Shown here: piece by piece, positions 1-64,000 of the stretch
Layout: every line of letters begins with the position of its first letter
Numbering within the stretch: position 1 is the first letter of the stretch
Assembly: GCF_902713615.1 (NCBI RefSeq)
Contig: NW_024055461.1
Span: forward strand, 1,287,877 to 1,351,876
DNA length: 64,000 nt
Direction of reading: 5' to 3'
DNA from: Scyliorhinus canicula
Lineage: Eukaryota
Notes under the pieces: model-generated
Seen by the model: the letters and a program-made list of their open reading frames with translations, nothing else
What the model was told of the DNA's origin: nothing
Databases searched by the model: none
Position numbers and translations under genes: made by a program

Positions 1-420
1 ATGCTGGTGAACACAGGCTTTCTCACACATACGCTTTCTCACACAAACACTCTCTCACACGTACGTGTTCTGCCACACATGCTCTCNNNNNNNNNNNNNN
101 NNNNNNNNNNNNNNNNNNNNNNNNNNNNNNNNNNNNNNNNNNNNNNNNNNNNNNNNNNNNNNNNNNNNNNNNNNNNNNNNNNNNNNNNNNNNNNNNNNNN
201 NNNNNNNNNNNNNNNNNNNCACAGTTTCTCACACACATGCTCTCTCAAACACATGCTCTCTTGCACACATGCTCTCTTGCACACTCACACATGCACTCTC
301 TCATACACACAGTCTTGATCTATCTCTCTCAGAAACACACACACATTTACACGCATGTATGCACATACATATGCAGCCACATACGCACACTCTCTCACGC
401 ACACACACTCTTCGACACAC
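1..420. repeat. (CA/CT)n-rich degenerate microsatellite
   Basis: ACACATGCTCTC-type low-complexity repeats on both sides of the gap. Confidence 0.85.
87..219. other. assembly gap (run of N)
   Basis: 133 consecutive N inside a CA/CT-rich microsatellite. Confidence 0.99.
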
Positions 421-424
421 AGGT

Positions 425-1335
425 GAAAATGACTGAATTTGACATCAAGGCAGCATTTGAACGAGTGTGGCGTCAAGCAACCCAAACAAAAATGGAATCG
501 ATGGGAATCAGGAGAACAATCTCTGCTGGTTGGAGTCATAACCAGCACCAAGGCAGATGGTTTCCGCTGCTGGAGGTCAATCATCTCAATTCCAGGACAT
601 CACATCAAAAGTTCCTCAGAGCATTGTCTTTTCAGTTTATTCGCCAATGACCTTCTTTAAATCATAAAGTGAGAAGTGGGGTTGTTCTCTGATGATTGCA
701 GCTTGTTCAGCACCATTATTAACTGTGCAGATACTGAAGAGGTTTATCTGCAAATAAAACAAGATGGGGGCTATGTCCAGGCTTCGGCTAACAAGTGGTC
801 AGTAACAATCACGTCACACACTTGAAGGAAATGGTCACCCCAGCAAGAATGGATCTTATGATCACCTCTTGGCATTCATCATTGAATCCCCCACCATCAA
901 CATGCGAGGGATTAACATGGACCTGAAAGTGATCTGGATGAGCCACGTACAATTTGTGGCCAGAAGAACTGATCAGAGGTGAGGAATCCTGCGGTGTAAA
1001 ACTCAACTCCTGTCTCCCCAAAGCTTGTCTACCATCTAAAGATCCACTGCAGAAGCTCATGAAGACTCCTTAGACAATACCTTCGAAACCCATGACATTA
1101 CAATGTGGACAAGGACAGCAGACACACCAACTGTAAGTTCTTCCCCAGGTCACTCAACACCATTCCTTCAATTTCGCTGGTTCAACATCCTGTAACTGCC
1201 CCCGACACAACACCAGATGGACTGAGTGGTTGATGAAGGAAGCTCACCACCATCTTGTCAAGTGCAATAAGGAATGGGAAATAAATGCTGGCCGAGCCAG
1301 AGACGTCTACATCACAAGAATGAAGAAATACAACA
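425..1335 (+). mobile_element. degenerate CR1/L2-group LINE, 3' part (RT and tail)
   Basis: Translates to FDIKAAFERVW..KMESMGIR and, with frameshifts, FIRQ/NDL and F.DD-like RT remnants. It ends in the shark LINE tail ...AAATGCTGGCCGAGCCAGAGACGTCTACATC... Confidence 0.75.
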
Positions 1336-1466
1336 CACTCTCTCTGACACAGTATTGCAATAATATTACTAAAAATTCCCATTTGCAAAATGAAAATGCA
1401 TTAAGTTGCAGAAATGTTCATTGTTCCAGTTCTGAATTGTTTAGTGAAAAATGAAATGACATCGGC

Positions 1467-1596
1467 ATTAAAGCAGCTGCCCAGTGATCTACACTGCTGT
1501 CTGACTTTACACAGCCGGTGTTACTGAAAGTATTAAAGTAGCTGCCCAGTGATCTACACTGCTGTCTGACTGTACACAGCCAGTGTTACTGAAAGC
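1467..1596. repeat. 2 x 65-bp direct tandem duplication
   Basis: ATTAAAG(C/T)AGCTGCCCAGTGATCTACACTGCTGTCTGAC...TTACTGAAAG at 1467 and 1532. Confidence 0.9.
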
Positions 1597-1769
1597 TGAT
1601 CAATGTGGAGAATAAGGACAGGATGGATGGAGAGGAAGAGGAGGGGGTGGGGAGCCGAATGGAGGAGCCCCCAGCTCGGCTGTGGATAACAGGCAACAGA
1701 AAGCTGAGCCTGAGCGGAAAATCATCCAGGGAAACATCGTCCTAATGGGCTGGGAGCACCCGGGAATGA

Positions 1770-4400
1770 TCACTCACACACGGTCACTCACTCACTCACT
1801 CACTCACCTATCTTCACTCATTCACTTACCCTCATTCACCATGCTCACAGTCACTGATTGACCCTCACTCCCCCATCCTAACACCCACCCTCACTCACCT
1901 ACCCTCACACTCACCTTCACTCACCCACCCTCACACCCACCCTCACTCACCTACCCTCACACTCACCTTCACTCACCCACCCTCACACCCACCCTCACTC
2001 ACCTACCCTCACACTCACCCTCACTCACCCACCCTCACACCCACCCTCACTCACCTACCCTGACACCCACCCTCACTCACCTACCCTCTCATCCACCCTC
2101 ACTCACCCACCCTCATTCACTCAGCCTCACTCACCTACCATTCCATCCATCCTCACTCACCCACCCTCATTCACTCAACCTCACTCACCTACCCTCACTC
2201 AACTATCCTCACACTCCCACCCTCATTTACACACCCTCGCATACCCCCCATCTACTGTCACACCCACCCTCACTCTTGAACACTCACCCAAGCGTACTCA
2301 CACGTTCCACACTCACTCATCCTCCCTCCCTGACACACACTCATTCACCGACCCTCCCTGACACACTCTCACTAACCCACCCTCCCTTACATACTCTCAC
2401 TCACCCACCCTCCCTGACACACTCACACCCACCCTCCCTGACACACTCTCATTCACACACCCTCCCTGACACACTCCCTCACCCACCATCCCTGACACAC
2501 ACTCACACACCCACCCTCCCTGACACACTCTCACTCACCCACCCTCCCTGACACATTCTCACTCACACACCCTCCCTGACACACACACACACTCACCCAC
2601 CCTCCCTGACACACACACCCTCCCGACACACTCTCACCCACCCACCCTCCCTGACACACACACACTCACCCATTCTCTCTGACACACTCTCACTCACCCA
2701 CCCTCCCTAACACACTCTCACTCACCCACATTCCCTGACACACTCATTCACACACCCTCCCTAACACACTCTTACTCCCCGACCCTCCTTGACACACTCT
2801 CACTCACCCACACTCCCTGACACACTCTCACTCACCCACCCTCCCTGATACTCTCAGTCAACGACCCTCCCTGACACACTCTCACACACCCACCCACACT
2901 CACCCACCCTCCCTGGCACAGTCACACTCACCCACTCTCCCTGACACAGTCTCAATCTCCCACCCTCACTCACCCACACTCCCTGACTCTCTCACTCACC
3001 CACCCTCCCTTACACACTCTCACTCACCCACCCTCCCTGACACACTCACACCCACCCTCCCTGACACACTCTCATTCACACACCCTCCCTGACACACTCC
3101 CTCACCCACCATCCCTGACACACACTCACACACCCACCCTCCCTGACACACTCTCACTCACCCACCCTCCCTGACACATTCTCACTCACACACCCTCCCT
3201 GACACACACACACACACTCACCCACCCTCCCTAACACACTCTCACTCACCCACATTCCCTGACACACTCATTCACACACCCTCCCTAACACACTCTTACT
3301 CCCCGACCCTCCTTGACACACTCTCACTCACCCACACTCCCTGACACACTCTCACTCACCCACCCTCCCTGATACTCTCAGACAACGACCCTCCCTGACA
3401 CACTCTCACTCACCCACCCACACTCACCCACCCTCCCTGGCACAGTCACACTCACCCACTCTCCCTGACACAGTCTCAATCTCCCACCCTCACTCACCCA
3501 CACTCCCTGACTCTCTCACTCACCCGCCCTCCCTGACACACTCACCCACCACCCTCCCTGACACATTCTCACTCACCTACCCTCACTCGCACCCCCACAC
3601 ACTCACCAATCCTCATTCACCATCACTCATCCTCATTGTCTTACCCTTACTCCCCCAACCTAGCTCACTCACTCTCATTCACACACTCTCACTCACTCTC
3701 CCTCACTCACCCACCCTGATTCACTCACCCTCCCTCACTCATTCATCCTGAAACACCCACCCACCTTCACCCATCGTCACTCACTCACCCACCCTCACTC
3801 TCCGAACAGGCGCTGGAATGTGGAGACTAGGGGCTTTTCACAGTAACTTACTTGAAGCCTACTCGTGACAATAAGCGATTTTCATTTCATTTTCATTTCA
3901 CTTCATTTCCCACCCACCCTCACTCATTCTCACACACCCTCATTCAGTAACCCACACTCACTCACACATTCTCCCTCATCCTCATTCAACTACCATCACT
4001 CACCCTAACTCACCCACACTCACTCACCCTCTAACTCATCATCACTCCCCCGTCCTCCCTCACACGCCTACCCTGACGCATTTCACCCTCACTCACATAG
4101 CCTCACTCATTCACCCTCACTTACAAAGACTTGTACCCACCCTCTTTCACGCGCCTTCACTCACACTTCCTCACTCACACACCGGACACACCCACTCACC
4201 GTCACCCACTATCACTCGCCCTCATTTACTCCCTCACCCACACTCACTCCCACTCACCCACACTCACTCTCTCACTCTCATTCACGCACCCTAATTCATC
4301 CTCACTCACACACCCAAACTCATACACACACCCTCATCCACCCACACCATCCCCTCACTCACTTTACCACCATCACGCACCCACCCTCACTCACCCTCCC
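1770..4400. repeat. C/A-rich minisatellite (CACTCACCCACCCTCCCTGACA-type units) in the J-C intron; continues at 5258-5765
   Basis: Hundreds of CACTCACCC/CCCTGACACA units; the top strand is almost free of G. Confidence 0.9.
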
Positions 4401-4414
4401 ACTAATTATCAATG

Positions 4415-5243
4415 TAAGAAGTCTTACAACACCAGGTTAAAGTCCAACAGGTTTGTTTCAAACTCGAGCTTTCGGAGCACGGCTCCTTCTTCAGGTGAAT
4501 GGAAAGGCTTGTTCCAGAAATGTTTATATAGACACAGTCAGAGATGCCCCGGAATGCGAGCACCTGCAGGCAATCAAATCATCAAAGATGCAGAGAGAGA
4601 GGTAACTCCAGGTTAAAGAGGTGTGAATTGTCCCAAGCCAGTTCAGTCGGTAGGCCTCTGCAAGTCCAGGCTTGTTGGTGGGGGCCGAATGTAATGCGAC
4701 ATGAATCCCAGATCCCGGTTGAGTCCGCATTCATGCGTGCGGAACTTAGCTATAAGTTTTTGCTCAGCAATTTTCCGTTGTCGCGTCTCCTGAAGGCCGG
4801 GGGAAGACGCAAAGAGCCGGGGGAAGTGAGACGCGACAACGCAAAATTGCTGAGCAAAAACTTATAGCTAAGTTCCGCACGCATGAATGCGGACTCAACC
4901 GGGATCTGGGATTCATGTCGCATTACATTCGGCCCCCACCAACAAGCCTGGACTTGCAGAGGCCTACCGACTGAACTGGCTTGGGACAATTCACACCTCT
5001 TTAACCTGGAGTTACCTCTCTCTCTGCATCTTTGATGATTTGATTGCCTGCAGGTGCTCGCATTCCGGGGCATCTCTGACTGTGTCTATATAAACATTTC
5101 TGGAACAAGCCTTTCCATTCACCTGAAGAAGGAGCCGTGCTCCGAAAGCTCGTGTTTGAAACAAACCTGTTGGACTTTAACCTGGTGTTGTAAGACTTCT
5201 TACTGTGCTCACCCCAGTCCAACGCCGGCATCTCCACATCATG
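4415..5243. mobile_element. Penelope-like element 3' end in fold-back (inverted pLTR) arrangement with a 14-bp TSD
   Basis: Arms 4415-4789 and 4828-5203 are near-perfect inverted repeats. The right arm encodes a GIY-YIG C-terminus (QRKIAEQKLIAKFRTHECGLNRDLGFMSHY). ACTAATTATCAATG is duplicated at 4401-4414 and 5244-5257. Confidence 0.85.
5120..5154 (+). ncRNA. minimal type-I hammerhead ribozyme of the Penelope pLTR
   Basis: CAC-CTGAAGA-A-GGAGC(CGT)GCTCC-GAAA-GCTC^GTG: catalytic core boxes, stem II, palindromic AGCT stem III, CAC/GTG stem I. The mirror copy on the minus strand (about 4463-4497) has GTG>GAG in stem I. Confidence 0.75.
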
Positions 5244-5859
5244 ACTAATTATCAATGACACGCCTCGCTCACTTAGCCACACTCATACGTCCTCACTCAC
5301 CTACACTCACTCATTTATCCTCCCTCATTCACCCTCACTCAATCATCCTGACTCATTCATCCTGACTCATTCATCCTCCCTCACTCACCCAACCTCACGC
5401 ACCCACGCTCACTGACTCCGCCTCATTTGTTCACCCACTCCATTCACTCACTGGCAGTCAATCCCCTGACTCCCCCACCTCACACCCACCCTCTCTCACC
5501 CACCCTCGCTCACTCATCTTCACTCACACTCACTACACAACCTCACTCACCCAGCATCACTCATTTTGACTGATTCATCCTCGGTGACGCACACTCGCCC
5601 ATTTACCCTGACTCAGTCAGTCACCCTGATTTGCCACTCATCAACACTCATCTATCCCAACTCACTCACGGGCACGCACTCTCCGACCCTCACTCGGTTA
5701 CTCACTCACCCGCACTTACCCTCCTACCCTCACTCAGTTACTAACTCACCCACAGTAACTCATACTCAGGAAATCGGCACGGGGGCGTCTGCAACGAGAG
5801 AGGAATAGAGAACTGGAGCGAAACTGATGACGAGTGGCGCCCGAATGTGGCTCATGACA

Positions 5860-6655
5860 CGGGAGCGGCGGGAGCCGGAGGAAAGGCGCAGAGAGCCTGA
5901 GGAAAGTGTGGACAGCCGGGGGAAAGTGCGGAGAGCCTGGGGAAAGTGCAGAGAGCCGGAGGAAAGGCGTCGGAGCCCAGAGAGGGCGGGGAGAAGAGCA
6001 AAGAGGCGGCGAAAAGACAGAGTTGGGGAGAAAGGGCAGAGATGTGGGGAAACGCACAGAGAGCCGGAGAAAAGGGCAGAGAGCTGGAAAGAATCAGAGA
6101 GAGCAGGTGAAAGGTGCAGAGAGCCGGGGGCAGGTGCAGAGAGCCGGGGGAAAGCGCAGAGAGCCGGGAGGAGGAGCAGAGAGCCGGGGGAAAGCGCAGA
6201 GAGCCGCGGCAAGGAGCACAGTGCTGGGAGCCGGGGGAAGTGCTGGGAGCTGGGGGAAGTGCAGGGAGCCGGGGGAAGACGCAAAGAGCCGGGGGAAGTG
6301 CTGGGAGCCGGGTGAAGTGAGGAGAGACGGAAGAAAGTCCATGAAGTGGGCGATAAGCGGTAAGAATCGGGGTAAAGTGCACGGTGCTGGCGAAAGGCTC
6401 AAAGGGCCCAGGGAAAGTGCCAGGAACCGGGAAAAGCCCCAAAGAACTGGGAAAAGTGCAGCGCACATGGGCAAAGCACAATGAGCCGGGGAAAAATGCA
6501 GAGTCGAGGGAAAGTGCAGAGATCCGTGGAAAAGAGCAGAGAACTGCAAGAAAGTGACGGGAGCGGGCGAATGGTGCAGAGATCCAGAGGGAACCGCAGA
6601 GAGATGGGGGAACGCACAGAGAGCGCGGGGCGGGGAGCGGGGGGATTGCAGACAG
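5860..6655. repeat. G/purine-rich minisatellite (about 20-bp GAGAGCCGGGGGAAAGTGCA units)
   Basis: Repeated GAGCCGGGGGAAAG(T/C)GCA; strong G skew on the IgH sense strand. Confidence 0.9.
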
Positions 6656-7005
6656 CCCGGTCTCAGTGACAGGCGGAATGTGGAGCTAACATCACAATCA
6701 GCACAGCCAGGATCTTATTGAATGGGAGAGGAGGCTCGACTGACCGAATGGCCGCCTCCCGCTGTTAATGTTCATGATCCTAAAATTAGGGAATGTTGCT
6801 CTTACTCAAATTTAGAGTTTTGTTGTAATTATATAAATGTGCATTCCGAAGGTATTTTTCAAGCAAAGTCACTATTCTCTGGTTTGGGGAGTGGGGGTAG
6901 TGAGGTGGAGAGAGGAGGGGGCATCAGTCAGTTTGAACAAAGGGAATTTCCCAAAATCGCAAAGATATAAATGAAGGGACAACTTCTTTATCACAAAGTG
7001 CTGTT

Positions 7006-7408
7006 GATTGTGACGTACACAGCTCAGTTAGCTGAATTGTGACGTACACAGCGCAGTTAGCTGGATTGTGACGTACACAGCTCAGTTAGCTGGATTGTGA
7101 CGTACACAGCTCAGTTAGCTGGATTGTGACGTACACAGCTCAGTTAGCTGGGTTGTGACGTACACAAATCAGGGAGCAGGATTGTGACGTACACAGCTCA
7201 GTTAGCTGGACTGTGACGTACACAGCTCAGTTAGCTGGATTGTGACGTACACAGCTCAGTTAGCTGGATTGTGACGTACACAGCTCGGTTAGCTGGATTG
7301 TGACGTACACAACTCAGTCCGCTGGATTGTGACGTACACAGTTTAGCTGGATTGTGACGTACACAGCTCAGGTAGCTGGTTTGTGACGTACACAGCTCAG
7401 TTAGCTGG
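7006..7408. repeat. 29-bp tandem repeat, about 14 copies, GATTGTGACGTACACAGCTCAGTTAGCTG
   Basis: TGACGTACAC recurs every 29 bp, with two AGCT per typical unit. Confidence 0.95.
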
Positions 7409-7920
7409 GCGGCTGGTTCGTAATGAAGATCAATCCCAGCAGCGCGGGTTCAATTGCTGCACCGGCTGAGGTTATTCATGAAGACCCCCATTCTCAACCT
7501 TGCCGATGGCCTGAGGTGTGGTGACCCTCAGGTTAAATCACCACCAGTCAGCTCTCAAACGGAGAGAGCAGTCTTCGGGACTATGGGATATTACATTTTG
7601 TTTTACATGATGGCTGACATAATGGGGAAAATATTCCGCTTTTCGCGTTCAATCCAATGCAAATTACATCATTCAGATTGCATCAAAATGTTGTTTTATG
7701 CCAGGTGATAGAGACGGAGGAAGATGTGAGTTTCTAATGAGGGGGGTCAACAGATGGAGGTTCTCAAATGATAGAACTAATAGAAGCTGAAATGTGGATG
7801 TAGCATTTGTTAGGAAAATGTTGGAATAAACACATAGTTCTCGTCAAATTTTGAAATGTTTGGTTACTGAATAAATACAATCCCAGAGTCTAACTTGTTC
7901 AATTGGCCATTCTCTCCCAG

Positions 7921-8220
7921 CGACACTGTCTCCGCCCACTCTCTACAGCCTGGTCTCCTCCTGTCAGCAACACAACACCGACGGCTCCGTGACCTACGGC
8001 TGTTTGGCGATGGACTACTCCCCAGAAATCACCAGCCTTACCTGGAAGAAAGATGGGCAGCCGATCATCACTGGAGTTAAGAAATACCCGTCAGTGAGAA
8101 ACAAGAAGGGAACCTACACCCTGAGCAGCCAGTTAATCATCACAGAGTCAGAGGGGGGATGCAGCAAAATCAGCTGTGAGGTTCGACACAGCGGCTCAGA
8201 CAAGAGCATTGGAATGGCAT
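7921..8220 (+). CDS. IGHM: IgM heavy chain constant exon Cmu1
   Basis: Acceptor TTCTCTCCCAG, donor T|GTAAGT. Encodes [47 protein letters not shown]...SCEVRHSG, typical elasmobranch Cmu1 with the Ig C/W/C core. Confidence 0.95.
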
Positions 8221-8427
8221 GTAAGTGTTGTGGAAACTGTGAAAATCAGAAACCTATGATTACCTTGTATAGGATCTTGGATATAACTAATTTTAATACT
8301 CTGCATATTTCTGATCCCTGGAAAATCCAGCTTTGTGTCTATTGACCACAAACATGTTTTAAAGCATATGAACTCATTTTTTTCATCAATTTCTTCTGCA
8401 AGAAATATCTAATTGTGTTTCTTGAAG

Positions 8428-8736
8428 GTCCCAGAATTTATGCTCCAAATGTTTTCCTCACCGTGAGTTCCAGTGAAGAAATCACAAGACAGAAATTTGC
8501 AACCATCGTCTGTTCAATCAACGATTTCCATCCAAAGTCAATGACGGTGAAGTGGCTGAAGAATGGACAACCCATGGGTTCAGGAATTGTCACCTCTCCC
8601 GCCTGTGAAGTGAAGGGGAACTTCTCGGCGAGCAGTCGGCTGACAGTCTCCGCTGGGGAATGGTTCAGCAAAGCGGTCTATACCTGCCAGGTCACTCATG
8701 AAGAGGTCACCCAAATTCACAACATCACCGCGTCTG
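8428..8736 (+). CDS. IGHM: IgM constant exon Cmu2
   Basis: Acceptor TTTCTTGAAG, donor G|GTAAGA, phase 1. Encodes [41 protein letters not shown]...YTCQVTH. Confidence 0.95.
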
Positions 8737-8972
8737 GTAAGAGACACAAACAGAGGAAACAATAAATTATCCTGCACTCTGATGTTAATCCAAATCAGGA
8801 ATTTACTGAAGTTAGTACAAAGCACAGAATAACTTCTAGTTTGTTGCCATGTAGTTTGTGTTTCATTCTGATGTAAGAGCTGCATTAGGATTGCTGACCA
8901 TTCACGATTTTATGAATATAGAAATAAATGTATCCCTATAATTTGAAGTAATTTAGTGAGTGAGGTGAATCA

Positions 8973-9152
8973 ATGAAATGAAAATCGCTTATTGTCACAA
9001 GTAGGCTTCAAATGAAGTTACTGTGAAAAGCCCCTCGTCGCCAAATTCCGGCGCCTGTTCGGGGAGGCTGGTATGGGAATTGAACCCGCGCTGCTGGCCT
9101 TTCTTGGTCTACTTTAAAAGCCAGCTATTTAGCCCTGTGCTAAACCAGCCCC
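8973..9152 (-). mobile_element. short tRNA-derived SINE with (TTTCA)n tail
   Basis: Reverse complement of the element at 54520-54695; a partial copy lies at about 3805-3905. Confidence 0.75.
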
Positions 9153-9590
9153 TGGTGGACTTGATATCAGCTTTATCCTCAGACAGCTGATTATATTTGA
9201 GAGTCAGTGGGTGTGTGGAACCCTTAACTGATAACAGCTCCGGGGGAAGTGTTGGAAAGTTCATCCAACCTATTTATGGATCTGCCTCCAGTACTTCGTC
9301 CCTGAGATCAGGACTGGAATATTTGTATTGGGAATGCTGCAATACTGATTCGTTAGAATGATATCGGGGCTGACTGTATTTCACATTGAGAATAGTTTTC
9401 AGAAACCAAACTGGTTTTCCAATGCGTATCGAAGATTAAAGGCGATCTTTAGAGGTTGATGCTTCGAAGTTGATTATTTCGAGGTTGATGCTTCGAAGTT
9501 GATTTATTCCCATTTAGAGTTCAGGCTGAATCCTTCTCACCTGATTCTGAAGATCAAACTTGGGTTGATTTCCACTTTTTTCATTCACAG

Positions 9591-9899
9591 ATCCTTCCGT
9601 TTGCACTGATGCCTCAGTAACAATACTGCCACCACCAATAGAACAGGTCTTGCTGGAGGCGACTGTAACCTTAACCTGCGTCATTTCGAATGCTCCTTAT
9701 GGAGTCAACGTGTCCTGGAGTGAAGCGAAGAAGCCGCTGAAATCAGAGATTGCCGACCAGCCTGGGGCAGATACTGAGAGCGTGGTCAGCAAATTAAACA
9801 TCTCCACACAAGCCTGGCTGAGTGGGGCTGTGTTTGACTGTGTGGCGAGCCATCAGGACCTGCCAACTCCTTTAAGAATTTCAATCCACAAAAAAATAG
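9591..9899 (+). CDS. IGHM: IgM constant exon Cmu3
   Basis: Acceptor TTCATTCACAG, donor G|GTGAGC. Encodes [35 protein letters not shown]...[14 protein letters not shown]. Confidence 0.95.
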
Positions 9900-10104
9900 G
9901 TGAGCGGTGAGATTGAAGCAACAAGTGAGTCATTGTGTCTATTTCCAGTGTCAGAGCACCAGTCAGTATTTAGCATTCAGTGTATTTATGGTCTATTCTG
10001 ATTGGTAATTCCACTAACTAAATACTCTGAGATTTAGAGTTTAAGGGGGGAATTGATATGCAGATGAACGAACAATGAATTAAAAACAGTGATATTGGGT
10101 TTAG

Positions 10105-11235
10105 ATGGAGCGAGACCATAGACCACAAGACTTGGGAGCAGACGTAGCCCATAGGGCCCATCAACTCTGATCCAGCCTTCAATGAGGTCCTGACTGATCT
10201 GATGTGATAATCTTCAACTCCTCTTTCCCGCCTTATCCCCATATCCCTTGACGCCATTACTGATTTAAAATCTATCTCTCTCAACCTTGAACATACAGAA
10301 CAACCCAGAATCTACAGCCCCCAGCGTTAAATAATTCCACAGCTTCACTGCCCTCTGAGAGAGGAAATTCCTTCTAATCTCCGGAGTAAATAGGTGAACC
10401 CTTACTTTGCGATCATTCACTCTGCTCCTAGATGCTCCCACAAGGGAAAGCAACCTCTCAGCATCTATCCTAAGAAGCTCCCTGAGAATCTTTCATGTAT
10501 CGATTGGGTCGCCTTCATTCTTCTAAACTCCAATAAGTACAGCCCAACCTAGTTAACCTCAGATCATAAGAAAATCCCTCCATACTCCGGGGCAACCTCG
10601 TGATCCTTCTCTGGACTGCCTTCAAAACCAATCTGTCTTCCTTAGATAAGAGCACCAAAGCTATTCAAAGTATATCAGGTGTGGACTAACTAATACCTTG
10701 TATAGTTTTAGCTGGACTTCCCCATGTTTATATATTCTATTCCCTTTGAAATAAATGTCAACATTCAATTTGTCTCCAGATTACCTGCAGAACTTGCTTT
10801 GTGTGATTTCTGCACGAGGACCCCCAATTCCCCCGTTACTTCAGCTTTCTACAGTCTTTCTCCATCTAAATAATATTCCGTTATGTTCCTCCTCCTACCA
10901 AAGTGTCTAACCTCATATTTTCCAACATTATGTTCCATCTGCCAAGTTTTTACTCAGTAACTTAAGCTGTCTCTGTCCCTCTGTAGACTTTATGTCCTCA
11001 CCACTTGCCTTTCTACCAGTTTTCTATCTGCAGCCATTGCACGAGTACATACACTTATTAAACACAGTTTTGAAATTCATGTATATTACATCTACTGGCC
11101 CCCCTCTCTCTAGCCTTCTCGTTATCACCTCAAAGAATTGCAATAAATTTGTCAAGCATGATTTACCTTCACAAAGCCGTGTTATCTCTGCTTAATTATA
11201 TTCTGTATGTCTAAATGCTCAGCTATTGAGGTCCC
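10105..11235 (-). mobile_element. degenerate CR1 LINE 3' fragment in the Cmu3-Cmu4 intron
   Basis: Minus-strand remnants such as RRNFLSQRAVKLWNYL and GKSCLTNLLQFFE; CR1 3' tail near 10110. Confidence 0.8.
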
Positions 11236-11607
11236 TGGCCGATAGTTACCTGTTTTTGTCTCCCTCCCTTTTGAATAAGGGTGTCACATTGGCAGTTTCC
11301 CAATCCTCTTGGGGTAAGGTGGGAGGAGCCTGGTGTGGAGTTGATACACCAGCACAGAACAGTTGGGCCGAATGGCCTGTTTCCCTGCTGTACACTTTCT
11401 GAAACTTTCGAATCCAATATCCGTAAATTCTCAGGGAAAAGGATTGTGTCCACCTCTGCTCCGAGCTGGGAAACCGGACAGATCCCAAAGTGGAAAATGG
11501 AAACCTTTAAAATCCAACACAAAACACATTTCTCTCACATCTAACCCGCGGTTCCATTGTCTCCGGAATTCCCCATTTTATTGACATTTATTGTACATTT
11601 TCTGCAG

Positions 11608-11999
11608 ATCCCAATCCGCGGGAACCGTCCGTTTCTGTCCTCCTGCCCTCGGCTGAAGACGTCTCCGCTCAGAGATTCGTTTCCCTCAGCTGCTTAGTGA
11701 GAGGTTTCTTCCCCCGAGAGATCTTCGTCAAGTGGACCGTCAATGACAAGCCGGTGAATCCCGGGAACTACAAGAACACCGAGGTGATGGCGGAGAACGG
11801 CAATAGCTCCTTCTTCATGTACAGCCTGTTATCCATTGCAGCGGAGGAGTGGGCCAGCGGCGCTTCTTACTCCTGTGTGGTGGGACATGAAGCCATCCCC
11901 TTGAAGATCATCAACAGAACGGTTGATAAATCCAGCGGTAAACCCAGTTTTGTGAACATTTCCCTCGCTCTGATGGACACCGTTAACTCATGTCAATGA
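11608..11999 (+). CDS. IGHM: IgM Cmu4 plus secretory tailpiece
   Basis: Acceptor TTTTCTGCAG. Encodes [37 protein letters not shown]...[11 protein letters not shown], then tail [20 protein letters not shown] with penultimate Cys and an N-I-S glycan site. Internal donor G|GTAAAC after 11937 serves the membrane form. Confidence 0.97.
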
Positions 12000-12026
12000 T
12001 AATCTATTGGTTATATTTCGAATTAA

Positions 12027-12041
12027 AATAAAAATAATAAA
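12027..12041 (+). terminator. secretory-mu polyadenylation signals
   Basis: AATAAA at 12027 and 12036, about 30-40 bp after the stop codon. Confidence 0.8.
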
Positions 12042-12459
12042 GGTTTCTTCCTCCAATTGTGATTTAAATGTACAGCCGCTTAATTAATGGAGCTTCCACT
12101 TTGCTGATCTGCTCAATGAGACCCGGATTTCTACAGGTCTCGGCACCAAGTCTGATACAACCAGAGCTCCCAGCTCAGATACACCCTGGGTTAGAGACAG
12201 AGTAAAACTGATTCATTCCAAGATTCAGCAAAATATCTTCATTGACTTTCCTCCAGCTGAGGAGAAATCGGACAATTCCCCATTTCAGACAAATAAACAC
12301 CACATTTAAATCTCGGTGTTCCTGCTTCTCTCATTGTCCATCCCTTTAAAATTAATGTCAGCTTTAAGTTGCTGTATCACACCCACTGGGAACTGAATTG
12401 AGGGTCACACAGAAACATGGACCAACAATTCCCCATCAAAGAGAGGGGAAAGTGAAATT

Positions 12460-13330
12460 GTTCATCCACTGTACCCCCACTTCCCCAACAGAGAGGGGGA
12501 GGGGCTTTAGTTAATCCACTGTACCCCCACTTCCCCAATAGAGAGAGGGGGAGGGGCATTAGTTAATCCACTGTGCCCCGACTTCACCAACAAAGAGGGG
12601 GAGGGGCATTAGGCAATCCACTGTACCCCCACTTCCTCAACAGAGAGAGGGAGGGGCATTAGTTAATCCACTGTACCCCCACTTCCCCAATAGAGAGAGG
12701 GGGAGGGGCATTAGTTAATGCACTTTACCCCCTCTTCCCCAATAGCGAGAGGGGGAGGGGCATTAGTTAATCCACTGTACCCCTACTTCCTCAACAGAGG
12801 GAGGGGGAGGGCATTAGTTAATCCACTTTACCCCCACTTCCCCAATAGAGAGAGGGGAGGGGCATTAGTTAATCCACTGTAACCCAATTCCACAGCAAAG
12901 AGAGGAAAAGGGGCATTACTTAATGCACTGTACCCCCACTTCCCAGGCAAAGAGAGGGGTAGGGGCATAAGTTAAGACAGTGTACCTCCACTTCCCCAGC
13001 AAAGAGAGGGGGAGGGGCATTAGTTAACACACTGTACCTCAATTTCCCCAGCAAAGAGAGCGGAGGGGCATTAGTTAACACACTGTACCTCACTTCCCCA
13101 GCAAAGAGAGGGGGAGGGACATTAGTTAACACACTGTACCCTCACTTCCTCAGCAAAGAGACGGTGGGGCCTGAGTAATCCACTGTGCACCCGCTTCCAA
13201 CAATGAGTGGAGCAGCATTATTTAATCCACTGTTCCCACACGTCCCCAACAAAGAGAGCAAAGGGGCAATACTAACCCACTTTACCTCCACTATCCCGAC
13301 CAAAAGAGGAGGAAGGTGATGAGTGAATTC
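12460..13330. repeat. about 60-bp minisatellite between the secretory poly(A) site and TM1
   Basis: TTAGTTAATCCACTGTACCCCCACTTCCCCAATAGAGAGAGGGGGAGGGGCA-type units, decaying toward the 3' end. Confidence 0.9.
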
Positions 13331-13779
13331 TCTGTATCTCCACCTCCAGCAGGGAGAACCCAAAGGGAATTTGCTGAGCTGACCAGAGAGAGGGAGATTA
13401 TTAACTCAATATCTTCCCAGTCCCCAAGCAGGGAGTTTGGAAGTAAACGGTCCCCCAGACTAAGAATTCAGTTACTGACATAACAAGATGGCATTTAGCT
13501 TACTGGCTGAAGGGTTTAAAAGACCATCATGATCAAGATGTTCTTAAAATATCTATTTATGCAACAGAATTCCTTTAGCGCCCTTGTTCCTCTTATCGGT
13601 ATGCTGAGACCGATTCCCCATAATCTAAATCCAGACTGGTGATTGAATTCTCCCTGGGTTTTCACTGTTCCCTCCTGAGGCACCTCCTTGTATTTTTGCA
13701 TTCGGTCACCGGATGTCAGCTTGCAACTCACACAAAACACATTTATGAGCAGAAAGTTCAACATGATCTACATCGGTAC

Positions 13780-14360
13780 CAATAATACCCACAACTGGCA
13801 AAGCTACAGGCAGCTGATACAAATACACAGACAGATAAACAGACACAGACACTATACATACATGCACACAGACCCACAAACATACACATGCTCACACGTA
13901 GACACAAACACACACATGGACACACACATAGAAACACATGCATAAACATACACCCAGGCACAACGAACCACACATATTTTGACACAAAACACACGCAAAC
14001 GTGCGCAAAAAATCACAAACATGCACATAAACACAAATAAACACATGTTTATACACACACAGACACACGTGCACATCCACGCATACACACACAAATCCAC
14101 ACACACAAGCGGCTACACAAATGTACACAAACAGACACATACAACCACATGTCCACACAGATACACAAACATATGAAACGAGACAAGCAGACTGACTGAA
14201 GAATATGAAACACAAATGTAACCAACAACATATACAATCGCACAATTACACGATGACAGACAACCAGAGACAATAATCCACACTAACACACTTATGGTCA
14301 CACATGGACACATATTAGCATACCCATACACATTCTAGCACAAACACACATTAGTGCACC
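13780..14360. repeat. (CA)n-rich low-complexity tract
   Basis: Degenerate ACACAC/ATAC repeats. Confidence 0.85.
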
Positions 14361-14414
14361 TAGAGGCATCAATACACATCAATAGATAGTTATAAACATT
14401 CATCAACGCATAAA

Positions 14415-14743
14415 TAGCACTGCTGCCTCACAGCGCCATAAACCCGGGTTCGATTCCATCCTTGGGTGATTGTCTGTGTAGAGTTTCCACGTTCTGCCGT
14501 GCCTGTTCCCGTTTCCGCCGCCTGCTCCGGTTTCCTCCCACAGTCCAAAGATGTGCAGGTTAGGTGGATTGGCCAGGCTGTATTACCCCTTAATGCCCAC
14601 AACGTTAGGTGGGGTTACCAGGTTCTGGGGACAGGGCAGGGGCATGCGTCCAGGCAGAGTGCTCTTTGGGAGGGTCGGTGCAGACCCAATGGGCCGAATA
14701 GCCTCATTCGGCACAGTAGGGATTATATGATGATGATTCTATG
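14415..14743 (+). mobile_element. HE1/V-SINE-type tRNA-derived SINE
   Basis: B box GGTTCGATTCC, V-domain GGTTTCCTCCCACAGTCCAAAGATGTGCAGGTTAGG, CR1-like tail. Confidence 0.85.
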
Positions 14744-15142
14744 ATGAAATACACGCATCAACAAACACACACACACACAAACGCACTTATCCAGACACAA
14801 ACATTAAGACCCTGACATGCATGTTGAACGTATAAAGACACATTAACACTTTTATTACTGGGCAGGTAAGTATAAACTCATATTAACACAGACATTAATA
14901 TATAAACATAGTCTTCAACACACAAACACACACAATAAACACTCATATATACACATTGACAGAAGATAAACAAAGTTCTCATTCAGGCACCGACACACAA
15001 ATACACAGATCAATACTCATTGACACATGAACACACACAATGGCACTTATAAAGACATCAGGATACACAAAAGAAGACTAAAGTAAAACACAAATTTCGC
15101 ATCTACACAGACACAAAAGATAAAGAACAAACACAAACGTCA

Positions 15143-15328
15143 GGCAATGGCGGCATAGTGGTTAGCACTGCTGCTTCACGCCACCATGGACCTAGGGTTG
15201 ATCCCGCTCCTCGGTCTGTGTCACAGTGGAGTTTCCCCATGACCCGTGGGTCCCACCCCGACAACCCAAAGATGTGCAGGCCAGGTGGATTGGCCACGCT
15301 AACTTGCCCCTTAATTGGAAGAAAAAAG
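15143..15328 (+). mobile_element. V-SINE (short subfamily)
   Basis: GTGGTTAGCACTGCTGC head, CCCAAAGATGTGCAGG core, AATTGGAAGAAAAA end. Confidence 0.75.
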
Positions 15329-15492
15329 TTACAGAGATCGATTTCTGAGTGTCATGAACTCAACTTTAGATATGCAATGACAAATATATTAAAGAATGAA
15401 TTAGCAGAGGGAGAAAATGAAACGAGAATATTAAAAACAAAACGTGTATTAACAAAAAATCTGATTATATTTATTCGGCTCTATCCTCATAG

Positions 15493-15620
15493 ACACCACA
15501 GACCACACCTGGACTGAAGAAAATGAGGATGATAACGGGAACATCTGGACAACCGCTTCCACATTCATCACCCTGTTCGTCCTGAGCATTTCCTACAGCG
15601 CTGCAGTCACTCTGGTGAAG
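15493..15620 (+). CDS. IGHM: IgM transmembrane exon TM1
   Basis: Acceptor CTATCCTCATAG, donor AAG|GTGAGA. Encodes (D)TTDHTWTEENEDDNGNIWTTASTFITLFVLSISYSAAVTLVK with the conserved antigen-receptor TM motif; in frame with the Cmu4 donor at 11937. Confidence 0.95.
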
Positions 15621-15758
15621 GTGAGAAGATTCAATCCACTCACACATCAAACTGACAGAAGTCGTTTAAAAACACTAAATGTTTGATTGATTAAAAACTC
15701 TAACATCAATGTCCCAGATCATAAACATCTGTTTCATCATTTTCTCTCTCTTTTACAG

Positions 15759-15767
15759 ATCAAGTGA
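15759..15767 (+). CDS. IGHM: IgM TM2 exon (IK-stop)
   Basis: Acceptor TTTCTCTCTCTTTTACAG then ATC AAG TGA, giving cytoplasmic tail KIK; AATAAA at 15831. Confidence 0.85.
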   Translation: MK

Positions 15768-16559
15768 TCGGTTGACGTTCGGACGCTGTAGATTCCCCTC
15801 AGCTGTTTATTATGATCTGTGTGTGACAGAAATAAAATATCTCCTCTTGGTGACTCTAACAGTAAAATTCTCTCAGTTTATATTCTGCATCTGTAACTGA
15901 GACAATCATGGACAGTATTTCTGCTTTTCAGTTTAAAATGTACGAGATAATTTTGGCTGTATTGTAATTGTAGCTAGTAATTTCTCTCAATGTCATGTCT
16001 AAATAAGTAATTTACCTCGTACCTTATTTACAACAGTTACCTTCCCTTTGTGTTGAGCTCCTGTTCTCTCTTGTGTCTGTTACAGTTGTACATACATTTG
16101 GCAGCTCAGAGGGCGTGTGTTCTGTTCTCACTGTGACCCTCAATCGTTATGTTCCCTTTTGTAAACATCAAAATAAACTTTTGTGTAATATTTTCTCTGA
16201 AATTTTAATAAATATTGAATGAAAAATGAAGACAGTAAGATTAATCTGAACTCCTTTCTCTTAGGTCCATCGGCACCGCCCCACTTCGCCGATTATACAG
16301 TTGTCTCCCCTTTCCCAGACAGATATTTCTCACCAGTCCTGTCTGGGATGTGTCCGAACTTAAGGCCCCTCAGTGAAAGAGCCACTGCGCCACCAAGCGG
16401 CCCATCCGGGTAAAGCCAACTTCACCTTTGCCGTTTTATGGTAAACTCCAGAGACAGAATGATTTCACAGCTGATGGAAGAAATGTCTCCTCACCTCTGT
16501 CCTAAATTTTAACCCCTACCTCTGAGAATATGCCTCTGGTCCCAGACTCTCCCACAAGA

Positions 16560-16870
16560 GGAAACAAGATGATTGTTCAGGCTGTGTAACTGTTTCAAGC
16601 TCTTTCCACAGTCAGTTCACTGGAACACTCTCACTCAGGTGTGTGTGTGTGTCGGGGCGTTTCCAATCACACTGATGTCTGAAATCTCTTCCCACAGTCA
16701 GAACAGACAATCACATTGACAGTTTGATATTTAGATGCTAATGAATTGAGTGACTGTCAGATCTTGATGTTATATTTGGTTCGAGTTGCCCAGCTGCCAA
16801 TCCTCCCGTTCTAATGCCTGAAAAAGAAGTTTACAAAAATGATCACTAGAAGAACAGGGTAGAAATTCAC
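16560..16870 (-). pseudogene. remnant of a C2H2-ZNF gene 5' exon
   Basis: The reverse complement resembles the degenerate-finger leader at 23480-23640 (TTTGTC...TGTGGGAAGAGATTTCAGACATCAGTGTGA...GAGTGAGAGTGTTCCAGTGAACT). Confidence 0.6.
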
Positions 16871-17359
16871 AACAGCTCATTTTAGTTTCTATCAAACCTT
16901 CTTTCCTCTCTTGCTTTCCCCAAGCATGTGGTCCAGTCAAAATAAAAGACCAAAATCAGCTAGAAGCCCCAACAAAAGTGTGACTGCCTGTGCGGAGTCT
17001 GCCTGTTCCCACCGTGTCTGCGTGGGTTTCCTCCTGGTGCTCCGGTTTCCTCCCACAGTCCAAAGATGTGCAGGTCAGGTGTGGCCATGCTAAATTGCCC
17101 TTATGTTAGATGGGGTTGCTAGGTTACAGGGATAGGGTGGAGGTGTGGTCTTAAGTTGGGTGCTCTTTCCAAGAGCCGGTGCAGACACGATGGGCCGAAT
17201 GGCCTCCTTCTGCACTATAAATTCTATGATGGTATCTCTATGTATTGAACAATCCAGGGAGGTGGGAGAGAGGCAGGGAAATGAGAGCCGGAAGGAAGGC
17301 ACGAGATGCATTAACGAACATGGTATCTCCAGGAGTCGGGGACGAGGAGAATAAAGATG

Positions 17360-17703
17360 GGGGCAGCAGGGTAGCATGGTGGTTAGCATAAATGCTTCAC
17401 AGCTCCAGGGTCCCAGGTTCGATTCCCGGCTGGGTCACTGTCTGTGTGGAGTCTGCACGTCCTCCCCCTGTGTGCGTGGGTTTCCTCCGGGTGTTCCGGT
17501 ATCCTCCCACAGTCCAAAGATGTGCGGGTTAGGTGGATTGGCCATGCTAAATTGCCCGTAGTGTCCTAATGAAAGTAAGGTTAAGGGGAGTGTTGTTGGG
17601 TTACGGGTATAGGGTGGATACGTGGGTTTGAGTAGGGTGATCATGGCTCGGCACAACATTGAGGGCCGAAGGGCCTGTTCTGTGCTGTACTGTTCTATGT
17701 TCT
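17360..17703 (+). mobile_element. full-length young V-SINE
   Basis: tRNA head, V-domain and (GTTCTAT)n tail; nearly identical to the minus-strand copy at 58070-58427. Confidence 0.9.
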
Positions 17704-17704
17704 A

Positions 17705-18190
17705 TGAAAGACAGGAGCAACGGCAGAAGCGGAGGTGAGCGCAAGACGGCAGCGAGATCCGTCCGGGAGAAGCAAGCGACAACACCAACACCAAACCCAT
17801 TCGAGTATTGCTCACTGTAATTGTTTCTCCGGCAGCCGAATGTATATTTACCTCCCCAATCTCTCCCCCCTCACCGCCCCCCTCCCCCCCCCCCCCCCCC
17901 GCCCGCAAACAGTCGTTTACTTGTGTATTGTAAATTAGTTTGCCAGGTGTACAGAGTTGCTGCTGTTGAGCTGGTGCACAATACCCTACCAGTTATTCTA
18001 TTTTATTTTTTATTGTATTTTAAAAAATTATTCACTATTTTCTTTTCTTTGGTATGTTGGGTGTGTCCTTCTCTTCTACACATGTGTGTGTATATATATA
18101 TATATTAATATATGTTTCTTATCCTGTGTACATAACGGTAAATATACTTTGTTCAAAAACCCAATAAAAAACATTTACCAAAAAAAAATG
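17705..18190 (+). mobile_element. probable L1/Tx1 3' end with poly(A)
   Basis: C-run and T-rich UTR ending in AATAAAAAACATTTACCAAAAAAAAA. Confidence 0.55.
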
Positions 18191-18239
18191 TATTGAACAA
18201 TCAGCGAGTCAGCCTGAAATCTGCCTCACAATGCCCGGG

Positions 18240-18620
18240 TGATTGACGGCAGCTCCGGACCAATAGGAAGTGGAGGGGCGGTACTGGAGGGCCGAACGGC
18301 AGCGGCTGGTCCTCCAACCAATCGGAGTGAATGAGGGGCGGGGCCCGCTGTGTTTGAAGCATGCGCAGTGTGGGTAATGGCGATGTAGAAGGATGTCTTT
18401 CAGATCGGAAATCGGTATGAGGCGTTTAACAATACGGAGGGAGCGAGAGATCGCGGGGGTGGGCGGAAACGTTGTTTAAAGCTGTTGCAATCGCAAACCT
18501 CTGAAATGTTTACGGGACCCAGTTTGTACGGAGCGGGGCTGCAGCTCCTCATCTTCGGCTCGAGTTAACGGCCGCCATCTTTATTGGATGTGCATCAGGG
18601 CGCATGCGCGTTTCTCATCT
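18240..18620. promoter_or_regulatory. ZNF-gene CpG promoter module (CCAAT, GC box, NRF1-like and YY1-like sites); paralogues at about 45240-45560, 52940-53130 plus 54412-54860 (split by a MITE), 60400-60810 and 62620-63060
   Basis: CCAAT at 18260 and 18318, GGGGCGGGG at about 18335, GCATGCGC at 18359 and about 18602, ATGGCG at about 18377, GCCGCCATCTT at 18571. Confidence 0.65.
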
Positions 18621-20268
18621 TTGTCGGGGCAATGTCACAATGAGTGGGAGGAGCTTGTTCCCCATTGTTCAGAATGGAGACAACCTGTCCGTCAAACTGG
18701 ATTAGTCTTTCAGTCCCAATGTCTTATTGATGATGCAAAGCGGTGGCAGAGATGGAAAGAAAAGGAAGCCAATCCTGCTCTCCAGATTTCGCTGTCTCAT
18801 TGTCCATCCTGTCCCATGTGTCCAAAGCTCTGTGGCCCTGTTCAGCCACATGAAGACCCAGGGCAGAAACTCACAACCCTACGTCAGCATGACCCTCAAA
18901 TCAGGGGACTGCTGATGACGAGGGTCAGTGTGCAGCGGGGCCGGGGGGGGGGCGAGGCGGCATGAGCTGTAATCCTGGACCAGGGAGCAGGAAGAGAGGT
19001 CATTGTGAATTTCTATACTGAACTGACTAATTGATTTTGGAAACTCCTTTTATAAGGGATTAGTCGGGGAGGATTTACACACAGCAAACTCAAACCAGGA
19101 GAAATGATTATCTTTCCTGAATTTTATTTCTGGACTGACAGTGATGCCTTTGTAAACTTCTTTCACAGGGGCTGAGAAAGGGATTCGCAGACAGGAAACT
19201 CACAACCAATCCTCACATCAAATTCTGACAGCACTTTTCTGGTGATCAGGACCTGGAGATTATCGACCTTTGTGTGTAAGCATTGAGTTCAAATCATTAC
19301 CACACTGTGTAAATTTTCTTCCTCATATCTCCCCTGTAGATCTTGCTCACAATCTTAAATCTGTGTCCCATAATCCTTTTACAATCTGCTATTGAACAGC
19401 TTTTCTTTATCTTTTGCTGGGTTTGCTGTTGTAATTTCCGGTGCCTGGGTCGCTGCCGGGAGGTCTGTCCGTTTTCATTCCCTTTTCCTGTTTTTGTAGT
19501 GGTTGAATGGGCTTGGACCAGTTCATTTAAGATCCAGAAAACAGTTGAAATCTCCTCCAAGAATTAGTTGATGTGTATCCATGTATGGGGGAACAATTCT
19601 TTTTACAAATGCCACATTGTCCTAGTTAGGGGCATAGCCATTCACCAGCATCACCAAGGTACCCGCCAACCACCCACTGACCACCATGGTTGAATGGTGG
19701 AGTGGACTCGATGGGCCGAATGGCCTTACTTCCACTCCTATGTCTTATGGTCTTATGGTTACACTGCTGCCTCACGGCACTGGGATCCCAGGTTTGGGTC
19801 ACTGTCTGTGTGGAGTTTGCACATTCTCCCCGTGTTTGCCTTGGTTTTGGCTCCACAACCCAAAGATGTCCAGGGTAGGTGGATTGGCCACGCTAAATTG
19901 CCCCTCAATCGGAAAAAATGAGTTGGGCACTCTAAATTCATATTTTAAAAAAACATTAACACTGCAATGAAGTTACTGTGAAAAGCCGCTGGTCGCCACA
20001 TCCTGGTGCCTGTTTGGGTACACAGAGGGAGAATTCAGAATGTCCAAATGACTTAACAGCATGTCTTTCGTGACTAGTGAGATTAAACCAGAGCACCCGG
20101 AGGAAACCCACGTAGACACAGGGAGAACATGCAGACTCCGCACAGACAGTGACCCAAGCCAGGAATCGCACCTGGAATCCTGGAGCTGTGAAGAAACAGT
20201 ATTACCCACTGTGCTACAGTTACTACCCGTTAAAACATGTTGCTTGGCCAACAGAAAACATTATCAAA

Positions 20269-20358
20269 GGGCTTGTCCGGGATTTGAACCCGGGGCCTCC
20301 CGCAAATTTCGAAACCAAAACACCCGAAGCGAGAATCATACTCCCAGACCAACGAGCC
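20269..20358 (-). tRNA. tRNA-Pro(CGG)-like gene or pseudogene with an 18-nt intron
   Basis: Minus strand reads GGCTCGTTGGTCTGGGAGTATGATTCTCGCTT-CGG-G[TGTTTTGGTTTCGAAATT]TGCGGGAGGCCCCGGGTTCAAATCCCGGACAAGCCC. Removing the intron (20305-20322) leaves a 72-nt tRNA-Pro with a few substitutions. TTTT lies just downstream. Confidence 0.85.
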
Positions 20359-20360
20359 CC

Positions 20361-20535
20361 TCAATGAAGGCAGTCGCCTCCTCTGGAGTCTCAAAATCAA
20401 AGTCTTTGGACTCATCTGCAACTCATAGCTTTGCTGGGTAAACCACCCCGAATGGAACTCCTTTCTTCGATAGAGCAGCCTGAACCTTATTAAATGCCGC
20501 TCGCTTCCTCGCCAACTCGGCTCCCACATCTTGGT
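20361..20535 (-). mobile_element. L1-type ORF1p C-terminal fragment
   Basis: Minus strand translates to IYQDVGAELARKRAAFNKVQAALSKKGVPFGVVYPAKL*...FETPEEATAF, resembling an L1 ORF1 C-terminal domain. Confidence 0.7.
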
Positions 20536-21170
20536 AAATCCTCACTAGGATAACTGAGTGAATCCCTTCCCACACTTAGAACAGGCGAATGGTCTGTCGC
20601 GGGTGTGACGGTGATGATGAATTTCCAACTCACAGGAGATCTGAATCCCTTCCCACAGTCCCCACATTTCCATGGTTACAGCATGCTGCTGGTGTCCTTG
20701 TCCCTCTCCAAGTTTGACGATCAGTTGAACTCAAGTGTGTGTGTATCGGGTCTTTTTTCAGTAACGCTGATCTTTTTAAAAAATAAATTTAGAGTATCCA
20801 TTTTTTTTTCCAATTAAGGAGCAATTTAGCATGTCCAATCCACCTACCCTGCACATCTTTGGGTTGTGGGGCTGAAACCCACGCAAACACGGGGAGAATG
20901 TGCAAACTCCACACGGACAGTGACCTGGGGCCGAGATCGAACCTGAGACCTCGGCACCGTGAGGCAGCAGTCCCAGTCACACTGATGTTGAAAATCTTTT
21001 CCTACAGACAGAGCAGACAAACATTTCTTCGTCTACATTCACAGGCCAATGATATTCAGGTCCTGATGAATGGAGTGACTCTGTTAAATCTTGCTGTGAA
21101 GTTTGATTTGAGTTTCCATTTGTAAATCCTCCCCTTGTAATATCCTGTAAGAGGAGTTTATAAAAGTCAT
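20536..21170 (-). pseudogene. truncated C2H2-ZNF pseudogene interrupted by a SINE (about 20780-20975)
   Basis: Minus strand WKCGDCGKGF... and [12 protein letters not shown] remnants; leader exon at 20980-21165. Confidence 0.75.
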
Positions 21171-21684
21171 TAGGGGCAGGCACGGTGGCTCAGTGGTTAG
21201 CCGAGATCCCGGGTTTGATCCCGGGTCACTGTCCATATGGACTTAGCACATTCTCCCCTTGTCAGCATGGGTTTCAATCCAAAAAGATGTGACGGATAAA
21301 ATTACCCCTTAATTGGGACAAAATACAATTTTGTACTCTATATTTAATAAAAAAAACAATCGTCAGCACTCAGTCCAGGATAGAAATTCTGAACAGACAA
21401 TTCTAGTTTCTCTGGAACATTGTTTGCTCTCTTGTTTCCCCCAAAGCTGTAAATCCCCGTCCCACACACTCTCCCTCCTCCCTGGGCTGAAATCCAAACC
21501 CATCTGCACCATTTCTTTCCTCCACTCCCAGTTTTCTCCCTCCCTCTCCTCTGCCTGGGTTCAGTTCTCCAGCTCCTGTCTGCAAACTGACAATAAAACC
21601 AATGGGTCTTATTGGGGACTCCAGCGGGTGTTTGTGAATACTCCCTGTCTACCTCCCTGGGTTTCCTTCCTCCCCACAGACCAG

Positions 21685-22113
21685 GGCCGCGATTCTCTGG
21701 TCCGGCGTCAGAGTGCCGGCGCCAAAACAGGAGTACTTTACTCCAGCGCAGGTTCCGAGACCCGATTCCCGGGTGCTGGGGGGTCCAGCACGGCGCTGAA
21801 GTGGCCCATCCCCCACAGGCCGCCCCCGGACCGTTCAACCCCGAGGTCCAGCCGGGCCCAGAGCATATTAGAACAGCGCCGGCGGGACTAGGATTTTTTC
21901 AGTCGGCCGGTCGATCCATTCGGGCTGGAGAATCGCGGCACCGCCGGAGAATCGCCGCTATGGCTGTTTGCGGCGATTCTCCGTGCGGCCCAGCACCATG
22001 CGCGCCTGCCCGATTTTTTTATGGGTGGGAGAATGGCGTTGAGGTGGCATGGCGCAATTCGCGCAGTCCCCTGCCGATTCTCCGGCCCGGCAGGGGGTCG
22101 GAGAATCGCGACC
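21685..22113. mobile_element. GC-rich MITE, probably PIF/Harbinger type
   Basis: TIRs GGCCGCGATTCTC ... GAGAATCGCGACC; CAG at or overlapping both ends (possible 3-bp CWG TSD). Confidence 0.7.
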
Positions 22114-23725
22114 AGAGTCCTCTGATGATTTGAGCCCAACCTCGAATCACTCGAATTAATTTCCATTTAATTGGGAAACAAAATTAAATGAAATTTCGTG
22201 GCTCCACAAAGTGTTTCCAACTCCTGCCTCCCACCCCGTTAACAGGTGGATGCAATTATTTTTCTTACTGAAAGGGTGGTCTCTGGGGCCATGGTAGTGC
22301 TGTGGTTAGCACTGCTGCCTAATGGTGCTGAGGATCCAGACTCGATCCCGGCCCCGGGTCACTATCCATGTGGAGTTTACACATTCTCCCCGTCTCTGCG
22401 TGTGTCTCACCTTCACAACCCAAAGATGTGCAGGGTAGGTGATTTGAACAAGCTAATTTTGCACCTTAATTGGAATAAAAAGTTGGTTACTCCAAATATA
22501 TTTTTAAAAACTCTTTCCTAATGTTTACAATGAAAGGTGTGGGTACCCCAGGAGAGGGCTACATTTCAGGGACAGTAAATGGACAGGTATCCGTCTCATG
22601 TTCTTATCTGGTACAGATTAGATATATTAATTACAGTTCCGTAATAAAATTCATAATTATTTCTCGCCATGTACTATAAGACTGTAGCTATGTTATAGAT
22701 TTCCAGCTATCTCTTCCCTCAGAGGGTTGTGTTGGATTTCTCTTCCACAGGGACCAGTTGTATCTGGGGGTCATTGAATATATTGAACCACAAGTTAGAC
22801 AGATATTTTATTGACAATGGAGTTAAGGGTTACGGGGAACATGTAGGAAAATAGCGTGAAAGCTGAGATGAGGAGGGATTTCTTCACTCGAGGATGTGGT
22901 GAAGCTTTGGTATTCCCCAGAGGAATATGGAGCCTCAGCCATTAGGTATGTTCAAGACAAATATTGACAGGTTTCTAGATGTTGAAGATATCGAGGGATA
23001 TGGGGATCATGTGGGAAAATGGTGCTGAGGTAGATCAGCCAAGGATCTCATTGAATGGTTGAGCAGACTCGGTGGGCCGAATGGCCTACACTTGATCCTA
23101 TTATAATCTCTGCGTCCTGGTCAGGAAGCAGTGAGCTGAACTTGGATCTGTAAATCAACATGAATCAGCCCTTCAGGAGAATTGGGAGGGTGAATATTAG
23201 ATACAGCAGAGTGAGAATGGAGGGAGATTGTGTCGGATGGAGATTTACAGATTTTGGAAAAGGAGAGGAAATTATATTCCATAGGAAGTAGAATTGTCTT
23301 CTGAGTTTCTATCCTGTAATAACAGTGATGACTTTCGTAAATTGTTTTTAAAGGATATTAGAAGAGGAGGAATTATAGACAGAAATCTCAAACATCACGT
23401 CTCGATGTGACAAACTCACTCGATTCCTTCTGATCTGAAAACAACGGGCTCTGAACATCATCGACGAGAAGGAGAAATTTTTGTCCGATCTTTCGGCGTC
23501 AAAAGATTTGAAATATCAGTGTGACTGGAAAAGCACCGAGACCCACACCACACATCCGAGTGAGAGAGTTCCAGTGAACTCACTGTGAAAAGAGCTTCAA
23601 CCAGACACACGGCCTGAAAAAAACATCACACCATTCACACTGAGGAGAGACAGTGCACATGTTCTGTGTGTAGACAAGGCTTCAACTGATTGTCCAATCT
23701 CGAGAGACACGAGGAGACCCAAAAC

Positions 23726-25012
23726 ATGGAGAAACCGTGGAAATGTGCTGACTGTGGGAAGGGATTTAGAGCCCCATCTGTGCTGGAGATTCATTGCCGC
23801 AGTCACACTGGGCAGAGGCCATTCACCTGCTCTCAGTGTGGGAAGGAATTCACTCAGTTATCCAGTCTGTATGCACACCAGCGAGTTCACACTGGGGAAA
23901 AGCCATTCACCTGCTCCCAGTGTGGGAAGGAATTCACTCAGTTATCCAGTCTGCAGAGACACCAGCGAGTTCACACTGGGGAGAAGCCATTCACCTGCTC
24001 CCAGTGTGGGACGGGATTCAGTTCTTCATCCAACCTACGGAAACATCAGCGAGTTCACACGGGGGAGAGGCCATTCACCTGCTCCCTCTGTGAGAAGGGA
24101 TTCAGTGATTCATCCACCCTGCAGACACACCGGCGAATTCACACTGGGGAGAGGCCATTCATCTGCTCTCAATGTGGGAAGGGATTCATTAACTCGTCCA
24201 AACTTCGGAACCATCAGCGAGTTCACACTGGGGAGAGGCCGTTCACCTGCTCTCAGTGTGGGAAGGGATTCAATAACTCGTCCAACCTTCGGAACCATCA
24301 GCGAGTTCACACTGGGGAGAGGCCGTTCACCTGCTCTCAGTGTGGGAAGGGATTCAGTGATTTATCCACCATGAAGAGACATAAGCGAATTCACACTGGG
24401 GAGAGGCCATTCACCTGCTCTCAGTGTGGGAAAGGATTCAGTGATTTATCCACCCTGCGGAAACATCAGCGAATTCACACTGGGGAGAGGCCATTCATCT
24501 GCTCTCAGTGTGGGAATGGATTTACACATTTATCCAGTCTGCAGACACACCAGCGAATTCACACTGGGGAGAGGCCATTCACCTGCTCTCAGTGTGGGAA
24601 GAGATTCAATAACTCGTCCAACCTTCGGAACCATCAGCGAGTTCACACTGGGGAGAGGCCGTTCACCTGCTCTCAGTGTGGGAAGGGATTTGTTAGTTCA
24701 TCCACCATGAAGAGACATAAGCGAATTCACACTGGGGAGAGGCCATTCACCTGCTCTCAGTGTGGGAAAGGATTCAGTGATTTATCCACCCTGCGGAACC
24801 ATCAGCGAGTTCACACTGGGGAGAGGCCGTTCACCTGCTCTCAGTGTGGGAAGGGATTTGTTAGCTCATCCACCATGAAGAGACATAAGCGAATTCACAC
24901 TGGGGAGAGGCCATTCACCTGCTCTCAGTGTGGGAAGGGATTCAGTAATTCGTCCAACCTTCAGAAACACCGGCGAGTTCACACTGGAGAGAGGCAATTC
25001 ATCTGCTCTTAG
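23726..25012 (+). CDS. tandem C2H2 zinc-finger protein, 15 fingers, no effector domain; ends at a premature TAG in finger 16
   Basis: ATG of MEKPWKCADCGKGF, then 15 C-x2-C...H-x3-H units with TGE(R/K)PF linkers; CAG>TAG at FICS*. The leader exon acceptor lies near 23353. Confidence 0.85.
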   Translation: MEKPWKCADCGKGFRAPSVLEIHCRSHTGQRPFTCSQCGKEFTQLSSLYAHQRVHTGEKPFTCSQCGKEFTQLSSLQRHQRVHTGEKPFTCSQCGTGFSSSSNLRKHQRVHTGERPFTCSLCEKGFSDSSTLQTHRRIHTGERPFICSQCGKGFINSSKLRNHQRVHTGERPFTCSQCGKGFNNSSNLRNHQRVHTGERPFTCSQCGKGFSDLSTMKRHKRIHTGERPFTCSQCGKGFSDLSTLRKHQRIHTGERPFICSQCGNGFTHLSSLQTHQRIHTGERPFTCSQCGKRFNNSSNLRNHQRVHTGERPFTCSQCGKGFVSSSTMKRHKRIHTGERPFTCSQCGKGFSDLSTLRNHQRVHTGERPFTCSQCGKGFVSSSTMKRHKRIHTGERPFTCSQCGKGFSNSSNLQKHRRVHTGERQFICS

Positions 25013-25029
25013 TGTGGGAAGGGATTATA

Positions 25030-27395
25030 TAGAAACATGAAAAGGGAGAGCAGGAAGAGGCCATTTGGCCCTTTGCGCCTGATCTGCCATTCATTATGAT
25101 CATGGCTTATCATCCAACTCAATAGCTTAATCCCGCTTTCCCCTCCATATCCTTTGACCCCCTTCGCCTTCAGTGCGATATCTAACTGCTTCTTGCAAAC
25201 AAATAATGTATTGGCCTTAAAGTTTTCCTGTGGTAACAAATTCCACGGGCTCACCACTCTCTGGTTGAAGAAATTTCTCCTCATCTCTGTCTAAATGGTC
25301 TCCCCCGTATCCTCAGATTGCGACCTCTGGTTCTGTACACTCCCACCATCGGGAAAATCTTTCCTGCATCTACCTTGTTAAGTCCTGTTCGAATATTATA
25401 GGTTTCTATGAGATCCCCCTCATTCTTCTGAACTCCAGCGAATACAAACCTAACTGATTCAATCTCTCATACGTCAGTCCCACCATCCCAGGAATCAGTC
25501 TGGTAAACGCTCGCTGCACTCCCTCTAGAGCAAGAACATCCTTCCTCAGATAAGGAGACCAAAATTGCTCACAATATTCCAGGTATGGCCTCGCCACGGC
25601 CCTGTGTAATAATAGCAAGATATTCCTGCTCCTGTACTCGAATCCACTCGCAATGAAGGCTAGCATACCATTTGCCTTCTTTACCGCCTGCTGGAGCTGC
25701 ATGCTTACCTTCAGTGACTGGCGTACAAGGATACCCAGGTCTCATTGCACATTCCCCGCCTCTCCTAATCTATGGCCGTTCAGATAATAGTCTGCCTTCT
25801 CATTTTTAGTACCAATGTGGATAACCTCGCATTTCTCCAAATTATACTGCATCTGCCATTCATTTGCCCACTCACTCAACTTGTCCAAATCACTCTGAAG
25901 GATCTCTGCATCCTCCTCACAGCTCATCCTCCCAAGCAACTTGTGTGATCTGTAAATTTGGAGATATTGCATTTTGTTCCCTCATCTAAGTTGTTAATAT
26001 ATAAGTGGTGCAGCTGCCTCATGGTGCTGAGGATCATGGTTCAATCATGCCTGGGTCACTGTCTGTGTGCAGTCAAGTTCTCGATTTTGCGTGGGTCTCA
26101 CCCCCATAACCCCAAAGATGTGCAGTGGAGGGGAACTGGCCATGCTAAATTACCACTTATTTACAAAAATAGAATTGGGTACTTTAAATTTGAAAAGAAA
26201 AATCATTTATATATCTTGTGAATATCTGGGGCCCAGGCACTGATCCCAGCGGTACCCCACGAGCCACTGCCTGCCAATTTGAAAAAGATCCATTAATTCC
26301 TCCTCTTTGTTTCCTGTCTGCCAGTCAGTTTTTTTATCCATCTCAAGAGACGACCCCTAATCCCATGTGCTTTCATTTTACCCACTAATATCTTATGCAG
26401 GAATAAGTCGAAAGCTATCTGAAAGTCCAAATATACCACATCCACTGGCTCTCCCTCGTCAACTCGACCAGTTACACACTTGAAGAATTCCAGTAGATTT
26501 GTCAAGCATGATTTCCCCTTCATAAATCCATGCTGGCTCTGTCCGATCCTGCCACTGGTTTCGAAGTGCTTTGCTATAAAATCTTTGATAATGGATTCTA
26601 AAATTTGCCCCACTGCCGATGTCAGGCTTACTGGTCTATAATTTCCTGTTTTGTCTCGAGCTCCCTATTTAAATAGTGAGTTACATAAACCACCCTCCAA
26701 TGTGCAGGAATTGTTCCAGAGTCTATAGAATCCTGGAAGATGACCACCAATGCATCCATTATTTCTAGAGCCACTTCCTTAAGTACTTTGGGATACAGAT
26801 TATCAGGCCCTGGGGATTTATCAGCCTTCAATCCCATCAATTTCCCCAACACAATTTCTCGAATATTGATCTCCTTTAGTTCCTTCCTCTCACTAAATCC
26901 TGCGTTCCCCAACATTTCTAGCATCTAATTTGTGAAGCCAGAAGCAAAGTATGTATTTATTTGCTCACCCATTTCTTTGTCCCCTATTATACATTCCCCT
27001 GTTTCTGACTGAAAGGAACCTACATTTGTCTTCACCGATCTTTTTCTCTTCACATACCGACAGAAACTTATACAATCGGCCTAATTTCCTGTTTTGTGCC
27101 ATTCCCAACATCACCACTGCAGTTAGGGGGGTCTATATACACAACGCCCACTAATGTTTTTTGCCCCTTGGTGTTTCTCAGCTCTACCCATACAGATTCC
27201 ACATTGTTGGAGCTAATATCCTTCCTCACTATTGCATTAATTTCCTCTTTAACCAGCACTGCCACTCCATTGCCTTTTCCTTTTTGTCTGTCCTTCCTAA
27301 ATACTGAATATATTCAGTTCCCATCCCTGGTCATCCTGCAGCCATGTCTCCAGAATCCCGATTATCTCACACCCGTTTACATCTATTTACACAAT
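25030..27395 (-). mobile_element. CR1 LINE ORF2 (endonuclease-RT, internally deleted and frameshifted) inserted in the ZNF array; carries a SINE at about 26015-26200
   Basis: Minus-strand ORFs with VESVWVELRN, KADKSPGPD, SQHGFMKGKSCLTNLLEFF, YLDFQ.AFD, WQMQYNLEKC, RPYLEYC.QFWSPYL and RNFFNQRVV. Confidence 0.92.
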
Positions 27396-27428
27396 TCACT
27401 CGGTTATGCCGTCTGCAGTCACACCAGG

Positions 27429-28222
27429 GAGTTCACACTGGGGAGAGGCCGTTCACCTGCTCTCAGTGTGGGAAGGGATTCAATAACTCGTCCAACCTTC
27501 GGAACCATCAGCGAGTTCACACTGGGGAGAGGCCGTTCACCTGCTCTCAGTGTGGGAAGGGATTCAGTGATTTATCCACCATGAAGAGACATAAGCGAAT
27601 TCACACTGGGGAGAGGCCATTCACCTGCTCTCAGTGTGGGAAAGGATTCAGTGATTTATCCACCCTGCGGAAACATCAGCGAATTCACACTGGGGAGAGG
27701 CCATTCATCTGCTCTCAGTGTGGGAATGGATTTACACATTTATCCAGTCTGCAGACACACCAGCGAATTCACACTGGGGAGAGGCCATTCACCTGCTCTC
27801 AGTGTGGGAAGAGATTCAATAACTCGTCCAACCTTCGGAACCATCAGCGAGTTCACACTGGGGAGAGGCCGTTCACCTGCTCTCAGTGTGGGAAGGGATT
27901 TGTTAGTTCATCCACCATGAAGAGACATAAGCGAATTCACACTGGGGAGAGGCCATTCACCTGCTCTCAGTGTGGGAAAGGATTCAGTGATTTATCCACC
28001 CTGCGGAACCATCAGCGAGTTCACACTGGGGAGAGGCCGTTCACCTGCTCTCAGTGTGGGAAGGGATTTGTTAGCTCATCCACCATGAAGAGACATAAGC
28101 GAATTCACACTGGGGAGAGGCCATTCACCTGCTCTCAGTGTGGGAAGGGATTCAGTAATTCGTCCAACCTTCAGAAACACCGGCGAGTTCACACTGGAGA
28201 GAGGCAATTCATCTGCTCTTAG
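27429..28222 (+). pseudogene. headless duplicate of ZNF fingers 7-15
   Basis: Identical translation to the 3' part of the 23726-25012 ORF, with the same TAG. Confidence 0.85.
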
Positions 28223-28239
28223 TGTGGGAAGGGATTATA

Positions 28240-30605
28240 TAGAAACATGAAAAGGGAGAGCAGGAAGAGGCCATTTGGCCCTTTGCGCCTGATCTGCCAT
28301 TCATTATGATCATGGCTTATCATCCAACTCAATAGCTTAATCCCGCTTTCCCCTCCATATCCTTTGACCCCCTTCGCCTTCAGTGCGATATCTAACTGCT
28401 TCTTGCAAACAAATAATGTATTGGCCTTAAAGTTTTCCTGTGGTAACAAATTCCACGGGCTCACCACTCTCTGGTTGAAGAAATTTCTCCTCATCTCTGT
28501 CTAAATGGTCTCCCCCGTATCCTCAGATTGCGACCTCTGGTTCTGTACACTCCCACCATCGGGAAAATCTTTCCTGCATCTACCTTGTTAAGTCCTGTTC
28601 GAATATTATAGGTTTCTATGAGATCCCCCTCATTCTTCTGAACTCCAGCGAATACAAACCTAACTGATTCAATCTCTCATACGTCAGTCCCACCATCCCA
28701 GGAATCAGTCTGGTAAACGCTCGCTGCACTCCCTCTAGAGCAAGAACATCCTTCCTCAGATAAGGAGACCAAAATTGCTCACAATATTCCAGGTATGGCC
28801 TCGCCACGGCCCTGTGTAATAATAGCAAGATATTCCTGCTCCTGTACTCGAATCCACTCGCAATGAAGGCTAGCATACCATTTGCCTTCTTTACCGCCTG
28901 CTGGAGCTGCATGCTTACCTTCAGTGACTGGCGTACAAGGATACCCAGGTCTCATTGCACATTCCCCGCCTCTCCTAATCTATGGCCGTTCAGATAATAG
29001 TCTGCCTTCTCATTTTTAGTACCAATGTGGATAACCTCGCATTTCTCCAAATTATACTGCATCTGCCATTCATTTGCCCACTCACTCAACTTGTCCAAAT
29101 CACTCTGAAGGATCTCTGCATCCTCCTCACAGCTCATCCTCCCAAGCAACTTGTGTGATCTGTAAATTTGGAGATATTGCATTTTGTTCCCTCATCTAAG
29201 TTGTTAATATATAAGTGGTGCAGCTGCCTCATGGTGCTGAGGATCATGGTTCAATCATGCCTGGGTCACTGTCTGTGTGCAGTCAAGTTCTCGATTTTGC
29301 GTGGGTCTCACCCCCATAACCCCAAAGATGTGCAGTGGAGGGGAACTGGCCATGCTAAATTACCACTTATTTACAAAAATAGAATTGGGTACTTTAAATT
29401 TGAAAAGAAAAATCATTTATATATCTTGTGAATATCTGGGGCCCAGGCACTGATCCCAGCGGTACCCCACGAGCCACTGCCTGCCAATTTGAAAAAGATC
29501 CATTAATTCCTCCTCTTTGTTTCCTGTCTGCCAGTCAGTTTTTTTATCCATCTCAAGAGACGACCCCTAATCCCATGTGCTTTCATTTTACCCACTAATA
29601 TCTTATGCAGGAATAAGTCGAAAGCTATCTGAAAGTCCAAATATACCACATCCACTGGCTCTCCCTCGTCAACTCGACCAGTTACACACTTGAAGAATTC
29701 CAGTAGATTTGTCAAGCATGATTTCCCCTTCATAAATCCATGCTGGCTCTGTCCGATCCTGCCACTGGTTTCGAAGTGCTTTGCTATAAAATCTTTGATA
29801 ATGGATTCTAAAATTTGCCCCACTGCCGATGTCAGGCTTACTGGTCTATAATTTCCTGTTTTGTCTCGAGCTCCCTATTTAAATAGTGAGTTACATAAAC
29901 CACCCTCCAATGTGCAGGAATTGTTCCAGAGTCTATAGAATCCTGGAAGATGACCACCAATGCATCCATTATTTCTAGAGCCACTTCCTTAAGTACTTTG
30001 GGATACAGATTATCAGGCCCTGGGGATTTATCAGCCTTCAATCCCATCAATTTCCCCAACACAATTTCTCGAATATTGATCTCCTTAGTTCCTTCCTCTC
30101 ACTAAATCCTGCGTTCCCCAACATTTCTAGCATCTAATTTGTGAAGCCAGAAGCAAAGTATGTATTTATTTGCTCACCCATTTCTTTGTCCCCTATTATA
30201 CATTCCCCTGTTTCTGACTGAAAGGAACCTACATTTGTCTTCACCGATCTTTTTCTCTTCACATACCGACAGAAACTTATACAATCGGCCTAATTTCCTG
30301 TTTTGTGCCATTCCCAACATCACCACTGCAGTTAGGGGGGTCTATATACACAACGCCCACTAATGTTTTTTGCCCCTTGGTGTTTCTCAGCTCTACCCAT
30401 ACAGATTCCACATTGTTGGAGCTAATATCCTTCCTCACTATTGCATTAATTTCCTCTTTAACCAGCACTGCCACTCCATTGCCTTTTCCTTTTTGTCTGT
30501 CCTTCCTAAATACTGAATATATTCAGTTCCCATCCCTGGTCATCCTGCAGCCATGTCTCCAGAATCCCGATTATCTCACACCCGTTTACATCTATTTACA
30601 CAATT
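28240..30605 (-). mobile_element. second copy of the CR1 insertion (part of the tandem duplication)
   Basis: Same minus-strand ORFs at offset +3210. Confidence 0.9.
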
Positions 30606-30619
30606 CACTCGGTTATGCC

Positions 30620-30738
30620 GTCTGCAGTCACACCAGGGAGTTCACACTGGGGAGAGGCCGTTCACCTGCTCTCAATGTGTGAAGGGATTTTGTAATTCAT
30701 CGCACTTTCTGAGACACCAACAAGTTCAGAACTGATTA
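30620..30738 (+). pseudogene. original terminal finger and stop of the ZNF gene, cut off by the CR1
   Basis: [34 protein letters not shown], followed by a ZNF-type 3' UTR. Confidence 0.7.
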
Positions 30739-30959
30739 CAGGGATTGGATTCTGCTGTTATTGTTTCTGTTCTCAATTACATCCAGGACTGCATTTTGTT
30801 CATTCTGTTGGTCAATGGGGATGGTCAGAGGGTTTCTTTCTGCTGGACTGGCCGGTCTCATGGCTTCTCCCCCAGTGGGCTGATTCTCTCTGAGCCTTCT
30901 TGCAAATATCTGGTTGCACATTTCACATGGATCGAAGAGTGAAAGGCAGTTTGGAGGTT

Positions 30960-31293
30960 CATAGATCATGGAATTTACAGTGCTGAAGAAGTCCATTCAG
31001 CCCATCGAGTCTGCACCGGCCCTTGGAAAGAGCATCCCAACCAAGCCCGCACCTCCACCCTATCCCAGTAACCCCACATAATCTTTTTTGGTCACTAAGG
31101 GCAATTTATCATAGCCAATCCACCTCACCCGCACATCATTGGACTGTGGGAGGAAACTGAAGCACCCGGAGGAAACCCACGCACACTCGGGGAGATCGTG
31201 CAGACTCCACACAGACAGTGACCCAAGCCGGGAATCGAACCTGGTACCCTGGAGCTGAGAAGCAGCTGTGCTAACCACTATGCTACCATGCTG
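30960..31293 (-). mobile_element. V-SINE
   Basis: Reverse-complement V-domain GGACTGTGGGAGGAAAC..AGCACCCGGAGGAAACCCACGC and B box. Confidence 0.85.
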
Positions 31294-33004
31294 TTCAGGT
31301 TAGAAGATATTTCATTACCATTTCTGTTTTGAAATCCCCCAAATCATGCCACATTGCCATAAAGATGGGCTATGGTGGTTACGTGGTTCTTTTGTTTAAT
31401 TTGTCTTGGTGCTTCTCACAGAAGAAAACTATCAGGGTATGAGGGGCATGTTGTCTGAGGTGCACTGGGAAACTACATTACATGGTATGGTGGGTGACAG
31501 GCAATCACTAATATTTATGGAATTATTACAGATTTACATGGGGATCGGTTCGCTCAGTTGACTGGATGGCTGGTTTGTGCTGAGTGACACGAACAGCACA
31601 GGTTAAATTCCCATAGCGGCTGAGGTTAGCCATGGTCTGTCAGTATTTGTGCTCCACATGACCCTCCACCCACCCCTCTATATCCCCCCCCTCTATACCC
31701 TCCTTCCCCCCCCCCCCCCCCCCCCCCCCACCATCAGCATCTCCCTCTATTCCTTTCTCTCTCATGTATGTATCTAGCTTTACGTTCAATGTATTAATGC
31801 TGTTCACCTCAACCACTGGCTGTGGGAGTGAGTTGCACATTCTCACCACTCGCTGGTAAAGAGGTTTCTGCTGAAATTCCTATTGGATTATTGAATTCCT
31901 TCATAATCTGAAAGACTTCCTCCAGGTCACCCATCAGTCTTCTCCTTTCCAGAAAAAAGCAGCCCCAGACTTTCCTGGGTGTTAAATGCTCTCAGTTCTG
32001 TATATTATGAATCTTTGTTGCACCTTATCCAGTGCCTCTATTTCCTTTATCGAAATGGAGATCACCAATGTTGACACTGCTCCCAGTGTAGTCTAACCCC
32101 GGTTCTAAACAAGCTGAACATTTCCTCCGTGCTTTTCAATTCTATCTCTCTAGAATGGAACCCTATATATAATTGCCCCACACTTTGGGAAAGATGTGAA
32201 GTTCTCAGAGACGGTGTCGAGAACATTTACGAGAATGGTACCAGAGATGAGGGACACCAGTTAGTTGGAGTGACTGGAGCAACTAAATTTCACTCCTGAG
32301 ATCACAGCATCTGGAGGGTGGGGAATGGGGCCATTCAGCCCTTTGGGAACGTGTCGGCTCCCTGTGGAGGAAGCCAGTCTGTCTATTGCCCCGTTCTATC
32401 CCCAAATCCCTGTGAGTTTATTTCTCTCAATGCCTGTCCAATTTCCTATTGAAATCATTCCATCATCTCTGCATCTCCCACCCTCATAGGCGATAGGTTC
32501 CAGGTTGTTACCACTCCCTTTACATGTACACAAGGCTGTTCGAGCACAGAGGAGTCTATTTGGCCCATTTTTCCTATGCCAGCACTTTGTATAGCGACCC
32601 ATTTAATCCCAGAGTCCGGCTATTTTGTTTTCTTTTTCAGAATGCATCAAATTACATTTTGGAAATTGCATTCCAATGAGATTCCAGCACCATTTATCGA
32701 CAGTGCATTCCAAATCACAAAAACTCGCTGTGTTTTACAACAAATAATTGTGCATATGGTGTGTGTGAATTTTCACAGAGTATTCAAAATGGTGTCAATG
32801 ACGTGGGTATTACACAAAATTAAGACTCAATCTTTATCAATGATTCTGGTGAGGACACCGAGTGTAATATATGCGGACAATTGGAATAAATGTACATTTC
32901 TATCAAACCTCTCGACCACTGAACCTCCTAAAGTGTTTTAAAGCCAATGGAGTACTTTTGAATTGAAACATATTCACTGTTGTAATGTAGGAAGCTGTAA
33001 GTAC

Positions 33005-33970
33005 TGTTCTGGAAAATACAGAATGTGTCATTTGAAACATAGAGGTCTGCCAATATCTGGTCTGGGAGAGTGCAGGGAAAGATCCCACAAGAGGTTGGTG
33101 GCAGCTGAAAAGAGCAGAAACTGTGGCCAGCTCTTCTGTCAAAAATGCAGTCAATTTCAGTCTGTCAGAATTGTTATTACAACCTGCAGCAGGAGAAAGG
33201 GAAAAAGAAAAAAACAGAGTTTGCATACATTTCTTTGTGCTGTTGAAATATTGTAATGGACTGCCCCTTTAAGCCCCGTAGTCCTTTCCCCATCGGAGGT
33301 CCCGATCTCCCGCCAAAAATCACTAAGCGCGGGCTTCCCTCGCTCCTCCCCCCACGTGCGAGGCAGCAGACATCGGGAGAAAAGCAGAACGCGAGGGAGC
33401 AGCAGCTGGAGAGGGCAGAACGGAGCTCAGAGGAAGGAGGACAGAAAACAGAGAACCAGCATCAGGAGAGAGAGAGAGAGAGAGAGAGAGAACTCGGTTA
33501 TGGGAAAGGCAAAGCAAACAGCTGAGTGTAAACGGTAATAGATTTAAAGAAGGCTAGGATTTAAAGGTAAAATGTTAAGTTTGGGTCTGAAGGTCCCCAA
33601 CCAACCAGACAACATCCAAAATCACTAATCTGTTTACCTTTCTGTATAAGAAAGTGTTTACAACTTATTAAAAAAAGTATGATAATAATAAAATAATTTA
33701 ACCTGAAAAAGTGGTTATTAGCTTACTTCACTTCCTTAATAACGCAGGACCCAGGACATCAATGCTATTAAAGGGTAAGTAGGTAAAATTCTTCGGTGAA
33801 GGTATGGGTTATACCGGGGGATAACTTGAAAGGAGAGTTTGACCTGAATAGCACCCACAGAAGCCTGTATCGGAGTCAGGGAGTGAGAATCCCTGTTCAC
33901 CATTTTAGAGTATTGGCCCTTTTTTGGTTTAGGGGGAATTCTAAGACAGAGTGGTGGATTTACAAAAACA
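33005..33970 (+). repeat. 5' LTR (966 bp)
   Basis: TGTTCTGGAAAATAC...GGATTTACAAAAACA. It matches 41122-42086 except about 7 substitutions plus GA-run and A-run length changes (counted by eye). Confidence 0.95.
33116..33201 (+). other. WDFY3: captured WDFY3-like FYVE-coding fragment in the LTR (also at 41233-41318)
   Basis: Reads RNCGQLFCQKCSQFQS and, after a frameshifting deletion at GTCTG, CQNCYYNLQQEKG. The WDFY3 C-terminus as I recall it is RNCGQLFCQKCSRFQSEIKRLKISSPVRVCQNCYYNLQHERG. Confidence 0.8.
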
Positions 33971-33988
33971 TGGCGAGCCAGCCAGGAG
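33971..33988 (+). promoter_or_regulatory. primer-binding site for tRNA-Arg(ACG)
   Basis: TGGCGAGCCAGCCAGGAG is the reverse complement of the vertebrate tRNA-Arg(ACG) 3' end CUCCUGGCUGGCUCG-CCA; it abuts the LTR. Confidence 0.9.
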
Positions 33989-34118
33989 GCCTAGAATATT
34001 AGAAGTTTCTAGGTAAATAGGGGCTAGAATATTAGAAGTTTCTAGTTCCCAAGAAACGGTTGGAATATTAGAAGTTTCTAACCGGCACAAAGGCTAGAAT
34101 ATTAGAAGTTTCTAGCCT
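33989..34118 (+). other. four tandem stem-loops with invariant loop TATTAGAAGT (candidate packaging or dimerisation signal)
   Basis: Stems GCCTAGAA/TTCTAGGT, GGGGCTAGAA/TTCTAGTTCC, CGGTTGGAA/TTCTAACCG and AGGCTAGAA/TTCTAGCCT. Confidence 0.8.
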
Positions 34119-34540
34119 GTGTGTGAGTCAAACTTTACCTGCCGAGTTTAGTTTGGAAAGTCATGTGTGATTGGCTTTTGTAAGGATATTCTGTGGATCG
34201 AGGGGACAGAAGCTCAGGTTGGGTGTGAAAATTAGTAGACTAGAAGATACTGGCCCTGAGAAAAGTCTGCAAGACATTTTGGTGACAGCACTAAAATTTT
34301 GCATCCATTACTGGTAAAAGGGGCTAAAGAATAAATCATCCTCAGGGTAAGGCAGATTGTGCGGACATTTTCTGGAAAATAGGAACGCTTATCTTCAGAA
34401 ACCAATAATCAATCGACCCTTAACTAAAGCAGGAAGATAGTGCCTTGGTCAGCCTTGGATAGGGCCCAGAAAGGGTACTTATCCTTAATTTCAGAGTGCA
34501 CCTGAAAGGGACAACCAGGAACAGAAAAAAAATCCGAAAA

Positions 34541-37500
34541 ATGGCAATTAGGGTAATTCTCATGCCCTGGGATACGGTCAAGAGAAATGTAGCAGTGAAA
34601 CAGGAATGGAAGAAATTAAAAGAGCAAAAGAAATCCTGGAAAAAAGATATGTATCCAGACGGAGATATCTCCTTCTTTGTTAGAGTGCCAAAAGCCCTGC
34701 AATATACAGATCCAGTAGGGATCCTTAAAGCACTTTGTAAGTTTGCATTTGAAAAGCAAACTGAATCACTAATCTTGTTCGGACACAGACAGAAGCATGC
34801 AGCTGCTCAAGTGGGCAAAGTGTGCTCCAAACTGATTAAAATCATTGACGAAGAAAACATGAAAGAAATAATACAGATCCCTAGTGAACACAAAAGTAAC
34901 TCTGAAGTGGCAAACAAATATATAAAACAACTGCAGAAAAATGAAACATTAGAAATGGAAAATGACGAGGAATCAGTCCTAGAATCAGATAGCCGAGAGA
35001 ATTCGGACCCCTTTGAAAATTTCCCAAAGGGATACAATTTTCAATACCCAGATCCAAGTCCGTTTCAGGAAGAAAATTGGCCACGGCAATCTGCCACATA
35101 TAAAAAAGGAGCTTTTATCGATTATTTCTTTGAAACACAAGAAAGTGAAGAGGAACAAAGCCTAGTTGGGATTATGGCGCCTCCTGCGCTGGGACAGGAA
35201 GAATCATCATCCTCATCAGAGAATGAGGAAATAGTAAAACCAAGGAGAAGAATAGGGAATAGAAAAAATTCTAAACCATTAGAAATAGGGGATTATAGTG
35301 ATTACTGGAAACAACAACAACCTTCCACTTATCGACCAATAAATAAGGATTTACCGTATTATATGTATAATCCAGAAGCAAAAATGGTACACCATAGAGA
35401 TCAGGAAGGATGGGAAAGAGAGGTTACATCTAGGGGACTTAAAATAGGAGAAATATTAGGAGGAAGTCAACAAATTGATTCTACGAAATTACTGGAATTA
35501 CCAAACGTTACCCCCAAAGCTAAAATTTGGCAAATGAGCAAAGGGTATGACAGTTTCGGAAGAGCCATGAGTAGGGTAAGGAACAGCACAGAAACACAAG
35601 GCCAGATAACAGCAGCATTAAGACCACAAGAAAGGATACAGAATCGTCCAAGACCCCGAATAACTGCTCCTACTCCTATGGATAGGGCAAGTTATGCTCC
35701 ACGAGATAGCCAAGTACCAATTGCAATGTTTGAAGAATATATAGAACCGGTGGAAGATTTTGTACAACATGGTACCCCCTATTTTGAGGAAGAACCAGTA
35801 CAACGACAGATACATTTCTCAGAATATAGGACACCTTTAAGAACACCATGCCCCAGAAGTGAGAAAGTAGTTCAGTTATTTACACCAGGTCCAGAGGAAG
35901 GACAGGGAGGCATGGTACCGTATAAAATAGTAGCAGCAGTAATGAAGACAGCAGGCCCAAAGAAACATGGGGAGAGTAGAATTGAGTATTCACAGAGGTT
36001 AAAACAGTTAGCGAAGAAAATGGGGGCATCAGGAGAATCCACCAAATTGATTGATTCAGTGGGAGAAATAGTTACAGGCGAAGTCTCAGATTTAATAAAT
36101 GAGTTAGATTTGGGAAATGAGAGAGCTAACTTAATGAAAGAGATGACAGAGGCAGCATATGCAGGGGAACACCTCACAACATATGTCGACCGAATATATG
36201 AGGTTAATAAGGAAGAGGGGGCCGATGTAGTCAGATTCCTGAGGGAATTAGGACCCAAGATTCCAGGAGGAAATAGCCTCTCAACAATACTGTTAACGAC
36301 CTCTAGAAGAGAAATAGGAAGAGAACTGGTGAAATTTGATTTGGCAGGCAAAGCATTTAAGGATAAACACACAAAAGGGGAACAAAAAAGAGTAGCAGCT
36401 GCCCAAAATAATGTTTCAACACAAAATGCTCAGATTAGACCACCAAACCGACAGATACCTGACAAATCGGAACACAATCTAGCCCAACCAGCAATGCCAC
36501 AACATGGGTATAATCTGCGGTCACAAGGGCCACCTCCACCACAAAATCTAGATTACTTACCAAGGGAACAATTCCTAGCCCTCAGTCGGGAGGAAAGAGA
36601 CAGATTCATTGAGGATAGGAGAAGAAGAGCAGCTGGTCAGGGGAAAGATTTAATAAAAATAGATACTAGAAAAATAAGGATATTAAAACCAATTGATAAC
36701 ATGGAGGAAATAAGGAAACAGAAAGAGAAAAGTATTTTAAATGAAGCTTGGAAGAAGATGGAAGAAGTATTAATGGGAGCAAACCTAGCGATAGGTAAGA
36801 ATGACACAGGTTTAATTAGCAAGCGGTTCCAACACACAATTCACGGGGGACAACACAGACCTCAAAAACAGTATCCTTTGACTAGAGGAGCTAAGAGCGA
36901 GCTGGAGATAATAATCAAGGAATTGGAGCAGCAGGGGATTATTCAAGGGGTCACATATGCCTCAACAAATAGTCCACTTCAAGTAGTAAGAAAACCAGAT
37001 GGTACATTTAGGATGGTAACAAATTACAAAGCTTTAAATAAAGTCACAAAGAAGGACAAGAGATATTTAATAAATCCACAAGCTACCTTAGAGCAAGTCG
37101 CGGGAAAAACTTACTTAACTAGTATAGATTTGGCGAATGGATTCTGGAGTGTTCCATTAGACCCAGACAGCAGGGAGAAAACAGCATTCACCTTCGGAAC
37201 TAAGCATTATGTATATTGTAGACTGCCACAGGGATATGTTAATTCTCCGAATCACTTTCAGGCAATAATCAGGGAACTGATTAAAGATGATTTGGCTTTA
37301 GTATATATCGATGATATATTAATTGGAGATGACGATCAGGACAAACATGTGGAAAGAGTGGCCAGGATAATTAAGACACTTAGTGAAGCAGGCTTTAAAA
37401 TAGGGCTAAAGAAATGTCAAATTGGGAGAAGCGAAGTCAACTATTTGGGTTATTCAGTATCGAAGGAAGGTAGAGAGGCCAGTATTGAAATGAGGAAGAA

Positions 37501-39448
37501 GGTAGCTGAAATTACTGCGCCTGTTTCGAAAAAAGGGGTTCAAAAAATAATGGGAATATTGGGATATCTAAGGCCAGTAGTGAAAGACTTTAGTCTTTAT
37601 GCTAAAGCCATTTATCAAACATTGCAAGGGGATTTTATTTGGACCAGCGAGGCCCAGAGAGGGTTAGATCAGTTAAAGATAGCAATTGCGATATCGGGAC
37701 CATTAGTTGGGAGACAAGAAGAGGATGATTTAAGCATTAAATTAGACATATATAAAAATGGATATGGTATGGTGCTTGCTAATCTTAGCAATCAGACACC
37801 TATCAAACATCTGACAGGAAACTGGTCGAGAGCTGAACAAAAGTTTTCAAACATCGAGAAATGTCTAGCAGCTATAACAAAGAGAATAGCAGAGATAGAA
37901 AACTTGTCGGGTGGTAAGAAAATTTATGTCACAGCTGAGTTTTTGGAATTAAAGGAGCTAACCAGGAGACAGATTTGCCAGCAAGGCGCGAATACAGCTC
38001 GATGGGAAAGATGGGAAACCATTCTTCTAAACCCTGACTTAATGTTTATTCATAACATTAAAAAGGGACAGAAACTTGATGAACCAGTTAGTAAAACGGA
38101 GTTGGTGAATGCTTGGGTATTATATACTGATGGTAATAAAGTCAAGAAGGACGAAGAACAAGCCAGATGGGCATTCATTTTAAAAAATTCAGGAAAAATA
38201 GTAGTGGAGGAACAGGGAATAATCATTGGATCAGCTCAGACAGCTGAGGTAGAGGGAGTATTGCAAGGGTTAAAGGAGTGTCAGCAGCGAAAGCTGCAGG
38301 AAGTTACCGTTGTAACCGACAGCTTTTTCGTGCAGCAAGGATTGGAGAAAGATTTGGAGTTTTGGAAACTAAACGGTTGGACGAACGGTAGAAATAAACT
38401 ACTGGAACAGAAAGAACAGTGGGAAGAGATAGATAAAATTTTAGCCGATATGGAGATCCAGACAATTCATCAAAAAGCACACACAAAAGGAACTGGGGAA
38501 CTGTGTAAGGGGAATCAGGAAGTGGATGAATTAGCCAGACTTAGGACAATAATCTTGGGGACTCTTGGGAACACAGCAGCCGACCTTCAAATGATAATTA
38601 AGCAAATACATGAAGCCACAGGACATGGGGGTCATGTTGTAGTCGCAAGGGAGTTGAAAAAGTTGGGAATTAAAATAGCCTATTGGAGACAACATTTAAC
38701 TGCAGTAAGGAGAAAATGTGAGAGATGTATGGCCTGTGGAGGACAGAGAGGGAATAAAACATATGGGAGCATAAAAACTGAGAAACCAATGCAGGAATGG
38801 TCATTAGATTATGCAGGACCACTTTTTCCCAGAAGCAGCAACGGTAATTTGTATTTTTTAGTCAAAGCTGATAGCTGCACGGGAGAAATTGACCTTAGAG
38901 CAACCAGCAAAGCAAATGGAGCCACGACCAAAAGGGTATTGGCAGAAATGATGACCTCCAGAGGTAGACCAGAATCGATCCGAATGGACAACGCGCCGCA
39001 CTTTAGAAACAATACTGTTATTAACTTTTGTGCTGACAGAGGAATAACAATCAATTGGGCCGTGAAATATGCACCTGAGAGTAATGGAATGGCTGAGAGG
39101 TCTGTAAGAAAAGTAAAGGATTGGATCATAAAGAATCAGAATAATAAAGGCTGGGATAAAGACATTGAAAGAATAGTATTTGATCTTAATAGTAATCTTG
39201 GAACCTCTGTCTCCCAGGGACAAGGGGACCCAAGTGAATCTGGGAATTATCAAGTAGGAGACGAAGTTTGGGTGAAGCTACCAACTAAGACTGTGGGGAA
39301 AATCATTCGTGAGACTGTAAAATGTAAAGACAAGATTGTTCAGATTCTGGGTACACATACAATTGAATTAGAGAAGCATGGTGTCTGGAGCAAAAGGAAT
39401 TGTGTCACAATTGAAACACACGACCCAGTGAGCATCAGAGGAGTTTGA
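34541..39448 (+). CDS. Gag-Pol polyprotein, 1635 aa from the first ATG: Gag, RT, tether, RNase H, integrase; no recognisable protease
   Basis: GYNLR (36506), RPQKQYPL (36857), DLANGFW, RLPQGYVNSP, YIDD (37304), WSRAEQKFSNIEK tether, YTDG (38123)...AQTAE...TDS...KGNQEVD RNase H, H-x4-H...CERC, and D...D-35-E integrase (WSLDYAGP, RMDN, NGMAER). Confidence 0.93.
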   Translation: MAIRVILMPWDTVKRNVAVKQEWKKLKEQKKSWKKDMYPDGDISFFVRVPKALQYTDPVGILKALCKFAFEKQTESLILFGHRQKHAAAQVGKVCSKLIKIIDEENMKEIIQIPSEHKSNSEVANKYIKQLQKNETLEMENDEESVLESDSRENSDPFENFPKGYNFQYPDPSPFQEENWPRQSATYKKGAFIDYFFETQESEEEQSLVGIMAPPALGQEESSSSSENEEIVKPRRRIGNRKNSKPLEIGDYSDYWKQQQPSTYRPINKDLPYYMYNPEAKMVHHRDQEGWEREVTSRGLKIGEILGGSQQIDSTKLLELPNVTPKAKIWQMSKGYDSFGRAMSRVRNSTETQGQITAALRPQERIQNRPRPRITAPTPMDRASYAPRDSQVPIAMFEEYIEPVEDFVQHGTPYFEEEPVQRQIHFSEYRTPLRTPCPRSEKVVQLFTPGPEEGQGGMVPYKIVAAVMKTAGPKKHGESRIEYSQRLKQLAKKMGASGESTKLIDSVGEIVTGEVSDLINELDLGNERANLMKEMTEAAYAGEHLTTYVDRIYEVNKEEGADVVRFLRELGPKIPGGNSLSTILLTTSRREIGRELVKFDLAGKAFKDKHTKGEQKRVAAAQNNVSTQNAQIRPPNRQIPDKSEHNLAQPAMPQHGYNLRSQGPPPPQNLDYLPREQFLALSREERDRFIEDRRRRAAGQGKDLIKIDTRKIRILKPIDNMEEIRKQKEKSILNEAWKKMEEVLMGANLAIGKNDTGLISKRFQHTIHGGQHRPQKQYPLTRGAKSELEIIIKELEQQGIIQGVTYASTNSPLQVVRKPDGTFRMVTNYKALNKVTKKDKRYLINPQATLEQVAGKTYLTSIDLANGFWSVPLDPDSREKTAFTFGTKHYVYCRLPQGYVNSPNHFQAIIRELIKDDLALVYIDDILIGDDDQDKHVERVARIIKTLSEAGFKIGLKKCQIGRSEVNYLGYSVSKEGREASIEMRKKVAEITAPVSKKGVQKIMGILGYLRPVVKDFSLYAKAIYQTLQGDFIWTSEAQRGLDQLKIAIAISGPLVGRQEEDDLSIKLDIYKNGYGMVLANLSNQTPIKHLTGNWSRAEQKFSNIEKCLAAITKRIAEIENLSGGKKIYVTAEFLELKELTRRQICQQGANTARWERWETILLNPDLMFIHNIKKGQKLDEPVSKTELVNAWVLYTDGNKVKKDEEQARWAFILKNSGKIVVEEQGIIIGSAQTAEVEGVLQGLKECQQRKLQEVTVVTDSFFVQQGLEKDLEFWKLNGWTNGRNKLLEQKEQWEEIDKILADMEIQTIHQKAHTKGTGELCKGNQEVDELARLRTIILGTLGNTAADLQMIIKQIHEATGHGGHVVVARELKKLGIKIAYWRQHLTAVRRKCERCMACGGQRGNKTYGSIKTEKPMQEWSLDYAGPLFPRSSNGNLYFLVKADSCTGEIDLRATSKANGATTKRVLAEMMTSRGRPESIRMDNAPHFRNNTVINFCADRGITINWAVKYAPESNGMAERSVRKVKDWIIKNQNNKGWDKDIERIVFDLNSNLGTSVSQGQGDPSESGNYQVGDEVWVKLPTKTVGKIIRETVKCKDKIVQILGTHTIELEKHGVWSKRNCVTIETHDPVSIRGV

Positions 39449-39476
39449 GATTCTTCGAATCTCACTCAGGGGTGCA

Positions 39477-39632
39477 ATGACAGAAGGAGGCTTAACAGGC
39501 CTTAATGGTATGATGTACATCAAGGATATGGAAAATAAACCAGTTCAAAAAGAAATGGTGGCAAAAGAAATCCGGAAGTCCTGGAGAGGGCATTTCTGGG
39601 TTAACCAAATGAAAACAGAAAGTACAAATTAA
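39477..39632 (+). CDS. putative small accessory ORF A (51 aa)
   Basis: MTEGGLTGLNGMMYIKDMENKPVQKE...; support is limited to an open frame just after pol. Confidence 0.25.
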   Translation: MTEGGLTGLNGMMYIKDMENKPVQKEMVAKEIRKSWRGHFWVNQMKTESTN

Positions 39633-39677
39633 AGAATAGGGCCCTCTCCACCCTTGATCTGTTCATTTGATTTTCAG

Positions 39678-39806
39678 ATGGAAAAAATAAATAACGAACC
39701 AGTTCACAAGAAGGAAGAGAACTACACTCCAGAGAGGAATCTTTTAGACAGGATTGGGGGGGAAACTAATGATGCAATTGGCTACATATTTGAGGGAATT
39801 AAATGA
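39678..39806 (+). CDS. putative small accessory ORF or exon B (42 aa) behind a strong splice acceptor
   Basis: CCCTCTCCACCCTTGATCTGTTCATTTGATTTTCAG|ATG, then MEKINNEPVHKKE... Confidence 0.3.
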   Translation: MEKINNEPVHKKEENYTPERNLLDRIGGETNDAIGYIFEGIK

Positions 39807-40642
39807 CAGAACCCCGAGGAAAACTTTACGGGGTAGAAACAAATCAAAATATCAAATTATAACTGGACAGTGAAACCTCCGGTCAGACATCTCTAACTGG
39901 ACATTAGCTGATGGGTGATCTGCGGTCTCCATGGAGTATGTACTACGTGGTGGAATTATTAAGGGTCTCGGCAGATAGCAGCGACTGACGAGGAACCCCA
40001 ATATGATAAATGACAATAGTTTAAGAATTTTAGTAGCTTGATACTACGGCGGGAAAATTGTTACCAATGCAGCAAAACAATATTGCATTGAAGAGCTGTA
40101 ATCGTTATTATAAAAAATAAAAATTAAAAAAAAATATTAAATTTTCATGTAAATTGATAGGGACTGTTATATATATATGATAAGGGGGGTATGTGTGTCG
40201 TTAAAGAACTTGATCCGCATTTCTAAACTCTGTGAATGTTTTAATAGAGGGGTAGTTTAGTGTGTTTTCTTGATTTAACTATATAGTACATTACAAATAA
40301 TATTGATGTTGTTTATATGCCATATTTAGTATGTAATAATTATTGTTCCCAAAGCCAAGAAGGAATGTTTCGATATTGATATTAAATTTTGTTAACAGTT
40401 GAAAATATGTAAAGTTGTAACACACAGTCTATTTGTGTGGTTAGGTAATGAATAATGTGTTAAGATAAGATTTTTTTTTTACTATGTATTTAACAATAGG
40501 GAGAATTTGTTTGAAAAAAAAGACGGTTCAATGTGGTTTTGCAAATGCTGTAATGAAAAATATACACTTTGTCAGAAAGATATTCTCTCATGTAAACCAG
40601 AGGTTGGCAGACTTACATGATTCACGACAATGTTAGACATTA

Positions 40643-41152
40643 ATGGGGAAGTTAGGAATACAAGCAGGATCAATTGAACATTTTAAATTAATGAAACAAA
40701 GGGATCAGTGGGTGGTACATGATATCACAATTACCCCATTCCAATCAGAAATGGAAAACTATTTGGACGACGGAAAAATGGGGCACGTAACAACCAGTGA
40801 TGGACAAAAGATCTGTTTGGTTACTGATGAACTGAGTTGTGTGCTGGTTCTAAGGGACATGAGGAAGCTTATACGGTGCTGCTATCCCAAGGAAGTAAAA
40901 TGCTTTGGAGGTAGTGGAACACACGGAAAGCTAATGTGTTACCTTCCTGAGCGGCTATGGCTATGGTTCACGGTAATTGGACTGGAACGGAAAACAAGAC
41001 TCTTATTGACACTGGTCTGTGATATGCATACAAATGACAAAGATCAGGGATGTATGTTAGTACAATTGGATGGGGGGACAATAAACCAAATTATAGTAAT
41101 GTTTCAAATGTCAAGACGGGGTGTTCTGGAAAATACAGAATGTGTCATTTGA
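40643..41152 (+). CDS. putative accessory ORF C (169 aa, Cys-containing, unknown function)
   Basis: Open frame running across the PPT into U3; no homology recognised and no Env hallmarks. Confidence 0.4.
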   Translation: MGKLGIQAGSIEHFKLMKQRDQWVVHDITITPFQSEMENYLDDGKMGHVTTSDGQKICLVTDELSCVLVLRDMRKLIRCCYPKEVKCFGGSGTHGKLMCYLPERLWLWFTVIGLERKTRLLLTLVCDMHTNDKDQGCMLVQLDGGTINQIIVMFQMSRRGVLENTECVI

Positions 41153-41373
41153 AACATAGAGGTCTGCCAATATCTGGTCTGGGAGAGTGCAGGGAAAGAT
41201 CCCACAAGAGGTTGGTGGCAGCTGAAAAGAGCAGAAACTGTGGCCAGCTCTTCTGTCAAAAATGCAGTCAATTTCAGTCTGTCAGAATTGTTATTACAAC
41301 CTGCAGCAGGAGAAAGGGAAAAAGAAAAAAACAGAGTTTGCATACATTTCTTTGTGCTGTTGAAATATTGTAA
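41050..41373 (+). CDS. putative U3-overlapping ORF D (107 aa) with the WDFY3-derived peptide in frame
   Basis: Starts before the PPT and reads ...AEKSRNCGQLFCQKCSQFQSVR...; position analogous to bel2/nef-type genes. Confidence 0.35.
   Translation: MYVSTIGWGDNKPNYSNVSNVKTGCSGKYRMCHLKHRGLPISGLGECRERSHKRLVAAEKSRNCGQLFCQKCSQFQSVRIVITTCSRRKGKRKKQSLHTFLCAVEIL
41113..41121 (+). promoter_or_regulatory. polypurine tract
   Basis: AAGACGGGG immediately before the TG of the 3' LTR. Confidence 0.7.
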
Positions 41374-42086
41374 TGGACTGCCCCTTTAAGCCCCGTAGTC
41401 CTTTCCCCATCGGAGGTCCCGATCTCCCGCCAAAAATCACTAAGCGCGGGCTTCCCTCGCTCCTCCCCCCACGTGCGAGGCAGCAGACATCGGGAGAAAA
41501 GCAGAACGCGAGGGAGCAGCAGCTGGAGAGGTCAGAACGGAGCTCAGAGGAAGGAGGACAGAAAACAGAGAACCAGCATCAGGAGAGAAGAGGAGGAGAG
41601 AGAGAGAACTCGGTTATGGGAAAGGCAAAGCAAACAGCTGAGTGTAAACGGTAATAGATTTAAAGAAGGCTAGGATTTAAAGGTAAAATGTTAAGTTTGG
41701 GTCTGAAGGTCCCCAACCAACCAGACAACATCCAAAATCACTAATCTGTTTACCTTTCTGTAGAGAAAGTGTTTACAACTTATAAAAAAAAAGTATGATA
41801 ATAATAAAATAATTTAACCTGAAAAAGTGGTTATTAGCTTACTTCACTTCCTTAATAACGCAGGACCCAGGACATCAATGCTATTAAGGGGTAAGTAGGT
41901 AAAATTCTTCGGTGAAGGTATGGGTTATACCGGGGGATAACTTGAAAGGAGAGTTTGACCTGAATAGCACCCACAGAAGCCTGTATGGGAGTCAGGGAGT
42001 GAGAATCCCTGTTCACCATTTTAGAATATTGGCCCTTTTTTGGTATAGGGGGAATTCTAAGACAGAGTGGTGGATTTACAAAAACA
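41122..42086 (+). repeat. 3' LTR (965 bp)
   Basis: TGTTCTGG...TACAAAAACA followed by the GTAC TSD. Confidence 0.95.
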
Positions 42087-45000
42087 GTACGTATGTGTAA
42101 TTACATTTAGTTTTGAAATTGTTATTTTCATAGTGTATTCCCTGTCATTAGTAACATGGTCAAGGAAGCCCTTTTATACCTCGAACATGCAGCTTCCTGC
42201 AGCCATTTCACCTTCTGTACCTTTTCTGTATTAACCACATTGATTTCACAGCAAAAAGCAATAATTAAATTTATGATTATTCAGTAGTGAACATAGATTA
42301 TCATACATGAATTGGTGTGTGAGGTAGTTATCTTGTAAAGACTAGTTCTTTATTTTAAAAAGTAACACTTCCAACCAAAATGTTTCCAGAAACTGCAGAG
42401 CTATCAGAATTTGTTTGAAAAAATAAATTACTTTATAATTTTGAGAAGTTACAAGACATCATATTCTGCCAAGACTATGTGGGCTGGGCAGAGGTGTAAT
42501 GGTATTGTTACTGGGCTAGTAATCCAGAGACCCAGGTTAATGCTCTAGGGATCTGGGATCGAATCTGCCTATGACAGTTTTTGAAATTGAATAAAAGTCT
42601 CAAATTCAAAGTCTAATGTTGACATTGTTGATCGTTGTAAAAACCCGTCTGGTTCACTAATGTCGTTTATGAAATCTGCTCTCCTTTTGTGGCCTGTCCT
42701 GCACGTGACTCCAGATCCACAGCAATGTTGTGGTTGATTTGTAAGTCTCCTTAAATAGCCTCACAAGACATGCAGTTCAAGGGCATTGGAATGAGCAGTA
42801 AATGCTGGTCCAGCCAGTGACGCCCACCTCCCATTAATGAATACTTTTTAAGAAGGTTTATTGTTCAATCTGAAGACTAGTAAGAAACTCTCTTTGATTG
42901 GATTTGATTAATTGTCACGTGTATCAAGGTACAGTGAAAAATATTGTTCTACATTTCCAGACAGATTGCTCCATACATGAAAAAACATAGGACATACAAT
43001 AAACATACAATGTAAATACATAGACACAGACAGCGGGTAAAGCGTATGGATTATAGTACTACTCAGAAAAGAACCAGTGTATCTTGTATTAACCAAATGT
43101 ATTAATTAGTTTGTAACATGATTAAATAAGTAGTGATCCTTAATTGAGTGACAATTAATGAAACTTTTTTTTTATTCATTGGGCATTGGCGTTGCAGGCT
43201 GTGCCAGCATTTATCACCCATTCTTATCGATTCCAGGCTTGGGTCACTGTCTGTGCGGATTCTGCACTTTCTCCCCATGTATGCGTCCCCACGTAGACAT
43301 GGGGAGAAGGTGTAATCTCCACACCGACAGCCACCCAAGGTTAAAATTGAACCTGAGTCCCTGGCACTGTGAGACAACAGTGGTAACCACTGTGCCACGC
43401 TAACAGTTGACTCTGGTGGGATATGAGCCCACAACCTTTGAATCCCTTACTTGCGATTAAGTAGAAGTCCAACACACTATCCATTGTGCTACAGAGTCAT
43501 ACATATCCTTTAATCCCTTTAGCCCCAAGAGCTGTATCAAACCCCTTCTTCAAATTGTACACTGTATTGGCCTCCACGACTTTCTGTGGTAATGAATTCC
43601 ACAGGCTCGTCACTCTCTCTAGGTGAAAAAATTTCTCCTCACCTCAGTCTTAAAAGTTTTACTCCATGTCCTCAAGCTATGACCCCCTAGTTCTGGACTT
43701 CCCACCATTGGGAACATTCTTTATGAATCTACTCTGTCCACTCCTGTTAGAATTTTATACGTTTCTTTGAGATCTTCTCATTAAAAAAGAGATGGAGAAG
43801 CAGAATTAGGCCATTCAGCCCATCGCGTTTGCTCTGCCATTCGATCATGGCTGATAAGTTTCTCGTCCCCATTATCCTGCCTTCTCCCCATAACACCTGA
43901 GCCTCTTATTCAAGAACCAATATATCTCTGTCTTAAAAAGACTGACGGGCATGGCCTGGTGCCATGTGGCCATCAATTAATTTCCTTTCCCCCAAGAGAA
44001 ATCAAGGACTTGACACTGTGTGTTTGAGACAAAGCTGATTTATTTCACAAACAACAAGATATTAAACACTCGCCCAGCTCAGTTACAGGGAATCGAAATA
44101 AACCCCAATTGTCAGATTGAAGATGGTTCAGTTCTGGGTGTGATTATCAGTGGCAGTAACAGCAGAATCAACACTTTTCAGATGAACAGAGGGTAAATAT
44201 AAATTAGTTTGACAGTTCAGGAATCATCAGTGGCATCTTATGATGTGGAGAAATTAGCTCAACAATTCTATGAACTAAAATTTAGTCTGGCCTGGTGTCA
44301 CCAAGCTGAAATCCAGTCTTTCTCTGACACATTATTCTTAATGACATAGCTGACAGGTTAAGAGTGAAAAAGTCAACTGTTTAGCAGTACGGGGAAGAGG
44401 CAGGTTTGTAGATGTTCTACAGTGTTACAAACGGGCTCGTTGGATCTTATTCTGTCCCATCTTACATTCAGCTGACAGTAAAATGACTAAAATACTGCAA
44501 CATACAGGCATTTGGGGACAATGGTGAGATTGCTGCTCAGATTAGTTAAAGTCTCCATATTGTAAAATAGATCTAGAAGGACTGGAGAAGATGCAGGAAA
44601 AGATATTTGAATTATGCCTGAACTGGCAGGTTACACCCAGTAAGAAAGATTGGACAGGGCATAACATTTTCTCTTGAAAAGGGAATGAAGGATGACCTGA
44701 TCCTGTAAGACTATGAACAGGTTTGATATGATAGACAAGTGGAAGATGTTTCCACTGAATAAGAATAAATATGAGTTAGTGATTGATTAATCTAATGTGC
44801 AGTTCAGAGGGAGATCACTCACACACTTCACATGTGCAAAGGAATTTCCTCAGTTTTCCCACTGGTTAACACTCCAACTTTAAAAGCCCAGACAATTTGA
44901 TCCAATTGCAGCACATTGTTATGGACGAGGGGCAGTTTAACTGTTCTGTCCAGGAAGACAAAAATCACTGTTCACCTGAACCTGCTCAGACCCCAACCCG

Positions 45001-45239
45001 TTAACAACTCACTGTCCGTGTTTGGTCTGTTGTCAATCACACCCAGGACAGACTCTGGTGGAAGGGCCTGTGCTCTTTAGTTGCTGTATTAATTTATTTA
45101 ATACATTTGTTCCCTTGGTCCAACGGTACCAATTGTAATCGGTTGGCAAAAATAATTTCTATCAACGATATCTATTTCAATGGTGGAATTAGTACCCAAC
45201 ATAAATTGTGGCCGAGAATGTGCTCTATCCACATTACAG

Positions 45240-46740
45240 AAGCTCCCCACACATGCGCAGAGTCCGGCTGTGTCCGGCGCATATGCAGTTCAGGTTGTCG
45301 CTGACGGTGCGAGGAGCGGGATAGAAACAATCGAGCAACTTTCAGGATTGGAGCCGGTGGGTGGCCAGGGAGCAATAGAAGCTGCGGAGTGAGCCGGGAG
45401 GCTACATAAATACCCCGTGGAGGCTTCAACTCTTGAGTAAAATGTTAACGGTCCCGTCTTAAACAGCACCGAATAGAGTGAGAGCTGAGCGGCGACAGGC
45501 CCGGGTTACCGGCCGCCATCTTTACAGAGGACAAGGTGCCACAGGGCGCATGCGCTGTGAGCCTGGACCGGTTGCCAACTTTCCCAGATTGACTGACTGG
45601 AGTCTCCAGGATTTTATTTTAATCATTTGTGGGAGTCACTGGCTGGGCCAACATTTATTGCCCATCCCTAATTTCCCTTAAACCGAGTGGCTGGCTCGGC
45701 CATCTCGGAGGGCATTTAAAGAGTCAACCACATTGCTGTGGTTTGGAATCGTGTCGGTCCGACCAGGTAAGGATGGCAGATTTTCTTTTCTATTCATTCA
45801 CGGGATGTGGGTGTCGCTGGCTGGGCCAGCATTCACTGCCCAGCTCTAATTGCCCTTGAACTGAGTGCATCTCAGAGAGCATTTTAAGAGTCAACAAGCT
45901 GACTGTGCATTTAGAGTCACATGTGCATAGAACACATAGTGCAGAAGGAGGCCATTCGGCCCATCGAGTCTGCGCCAACCCATTTAAGCCCTCACTTCCA
46001 CCCTATCCCCGTAACACAATAACCCCTCCGAACCATTTTTGGTCACTAAGGGCAATTTGGCATGGCCAATTTTTTATTCATTTTCATTTAATTTCATTTC
46101 ATTTGTATCCACCTAACCTGCACGTCTTTGGCCTTTGGATGTCGGCCAGACCAGGTAAGGATGGACGATTTCCCTCACTGAAGGACATGAGTGAACCAGA
46201 TGGGTCTTTGCAACAACCAACAATGGTTTCAGGGTCTTCAGTAGACTTTAAATTAATTCAAATTTAACCTTCTGTCTTGGTGAGATTCGTGTCTGGGAAA
46301 TCATTAGGACAGTAAAGAAGATTTTAATGTAATTTTCTTTGAACATTTCTCTTCAGTGGATATAAAAATATTGAAGATGGGATAAAGGTTGATTGGCTGA
46401 CAGTCAATCACTGTCCTGTAAGGTAATGAGTCACTTTGTTTCCCAATTGGCCGAGGAAGGCAGTGTGTCACAAGGATGGATGTGTTGGCCGATTAATGGC
46501 TGGAGGATGGGGGCAGGTCATGTGATCAAATCTCCAGGAATACATTTAATCAAAGTTGGCGAGGAGAGAATGTTGTGAATTTCTATCCTGAACTGACAGT
46601 GAGGTTTCTGTAAATTTACAGGATACTGGAAGAGGAGGTTTAACAGACGGGAAACACAAACCAAATGTCACATCGCGATCTGACAGAGTCACTCGATTCA
46701 TCAGAACCTGAATATCAGCAGCATCTGGGTGTGGAAGGTA
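45240..46740 (+). repeat. ZNF promoter/leader block duplicated in direct orientation at about 62750-64000
   Basis: Long collinear match (e.g. GTTCAGGTTGTCGCTGA(C/T)GGTGCGAGGAGCGGG...); the 45925-46130 SINE is present only in this copy. Confidence 0.85.
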
Positions 46741-47809
46741 AAAGGTTTGTCTGTTCTGTCTGTGAGGGAAGACTTCAGGTCTCAGTGTGACTGGAAAAGC
46801 CCCGAGATTCACAAACCCTGGTTAGACCAAACCTGGAGAACTGTGTTCAGTTCTGGGCAACAAACCTGAGGAAGGATAGAATGGCCTCGGAGGGAGTGTA
46901 GCACAGATTTACCTGAGTGATATCTGAACCCGCCAGGGTTAAATTACAAAACTAGATTATACAAGAGAGTCAGCGATATGATGACACAGAGAATGGCATT
47001 CGGCCCATTGAATCCATGCTAGCTCTCTGGAGCAATCCAGTCAGTGCCATTCTCCTGCTCTCTCCCTGTATCCTCGCAGGTTTATTTCCCTCAGATCTCT
47101 ATCCAATTTCCTTTTGAAATCAAATGATTCATGAATTTATTTTCAAACTCCCTCATGGGCAGCAAGTATCACGTCATTGCCACTCGCTGTGTAAAAACAT
47201 ATCTCATATCACCTCATATCTCCTGTACCTTTTACATACAAACTAGGAACAGGCCACTCGGCCCCTCGAACCTGCTCAGCATTCCTGCCTACCCATGATA
47301 ACCTTTCACCCCCTTGCTCATGAAGAATCTATCCAGCTCTGTCTTGAAAATATTGAAGGACTCTGCTTCCACTGCCTTTTAAGGACGTGATTGCCAAAGT
47401 CCTGCAACCTTCAAGAGAATGAAAAATCCTCATCTCCATCTGAAATGGGCGACTCCTTATTTTGCAACAGTGATGCCCTATTTGTCGATTCTCCAACAAG
47501 AGGAAACATCCTCTCCACATCCATCCTGTCAAGACCCTTCAGGATCTGATATAGTTCAATCCAGGTTTTACCCAAAACTTTAAATCTGTGTCCCGACTGC
47601 TTGTATGATCAGTGAATGGAAACAGAGTTTCTTTGTCCACCCGATGGAAATCTGGCATAATCTTGTGTCCCTGAATCAAATCTCCCCTCAACCTCCTTTG
47701 CTGGATCCATTCTGGTAAATCTCCTCTGCACCTTCTCCGTGAACCTTCACATCCTTCCTGAAGAGTGGTGACCAGAGCTTTATAAAGATTCATAGAATAG
47801 AATTAGAAC

Positions 47810-48123
47810 CATAGAATTCCGACAGTGCAGAAGGAGGCCATTCGGCCCATCGAGTCTGCACTGATTCTCTGAAAGGGCACCCTGCCTCGGCCCACACCCC
47901 TACCCTGTCCCTGAAACCCCATAGTTCCACCTAACCTGCACATCCCTGGACACTAAGGGCAATTTATCAAGGCCAATCCACCTAATGTGCCCTTCTTTGG
48001 ACTGTTGGTGGAGATCTGAGCACCGGGTGGAAACCCATACAGACACTGGGAGAAAGTGCAAACTCCACAGAGACAGTCACCAAGATCGGATGTGAGGTAG
48101 CAGTGCTAATCACTGTGCCACCA
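47810..48123 (-). mobile_element. V-SINE
   Basis: Reverse-complement V-domain and CATAGAAT tail. Confidence 0.75.
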
Positions 48124-48420
48124 GAAGCATAGTTTCAGTATCAGTATTTCTATTTATGAAGCTCAATGTCGAGATTGGATGCTTTGCAAACTACTCTCTT
48201 AATCTGTCTTGTAAATATACAAAGTCCCTCTTCACCTCTTTCTCTCTCCTCCCAAAGAGGCCAGTTGGGTTTTTATAACAATCCAGCCGTTTCCATGGTC
48301 ACTTTTTCCCAGAGCCGGCCCCACAAGTAATCAGATTCATTCGGCTGAATTGAAATCTGCCTTTGTGTTTTTGTGGGTTCTCTCTCACTCCCTATTTTCT
48401 GTTTTAAATCAGTTTTACAG

Positions 48421-49391
48421 GGTGTTCGAAGGGGAGGCTTCAAAGTCCGGAAACTCAAACCAAGCATCACATCAGGATCTGACCGACCACAATTTATCCT
48501 GAATATCATAGGATTTTGAACATGTAAGGAAAAAGCATCGTTCACAGTGGGGAGAAACCGTACTTGATTTGTGTGTGTGGACGAGGATTCACTCCATCAT
48601 CAGGCCTCACAAGCCACAAATGCAGTCACACTGAGGAGAAACCGTGGAAATGACTGGACTGTGGGAAAGGATTCACTTCCCCATCCAAGCTGGAAACTCA
48701 TCCCCGCAGTCACACTGGAGAGAGACCATTCACCTGCTCAGAGTATGGGGAGGGATTCACTCAGTCATCCTCTCTGTCCACACACCAGCGAGTTCGCACG
48801 GATGAGAGACCGTTTCAATGTCCAGACTGCGGGAAGTGCTATAAACGTTCTGGGGAACTGGTTCGCCATCAGCGTGTTCACACTGACGAGAGACCGTTCA
48901 GGTGCTCTCACTGTGGGACTGGGTTCAGACAATCATCTGACCTCACTGTACATCAGCGAAGTCACACTGGGGAGAGGCCATTCACCTGCTCGAAGTGTGG
49001 GAAAGGATTCACTCGATCATCTAACCTGCAGAGGCACCAACAAATTCATACTGGGGAGAGGCCATTCGCCTCCTCAGGGTGTGGGAAGGGATTCATTTAG
49101 TCACCTGACCTGCTGAGTCACCAGCGAGTTCACACTGATGAGAGACCTTTTCAATGTCCAGACTGCGGGAAGTGCTATAAAAGTTCTGGGGAACTGATGC
49201 ACCATCAGCGTGTTCACACTGACGAGAGACCGTTCAGGTGCTCTCACTGCGGGACTGGGTTCAGGCAATCCTCTGACCTCACTGTACATCAGCGAGTTCA
49301 TACTGGGGAGAGGTCATTCACCTGCTCCAAGTGTGGGAAGGGATTCACTACTTCATCCCATCTCCTGGGACACCAAAAAGGCCACAAGTAA
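48421..49391 (+). pseudogene. frameshifted C2H2-ZNF pseudogene
   Basis: Acceptor TTTTACAG at 48420; fragmented fingers such as [48 protein letters not shown]. Confidence 0.85.
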
Positions 49392-49984
49392 CTGCAGTGA
49401 TTGATTTTGCTGTTCCTCACATTCAGGACTGAGCCATGTTCATTTGGGTCTCTTTCTGCTGATAACAAACTCCAGCCCATTTACAGGGGCTAATATTCTG
49501 GCTGAAAGTCAAATAAATTAGATTTGTGTTAAACGCGCAGTGTTGCAACTTTTTAATATCTCTGACACAAGTCAGTCCCTTTTGAAGTTCTCTCGCTCTG
49601 CCCTGTCTCTTCCATCCTCACATCCAACAAGAAGTGTGAGGAGCTTGTGGAGCTTCTTTGTGACTGAGATTGAGTCAATCCGATCAGCTGCCTCTGCTGC
49701 TTCCCTCCCTTCCACAAGCCCACCGGACCAAACTGTCTCTAAATTTCATCCTTTCCCGAGCCCTGAACCCACATCTTTCTCTAGTTTCTCTAGTTTCACC
49801 CCCTCCTCAATAAAACAAACCCTTGACCCTGCCAACCTTCAAATTACTGCCCCATCTTCAACCTTCCTCTCCTCTCCAAACTCTTTGAACATGTTGTCAC
49901 CTCCCAAATCCTTGCCCATCTTTCCCAGAACTCCCATGTTTGAATCCCTTCAATCAGGTCTCTGCCCTGTCACAGTGAAATACA

Positions 49985-50660
49985 AGAGACAAACAGAATC
50001 TCACCCGGAGAGAAAGACAGACAATCCAGGAGCTTGGATCCAACACGGATATGTCCATAAGACCAGAAGACAAGGGTAGCAGCACAGTCATTATCGAGAG
50101 ACAACAATACCTGCTGGTGACAGACAGACAACTAAACAACATGAATCACAACACCAAGATACCTAGACCCATATACCCCAGACAGAATTTCATAGAATTT
50201 ACAGTGCAGAAGGAGGCCATTCGGCCCATCGAGTCTGCACCGGCTCTTGAAAAGAGCACCCTACCCAAGCCGACACCTCCACCCTATCCCCATAACCCAG
50301 CAACCCCACCCAACACTAAGGGCAATTTTGGACACTGAGGGCAATTTAGTATGGCCAATCCACCTAACCTGCACATCTTTGGACTGTGGGAGGAAACCGA
50401 AGCACCCGGAGGAAACCCACGCATGCACGGGGAGAATATGCAGACTCCACACAGACAGTGACCCCAGCCGGAATCGAACCTGGGACCCTGGAGCTGTGAA
50501 GCTACTGTGATAACCACAATGCTGCCCTAAGGAGAATTGGAGACAGACTGGAAGAGCTCAGACTCCAGACACATTAACCAAAAACTGATGGGAATATATG
50601 AGGAGACAACAGGCTGAACCAAGGAAGTTCTACCTGCTCCTTAAAATACCCAAACACAGA
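49985..50660 (+). mobile_element. Penelope-like RT N-terminal fragment split by a minus-strand V-SINE (about 50190-50527)
   Basis: NLTRRERQTIQELGSNTDMSIRPEDKGSSTVIIERQQY...RQLNN and FYLLLKIPK resemble the PLE IKPADKG and FYLLPKIHK motifs. Confidence 0.7.
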
Positions 50661-53339
50661 ATAATAATTTTTATTATTGTCACAAGTAGGCTTACATTAA
50701 CACTGCAATGATGTTACTGTGAAAATCTCCTAGTCAACATACTCTGGAACTGTTTGAGTACATATGTTGGGAGAGAAACAGAGGTAACGTTTGTTCCTTG
50801 TTGTAACAGTTCTGTAGAAGGGTGAATGGACTCTAATTTAAAGTCCATTGAAGTGAAAAGTGGAAAGTATTTTACTCAGAGGTTTGACACAGGAAGAAGT
50901 TTTAGTCTGTGTGAAGTTCAATCTTCATTTACAGAAAGCCCGCAGTCTGATTGGCTGGAGGACCAGAGTCCACCTGGTCTTCCAAATCCTCCCATTGGTC
51001 AACATCGCTCAGGCAGGAAGAGGTTTTGGAACCCGCGCCCACTTAGCCAATGGTAAGAACTCAAAATGATACAGTCTCAGCCAATGAGGGAGATCCAGGA
51101 TCAGCCCCGACCCTCATTCACTCCGATTGGTTGGAAGACCAGCTGTACCTTTAAGAAATGAGTGTTTATCAAATAGCTGCAGTGATATCAGAGTGTGGGT
51201 GGAGCTGGGCTGTCTGTCTTCACTGCAGATATCTGATAAACACGCATTTCTTAAAGGTACATGCAATTCAGCTATTTGATAAACACCCAGGTCTTAAAGG
51301 TACTCTAACACGACAACTCTGAATTCTCCCTCTGAACAGGCTCCAGAATGTGCTGACTAGGGGCTTTTCTCAGTAACTTCACTGCAGTGTTAATGTAAGA
51401 CTACTTGTGACAATAAAGATTAGGATTATAAATAAAAATGTTCTGGCAAATTTCCATCCCGCCTGCGATGATTCTCACGGCCGGAAATATGACCCCAACA
51501 AATGAGGTGAAGCCAAATATTTAAAAGTCAAAGTCTTTATTTCAAATCATGCCGTGCTGTCAGGGGAAAGGGTTAACTTCTCTGCTTGTTTACAAAAGGG
51601 AAGAGGAAACATTCACAAAGCTTCCCACAGCTTGTGAGCTCCGAAACATAACTTCAAGGCTGAAGTTTATCTTCAGAGATTGAAACATTTTGGTGCCTTT
51701 TCCAATTGTACCAGTAAATTGTGATTCACACTGAACGGTTATCTTTCACTCAGTAATTTGAACATTTCACTTTCTCAGCACTGACACTTTAGATCAAATC
51801 CCAATTGTTCTCTTCTCTTGTAGCTGGTGTGTGGAGACGATCATGTTCACTGTAGATCTGTCAGCACAGAAACCACACTGTGCTTCTGGATACACTCAGT
51901 CTGCAAGTAGATGAATCTTTTAAACAGGGAAAATGTGCAAACTCCACACGGACAGTGGCCCGGGGCTGGGATTGAACACGGGTCCTTGGTGCCGTGAGGC
52001 AGTAGCGCTAACCACCGTGTGACCAGAGACCATTCTTTTAGTCAGACAAATAAATGTGTCAACCTGTTAAGGAGATGGGTGGGAGGAGTTGGAAAACACT
52101 TTGTGGACCCCCTAACCTACATGAAAATATTTTTCCCCAAGATTTAACAGGGTCACTCCATTTACCAGGACCTGAATATCATTGGCCTGTGAATGTGGAA
52201 GAAGAGATGTTTGTCTGTTCTGTCTGTAGGAAAATATTTCCTTTTTTCAAATGAATTTAGAGTACCCAATCGTCTTTTTCCAATTAAGGGGCAATTTAGC
52301 TTGGCCAATCCACCTAATCTGCACACCTTTGGTTGTGGAGGTGAGATCCACGCAGACATGGGAAGAACCATAGAATTTACTGTGCCGAAGGAAGCCATTC
52401 AGCCCATTAAGTCTGCACCAGCCCTTGCAAAGAGCACCCCACTTAAGATCCACACCTCCACCCCATTCCCTTTATCCCCTAACCCAACTTAACCTTTCTG
52501 GACACTAAGGGCAATTTAGAATGGCCAATCCACCTAACCTGCCTATTGTTAAACTGTGGGAGGAAACCGGAGCACCCGGAGGAAACCCACGCACACACTG
52601 GGAGAACATGCAGAGGCCACAGACAGTGACCTGGGGCCGGCATCAAACCCAGGTCCTCAGCACCATAGGCAGCAGTGCTAAGCACTACATCGCCTTGCCG
52701 CTCCTAGGGTTCCCACCTGGGCCTTTGTGTAACTGAACAAAGCCCCACATGGGGTCAGGCGTCCTTTGAGTTAGTGGGATCCAGAGAGCAGAATTTGCTT
52801 GTTTCTTCACTTCTCTGTTGCTACTCTGATCATAGATATCTGGGTCTGTGCAAACCGGGGTAATGGCAGGTCAAGTACCCAGGCCAAAGGGTAATGCAGT
52901 TTGCTGGCCAGGTTGTCTCCATTCTAAGCAATGTGGAATAAGCTTCTCCCAGTCATTGAAAATGTTGCCCCCAACAAACATGGCGGCCGCACATGCGCTC
53001 TGCTGCTCATTGTCCCGAATAAAGATGGCGGTCGTTATCCCGAACCGATCACTGGACCCTCTCGACGCCGCTCCTTGAAACGGGAGAACGAGGAAGTGAT
53101 TTTTTTTCCAGATATGGGTTTGCACAACATGGGCTGGATTCTCCGTAGCCCTTCGTAACGCGGGTTGCCTGCGAAAAAAATCGGTGTTAATCACTCCGGC
53201 GTCGGGGCCTTCTTTAAGGCCGCTATTCTCCGTTCCCGGAGGGGCCAGCAGCTGACTGACGCTATACGCGTCAGTTTCTCCAGCTGCGGAAGTGGTGAGA
53301 CCCGGCGTATTTTGGAGGAGGAGGAGGAGAGAGACAGAC

Positions 53340-54195
53340 CCGGCATTTGGGGGGGGGGGTGTTCCGGCATTTGGGGGGGTGGTGTGTTCCGGCATTTTGG
53401 GGGGGTTGGTGCTGTGTTCCGGCATTTTGGGGGGGGGGGGTTGGTGGTGTGTTCCGGCATTTGGGGGGGGGGGGGGTTGGTGGTGTGTTCCGGCATTTGG
53501 GGGGGGGGGGGGGTTGGTGGTGTGTTCCGGCATTTTGGGGGGGGGGGTTGGTGGTGTGTTCCGGCATTTTGGGGGGGGGGAGGGTTGGTGGTGTGTTCCG
53601 GCATTTTGGGGGGGGGGGGGGTTGGTGGTGTGTTCCGGCATTGTGGGGGGGGGGGGTTGGTGGTGTGTTCCGGCATTTGGGGGGGGGGGGGGGTTGGTGG
53701 TGTGTTCCGGCATTTGTGGGGGGGGTTGGTGGTGTGTTCCGGCATTGGGGGGGGGGGGGGTGTGTTCCGGCATTGGGGGTTAGGGTTAGGGTTAGGGGGG
53801 GGTTAGGGTTAGGGTTAGGGTGGGGGTGGGTTGCGGCCATCGGGGGGCATCGGGGGAGTGGGTTGCAGCATCGGGGGGGTGGGTTGCAGCATCGGGGGGG
53901 TGGGTTGCGGCATCGGGGGGGTAGGTTTCGGCCATCGGGGGGGCATCGGGGGAGTGGGTTGCGGCATCGGGGGGGGTGGGTTGCGGCCATCGGGGGGGCA
54001 TCGGGGGAGTGGGTTGCGGCATCGGGGGAGTGGGTTGCGGCATCGGGGGAGGGGTTGCGGCATCGGGGGAGTGGGTTGCGGCATCGGGGGGGGTGGGTTG
54101 CGGCCATCGGGGGGGCATCGGGGGAGTGGGTTGCGGCATCGGGGGGGTGGGTTGCGGCATCAGGGGGAGTGGGTTGCGGCATCGGGGGGTGTGTT
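53340..54195. repeat. two G-rich minisatellites (G-run-TTGGTGGTGTGTTCCGGCATT; GTGGGTTGCGGCATCGGGGG)
   Basis: About 33-bp units at 53340-53775 and about 20-bp units at 53822-54195. Confidence 0.9.
53780..53820 (+). repeat. interstitial telomeric repeat (TTAGGG)3-G5-(TTAGGG)3
   Basis: Six perfect TTAGGG units at the junction of the two minisatellites. Confidence 0.9.
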
Positions 54196-54519
54196 CCGGC
54201 ATTGGGGGAACACACCCATCCGGGCCGGAGATTTAAGGTCAGTGCAAAAAAAATGAAATCCCGCCGGCGCCAGCTGGTTTCACAGGCTGCCGGCGGGATT
54301 TGCACAACGCCGGTTTTTTACCGGCGGGAGAATTCGAAAACCTGCGGGAGCGGAAATAACGCCGCTTCCCGCCAATTCTCCGACCCTGCGTGGGGTCGGA
54401 GAATTTCGCCCCAGGTTTGGGAAACCTCTCCACCCACCAGGCTGATTCATCGCTCCCGTGTTCCACAATATTCCTCTTACCCTTTGTGGATCTGACACAA
54501 AAGCTTCTCTACCTCGCCT

Positions 54520-54695
54520 GGGGATGGTTTAGCTCACTGGGCTAAATAGCTGGCTTTTAAAGCAGGCCAGCAGCACGGTTCAATTCCCGTACCAGCATCC
54601 CCGGACAGGTGCCGGAATGTGGCGACTAGGGGCTTTTCACAGTAACTTCATTGAAGCCTACTCGTGCCAAGAAGCGATTTTCATTTCATTTTTCA
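54520..54695 (+). mobile_element. short tRNA-derived SINE
   Basis: GGTTTAGCTCACTGGGCTAAATAGCTGGC head, GGTTCAATTCCC B box, TTTTCATTTCATTTT tail. Confidence 0.75.
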
Positions 54696-56904
54696 TTGCC
54701 CACACTGCGTATGCTTCAGTCCCACCCGCCCTCGTTCACTCTGATTGGTTGGAGGACCAGCCTCACTCGCTGGGTCATCCAGACCCGCCCCTTTGTCCTG
54801 TTGTTCCAGAGCTGCCATCAATCACTCCCCGGGCATTGTGATGTGGGGCATGCGCAGTGCGGCTCATGTCCAGGGACAGACACTTGTTTGTCTCATCTTC
54901 AGGCGGGAAGGAGGCGGATAAGCGGAGGCAGCGTTAGGGGCAGTGGGTGGGTGGGACGGGAGGCCTCAACACCCCCAATAACAAACTAGCCGCACCGCCT
55001 CAACACCCAACACAACGGCAGCTGCCGCTTTCTCCCGGTGCCGGGCCCCAGTGGACAAATGTGGCTTCAGGAAGGAAATGCAGCAATGGATTTGTTCAGG
55101 AGAAATTATCTTTAACTAACTTTACTGATCCTGGAGCAGGAGGCGAGAATGGAGGCAATTTCTATCCTGCAGTCACACTGATGGAGTTTGAAAACTCCTT
55201 TTACAGTGGGTTAAAAGGGGAGGATTCACAGAGGGGAAAGTCAAACGAAACATCACAAAGAGCAGATCCAATTCATCAGGACCTGGATATTATTGGCCTT
55301 TGAGTTTAAGCATTGAGTCGTTACCACGGTGTAAAAAAAAAGGTCTTCCTCACATTCACTTGTATCTCTTCGCATAATCTCAAATCCATGTCCCATAAAT
55401 ATTTTGTGGGAACAGCTTTTCTTTACCTATCTCATCTAATCTATTAGAAACTTGTACACCTCAATCAAATCTCCCCTCAATGTGCTTCATCCGAAGAGAA
55501 CAACCCTAGTTTATCCAACCTAACACTGCAACTATAATCCCTCATTCGTGGAATCATTCTGGTAAATCACCTTTGCACCCTCTCAAGAACACTCCTATCC
55601 TGCAAACTGTGGTTATCACTGGTTTGCACAGATCCAGATACTGTCTTCCTGTCCATGATGTCATCACGCACCAACAGCTGTGCAGTGACATCACCCCCGT
55701 GCCCCAGATACTTCCTCAACTGGGAGATTTTTCTCTGACTCCAGAGCTTCTGATATCTTTCCGGCTGCAGGCTCCAGCAAGAGAGTTTAAAATTGAAAAC
55801 AGTGAAATTGTTCGAATGGGGAGTATTTTTGTCCATTCCTCTACAATTTAGAATGTTTAGTGCTGTGCCCTGTTCTCTGTGAGAGTTTTCATAGCTCTGG
55901 GGCTGGTGTGACTCCTTTACTGTGTGTCTGAATCCATGTTCATCAATTGCACAGATTCACCTCTTCCCTCCCTGATCAGCTCTCTGTCATTGTCTCACTT
56001 CCACTCTCTCGAATAATGAGTGTAATTTAGCTGTGTTCAGTATTTTACTGTTACTTTTCCCAACGATGTCTAAATGAGGTGTCCACCACTGTCCGACCCC
56101 TGACCATGTGCTGCCGGTCCAATTATTCTGTATCTTTCACAGTCAGCAATTGTTTCCCCTGTGCCAGTATCCATTTCTATTCCACTTCTGAGTTTATATT
56201 GACCATCACATTTTGCAGTCGCTTTTATTCCCTGTAATTAATTCTGTCCATCCTGAAACGTTAACTCTTTCTCCACAGGTACTGCTTGGCCTGTGGGATA
56301 TTTCCAGAATGTTCTCATTTTATTGCAGATTTCCAGCAGCTGCAGTATATTATTTTTATTGAAGGACGGTGTGTGACTTTGAGCAGTTGTATGTGATGCT
56401 GTTCACATACAGCTGCTACCCGGGTGTTTCTAGGTGTGGAGATTGAGTGTTTGGGCATTAACATTCTGGTTGAGTTTTTGATATATGAAATCCCTCTCTT
56501 TTATCCCTGCCACTCCCTTCTCTCTCTGCTCCCACAGTGTCCAGAGCTTGTGTTGGCCCAGACCAGTTGCAGGTTCCTTTTTCCTGAATCTTTATTGTCA
56601 TAAGTAGGTTTACATTAACACTGCATTGAAGTTACTGTGAAAAGCCCCTAGTCACCACATTCCAGCATCTGTTCGGGTACACAGAGGGAGAATTCAGAAT
56701 GTCCAAAGTACCTAGCAGCATGTCTTTCGGATCATTGGGGGAACCAGTAGGGTTTTTGTGACAATCCAGCAGTTTTCATGGTCACTTTTTCCCAGTGCCG
56801 GCCCCACAAATGACCAGATTCATTCAGCTCAATTTTACAACCTGCCTTTGTGTTTTTGTGGGTTCTCTCTCACTCACATTTTTCTGTTTTAAAACAATTT
56901 CACA

Positions 56905-58850
56905 GGTTATCAGAAGAAGAACTCTCCAGTCTTGAACCCCAAACCAAACATCACATCAGGATATGACAGAGTCGCCTAATATATCACTGTATTTTGGACA
57001 TGGAAGGAAAGACTGTTCACAGTGAGCAGAAACTATTTCTGTGTTATGTGTGTGGAAGAGCTGGCACCCTCTGAAAATTACCAACAGCATTATTAGTTAC
57101 TGTCGGTAAGGTAAGGGTGCCCACATTAAAAGGTACACTAAAAGCTTATTGCCCACTTTTGTATTGCATGTGGCCAATAAAACCCGTGTGCCAATAATTT
57201 TTTGTTTTGCAATATCCTCTTTAAGAAAGCATCATTACTTGGTGTTGCATGAAAGCAGCAGCAATAGTTTCTGTATTGTGATTTAATTTTCATGTTGGTT
57301 ACAGGTAGTGAATGGTCAAGAATTGAAAGTATGGCATCTAAGTAGGGGAATGAACCTTCAGAGATCTAATCTTTGAAGTCTGGGCATTGTCTTAGTGGAA
57401 TTACAGTGAGGTACAACTGTGGGGGCGGGGAACACTTCGCATTGCAGTGTTAGGCTGAACCAGACCATTCCCATGTTTTGAAGCTATCTCCTGTCCCGTT
57501 TTCTTTCCAACTCTCCCTTAATCAAAAAACAATCTTCATTTCCTAAATCCCTCAAAGGATATGCTTAAAATTAAAATTTGAAATAAAGCACAATGGTGTG
57601 GATACTGGAAATCTGAAATAAAAAGTTAGCTACATTGGACTTTAAAAAAAAAAAAAAATGTGTGTGGAAGAGAAGTCAGCCGACTATCTGACCTGTCGAA
57701 ACATAAATACTGTCGCAACAGGAAGAATATACAGATATTTGGGGGCTGTGTGGAAGGATTCAGTTACCTGTCAGAGCTGGAAGTTCATCAGGGCAGTCAC
57801 GTTGGACACTTCACCTGCTTTAAGTGTGGAAGGGATTCGCTACCTTATCCCATCTGCTGACACACCGGCGAGGTCACACCGGGACCGTTCAGCTGCTCCA
57901 AGTGTGGGAGGGGATTTGCTCACCCATCCAACCTGCTGACACACCAGTGGGTTCACACTGATGTGAGATGTTTTAACGGTGCAGATTGTGGAACACGCTT
58001 TAAAAGTTCCCAGGAATTGATGTTCCATCGACATGTTCACACTGATGAGAGACCGTTCAGGTGCTTGCCATAGAACATAGAACATAGAACAGTACAGCAC
58101 AGAACAGGCCCTTCGGCCCTCAATGTTGTGCCGAGCCATGATCACCCCACTCAAACCCACATATCCACCCTATACCCGTAACCCAACAATCCCCCCCCCC
58201 CCCTTAACCTTACTTCTATTAGGACACTACGGGCAATTTAGCGTGGCCAATCCACCTAACCCGCACATCTTTGGACTGTGGGATGAAACCGGAGCACCCG
58301 GAGGAAACTCACGCACACAGGGGGAGGACGTGCAGACTCCACACAGACAGTGACCCAGCCGGGAATCGAACCTGGGACCCTGGAGCTGTGAAGCATTTAT
58401 GCTAACCACCATGCTACCCTGCTGCCATGTGCAACTAGATTCAGGCAATCATCTGACCTTATTAAACACCAGCAAGTGCACACTGGGGAGAGGCTGTTCA
58501 CTTGCTCCGAGTGTGAGAAGGGGTTTACTTGTTTATCCCAACTGCTGACACACCAACAAGTTCACACTGGAGAAAGATATTCACCTGCTCCAAGTGTGGG
58601 AAAGGATTTTCTCACACATTCAATCTAACAAGACACCAACAGGTTCACACTGACGAGAGACCTTTCCAATGGTCAGACTGTAGGAAGTTCTATAAAAGTT
58701 CCCAAGACCTGATGCACCATCCAAGTGTTCACACTGATGAGAGACCGTTCAGATGCTTGGACTGTGGGACAGGATTCAGGTGATCATCTGATCTCACAGA
58801 ACATCAGCACAGTCACACTGGAGAGAAACTATCCATCTGCTCCGAGTCTG
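56905..58850 (+). pseudogene. degenerate C2H2-ZNF pseudogene split by a SINE (58070-58427)
   Basis: Broken fingers ([29 protein letters not shown]) with stops and frameshifts. Confidence 0.75.
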
Positions 58851-58852
58851 GG

Positions 58853-59840
58853 AAAGAACAAAGAACAATACAGCACAGGAACAGGCCCTTCGGCCCTCCA
58901 AGCCTGTGCCAATCACATGTCCTATCTAGACCAACCACCTGTATTCTTCTATACCCCATCTGTTCATGTGCCTATCCAGATGTCTTAAAAGTCGCTAACG
59001 TATCTGCCTGAACCATCTGACTTGGCAGCGCATTCCAGGCCACCACCTCCCTTTGTGTAAAAAAACTTCTCCCGCACATCTCCACTGAATCCATCCCCCT
59101 CACCTTGAACTTGTGCCCCATTGTACTTTTCAATTCCGCCCTGGGAAAAAGTGTCCAACTGTTTATCCTATCCATACCCCTAATAATTTTATAAACTTTT
59201 ATCAGGTCGCCCCTCAGCCTCTGTCTCTCCAAGGAGAACAATCCCAGTTTATTCAATCTCCCCTCATAGCTAGTACCCTCCATACCAGGCAACATCCTGG
59301 TAAACCTTTTCTGAACTCTCTCCAAAGCCTCCACGTCCTTCTGGAAGTGCGGTGACCAGAATTGGAACACAGTATTCCAAATGTGGCCTAACCAACGTTC
59401 TATGTAACTGGAACATAATCTTTTGAGTTTTTATACTCAATACCCCATCCTATGAAGGCAAGCTTGCTGTCTGCTTTCTTCACCACCATTTCCATCTGTG
59501 CTGCCATTTTTAAGGATCTGTGGGCCTGCACACCCAGATCTCTCGGTGTCTCTGCTCCTGATGGTTCTGCCATATATTTTACAGCTTCCACGTGAATTGG
59601 ATCTACCAAAATGTATCACCTCAAATTTGTCCGAGTTAAATTCCACTTGCCATTTCTCCAGCCAATTTTGCTGCCTCCGTATATCCTGTTGTATTCTATG
59701 ACAATTTTCATCACTATCTGCAATCCTGCAATCTTCGTATCATCTGCAAACTTGCTAATTAGACCTGCTACATTTTCTTCCAAATCATTTATATATATAT
59801 TACAAACAGCAGAGGTCCCAGTACTGATCACTGTGGAACG
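58853..59840 (-). mobile_element. CR1 LINE 3' fragment
   Basis: Minus strand SKFADDTKI, MEFNSDKFEVIHFG and QFWSPHFQKDVEALERVQKRFTRMLPG. Confidence 0.9.
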
Positions 59841-60249
59841 CCATGAGTTACAGATCTCCATTCACTACTTCATTCCATCTGCAGACACACCAGTGCATCC
59901 ACACTGTGCTGTGGGAACTGTGGCAAAGACCGCTCAAAGTCACACACCGTCCTGACTTCAATAAAAACAAACTACTGCAGCTCTGGAAATCTGAAATAAA
60001 CTGAGAACATTCTGAAAATATTCCACAGTCCAGGCAGTAACTGTGGAGAAAGAGTTAACATTTCAGGATGTACAGATGAATTACAGGGAATAAAAGCGAT
60101 GCAAAATGTGATGGTCAATAGAAGCTCAGAAGTGGAATAGAAATGCATATTAGCAAAGGGAAAACATTTGCTGACTGTGAAGGATAAAGCTGGTAAATCA
60201 GCAGCACATGGTCAGGGGACAGACAGCGCTGGGCACCTCAAAGCGAAGC

Positions 60250-61400
60250 CGCTAGTTTGTTATTGGGGGTGTTGAGGCCTCCACTGGGTGTGTGTGACGC
60301 CTCCCCTCCCACCCACTGCCCCTAACGCCTCCTTCCTGCCTGAAGATGAGACAAACAAGCGTATGTACCTGGACATGAGCTGCACTGCGCATGCACCACA
60401 TCACAATGTCGAGAGAGTGATTGACGGCAGCTCCGGACCAATAGGAAGACGGGGCGGGACTGGAGGACCGATCGGGAGAGGCTGGTCTTCCAACCAATCG
60501 GAGTGAGTGAAGGTGGGTGGGACTTCGACTGAAGCATGCGCAGTGCGGGTAATGGCGGTGGAGAGATGCTTTTATTTCGGATCCACAAAGGGTAAGAGGA
60601 CTATTGTTGAACACGGGAGCGATGGATCTGCCTCCTGGGTGGAAAAGTTTTCTAAACATGTTGTCCAAGCCCATACCCGGAAAAATCACTTCCTAGTTCC
60701 CCCGTTTCACGGAGCGGGGCCTCGAGGGTCCGGTGATCGGTTCGTGATAACAACCGCCATCTTTATTCGGGACAATGAGCAGCAGAGCGCATGTGCGGCC
60801 GCCATGTTTGTTGGGGGCAACATTTTCAATAACTGGGAGAAGCTTGTTCCATATTGCTCAGAATAGAGACAACCTGGCCAGCAAACTGCATTACCCGTTG
60901 TCCTGGGTACTTGACCTCCCATTACCCCGGTTTGCACAGACCCAGATATCTATGATCAGAGTAGCAACAGAGAAGTGAAGAAACAAGCAAATTCTACTCT
61001 CTGGATCCCACCAACTCAATGGATATCTGACCCCATGTGCGGCTCTGTTGAGTCACACAGAGACGCATGTCAGAAACACACAATCCTCAGGGCGGCACGG
61101 CGGTGCAGTGGCTAGCACTGCTGCCTATGGCACTAAGGAATTGGGTTCGATGCCGGCCCCGAATCACTGTGTGTGAATCTTCCCGTGTCTGTCTCATCTC
61201 TACAACCCAAAGATGTACAGGGTAGACGGATTGGCCATGCAAAGTTGCTCCTCAACTGGAAAAAAATAATTTGGTACTCTAAGTTTATTTTAATAAAAGA
61301 AAATCTTTTCCCACGGACAGAACAGACAAACGTTTCTTTTACCACATTCACAGGCCAATGATATTCAGGTCCTGATGAATGGAGTGACTCTGTTAAATCT
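60250..61400 (-). repeat. inverted paralogue of 52130-55030 (ZNF promoter and leader exon, without the MITE and SINE insertions)
   Basis: ORFs 60707-60937(-) and 52848-53078(+) are near-identical; SINE positions are shared. Confidence 0.85.
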
Positions 61401-64000
61401 TGAAGTGAAGTTTGATTGGAGTTTCCATCTGTAAATTCTCCACTTGTAATATCCTGTAAAAGAAGCTTTCAAAGAAATCACTGGGGGCAGGCACGGTGGC
61501 TCAGTCGTTAGCCGAGGACCCGGGTTTGATCCCGGCCCCGTGTCACTGTCTGTATGGAGTTTGCACATTCTCCCTGTGTCTGTGTGGGACTCACTCCCAC
61601 AATCCAAAAAGATGTGCAGGGTAGGTGAATTGGCCACGCTAAAATTACCCCTCAATTGGGATAAAAACAATTGGGTAATCTTAAAAAAAAAGTTAATTAA
61701 AAATAAACAAAAGCCAAAATATTAAAAACAAAATTTTACAAAATCCATTACCAAGTAAGTGCTGAGGAAATGGAGTTTGTAGCAGAGAAGCAAAGACAAT
61801 GGGATAATTTTTTGCAATGTTTAAATGCAGTAAATGTTTGCTCACCCAGTCCAGGATGTCAGTACGGTGTGTGACTGGGAGAGGAATTGGTAGGTGAATG
61901 TGTTCTCATACACATGCTGCCCTGGTCCTTTATGGTGATGGAGGCTGAAGGTTTGAGAGATTTGTCAAATTTCTGGTTAAGTTGTGCATGTATAAAAATC
62001 CTTTCCTTCATTGCCTACCTCGCCCACCTCTCTCTCTCATTGACTCTTCTCCTCTCCCTCCTATCGGAGTCTGAGTCTTGTGAAGGCCCAGACCAGTTGG
62101 CAGATTCCCTTCTCTGAAGGACATTACTGAACCAGTTGAGTTTTTATGACAATCCCGCAGTTTACATGGTCACTTTTTCCTAGTGTCGGCCCCACAAATG
62201 ACCTGATTCATTCAGCTCAATTTCACTCTCACACTCGCTCTTTTATGTTTTCAGTCAATTTCACAGGAGGTTGGACATTGGGGAAGTGAAACACAACATC
62301 ATATCAGAATCATCACATCACGCCACTGTGCTACCCCTTCAGTCGGTATTGTGACCATTCAATGATTCACTGATAAAGAAGCGATGCTGGAGCCAGGGAA
62401 CAACCTCAGGAACCAATGGCCAACCTGATACAAAGCGGCTCTTCATTGATCTGGGAGCTACGGCCCCCCTCGGTGTAAACGGGGAGAGGGGGGATCCACT
62501 CAGATTATTCCCGGGGTTTCCGGAGCCTCTCCGTTCACCCGCTGGACCCTCCGCCCCGCCATTCCCTCCCCCCCCCATTACCCATCACCCGCACTGCACA
62601 TGCTTCACTCACAGTCCAGCCATGCCCCTCATTCACTCCCATTGGTTGGAGTACCTGCGGCTCCCATCTGGTCCTCCAGACCCACCCCCTCTTTTCCTAT
62701 TGGGGCGGAGCCGCCGCCAATCACTCCCTGGGCATTGTGACCTTTCGGGCTGTGACCACGCATGCGTGGTTCAGGTTGTCGCTGATGGTGCGAGGAGCGG
62801 GAAAGAAACATTCGAGCGACTTTCAGGATTGGAGCCGGTGGGTGGCTGGGGAGCAATAGAAGCTGCGGAGTGAGCCGGGAGGCTTCATAAATACCCTGTG
62901 GAGGCTTCAACTCCCGAGGAAAATGTTAACGGTCCCGTCTTAAACAGCACCGAACAGAGTGAGAGCTGAGCGGTGACAAGCCCGGGTTACCGGCCACCAC
63001 CTTTACAGAGAACAAGGTGCCACAGGCGCATGCGCTGCGAGCCTGGATCGGATGCTAACTCTCCCGGATTTACTGACTGGAGTCTCCAGGATTTTATTTT
63101 AATCATTTGTGGGAGTCACTGGCTGGGCCAACTATTTATTGCCCATCCTTAATTTCCCTAGAACTGAGTGGCTTTCTCAGCCACCTCAAGGGCATTTAAA
63201 ATGTCAACCACATTGCTGTGGTTTGGAATCGTGTCGGCCAGACCAGGTATGGATGGCAGATTTTCTTTTCTATTCATTCACGGGATGTGGGTGTCGCTGG
63301 CTGGGCCAGCATTCACTGCCCAGCCCTTATTGCCCTTGAACTGAGTGCATCTCAGAGGGCATTTCAAGAGTCAACAAGCTGACTGTGGATCTGGAGTCAC
63401 ATGGAGGCCAGACCAGGTAAGGATAGAAGGTTTCCTTCACTGAAGGACATGAGTGAACCAGATGGGTCTTTGCAACAAGCGACAATGGTTTCATGGTCAT
63501 CAGTAAACTTTTAATGAATTCAAATGTTACTTTCTGTCTTGGTGAGATTCATGCCTCTGTGTCTGGGAAATCATTGGGACAGTAAAGAAGAATTTTAAAA
63601 AATTTTCTTTGAACATTTCTCTTCAGCGGAGATAAAATGATTGAAAATGGGATAAAGTTTGTTTGGCTGACAGTCAATCACTGTCCTGTAAGGTAATGAG
63701 TCCTTTTCCCATTTGGCCGAGGAAGGCAGTGTGTCACAAGGATGGATGTGTTGACCGATTAATGGTTGGAGGATGGGGGCAGGTCATGTGATCAAATCTC
63801 CAGGAATACATTTAATCAAAGTTGGTGAGGAGAGAATGTTGTGAATTTCTATCCTAAACTGACAGTGAGGTTTCTGTAAATTTACAGGATACTGGAAGTG
63901 GAGGTTTAACAGACGGGAAACACAAACCAAACGTCACATCGCGATCTGACAGAGTCACTCGATTCATTAGAAACTGAATATCAGCAGCATCTGGGTGTGG

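Follow-up and report, generated by a model that had tools for sequence, protein, structure and literature searches.

How a fragment of a host gene comes to lie within the long terminal repeats (LTRs) of an endogenous retrovirus, and whether it serves any purpose there, is the question raised by a provirus in Scyliorhinus canicula (small-spotted catshark). The provirus lies in a stretch of 64,000 nucleotides (contig NW_024055461.1, positions 1,287,877 to 1,351,876), referred to here as the window. An initial annotation of these letters had proposed that the LTRs carry a captured piece of the host gene WDFY3, taken from mRNA into the U3 region and copied with every insertion. Here, we trace the source and junctions of this piece, its distribution among related LTRs, and the roles that it might have.

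A defective foamy-like provirus

The foamy-like provirus occupies positions 33005-42086 on the plus strand, with an LTR at both ends and the 4-nt target-site duplication GTAC to its left (33001-33004) and right (42087-42090). The 5' LTR, delimited by self-comparison, spans 966 nt (33005-33970) and has the ends TG...CA; the 3' LTR is located at 41122-42086. The two LTRs are 98.8% alike, differing by 10 substitutions and 3 single-base gaps, and form the sole long repeat in a self-comparison of positions 32000-43000. The 10 substitutions give an insertion age of ~10 million years at the rate of 0.5e-9 found in an extract of PMC10699275, or ~24 million years at the rate of 2.2e-10 in an extract of PMC4422223; both ages are rough upper values because several of the LTR differences fall in simple repeats.

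The primer-binding site (33971-33988, plus strand) differs in type from the common family type at the other 5' LTR junctions listed. We take the site here to be of the tRNA-Arg(ACG) type and the others to be of the tRNA-Lys type. Directly past the primer site, a repeat of ~22 nt is present in three to four copies (33994-34115). According to the available text of PMC5210030, most fish foamy-like ERVs use a tRNA-Lys primer.

The gag-pol ORF (34541-39448, plus strand) is 1,635 aa long and includes a reverse transcriptase (RT), a tether RNase H, an RNase H and an integrase. Its RT-RNase H region finds foamy-virus Pol as the best solved-structure match (E 1e-82), compared to 1e-39 for Ty3 and 9e-30 for MLV. 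By this structure-chain match, Pol is closest to the foamy viruses. The copy also has traits that the available text of PMC5210030 gives for fish foamy-like ERVs: a GGGTG motif at the border of polypurine tract and LTR (41113-41123, plus strand), a 4-nt duplication, a YIDD motif, and a Gag without a Cys-His box. The QYP(L/I)N motif given in the same text reads QYPLT here. Membership in the Lokiretrovirus or snakehead-like groups was considered and rejected, the foamy-virus Pol match and the foamy-like motifs favouring a foamy-like assignment.

This provirus is a defective copy. The protease motif is absent from it and present in 6 of 7 close relatives, and no env-sized ORF follows gag-pol, the longest frame between pol and ORF C being below 70 codons. 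ORF C (40643-41152, plus strand, 169 aa) belongs to no known family. ORF D (41050-41373, plus strand, 107 aa) runs into the 3' LTR and carries RNCGQLFCQKCSQFQS in frame. The stretch under study was found in 20 of the 24 sequencing runs listed, which come from one organism and whose RNA status is a guess, and no RNA that contains it is on record; contigs of four runs cover the element, and neither observation was used as evidence.

C2H2 zinc-finger arrays flank the provirus at 23600-25100, 27300-28400 and 48500-49400 (15, 9 and 6 fingers counted), and 27300-28300 is a duplicate of part of 24200-25100. At 53350-54250, a G-rich tandem repeat of 35-37 nt runs into telomere-type TTAGGG repeats.

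A piece of spliced WDFY3 mRNA in U3

A host WDFY3 piece of 150 nt is found in U3 of both LTRs, at 33114-33263 and 41231-41380, in the sense orientation with respect to the mRNA. Its core stretch matches at 33116-33201 and 41233-41318, two matches where none were expected from 100 shuffles. The gene of origin named in the initial annotation is confirmed: the LTR matches 1 of the 29 FYVE loci of its own genome (L044; 31/31 nt, E 5e-10), and proteins named WDFY3 share 88% identity with the product of the matched exon.

Read along the plus strand, the piece is a mosaic. The viral 5' part of U3 (33005-33117) is ~85% shared with a sister family, family B, and this likeness ends at GCAG (33114-33117). 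The penultimate WDFY3 exon contributes its last 31 nt (33114-33144; host G000:C3:173215776-173215806), which match at 31/31 positions and run to the splice donor. They are joined to the first 20 nt of the last exon (33145-33164, 18/20), which end in the GTCTG of a 40-nt deletion. Thus, 33114-33164 matches at 49/51 positions across the last WDFY3 exon junction, with the 3,737-nt intron absent and the register kept, which supports the proposed spliced mRNA template. Past the deletion, the end of the FYVE coding region (33160-33201, 41/42) is in a different frame from the first half; the deletion, put at about 40 nt beforehand, is exactly 40 nt, sits at the shared 5-nt GTCTG and shifts the frame. 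A second deletion of ~116 nt after 33201 takes out the WDFY3 stop codon, and it is followed by a piece of the WDFY3 3' UTR (33206-33263), which matches at 48/60 positions in the window's subfamily. A sequence of 117 nt that is absent from the LTR was found once in the genome, within the WDFY3 gene (1/1 candidate). In the subfamily A-long, the UTR piece is ~10 nt longer and matches the host at 60/68 positions; A-long is the form closest to the host. The extent first assigned to the fragment, 33116-33201, therefore holds as its core, while the fragment starts 2 nt earlier, and the second deletion and ~58 nt of 3' UTR, into which the homology was suspected to extend, had been missed.

The 5' junction lies inside an exon, at the 4-nt GCAG microhomology where the likeness to family B stops. 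When 200,000 random switch points were drawn, at least 4 nt were shared in 1.7% and at least 5 nt in 0.5%. The 3' junction is not clean: ~18 nt for which no source was found precede the GC-rich block that closes the variable part of U3 (33262-33349, plus strand).

The junction 20-mer of the piece occurs at 273 places on both strands (control 0), and A2, a variant that has lost another 21 nt, occurs at 43 places. In all, WDFY3-type LTRs stand at no fewer than 316 places, in line with a fragment copied with each insertion; a looser first count had given 619 candidate places.

The WDFY3 piece was probably captured from spliced mRNA into U3 by a switch of RT, as the initial annotation proposed, and has probably since spread as a passenger. 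RT would have left the viral RNA for a co-packaged host mRNA and then returned, at short shared sequences. Because U3 is copied into both LTRs in each round, a single capture would enter every later family-A provirus and solo LTR. Intron loss would also be expected if the sequence had entered as DNA, either as a LINE-made processed pseudogene landing in an LTR or by pick-up from a retrocopy. Such an entry is extremely improbable: the insert has no poly-A tract and no target duplication of its own, viral sequence was replaced and not interrupted, no WDFY3 retrocopy was found in the animal's own genome, and the same pattern is seen three times in one slot of U3.

LTR families and an exchangeable slot

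Family B shares LTR nt 1-113 and 533-952 with family A and has its own 730-nt middle instead of the intervening part. The WDFY3 match is present in 0 of 29 family-B LTRs; the 30th B locus contains a nested family-A LTR. An insertion of a family-A LTR into a family-B LTR is seen at L006 / L109 (G000:C11:88492465-88494071). The 730-nt middle of family B (L114:715-1360) has a 70-nt internal repeat and no long frame, and may be either the ancestral viral U3 or the product of further captures. Among 27 3' ends read from a search with ORF C, 13 were B-type, 4 WDFY3-type and 8 family C, with 1 truncated and 1 mis-oriented.

Family C shares LTR nt 1-78 and the GC-rich block, which is absent from family B, with family A, and has other fillings between them. 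Three different fillings are found in family C, as is an almost empty slot in which only 104 nt extend from the LTR start to the GC block (L199, L276). A survey by the GC motif gave 63 loci from 192 matches, some loci being repeated: 36 with WDFY3, 3 with SMC1B, 23 of the short C-type and 1 deleted. No fourth insert type was seen among these 63 loci. The U3 stretch from ~nt 80-113 to the GC block tolerates replacement, and this one slot has held sequence from three host RNAs (WDFY3, an RGS8-like gene and SMC1B), all in the sense orientation and all shortened by deletions between short repeats, probably after capture.

No source was found in the animal's own genome for the family-B middle, for family C nt 79-126 or for the GC block; multi-copy LTRs there mask a single host match. 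The GC-rich block may be a captured promoter; at 33290-33360 it contains what we take to be an E2F-like site and an E-box-like site. In an R/U5 tree of 57 copies, B and A2 are separate and the A-short, A-long, C-short and SMC1B types are mixed, and the order of the captures is therefore not given by the tree.

Captures from an RGS gene and from SMC1B

The C-long LTR contains ~330 nt matching an RGS-domain gene on C4, on the sense strand and with 97.6% identity over 333 nt. The match (L202:708-1035; host G000:C4:100712117-100712448) is a piece of 3' UTR that starts ~220 nt past the stop of the gene, whose best match is RGS8, and ends in a poly-C tract. The RGS sequence occurs at 8 LTR-type places and 1 host place.

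A further filling is derived from SMC1B, a meiosis-specific gene, which would fit a capture in germ cells. The piece (L186:2122-2457, G000:C1:52218520-52218865; host G000:C20:56233961-56235965) is found at 25 LTR-type places, 24 full and 1 partial, and comprises three C20 exons with the introns absent; the protein of the source gene is named SMC1B-like. It begins with the last 11 nt of exon X+2, continues with exon X from its first base, then X+1, and ends with the last base of X+2. Each junction was recovered in 13 of the 14 copies read; the motif missed the remaining one. The actual exon X-1 has a different end sequence, 43 kb upstream. Together, the three exons make up 411 nt, which is a whole number of codons, and an 87-nt deletion has left a unit of 324 nt in the LTR. 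Taking exactly one unit out of the SMC1B form yields the common C-short form. At the SMC1B entry point, the RGS-type LTR and the RGS gene share CCAGC and lack the next six bases. These six bases therefore came with SMC1B, and a chance homology of 12 nt is not needed.

Inverted repeats bracketing exons drive back-splicing. The intron before exon X holds an inverted copy (86%) of 56233856-56234807, which reaches the intron after X+2; this inverted duplicate, in the upstream intron at G000:C20:56236267-56237053 (L233), contains part of two SMC1B exons and flanking intron. The template of the SMC1B piece was probably a circular RNA. It is possible that a linear template was used and that the second switch hit an exon start by chance, or that a folded linear RNA was copied, a caution raised in the available text of PMC4897178 for a mouse case. 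A family-B solo LTR is also present, in antisense, in an SMC1B intron ~6 kb past the captured exons (G000:C20:56226343-56227753, L235).

A cluster of A-to-G differences

In A-long, the WDFY3 UTR piece differs from the host at 8 of 68 nt, and all eight are a host A replaced by G in the LTR, with A or T as the 5' neighbour in 8/8; this direction is read from the host and LTR pair. Each of the eight sites carries G in 29-30 of 30 copies, and the chance of 8/8 A-to-G from composition is 3e-5 to 4e-4. Across its 24 A positions, the WDFY3 coding block shows 0 A-to-G differences (Fisher p 0.005), and it has 3 of the G-to-A kind. Directly upstream, 7 of the 12 differences between the viral part and family B are A-to-G; both R/U5 and the ORF C region are balanced.

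The RGS8-like and SMC1B captures differ from their host genes at 5/326 nt (2 A-to-G) and 2/309 nt (none), respectively. With so few differences, host drift is an unlikely cause of the cluster, if the captures are of similar age. Going by the pattern of substitutions, the cluster is likely to reflect A-to-I (ADAR) editing of RNA, and A-to-G clusters occur in avian retroviral U3. Counting against editing, no duplex partner for the edited UTR was found in 70 kb of the WDFY3 locus; moreover, of the eight sites in the window's own subfamily, only 3 carry G, 2 carry C, 1 keeps the host A and 2 are deleted.

Possible functions of the insert

Three roles had been suggested for the fragment: a zinc-binding accessory peptide, a source of small RNAs matching WDFY3, and neutral hitch-hiking. 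Of these, hitch-hiking fits best.

As had been noted, the first half of the fragment stays in frame in ORF D, which could make ORF D a real accessory protein with a cysteine cluster from the FYVE finger. Two observations would suit such a protein. The ATG frame from 41050 is open in 20 of 24 scored family-A 3' ends (30 loci) and yields 107 aa in 8, and the A2 deletions of 21 and 6 nt are both in frame. Moreover, the ORF that starts at the LTR's own ATG reaches the same stop without interruption in 48 of 60 A-short records (of these records, 15 repeat one locus) and in 13 of 20 A2 copies. The protein itself shows little of the finger, with 4 of the 8 FYVE cysteines in frame, the basic patch RRHHC out of frame, and a FYVE (PF01363) score of 11.6 bits, below the cut-off of 27.8. 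The A2 deletions remove two FYVE cysteines, and A2 is nevertheless found at its 43 places without the middle of the fragment. In A-long, the frame stops after 55-98 codons, most often 67, and in family B it is closed by a stop. Neither ORF C nor ORF D gave a usable family or atlas match.

The variants point the same way. In the WDFY3 block, 72/16 non-synonymous/synonymous sites bear 3/1 shared variants; upstream, 71/20 sites bear 6/1. Both shared and rare variants follow the site numbers, all three frames behaving alike (76 distinct copies). By this test, in which the counts are small, no coding selection is seen in ORF D. ORF C has a dN/dS of 0.8-1.9 against 8 sister copies, showing no purifying selection and hence providing no positive control. 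No GT..AG splice joint was present among the 15 joints listed for four runs, a weak point that concerns contigs only. Taken together, a functional ORF D protein is highly improbable, and the zinc-binding peptide finds no support.

The fragment could instead tie the virus to its host through small RNAs: antisense piRNAs or siRNAs directed at the LTR would cleave the mRNA of WDFY3, an essential gene, as well, so that silencing would be blunted or WDFY3 tuned. The identity to the mRNA, 93-97% over blocks of 42-51 nt, is enough for piRNA pairing, and hundreds of copies are present on both strands. Against this, the captured region gives no folding signal for a hairpin or pri-miRNA (z +0.85 and -0.62), and the piece is in the sense orientation in viral RNA, both of which also speak against the fragment as a small-RNA source. 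In addition, the host-like part makes up only ~150 of the 966 LTR nt, leaving the remainder as a free target. No Rfam match was found in three loci. We regard a small-RNA link as very unlikely.

A third option is that the insert was kept as a cis-acting U3 sequence, through factor sites, spacing or RNA stability, that raises germ-line output. U3 nt 1-197, a stretch that takes in the WDFY3 coding block, diverges between subfamilies by only 0.8-5%, compared to 12-18% for the UTR block, 9-23% for the GC block and 6-11% for R/U5; 30 of the copies in this sample were picked by their likeness to the WDFY3 block. This low divergence could be due to selection or recombination. When 30 copies were instead chosen solely by the GC motif, variation per site in the WDFY3 block (0.53%) was close to that of its neighbours (0.61-0.95%). 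WDFY3-type LTRs also outnumber the others (316 or more places, against 25 for the SMC1B type and 8 for the RGS type), and Cassandra elements, in the partial account available, retain 5S rDNA in their LTRs for its promoter. However, family C works with three fillings and an almost empty slot, and A2 has amplified without 21 nt of the block. A cis-acting role is thus unlikely, and capture followed by apparently neutral spread is preferred.

A broader and rather doubtful reading is that the U3 cassette samples germ-line RNAs, both linear and circular, that selection sorts the samples, and that WDFY3 rose to hundreds of copies through increased output or through silencing RNAs that hit an essential host gene. 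If this were true, the LTRs would preserve a dated record of the host RNAs that were packaged, including a back-splice junction and A-to-I edits fixed in DNA.

Relation to known systems

Host RNA is usually captured by retroelements between the LTRs, at the cost of viral genes. In U3, a capture takes no gene away and enters every LTR; a single slip would thus have spread WDFY3 sequence to more than 300 sites of the genome. The three captures in one slot form a natural series of how captures start, shrink and spread, and in the SMC1B case a likely circular-RNA capture can be seen at both ends, which predicts a circular RNA that can be tested. These LTRs will also confuse the mapping of short reads, small RNAs and circular RNAs for WDFY3, SMC1B and the RGS gene in the catshark. 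What makes these LTRs of interest is the reused U3 slot, together with a probable capture of circular RNA and probable traces of editing.

ERV-Spuma.0-Sca (PMC10699275) comes from the same host and, in the text available, has a foamy-like Pol like that of the present element. A 9,220-letter sequence in Table S4 of that paper, seen without its row label, begins with a family C-short LTR. The main text has no instance of 'captur', two of its supplement files contain neither WDFY3 nor the WDFY3-junction string, and U3 variants are not described in these parts. Within the published literature searched on shark ERVs, foamy capture and cellular mRNA in U3, subscription papers and Repbase notes lying outside the search, the captures are not described. 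The mechanism, LTR-mediated retroposition, and the ERV lineage are known; repeated capture within U3 was not found in print.

The WDFY3 capture is a variant of LTR-mediated retroposition, or retroviral transduction, because it lies in U3 and not between the LTRs. As in the cases described in the available text of PMC5131818, a partial spliced mRNA was copied, the fusions show microsimilarity, marks of LINE activity are absent, and further rounds of copying followed. There, the retrocopy replaces internal ORFs between the LTRs, whereas here it is inside U3 of both LTRs, so that the copy is doubled in each provirus and left in solo LTRs, and the slot has been used three times. Captures of other host genes are also known: crocodilian ERVs have taken up KIT-ligand and nectin3 (PMC4299795) and amphibian ERVs OGFr (bioRxiv 2021.11.23.469661), as far as the portions available describe them. 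These resemble the present case in that intronless host sequence was amplified in an ERV lineage. They are long ORFs within pol or env or between the two, and the crocodilian ones are under purifying selection (PMC4299795), whereas the WDFY3 piece is short and frameshifted and shows no purifying selection.

The closest parallel to the SMC1B piece is the mouse circRFWD2 pseudogenes, which in the available text of PMC4897178 share the non-colinear exon junction, the association with an ERV (MMERVK10C-int) and dozens of copies, and for which that text calls the mechanism unknown. In the SMC1B case, one can see both switch points, a complete turn of the presumed circle with 11 nt more, and the inverted repeat in the host gene; the copy itself lies in U3. 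Finally, Cassandra TRIMs, as portrayed in the part of their description available, carry 5S rDNA in both LTRs, as the shark elements carry host RNA. Cassandra retains the 5S promoter over the long term, whereas the shark filling, derived from mRNA or probably circular RNA, turns over and decays.

Follow-up and report, generated by a model that had tools for sequence, protein, structure and literature searches.

Fish foamy-like endogenous retroviruses (ERVs) usually carry a tRNA-Lys primer site, although this is not strict and Thr and Asn primers are known, and an Arg primer, known from snakehead retrovirus, would be a lineage trait of snakehead-retrovirus-like ERVs. The RT of lokiretroviruses is placed as sister to that of all other retroviruses. 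A 2023 study by Wang, Chen and Cui reportedly deals, by its title, with an endogenous foamy virus of cartilaginous fish, which may include the shark family considered here. Foamy viruses splice pol (PMC3705302). One shark family, ERV-Spuma.0-Sca, groups in the published tree with AciFLERV and AliFLERV, which are fish foamy-like ERVs (PMC10699275). We analysed a provirus located in a stretch of 64,000 nt of Scyliorhinus canicula DNA (hereafter the window), and its sequence identifies it as a member of ERV-Spuma.0-Sca. The gag start lies at element position 1537, compared with 1538 in the published annotation, pol is in the same frame as gag in both, and snippets of the published text agree with the family at both the LTR-primer and the TGA junctions (PMC10699275). 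This identity rests on annotation rows of the supplement and two text snippets rather than on a full alignment. The family is already known, and the window element is a defective copy of it. Our preferred reading, to which we assign a probability of about 0.85, is that the element is a copy without protease and envelope that was likely mobilised with the protease of its relatives, and that its Arg primer site likely stems from one round of mispriming.

The provirus lies on the forward strand. Based on the LTR alignment, its 5' LTR (33005..33970; 966 nt, TG...CA) and 3' LTR (41122..42086; 965 nt) are bordered by the tetranucleotide GTAC on the left (33001..33004) and on the right (42087..42090). 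Among the 20 best loci paralogous to the flanks, 17 present a single GTAC and no element (15 by script and two more by eye), which confirms the provirus with a 4-bp target-site duplication proposed in the preliminary description. A 4-nt duplication was found in 51 of the 57 family copies with both ends, and a 5-nt duplication in none. The two LTRs are 0.73% apart (7 of 963 paired columns mismatched, and gaps in 5 further columns). Their near identity had been taken as a sign of recent activity; the low divergence is real but "recent" is a relative term, corresponding to ~7 Myr with the rate of PMC10699275 (0.5e-9 per site per year) and to ~17 Myr with the slower one of PMC4422223 (2.2e-10). 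In the young subfamily, 19 of 37 LTR pairs are identical. The primer-binding site (33971..33988) adjoins the 5' LTR without a spacer and is followed by leader repeats with a 17-nt core present four times (33991..34115). At the other end, a short purine tract (41113..41121) runs into the 3' LTR with the GGG/TG boundary typical of foamy-like elements (motif described in PMC5210030), and GGGTG is thus present as in fish foamy-like ERVs.

A single frame of 1,635 aa (34541..39448) encodes a shortened Gag fused to reverse transcriptase (RT; 36857..37456, with YIDD at 37304), a tether or degenerate RNase H (37640..38026), a second RNase H with D-E-D-D residues (38111..38539) and an integrase with HHCC and D,D(35)E-type residues (38570..39445), without protease. 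The motifs RPQKQYP, DLANGFW, RLPQG, YIDD, KEGR, TDSF and KGNQEVD are all present in this frame. The best solved-structure match of its Pol is the foamy-virus PR-RT (E 3e-82, against 2e-43 for Ty3), and prototype foamy virus is the best such match for both RT-RNase H and integrase. It had been noticed that Pol follows foamy virus motif by motif, with a tether and a separate RNase H, and that Gag has no zinc knuckle; the motifs and domains are confirmed, and no CCHC knuckle occurs in the 1,635-aa frame. An atlas search with the capsid-like part of Gag yielded only scores under 0.8.

That gag and pol form one ORF is also true of the window copy, but not of the whole family, and the missing protease had been overlooked. 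The single frame is the product of a 360-nt in-frame deletion (junction at 36641..36644, with 4-nt microhomology) that took the GR box of Gag, the gag stop and the whole protease. The GR box is present in family relatives. A search of the element's six frames for D[TS]G in a context resembling protease found none. Across 30 loci, the protease segment is absent at 4 and carried by the other 26. The genome contains about 170 close copies of the family, and a genome-wide census of gag-pol junctions counted 9 places with the deletion, 68 with TGA, 91 with GGA and 2 with CAA, the last two being one nested pair. The nine protease-deleted places represent 7 independent insertions, and the window's flanks were found at two of them. 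A splicing origin for the protease loss was rejected, as the ends of the junction are not GT-AG. The deletion joint is not listed in the contigs of 8 runs, which are RNA by guess or of unrecorded kind and show presence only, not level or absence. In the pol genes of the 7 deletion copies, shared variants comprise 6 synonymous and 2 non-synonymous changes, against 15 and 40 among singletons (p 0.013). Eight shared variants make up this selection signal, and they may have been passed on by intact relatives through recombination. The locus sits on unplaced contigs, in a duplicated region with zinc fingers and tRNAs, where the window's flanks are common to three assembled copies, and in such a setting odd traits could be artefacts of assembly or sequencing. 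We regard this as hardly credible: the same deletion junction is present at 6 further places, which lie on large contigs and have other flanks, and the three assembled copies with the Arg site all match the 18-nt tRNA complement exactly although they differ at other positions.

Outside the deletion group, an in-frame TGA stands between gag and pol in the 68 close copies and in older relatives (all four of those covering the junction, of 10 fetched). The 91 copies with GGA are the youngest and possess a true single gag-pro-pol frame. To this extent, a gag-pol layout unlike the separately expressed Pol of foamy viruses, as first described, holds beyond the window copy; a separately initiated Pol is not shown by the family, and no AUG lies between the TGA and the protease motif in close members. 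Comparison of the copies indicates that the in-frame stop is the older state of the junction, and suggests that UGA readthrough was likely the ancestral route to Pol. The UGA is followed by either A or C, and no strong structure was found downstream of it. An origin of the TGA by CpG decay of CGA was rejected, no CGA being found among junctions beginning with A or C.

Alternatively, it is possible, although unlikely, that ancestral Pol was translated from a spliced mRNA as in foamy viruses, with an upstream AUG exon joined to an acceptor-like site after the TGA. Indeed, a pyrimidine tract and CAG, in phase with pol, are located 27 nt beyond the stop, and in two teleost relatives a Met precedes the protease motif by 28 residues. 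However, the residues directly after the TGA stay similar in older relatives, two of the four have a changed acceptor AG, and a frog class III ERV with the same TGA layout has been read as a case of suppression (PMC8278194). No GT-AG joint was found in the contigs of 8 runs; this is weak evidence, as rare forms are lost from contigs and the RNA nature of these runs is a guess. No run recorded as RNA contains the stretch. A two-part system, in which TGA copies supply Gag and GGA copies supply Gag-Pol such that loci rather than recoding set the ratio, appears more improbable still. It would fit the mixture of TGA and GGA forms across the young clade, where 65 copies show 12 changes (shuffle mean 19.7, minimum 13). 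This interleaving points to recombination of co-packaged RNAs. It would also fit the gag-only (11) and pol-only (2) copies among young TGA members. Yet GGA copies display a like pattern (8 and 3), and the contigs of 4/4 runs are dominated by the GGA form. In addition, members of the older clade multiplied while carrying TGA (20 of 21 rows), and purifying selection acted on their pol (35 to 32 among shared variants, 84 to 190 among single ones; p 0.0015). The copy tree has little resolution, with 8 of 90 inner branches starred.

Older members also carry a macrodomain-like insert in Gag, which was removed from the window copy by a 678-nt in-frame deletion (junction at 34985..34993, with a 9-nt direct repeat). 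Single-sequence folding of this insert gave no usable model (pLDDT 36). A macrodomain in foamy-like Gag was not found in the literature, where only a review notes macro domain frames in epsilon-like fish ERVs. A macrodomain in Gag may have served as a defence against ADP-ribose-based immunity, and would have been dispensable once the element stayed in the cell. Most of the env-like region has been lost from the window copy: both ends of the env-like gene remain (39678..39999), and between 39682 and 39768 the copy lacks ~3.4 kb found in an older relative. The env identity is putative, assigned by position and by two hydrophobic helices without a family match; these predicted membrane helices occur in the env-like frame of only one older relative, and the region is broken in older members. 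In that of an older relative, nothing was detected by Pfam (three frames) or PDB (two frames), and three broken env-like frames gave no match to PF00523 (paramyxovirus F), the lokiretrovirus type of env. The 171-aa stop-free stretch after pol in the window has no Pfam match. No long frame exists in the region labelled env in PMC10699275 in the 89 stretches checked, the longest stop-free stretch after pol being 208 aa. Neither tas nor bel2 was recognised.

The primer site of the window copy matches the end of the host tRNA-Arg(ACG) at 18/18 positions, exactly as first reported, but the contrast then drawn with the tRNA-Lys of foamy viruses does not apply to the family. Of 174 LTR-primer junctions, 3 carry this Arg site, and these represent one insertion and its duplicates. 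By hand count, the first 100 listed family junctions were all of Lys type: 78 drifted, 12 perfect and 10 other variants. The sites thus indicate that the family primer is tRNA-Lys, as in foamy viruses, and that the Arg site, restricted to one insertion, likely came from a single mispriming event. The computed duplex energy of the tRNA-Arg end is -24.1 with the drifted site and -15.6 with the perfect Lys site; tRNA-Lys on the drifted site reaches -38.8. On the pol tree, the 15 copies with a perfect Lys site (of 79) require one change each (15 changes, against a shuffle mean of 14.1), a scatter expected if the primer is copied anew. The possibility that the drifted site matches another host tRNA was rejected: the search gave 3 pattern matches against 1 for the control, with no tRNA gene among them. 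The Arg site is not listed in the contigs of the 8 runs, to which the same reading as for the deletion joint applies: RNA by guess or kind not recorded, presence only.

We then consider the placement of the family. In an RT tree of 39 protein rows, in which three matches carry teleost names, most are unlabelled, and none is a mammalian foamy, snakehead retrovirus (SnRV) or loki sequence, the element groups with teleost foamy-like proteins (SH-aLRT 99) and apart from gypsy-type matches. Its nearest RT matches are teleost foamy-like proteins at 35-39% identity. Together with the structure matches, this supports a spumavirus-related ERV in a shark; the separate RT clade, the tether and the second RNase H set it apart from ordinary Ty3/gypsy elements. 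The preliminary description went further and proposed an under-described basal lineage between foamy-like ERVs, snakehead-like viruses and lokiretroviruses, defined by a mosaic that combines an Arg primer with gag and pol in one frame. Both traits are indeed in the window copy, 91 copies have one frame, and the shark branch is long (~38% identical to the nearest teleost proteins) and is not placed firmly among three groups of the tree. This proposal is nevertheless very improbable, and it fails because the element falls inside a described family, published and placed with fish foamy-like ERVs. The Arg site is one insertion's quirk and no lineage trait as in SnRV-like elements, the window's single frame is a deletion product where the in-frame stop is the older state, and the mosaic traits are mostly private to the window copy. 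A new basal, snakehead-like or loki lineage finds no support in this tree, which is without labelled sequences of these groups.

Under our preferred reading of a defective, mobilised ERV-Spuma.0-Sca copy, the deletions would stem from reverse transcription, through template switches at short repeats. Mobilisation would take place inside germ cells, with the Gag-RT-RNase H-integrase fusion acting in cis and intact relatives supplying protease and complete Gag in trans. The commonest family primer site would have drifted from perfect Lys1,2 to a form that may also pair with tRNA-Arg(ACG), and plus-strand synthesis would then have copied 18 nt of this tRNA into the provirus. Ancestral members would have produced Pol by readthrough of the in-frame UGA, and in the youngest burst a sense codon acquired later at this place would have joined gag to pol. 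As a whole, the family deserves more interest than the window copy. We tentatively propose, at somewhat less than even odds, a foamy-type shark family with Pol made by UGA readthrough and a macrodomain in Gag, which turned stepwise into a retrotransposon (envelope lost, macrodomain lost, stop replaced), the fused Gag-Pol driving a very young and possibly ongoing burst alongside a protease-less parasite lineage. If true, this would suggest that not all foamy-like viruses descend from an ancestor with spliced Pol. The family would offer a dated natural series from a foamy-like retrovirus to an intracellular element, and a test case for the evolution of Pol expression at the base of the foamy-like clade. 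It also illustrates that the primer site or gag-pol layout of one provirus can mislead classification.

With ERV-Spuma.0-Sca (Jing et al. 2023, PMC10699275), as far as its annotation and text snippets go, the element shares the gag start, the same-frame pol and the LTR end, and its family the drifted Lys site and the TGA junction. In contrast, the window copy lacks protease, GR box and stop and has the Arg site. The terms "protease", "primer" and "stop codon" are absent from the main text of that study, as is "macro" as a domain from the passages seen. Teleost foamy-like ERVs (AcERV/AciFLERV, PfERV, DrFV; PMC5210030, PMC5512871) share the 4-nt duplication, GGGTG, the lack of a Cys-His box, a long Gag, a mostly Lys primer and an env without detectable homology. 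They differ by separate gag and pol frames, several accessory genes and genomes of up to 17 kb, whereas the shark family has lost env and keeps gag and pol in the same frame, whether or not a stop lies between them. Prototype foamy virus is the best structure match and shares the Lys1,2 primer and GR box at the family level; unlike it, the shark family has no AUG for pol upstream of the protease, no spliced pol was seen in the contigs, and no tas/bel2 was recognised. The frog class III ERV XtERV-S (PMC8278194) is similar in having gag and pol in frame with a TGA between them, read as termination suppression, but it belongs to another lineage with a class I env, and the likeness noted here is one of layout. 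Finally, in mouse ETn/MusD and monkey SERV (PMC7472051, PMC8775094), a mismatched primer site is likewise the most frequent, with perfect sites recurring across the tree and switches of primer. These elements are betaretrovirus-like, however, and their switches occur between Lys tRNAs, compared with the change from Lys to Arg in the shark element.

A search of the Scyliorhinus canicula genome with the RT sequence returned at least 150 matches of 97-100% identity, and the provirus at window 33005-42086 is a real, defective variant of the known family ERV-Spuma.0-Sca. Jing et al. 2023 (PMC10699275) give this family a length of 9,220 nt, with gag from 1538 and pol in the same frame, and group it with AciFLERV and AliFLERV. 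The gag of the element starts at position 1537, and two snippets of the published sequence agree with it at the LTR end, the leader and the gag-pol junction. A 39-row RT tree, built without mammalian foamy, SnRV or loki sequences, grouped the element, together with a Scyliorhinus torazame protein of 91% identity, with teleost foamy-like proteins (SH-aLRT 99), and gypsy-type matches fell apart from this group; the branch is long, and the tree does not settle its position among three groups. In family copies with pol differences of <3%, the LTRs range in length from ~850 to 1,230 nt; LTR similarity between subfamilies is only 80-90%.

The element has GTAC at both ends and a single frame of 1,635 aa (34541-39448) with RT, tether, second RNase H, integrase and catalytic residues. 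The preliminary description had these motifs right, including the absence of a zinc knuckle from the frame, and overlooked that the protease is missing too. The best solved-structure match was foamy-virus PR-RT (E 3e-82), against E 2e-43 for Ty3. That description also proposed a recent insertion. The LTRs of the element (966 and 965 nt) are indeed nearly identical, mismatching in 7 of 963 paired columns, with a further 5 columns containing gaps, but published shark rates (PMC4422223) place the insertion at about 7-17 Myr and therefore not among the freshest copies. The host flank is a duplicated segment: among the best 20 paralogous loci, the element is present at 3, and the other 17 have GTAC just once. 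The surroundings form a highly duplicated zinc-finger and tRNA region, with C2H2 arrays at window 23690-25012, 27308-28222, 48710-49349 and 57810-57958, and G-rich tandem repeats (53340-54209) around a short telomere-like TTAGGG run (53774-53832). Three tRNA-like ARAGORN calls (9062-9151, 43406-43499 and 54523-54597), two with an unusual AAA anticodon, are probably tRNA-derived repeats.

The primer is tRNA-Arg, as first reported; the site is perfectly complementary to the 3' terminus of the host tRNA-Arg(ACG). Arg was found at 3 of 174 LTR-primer junctions, which are the insertion of the element and its two duplicates. The first 100 junctions listed were all of Lys1,2 type: 78 drifted, 12 perfect and 10 other variants. 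A genome search found no host tRNA gene matching the drifted form. Computed duplexes indicate that the drifted site still binds tRNA-Lys well (-38.8 kcal/mol) and pairs better with tRNA-Arg than the perfect Lys site does (-24.1 vs -15.6 kcal/mol). Perfect-Lys copies were dispersed on the tree (15 copies, 15 changes), a scatter that would follow if some progeny receive a copy of the primer. A single mispriming by tRNA-Arg would explain the Arg site of the element.

The single frame of the element reflects a deletion. The missing segment of 360 nt, with a 4-nt microhomology at its borders, includes the protease as well as the GR box and stop codon of gag; it is absent from 4 of 30 loci, including the element, and present in 26. 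Exact patterns placed the deletion at 9 places genome-wide, TGA at 68, GGA at 91 and CAA at 2, in a count that leaves out other codons starting with T or G. Two of the nine deletion places duplicate the insertion of the element, and the remaining seven have different flanks. Snakehead retrovirus also has an Arg primer and a single frame. With one insertion behind the Arg site, a deletion behind the frame and the family already published, the proposed basal mosaic lineage dissolves; the stepwise history of the shark family is the worthwhile lead.

We fetched 96 copies (40 TGA and 40 GGA places picked from lists, 15 earlier ones and the window copy), of which 94 entered the pol tree and two lacked a usable pol match. 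The tree showed three sets of copies, an older TGA group, the deletion copies and a young clade with 65 members, with strong support on just 8 of 90 inner branches. TGA and GGA copies were mixed in the young clade yet clustered beyond chance (12 changes, against 19.7 in shuffles, minimum 13). The youngest copies are those in which GGA, a sense codon, replaces the stop of gag: identical LTR pairs were found in 19/37 GGA copies and 2/17 young TGA copies (p 0.001), and median LTR divergence was 0 and 0.003, respectively (p 0.001). The junction was covered in 4 of 10 older relatives and TGA was in frame in all four, which makes the stop the older condition.

Synonymous changes made up a larger share of shared pol variants than of singletons in the older group (p 0.0015), in GGA copies (p 0.02) and in deletion copies (p 0.013, a signal that depends on 8 variants); the excess was not significant in young TGA copies (p 0.11). 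These synonymous-rich shared variants indicate that TGA elements made Pol. Splicing, the Pol route of foamy viruses (PMC3705302), is a possible alternative, given the acceptor-like site downstream of the gag stop; readthrough is the likely route, because no AUG lies between this stop and the protease motif. GGA was the main form in contigs of 4/4 public runs, and contigs of 4/4 other runs carried the protease segment; these runs are RNA by guess only, and contigs cannot show level or absence. The run contigs (L039:4397-7085, a sequence outside the window; window 39338-39970) also show, at high depth, a more diverged relative in which protease and integrase ends are joined, possibly a further non-autonomous subfamily without RT.

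Older copies have a gag 678 bases longer, the extra part lying between 9-nt repeats, and 69 of the 96 fetched copies carry the junction of its deletion. The 226-codon insert (e.g., L049:7901-8650, minus strand, outside the window) resembles macrodomains weakly and consistently (Pfam E 0.002, under the curated cut-off; most PDB matches are macrodomains, best E 1e-4). It has 98 genome matches, down to ~45% identity, and dates back to relatives ~55% identical. One copy (L046) has the protease deletion and keeps this insert. After pol, the 89 stretches checked (some counted twice) contain no stop-free run longer than 208 aa. An older relative (L161-L162) has ~3.4 kb extra there, broken and with a hydrophobic helix near either end; the element retains just the two ends of this region, which we read as a candidate lost env. 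None of 45 matches to its first part had an open frame >249 aa. ERVs without envelope attain high copy numbers. Neither the macrodomain nor the junction variants turned up in our literature search, and some of these traits may already be covered by the 2023 paper on foamy viruses of cartilaginous fish.

Beyond the observed structure, copy classes and relative ages, we propose that the family would move within germ cells, the deletion lineage producing a Gag-RT-RNase H-integrase fusion and relatives supplying protease and complete Gag. Foamy RT is reported to keep its activity within a Gag-Pol fusion. The deletions may have arisen by template switching and then been mixed by recombination, which is implied because all four combinations of the protease and insert deletions exist.

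Several features recur in known systems. The same primer-site pattern has been described in SERV and in the mouse elements ETn and MusD (PMC7472051, PMC8775094), and XtERV-S, a frog class III element, has the same TGA layout (PMC8278194). Lokiretroviruses likewise have two RNase H domains (PMC7947760). In teleost foamy-like ERVs, Lys, Thr or Asn serves as primer, and the GGGTG boundary, the lack of Cys-His boxes and the 4-nt target duplication are known there as well (PMC5210030, PMC5512871); in the shark family, we found this duplication in 51 of 57 copies.

Follow-up and report, generated by a model that had tools for sequence, protein, structure and literature searches.

This study revealed that the leader of a foamy-like endogenous retrovirus (ERV) of the catshark carries, directly after the primer binding site (PBS), a tandem array of predicted RNA hairpins with a common loop, and that this array is a regular part of the family to which the element belongs. 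The array is probably, although this is held with only modest confidence, a multimerised packaging or dimerisation signal of the element's RNA genome. This reading is favoured by the position after the PBS, the covariation of the stems, the retention of the array, the better fold of the sense RNA and the transcription in sense; retention is also expected from plain inheritance.

In the window, i.e. the whole 64-kb stretch of DNA that was analysed, a 16-nt core occurs in four exact copies on the forward strand, starting at 33994, 34027, 34063 and 34097. The cores of the array span 33994-34112, and the first stem opens at 33989, directly after the 18-nt PBS (33971-33988). Allowing up to two mismatches, six matches to the core are found in the window against 0.08 expected, the remaining two (25391 and 28601) being located outside the element. 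The four units are the following:

33989..34014, forward strand: hairpin unit 1, with a predicted 8-bp stem, a 10-nt loop at 33997-34006 and a pseudo-palindrome at 33999-34012
34020..34049, forward strand: hairpin unit 2, with a predicted 10-bp stem including G-U pairs and a pseudo-palindrome at 34032-34045
34057..34084, forward strand: hairpin unit 3, with a predicted 9-bp stem, in which pair 6 is U-A and pair 4 is G-U, and a pseudo-palindrome at 34068-34081
34091..34118, forward strand: hairpin unit 4, with a predicted 9-bp stem and a pseudo-palindrome at 34102-34115

The preliminary description of this DNA had reported four copies of one core, each closed by a different but complementary stem, and this proved exact, the stems being as described. 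Beyond the core, units 1 to 4 have 5, 7, 6 and 6 contiguous pairs when G-U pairs are allowed, and 4, 3, 0 and 6 when only Watson-Crick pairs are counted. When the letters outside the cores were shuffled 200,000 times, this extension of the stems was never equalled, and a left arm forms 2-6 pairs with the right arm of another unit, compared to 5-7 with its own. Folding predictions agree with the proposed hairpins: the RNA of 33960-34140 reaches -60.5 kcal/mol (z -5.45; 0 of 200 shuffles), and the predicted pairing probability of the four local stems is 0.90-0.99 in contexts of up to ~1 kb. The spacers, which had been called unrelated, are so within the window copy, but not family-wide, where whole units have been duplicated together with their spacers. 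A search of Rfam over 33000-34600 (E up to 5) gave three weak matches, none of which falls on the array.

The element that hosts the array comprises the following features:

33001..33004, no strand: left target-site duplication of 4 nt, with its second copy at 42087-42090
33005..33970, forward strand: 5' LTR (TG...CA), 98.7% identical to the 3' LTR, with AATAAA at 33687
33772..33780, forward strand: splice-donor-like sequence motif in the 5' LTR
33971..33988, forward strand: PBS, of tRNA-Arg(ACG) type in the window copy
34119..34540, forward strand: remaining leader, of which the young expressed subfamily lacks ~200 nt, yet has 6-12 units
34541..39448, forward strand: single Gag-RT-tether-RNase H-integrase frame, without Cys-His knuckle and without protease
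39768..40004, forward strand: env stub, matching the 3' end of an env-like gene in older relatives
40637..41152, forward strand: Cys-rich open frame of 171 codons without Pfam match, a possible accessory gene
41113..41123, forward strand: polypurine tract (PPT), with the GGGTG junction that characterises foamy-like elements
41122..42086, forward strand: 3' LTR, 98.7% identical to the 5' LTR

The Gag of the window copy has no CCHC motif (Cys-His box). Moreover, the window copy misses a 360-bp in-frame stretch near 36640, which corresponds to the Gly-Arg box and the protease in most kin; among 17 kin translated at this junction, the stretch is present in 13 and absent in four. The window element reads as a defective, non-autonomous and env-less copy, which would need helper proteins. 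The 360-bp loss is common to a subfamily that also includes L040, L041, L042, L043, L051 and L053, and which was presumably mobilised in trans, given that it spread without Gly-Arg box and protease. Gag and pol are in one frame, with an in-frame stop between them in some copies (compare L044 and L038 with L046 and L047). The insertion has C2H2 zinc-finger gene arrays with an 84-bp period on both sides (23600-28300 and 48500-49350).

By sequence, the host family is the published catshark foamy-like ERV, ERV-Spuma.0-Sca (PMC10699275), whose published sequence of 9,220 nt has the same LTR end, a variant of the PBS and the array, with four exact core matches; the agreement of the leaders was judged by eye. 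The family was already known and its array is printed in the supplement of PMC10699275, but no mention of the array was found there: the main text gives no matches for hairpin, PBS or leader, and the annotation rows examined hold no leader feature. The window copy differs from ERV-Spuma.0-Sca in its Arg-type PBS, in the lack of the protease/Gly-Arg stretch, and in having an env stub where PMC10699275 annotates env. The named protein relatives are from catshark, with 90-91% identity. The best solved-structure match of Pol is a Peptidase A9/RT/RNase H structure, which we take to be that of a foamy virus (7.8e-82, versus 1.5e-42 for Ty3 and 2.9e-28 for an MLV-type RT), and the integrase matches PFV integrase (1.1e-13). 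In an RT tree in which named foamy and loki sequences were not included, the element falls among teleost relatives, and other class III-like and gypsy sequences are placed elsewhere.

Fish foamy-like ERVs are described as having a GGGTG junction and a 4-nt target duplication, with Cys-His boxes absent as a rule (PMC5210030). Both GGGTG at the PPT:LTR junction and the 4-nt duplication are present here, Gag has no Cys-His box, and its C-terminus is Gly/Arg-rich in 13 of the 17 kin. The array had been deemed notable on the grounds that this Gag is devoid of a Cys-His knuckle; this argument falls away, since a knuckle-less Gag is the family norm in the account of PMC5210030. With regard to foamy viruses proper (Spumaretrovirinae), these express pol from its own spliced mRNA and have env, whereas gag and pol share one frame here and the window copy has only an env stub. 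Such a stub is all that is found in 18 of 20 young 9.9-kb loci (the 18 being those matching that part), and env-like frames exist in older kin; the env-like pieces of kin matched no Pfam family. Compared to lokiretroviruses, described with a PF00523-like Env, a tether near Ty3 RNase H and an RT that falls outside the sampled retroviruses (PMC7947760), the RT-tether region found here is far nearer to foamy than to Ty3. Elsewhere, none of 80 candidates in viral contigs was a related locus, and metagenome contigs yielded 29, nearly all of them 24-33% identical.

Genome-wide, 1,723 adjacent pairs of exact cores were found (0 in the control), and the family amounts to hundreds of copies. There are 321 matches to the LTR end with a Lys-type PBS, and among the first 100 of these, read by eye, 96 are followed by the array and one by a single homologous hairpin; the other three have neither. 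Selection by pol only gave 36 copies, and for 30 of them the retrieved stretch included a 5' LTR end; all 30 carry the array, with 3-11 units. Five of the other six have neither units nor PBS region in the stretch, and one is interrupted. Altogether, 159 distinct arrays with 908 units were collected (a few loci being perhaps counted twice or incomplete), each of 2-19 units and mostly of 4-5.

Whole units, and blocks of three, have been duplicated together with their spacers, and the arrays of L128 and L228, with 18-19 units, are largely head-to-tail copies of a 33-nt block. Loop identity and copy number within one array are explained by the duplication of units, through slippage or recombination. 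The earlier claim of RNA selection "rather than simple slippage" therefore went too far, as duplication and loss of units (2-19) alone explain the identity of loops inside an array. Among 27 loci, unit number does not follow LTR age in any clean way, 4-8 units being present where the LTRs are >99% identical. L287 and L288, which have 100% identical LTRs (849 and 860 bp), seven units and the shortened leader, represent very recent insertions. Derivatives without protease, without 200 nt of leader, or without most or all of gag-pol have spread with the array kept; one array-less two-LTR deletion was found, as a single copy (n=1). A group of older env-bearing copies (L231-L245) without most of gag-pol forms the complement of the young env-less family, and both keep the leader hairpins.

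The claim that selection acts on RNA structure was supported by two-sided changes at five of nine pairs, by a sense fold exceeding the antisense fold, by a core conserved better than the leader, and by retention in 30 of 30 copies. Over 738 units, pairing is kept in 96-99% for pairs 1-6, in 89% for pair 7, in 97% for pair 8 and in 44% for pair 9. Covariation across copies was assessed on 30 unit types chosen by hand: 23 of the 38 shared types and seven others, namely unit 4 of the window, one further shared-lineage type, one further unit-3-like type, and two types each from the older and the distant lineage. Two-sided changes occupy 20 cells, compared to 8.2 after shuffling, a number reached in 0 of 500 shuffles; as the unit types are related, and relatedness can beat shuffles, these counts constitute support and not probabilities. 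The two-sided pair types are C-G/U-A at pair 6, A-U/G-U/C-G at pair 4 and G-C/A-U at pair 3. An alternative fold, with a bulge and a UUAG tetraloop, was rejected: its two-sided changes come from one or two unit types, and two of its pairs are unpaired in 27-29 of the 30 types.

The predicted fold energy is -46.6 kcal/mol for the sense RNA and -33.0 kcal/mol for the antisense RNA. This large advantage of the sense RNA is due to G-U pairs, the energies as DNA being equal (-21.3 vs -20.7). Of the five units of an older lineage, three have only 0-1 differences over 22 letters, and the downstream leader is 70-71% identical, so that the cores are better conserved than the leader next to them. The other two units have changed loops and kept stems. 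The loop had been presented as invariant, which is exact for the four units of the window copy but does not extend to older lineages, given their units with altered loops. The distant lineage, whose Gag N-terminus is ~42% identical and whose leader is not alignable, has one homologous hairpin in the same place.

Several observations weigh against selection on the structure. An uncompensated G-G mismatch at pair 7 is found in 57 of the 738 units, in common subfamilies, and chimeric units bring G-G at pair 7 into 19 of 159 arrays and G-A at pair 6 into 19 of 159. The expectation that other copies neither lose the array nor break its stems thus held for the array, which all 30 pol-selected copies with a 5' LTR end carry, but not for the outer pairs, which break without compensation in common subfamilies. 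A mirror test inside the family, comparing changes that keep pairing through G-U with those that break it, gave 13 vs 9 private and 13 vs 6 shared changes, on few events. In long arrays of identical units (12 loci were folded, of which L001, L020 and L203 each include one spurious unit), many units have a lowered predicted probability of the local hairpin, of 0.0-0.4. It is likely that the inner 6-bp stem and the loop make up the working unit.

With regard to transcription, single-cell RNA reads (~1% of run X23) cover 33833-34143 at a depth of 137.5 in one direction and 3.4 in the other; these reads represent the family and not necessarily the window copy, and their depth is distorted because the LTRs of the subfamilies are only ~80-85% alike. 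This is consistent with the array being transcribed in sense, provided that the library obeys the usual strand rule. The dominant junction, represented by 572 sense-strand reads with 72 starts, joins the array to the shortened leader of the young subfamily. The splice-donor-like motif, located ~200 nt upstream of the PBS, is present in young lineages only, and none of the 15 joints listed, out of 37, is a GT..AG joint.

A further property of the units is a 14-base palindrome that comprises loop positions 3-10 together with the 3' arm, G-U being counted as a pair; 25 of the 30 unit types have 7 of its 7 pairs. Among loop shuffles, 0.65% achieve this full pairing in the same register and ~1.7% in any register. 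The palindrome is perfect in one older lineage and broken in 5 of the 30 unit types, the distant lineage among them, and changes in its register are one-sided only, without any two-sided change. For the window units, the dimer is predicted to be more stable than two hairpins (unit 1: -26.4 vs -19.8 kcal/mol); the gain comes mainly from arm swapping, which is open to any hairpin. The palindrome is possibly a dimerisation switch, a lead that is new here, and it would give a reason for the conservation of the loop without any protein.

The PBS of most kin is of tRNA-Lys(CTT) type or a variant thereof; in fish foamy-like ERVs, a tRNA-Lys primer is usual and exceptions are known. An exact tRNA-Arg(ACG) PBS is found in three of 30 close copies, namely the window copy, L010 and L013. 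ARAGORN called a tRNA-Arg(ACG) at two of eight loci with the complement of the window PBS, and a tRNA-Lys(CTT) at two of four loci with the complement of the usual family PBS. The primer switch to tRNA-Arg left the array unchanged. In Lys-type copies, unit 1 shares the last two bases of the PBS. The commonest family PBS resembles the last of 2-3 tandem PBS-like repeats in older lineages. In the distant lineage (L177:1406-1432 and L172:1619-1645), the 3' arm of the single hairpin repeats eight letters of the T-loop region of tRNA-Lys, a match that is lost in the main family and that hints at an origin of the hairpin from primer read-through.

If the array is a packaging and dimerisation signal, one ancestral hairpin would have multiplied into an array of units, each predicted to fold as an RNA hairpin with a 6-10 bp stem and a 10-nt loop. 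By arm swap or through the 14-base pseudo-palindrome, the hairpins of two RNAs are predicted to be able to rearrange into an intermolecular duplex of greater stability. The repeated loops may serve as several equal landing sites for a Gag with a Gly-Arg box, which would be supplied in trans for the defective window copy, and the differing outer stems could prevent mispairing between neighbouring units. The position just 3' of the PBS, which had been invoked in favour of such signals, does fit them and matches the CasI region of foamy viruses (PMC6669543, PMC3185757). A more far-reaching version holds that the array amplifies itself as a modular packaging signal, recognised sequence-specifically by a knuckle-less Gly-Arg Gag, that the palindrome in each unit opens on dimerisation, and that unit number acts as a dial for complete and defective copies competing for limiting Gag within one genome. 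This version is speculative and unlikely; if true, it would provide a natural allelic series exposing how foamy-type Gag picks RNA.

Among the alternatives, the one that fares best, though unlikely, is that a single PBS-adjacent hairpin is functional and that the extra units, which would have arisen by template slippage and recombination while the RNA was reverse-transcribed, are tolerated by-products and bring no advantage by their number. The range of 2-19 units with duplication of whole blocks would be explained in this way, as would the spread of chimeric units with mismatched outer arms, the propagation of the distant lineage with one homologous hairpin, and the absence of a clean trend of unit number with LTR age. 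However, internal and terminal units have two-sided changes of their own (pair 6 U-A, pair 3 A-U), which indicates that units beyond the first are under structural constraint. Furthermore, the 30 copies selected by pol that have a 5' LTR end all carry at least three units, although slippage should remove units as easily as it adds them.

It is distinctly improbable that an RNA-binding protein of the host, or an accessory protein of the element, binds the hairpins, which would then act in export, stability or translation of the unspliced RNA instead of packaging. The structural evidence would be the same, the loop contains UAG, which is also found in a second hairpin of the distant lineage, and a 171-codon unannotated frame precedes the 3' LTR. 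UAG is the core recognised by Musashi and hnRNP A1. Yet 15 of the 19 shared loop variants retain UAG/UGG, a share close to that expected of scattered changes. A UAG core was rejected as a candidate derived from the loop variants, in which it is not enriched (15 of 19 shared, 25 of 35 distinct). Export of foamy-virus RNA does proceed via cellular proteins, with RNA elements given as uncharacterised (PMC3185757), but a site near the PBS is the usual place for packaging signals, and the array is kept in derivatives without most or all of gag-pol.

It is very unlikely that the repeats function as DNA, in the form of an enhancer located immediately inside the LTR and made of tandem transcription-factor sites (e.g. 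heat-shock-element-like dyads). Two nGAAn/nTTCn pentamers, both perfect and in phase, are present in each unit, and a perfect dyad of 14 bp that matches the Pelham consensus is found in one of the older lineages. A heat-shock element consists of three or more contiguous alternating nGAAn pentamers, whereas every run of three pentamers here has at least 2 mismatches of 9; with this best fit, and only two perfect pentamers per unit, the heat-shock element was rejected. Foamy viruses do possess a DNA-binding activator, Bel-1/Tas (PMC3185757), but the spacings of 33, 34, 36 and 38 keep no helical phase, an older shared unit loses the C of the pentamer with a matching change in the 5' arm, and neither the two-sided arm changes nor the strand asymmetry due to G-U pairs is expected of a DNA site. 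The least probable alternative is that the hairpins govern placement of the primer tRNA or the start of reverse transcription, as a primer-activation-type switch or a Pol landing site: unit 1 adjoins the PBS, whose last two bases it shares in Lys-type copies, the distant-lineage 3' arm repeats eight letters of the tRNA-Lys T-loop region, and the Pol-encapsidation sequence of foamy viruses lies within CasI (PMC6669543), but only the first unit can touch the primer, and the array is the same after the tRNA-Arg switch, with the T-loop match lost in the main family.

For foamy-type Gag, with Gly-Arg boxes and no zinc knuckle, no defined RNA site is given in the consulted portions of two reviews (PMC3185757, PMC13736810). 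The present spuma-related family offers a short, repeated candidate for a Gag site, with natural variants of stem, loop and copy number (1 to 19), for which 30-nt RNAs suffice in binding and dimer tests. It also presents a cis element that probably grew from one hairpin to an array in the course of the diversification of a retrovirus family and its loss of env. MLV and coronaviruses are known to have repeated hairpins in their leaders; searches of the open literature returned no description of an expandable array of this kind in a foamy-like ERV, most subscription papers and Repbase being outside the search. The reconstructed AciFLERV leader, as given in the supplement of PMC5512871 and read by eye, has no such array.

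Among the closest known systems is CasI of foamy viruses, which comprises packaging and Pol-encapsidation sequences and the dimer sites SI-SIII (PMC6669543, PMC3185757, PMC13736810). It has the same position, belongs to a related virus with a knuckle-less, Gly-Arg-rich Gag, and includes a palindrome implicated in dimerisation (PMC13736810). In contrast to the variable number of tandem hairpins with identical loops described here, CasI is reported with one 10-nt palindrome (SII). In coronaviruses, the UUYCGU hexaloops of SL5 comprise 2-8 structured repeats with a conserved loop and are proposed packaging signals (PMC8206606); given that both virus and loop are unrelated, this is an analogy only. 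The core encapsidation signal of MLV (the palindromic SL-A/SL-B and the GACG hairpin pair SL-C/SL-D) likewise has repeated hairpins with the same loop 3' of the PBS (PMC13736810), but with two GACG tetraloops, a fixed number and a zinc-knuckle Gag, whereas 2-19 units, a 10-nt loop and no knuckle are found here. Finally, the hairpin-to-duplex switch predicted for the catshark array resembles those of MLV SL-A/SL-B and of the foamy SII palindrome (PMC13736810).

What the first reader, a model, noticed from the sequence alone, without database searches (positions are those of the whole stretch)
36506..36880. Young, intact retroviral Gag-Pol with no protease domain
Seen: the Gag GYNLR motif (aa about 671 of the ORF track) is followed by about 60 Arg/charge-rich residues. 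The sequence then resembles the foamy RT leader (IRILKP...GKNDTGLISKRFQH...RPQKQYPL). There is no room for a roughly 100-aa retropepsin, and I find no hydrophobic-D[ST]GA active site anywhere in the 1635 aa. Known: retroviruses and Ty3/gypsy elements normally carry PR between Gag and RT, and prototype foamy virus has it directly before this RT leader. RT, RNase H and integrase look catalytically intact, the frame is unbroken, and the LTRs are about 1% apart with a clean TSD. Inference: either a lineage that replicates without its own protease (uncleaved polyprotein, host protease, or PR in trans), or a PR-deleted copy mobilised by a helper.
Basis: partly seen in the sequence, partly recalled or inferred. 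Interest (0 to 1): 0.88.

Follow-up and report, generated by a model that had tools for sequence, protein, structure and literature searches.

The report
Protease-deleted copy of catshark ERV
This is one copy of an already published foamy-like endogenous retrovirus family of the small-spotted catshark that lost its protease segment in a single in-frame internal deletion, which joins gag to pol; it is an ordinary defective provirus, not evidence for a retrovirus lineage that lives without a protease.

Summary
Window 33005-42086 is a 9.1-kb LTR provirus with 966-nt LTRs (10 mismatches, 3 one-base indels) and a 4-bp target-site duplication. It has one unbroken 1635-codon ORF (34541-39448). Its C-terminal 870 residues are a foamy-virus-type RT, RNase H and integrase with all catalytic columns conserved. 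No retropepsin is present in any frame.

The interpretation changes. The element belongs to the published family ERV-Spuma.0-Sca of Scyliorhinus canicula (PMC10699275). All eight closest relatives carry an Asp-Thr/Ser-Gly-Ala protease segment 100-130 residues upstream of a conserved RT-leader landmark. The published family consensus carries such a segment too, between stretches that match the window's Gag end and its RT leader. That paper annotates gag and pol in one frame, and the gag-to-pol span is about 420 nt longer than here.

So this copy has one in-frame deletion of roughly 120-140 codons. It removed the protease and, apparently, the gag terminator, which created the Gag-Pol fusion. I could not determine when the deletion arose or whether other copies share it. 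A protease-less lineage is unlikely. Interest is low.

The parts
33001..33004 (.). Left copy of the 4-bp target-site duplication (GTAC)
33005..33970 (+). 5' LTR, 966 nt, TG..CA
   Evidence: its first ~19 nt match the start of the published ERV-Spuma.0-Sca consensus
33971..33988 (+). Primer-binding-site-like stretch beginning TGG, directly after the 5' LTR; the tRNA was not identified
   Evidence: read from the sequence
34541..39448 (+). Single fused gag-pol ORF of 1635 codons plus stop. It has 0 stops and 0 frameshifts. The protease gene is missing through 1 in-frame deletion of roughly 120-140 codons relative to the family consensus.
34541..36658 (+). Gag-like part, Gag by position only. There are no Pfam or PDB hits. 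Its only homologues are gene-model fragments of Scyliorhinus canicula (97% and 90% identity) and S. torazame.
36506..36880 (+). The stretch named in the finding: the end of the Gag-like part, a basic/helical linker, and the RT leader. A protease would be expected here and is absent.
36659..36826 (+). Pol leader (aa 707-762). This is the first stretch homologous to the relatives' Pol, where it follows the protease.
   Evidence: HMM positions 99-155, i-E 3e-4
36986..37456 (+). Reverse transcriptase core (RVT_1, aa 816-972; YIDD at 922-925). Homology to foamy PR-RT starts at aa 764.
37640..38026 (+). Connection / RNase-H-like tether domain (aa 1034-1162)
38111..38539 (+). RNase H (aa 1191-1333). 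The invariant acidic columns D1197, E1236, D1260 and D1329 are conserved.
38588..39076 (+). Integrase zinc-binding and catalytic core (aa 1350-1512). H1357, H1362, C1393, C1396, D1423 and D1483 are conserved; E1519 lies just beyond the Pfam match.
39449..41121 (+). Post-pol region of 1.67 kb. It has no env-sized ORF: the longest is 169 codons, 40643-41152, running into the 3' LTR. It has no Pfam hits and no similarity to the relatives' downstream ORFs. The 441-codon third ORF of the published consensus is not open here; the number and kind of breaks were not determined.
41122..42086 (+). 3' LTR, 965 nt
42087..42090 (.). Right copy of the 4-bp target-site duplication (GTAC)

Best explanation
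The element is a defective copy of the catshark foamy-like ERV family ERV-Spuma.0-Sca. The family normally encodes gag, a terminator, then protease-RT-RNase H-integrase in the same reading frame, followed by a third ORF. In this copy one in-frame internal deletion of roughly 120-140 codons removed the protease-coding segment and, by the published annotation arithmetic, the gag terminator. Gag is therefore joined directly to the RT leader as one 1635-codon ORF.

The fusion ORF is a by-product of the deletion, not an adaptation. The copy cannot supply a protease itself. It integrated through a normal integrase reaction (TG..CA LTR ends, 4-bp duplication).

Shown: the protease is absent here, it is present in the relatives and in the family consensus, and the rest of pol is intact.

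Inferred: that the deletion is of the template-switch or slippage type, because the two edges in the consensus look like a short imperfect direct repeat (read by eye only).

Open: whether the deletion arose in the parental RNA or during reverse transcription (my guess about 55%) or in place after integration (about 35%).
For: - Family identity. Other S. canicula loci encode 97% and 90% identical Gag fragments. The published consensus starts with the same LTR letters, has its first ORF at offset 1538 against 1537 here, and its machine-read text matches the window closely on both sides of the junction.
- The family has a protease. Between those two matching stretches the consensus text has about nine extra printed lines at a pitch of about 40 nt, and one of them encodes Asp-Thr-Gly-Ala. 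The consensus gag-start-to-pol-end span is 5328 nt against 4908 nt here, with gag and pol both annotated in frame 3.
- The relatives have a protease. Seven of the eight closest Pol proteins have D[TS]GA 102-131 aa upstream of the KNDxG landmark; the eighth starts downstream of that point. There is a weak RVP hit in P0008 and Spuma_A9PTase C-terminal-half hits in P0001 and P0002. The only PDB hit of their protease profile is a retroviral protease (3nr6, E 1.4).
- The closest relative, L001, has gag, one stop, then pro-pol in one frame.
- No protease remnant exists in any frame of the window element.
- An unbroken ORF at this LTR divergence is not surprising under neutrality with respect to stops: P(no new stop) is about 0.3.
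Against: - The protease in the family consensus was read by eye from a cropped, machine-read PDF. No tool could align it, and the deletion size is an estimate.
- That consensus is a composite of up to 293 fragments, so the share of copies that carry the protease is unknown.
- The paper's own CDD table lists no retropepsin hit for this consensus.
- No second full copy could be fetched: the assembly file was too large and there is no other copy in the window.
- The LTRs show 3 indels in 967 columns while the 4.9-kb ORF has no frameshift. This could hint at constraint, although 2 of the 3 indels lie in simple-repeat runs.
Confidence: 0.85

Rival explanations
1. A protease-less sub-lineage: the deletion variant is itself a propagating subfamily. 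Its Gag-RT-integrase fusion is used uncleaved, or is processed by a protease supplied by full-length copies or by the host.
For: - The ORF is completely open and every RT, RNase H and integrase catalytic column is kept.
- The deletion is in frame.
- The LTRs are only about 1% apart with a clean duplication.
- There are no frameshifts despite 3 LTR indels.
- From general knowledge: foamy viruses use their protease sparingly.
Against: - The family consensus and all relatives carry a protease.
- An in-frame outcome has a prior of 1 in 3.
- An open ORF is expected about 30% of the time with respect to stops.
- No second copy with the same deletion has been seen, and none could be looked for here.
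Confidence: 0.1
2. A very divergent or relocated protease is hidden elsewhere in the element: in the Gag-like part, in another frame, or in the post-pol region.
For: The relatives' proteases are themselves missed by the precomputed Pfam annotation and by CDD in the paper, so standard models are insensitive in this clade.
Against: - A clade-specific HMM finds no protease part in any of the six frames.
- hhalign gives probability 0.2%.
- There is only one D[ST]G in 1635 aa, and it is the RT-leader landmark.
- There is no other + strand ORF of 50 aa or more between 35166 and 39476.
- The low-confidence model of aa 401-820 is essentially all helical.
Confidence: 0.02
3. A host-domesticated Gag-Pol fusion gene kept open by selection.
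For: The ORF is open over 4.9 kb, and the LTR indels contrast with no frameshift in the ORF.
Against: - Both LTRs, the duplication and the PBS-like site are still present and about 99% alike.
- No orthologue is known.
- The nearest proteins are broken gene-model fragments of other copies.
- The locus sits in a zinc-finger gene array like any other insertion.
Confidence: 0.02
4. An assembly artefact: reads from different copies collapsed and dropped the protease segment.
For: The family has many near-identical copies (293 fragments reported in PMC10699275).
Against: - The frame is kept across the junction.
- Both flanks are continuous and the LTRs pair normally.
- There is no N run near the element; the only one is at 87-219.
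Confidence: 0.01

Closest known systems
ERV-Spuma.0-Sca, the consensus foamy-like ERV of Scyliorhinus canicula (PMC10699275, J Microbiol Biotechnol 2023)
   Same: - Same host genus.
- Same LTR start.
- Same offset of the first ORF (1538 against 1537).
- Near-identical text on both sides of the Gag/RT junction.
- Similar total length (9220 against 9082 nt).
   Different: - The consensus has roughly 350-420 nt more between gag start and pol end, including a segment with the Asp-Thr-Gly-Ala motif.
- It has a terminator between gag and pol, and an open 441-codon third ORF.
- Its LTRs are about 100 nt shorter.
- The paper never mentions a protease, and its CDD table lists none for this consensus.
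Foamy virus PR-RT (PDB 7kse, 7ksf, 7o24) and prototype foamy virus integrase (3l2q)
   Same: These are the best solved relatives of RT-RNase H (E 1e-82, query 764-1334 against chain 148-741) and of integrase (E 1e-13). The 4-bp duplication fits foamy-type integration (general knowledge).
   Different: - The chain's N-terminal protease, about 100 residues plus linker, has no counterpart here.
- Gag shows no similarity to foamy Gag.
- In this family gag and pol share a frame, whereas true foamy viruses express Pol from its own spliced mRNA (general knowledge).
Unnamed foamy-like viral contigs from public assemblies: L001 (Logan SRR24834163), L002/L003 and L004 (ENA)
   Same: Their Pol is 36-45% identical over the leader and RT. 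They share the leader, the KNDxG landmark and the YxDD spacing. L001 has gag and pol in one frame.
   Different: - They carry the protease segment.
- They have a stop between gag and pol (L001) or different frames for the two (L002).
- They have several large downstream ORFs.
- Their Gag proteins show no detectable similarity to the window's.
Internally deleted, non-autonomous ERV copies in general, for example ETn relative to MusD in mouse (from general knowledge, not tested here)
   Same: An LTR-flanked copy of an autonomous family that lacks part of the coding region yet has young LTRs and a target-site duplication.
   Different: Here most of gag-pol is kept and open. No evidence was obtained that the deleted form has multiplied.

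Membership tests
Foamy-like endogenous retrovirus (Spumaretrovirinae-like ERV), family ERV-Spuma.0-Sca | Provirus structure: paired LTRs with TG..CA ends, a target-site duplication, and a PBS-like site after the 5' LTR | tested here: met
Foamy-like endogenous retrovirus (Spumaretrovirinae-like ERV), family ERV-Spuma.0-Sca | RT-RNase H-integrase closest to foamy viruses | tested here: met
   Foamy PR-RT E 1e-82, against Ty3 at 1e-42 and MLV at 1e-28; PFV integrase E 1e-13
Foamy-like endogenous retrovirus (Spumaretrovirinae-like ERV), family ERV-Spuma.0-Sca | Sequence identity with the published family consensus | tested here: met
   Same LTR start and ORF offset. A 16-mer from the window is found in the consensus text, and the neighbouring lines match. 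The comparison was made by eye only.
Foamy-like endogenous retrovirus (Spumaretrovirinae-like ERV), family ERV-Spuma.0-Sca | Protease encoded directly upstream of the RT leader | tested here: not met
   Absent from this copy in all frames. Present in the relatives and in the consensus.
Foamy-like endogenous retrovirus (Spumaretrovirinae-like ERV), family ERV-Spuma.0-Sca | env gene | tested here: not met
   No ORF over 169 codons after pol, no Pfam hit, and no similarity to the relatives' downstream ORFs
Foamy-like endogenous retrovirus (Spumaretrovirinae-like ERV), family ERV-Spuma.0-Sca | Foamy-type Gag (Gag_spuma) | tested here: not met
   No Pfam or PDB hit at E<=10. The paper also found no Gag domain.
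Foamy-like endogenous retrovirus (Spumaretrovirinae-like ERV), family ERV-Spuma.0-Sca | Foamy expression hallmarks: Pol from its own spliced mRNA, an internal promoter, and a transactivator | not testable with these tools
   The same-frame gag/pol arrangement in the consensus annotation and in L001 argues instead for read-through-type expression, but this is inference.
Retropepsin (peptidase A2/A9) | Asp-Thr/Ser-Gly active-site loop in a hydrophobic context within a beta-rich domain of about 100 aa | tested here: not met
Deletion derivative of an autonomous ERV (defective provirus) | Lacks a coding segment that the family consensus and relatives possess, and is otherwise collinear | tested here: met
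Deletion derivative of an autonomous ERV (defective provirus) | The same deletion shared by several independent insertions (a propagating non-autonomous subfamily) | not tested
   Other genomic copies could not be fetched, and there are none in the window.

The most novel reading that the evidence does not exclude
The protease-deleted Gag-RT-integrase fusion is not a one-off. It would be the master form of a young subfamily that has spread in catshark genomes without a protease of its own. That would make it a natural example of a retrovirus-derived element whose polyprotein is used uncleaved or is processed in trans.
Probability: 0.1. Interest if true: 0.55.

Novelty: already known. Interest (0 to 1): 0.13.

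Why it matters
It matters little in itself: defective proviruses with internal deletions are the rule among ERVs.

Three modest points remain.
- A single 'intact but domain-less' copy should be judged against its family before a new replication strategy is inferred.
- The protease of this clade of fish and shark foamy-like viruses is divergent enough to be missed by Pfam and CDD. The published domain table for this family therefore lists none, although the consensus text encodes the active-site motif.
- This 'foamy-like' family and its closest relative have gag and pro-pol in one frame separated by a stop, unlike true foamy viruses.

Tried and rejected
- Pfam at E<=10 on aa 1-800, 501-820 and 601-780 gave nothing.
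- A PDB sequence search with the Gag-like part gave nothing.
- A word-indexed protein search with the Gag-like part gave no hit.
- An exhaustive representative search with aa 1-763 found only four catshark gene-model fragments, all within aa 1-431, so none spans the junction.
- Fetching the DNA of those other copies failed because the assembly files were too large.
- An exact look-up of the window protein found nothing on record.
- A single-sequence AlphaFold model of aa 401-820 had mean pLDDT 50 and was all helical. Foldseek against the PDB gave no match below E = 1, so this says nothing about a capsid fold.
- The relatives' Gag and downstream ORFs show no similarity to the window element.
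- The tRNA-like hit at 43406-43499 does not match the PBS-like site.
- I did not use the third protein search or the second structure job. The exhaustive search had already shown that no predicted protein covers the junction.
- I did not align the window copy to the published consensus or list their differences (see referred steps).

Full report
**Anatomy**

Direct repeats at 33005-33970 and 41122-42086 are LTRs. They run TG..CA, are 966 and 965 nt long, and differ by 10 mismatches (6 transitions, 4 transversions) and 3 one-base indels over 967 columns. Two of those indels lie in simple-repeat runs. The LTRs are flanked by a 4-bp duplication, GTAC. A TGG-initiated PBS-like stretch follows the 5' LTR.

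One ORF runs from 34496 to 39448. From its first ATG at 34541 it is 1635 codons with no stop or frameshift. The 1.67 kb between pol and the 3' LTR holds no ORF above 169 codons. It has no Pfam hits and no similarity to the downstream ORFs of relatives. No other copy of the element lies in the window.

**Checking the observation**

Pfam finds RVT_1 (aa 816-972), the RNase-H-like connection (1034-1162), RNase_H (1191-1333), a weak zinc-binding match and rve (1414-1512). It finds nothing upstream of aa 816. At E<=10 it finds nothing in aa 1-800, 501-820 or 601-780.

The best solved relatives are foamy-virus protease-RT chains (7kse, 7ksf, 7o24; E about 1e-82). The alignment begins at query 764 against chain residue 148, so the chain's protease and linker are unmatched. 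Integrase matches prototype foamy virus integrase.

The only D[ST]G in the whole ORF is at aa 755. It sits inside a KNDxG landmark that all relatives share in the RT leader.

Aligned with seven relatives, the window keeps the invariant RT YxDD (922-925) and upstream Asp (863). It also keeps four acidic RNase H columns (1197, 1236, 1260, 1329), the integrase His/His/Cys/Cys columns (1357, 1362, 1393, 1396) and the Asp/Asp/Glu columns (1423, 1483, 1519). Assigning those columns to catalytic roles is inference from their position in the Pfam domains.

The one unverified item is the 'Gag GYNLR motif'. The N-terminal 700 aa have no Pfam or PDB match and are Gag by position only.

**What the relatives show**

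The closest proteins in the large collection are eight Pol proteins, 25-45% identical in the alignment to the leader and RT. They come from public assemblies and one fish genome.

Seven of the eight have D[TS]GA 102-131 residues upstream of the KNDxG landmark. The eighth starts downstream of that point. YxDD follows the landmark by 167-172 residues in all of them and by 169 in the window.

Their N-terminal segment is poorly seen by standard models:
- P0008 gives a weak RVP hit (E 0.0019).
- P0001 and P0002 match only the C-terminal, leader half of Spuma_A9PTase.
- The only PDB hit of a three-sequence profile is a retroviral protease, 3nr6, at E 1.4.

I built an HMM from the protease plus leader of the eight relatives (156 positions) and searched the ORF and all six-frame stop-free pieces of the element. 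Only the leader part (positions 99-155) matches, at aa 707-762 with i-E 3e-4. The protease part matches nothing. hhalign of the protease profile against aa 601-763 gives probability 0.2%.

The protease is therefore absent, not merely divergent.

The relatives' contigs carry a separate gag, pol with protease, and large downstream ORFs. In the closest one, L001, gag and pro-pol are in one frame separated by a single stop. The protease's N-terminal part lies upstream of the called start codon.

**Identity of the family**

An exhaustive profile-free search with aa 1-763 found only four proteins:
- two Scyliorhinus canicula RefSeq models, 97% identical to aa 139-431 and 90% identical to aa 1-159;
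- two S. torazame models, 59% and 78% identical over the matched stretches.

All four match Gag only within aa 1-431 (one S. torazame model also carries a short integrase piece, see passing notes).

A 2023 paper (PMC10699275) reports 293 Spuma-like ERV fragments in S. canicula and a 9220-nt consensus, ERV-Spuma.0-Sca. The consensus has LTRs of 866 and 869 nt, a 'gag' CDS at 1538-3796, a 'pol' CDS at 3920-6865 in the same frame, and a third CDS at 6989-8314.

Three things tie the window element to that family:
- The consensus begins with the same letters as the window LTR.
- Its first ORF starts at offset 1538, against 1537 here.
- A 16-mer from the window's RT leader occurs in the machine-read consensus text, and the neighbouring lines match the window closely.

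**The decisive comparison**

In that text (cropped lines, about three quarters of the letters visible, line pitch about 40 nt) I looked at the stretch matching the window's Gag C-terminal part and the stretch matching its RT leader. They are separated by about nine additional lines that have no counterpart in the window. One of those lines encodes Asp-Thr-Gly-Ala in a hydrophobic context, as in the relatives.

The published coordinates agree independently. The gag start to pol end span is 5328 nt in the consensus and 4908 nt here.

The family therefore has a protease. The window copy has one in-frame deletion of roughly 120-140 codons that removes it. Because the consensus places a terminator between gag and pol in the same frame, the deletion apparently removed that terminator too, which is why a single Gag-Pol ORF results.

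The two edges in the consensus look like a short imperfect direct repeat. That is the usual footprint of template switching during reverse transcription or of replication slippage. I read this by eye and no tool verified it.

Break count for this copy:
- protease: 1 deletion (in frame);
- gag, RT, RNase H, integrase: 0 stops, 0 frameshifts;
- third ORF: not open, number and kind of breaks not determined.

**Mechanism and rivals**

The most likely reading (0.85) is an ordinary defective provirus of a protease-bearing family.

The timing is open. The deletion may have been present in the packaged RNA, made during reverse transcription, or arisen in place afterwards. Helper mobilisation is therefore possible but not shown.

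The open ORF needs no special explanation. At 1.04% LTR divergence about 25 substitutions are expected in the ORF, with about 1.2 new stops, so P(no stop) is about 0.3. An in-frame deletion has a prior of one in three. The lack of frameshifts despite three LTR indels is mildly notable but weak evidence.

A propagating protease-less subfamily (0.10) cannot be excluded without a copy census. A hidden protease, domestication, and assembly artefact are each at or below 0.02.

The age is about 2-10 Myr for rates of 2.5e-9 to 0.5e-9 per site per year.

**Limits**

No second full copy could be read. The consensus evidence is from a published composite sequence seen only as cropped machine-read text. 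The paper's CDD table lists no retropepsin for this consensus, which I attribute to the divergence of this clade's protease. The single-sequence structure model was of low confidence and its fold search was empty.

1. None was entered into a tool or used as evidence.
2. When reading, I copied several cropped lines of the published consensus into my private reasoning and worked out where the extra lines fall relative to the window. I stopped once I noticed this. Those letters and the exact place are not repeated in the notes or in this report, and nothing was deleted.

Noticed in passing
window 23690-25026, 27344-28237, 48571-49349, 57810-57958: Arrays of 84-nt (28-aa) C2H2 zinc-finger repeats. 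The ORFs at 23690-25012 and 27344-28222 carry 14 and 9 zf-C2H2 units, so the provirus sits inside a tandem zinc-finger gene cluster.
   Followed up: partly
PMC10699275, supplementary Table S5a and consensus text: ERV-Spuma.0-Sca is the only one of the paper's ten consensus genomes without any retropepsin-type CDD hit, and the paper never mentions a protease. Yet its consensus text encodes the Asp-Thr-Gly-Ala motif. The protease of this clade escapes standard domain models.
   Followed up: partly
L001:2880-3122 (Logan SRR24834163 contig): In the closest relative, gag and pro-pol lie in one frame with a single stop between them. The called Pol start is only 10 residues before the active-site motif, so the protease N-terminus lies upstream of it. 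This suggests read-through-type expression rather than the foamy spliced-pol scheme.
   Followed up: partly
window 33994-34045 and 34063-34115: A 52-55-nt imperfect direct repeat (85% identical) in the 5' leader between the PBS-like site and the ORF start.
   Followed up: no
window 33005-33970 against the published consensus LTR: The window LTRs are about 100 nt longer (966 nt) than the 866/869-nt LTRs annotated in the published consensus. The cause was not examined.
   Followed up: no
P0123, P0124 (Scyliorhinus torazame gene models): These S. torazame gene models contain pieces of this ERV family's Gag. P0124 also has a 19-aa piece of integrase joined to a Gag piece, and P0123 is named 'Macro domain-containing protein' in UniRef. 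They are probably chimeric models over ERV copies, and they show that the family or a sister family is present in a second catshark species.
   Followed up: partly
window 1861-3800, 7006-7408, 12429-13313, 53399-54208: Large tandem arrays: a C-rich 14-nt-based array of about 1.9 kb, a 29-nt array, a 52-nt array, and G-rich 37- and 21-nt-based arrays.
   Followed up: no
window 9062-9151 (-), 43406-43499 (-), 54523-54597 (+): Three tRNA-like hits from ARAGORN (Phe-aaa twice, Arg-tct with an oversized length). They are probably tRNA-derived repeats. None matches the PBS-like site.
   Followed up: partly
window 87-219: A run of 133 N, left as it is.
   Followed up: no
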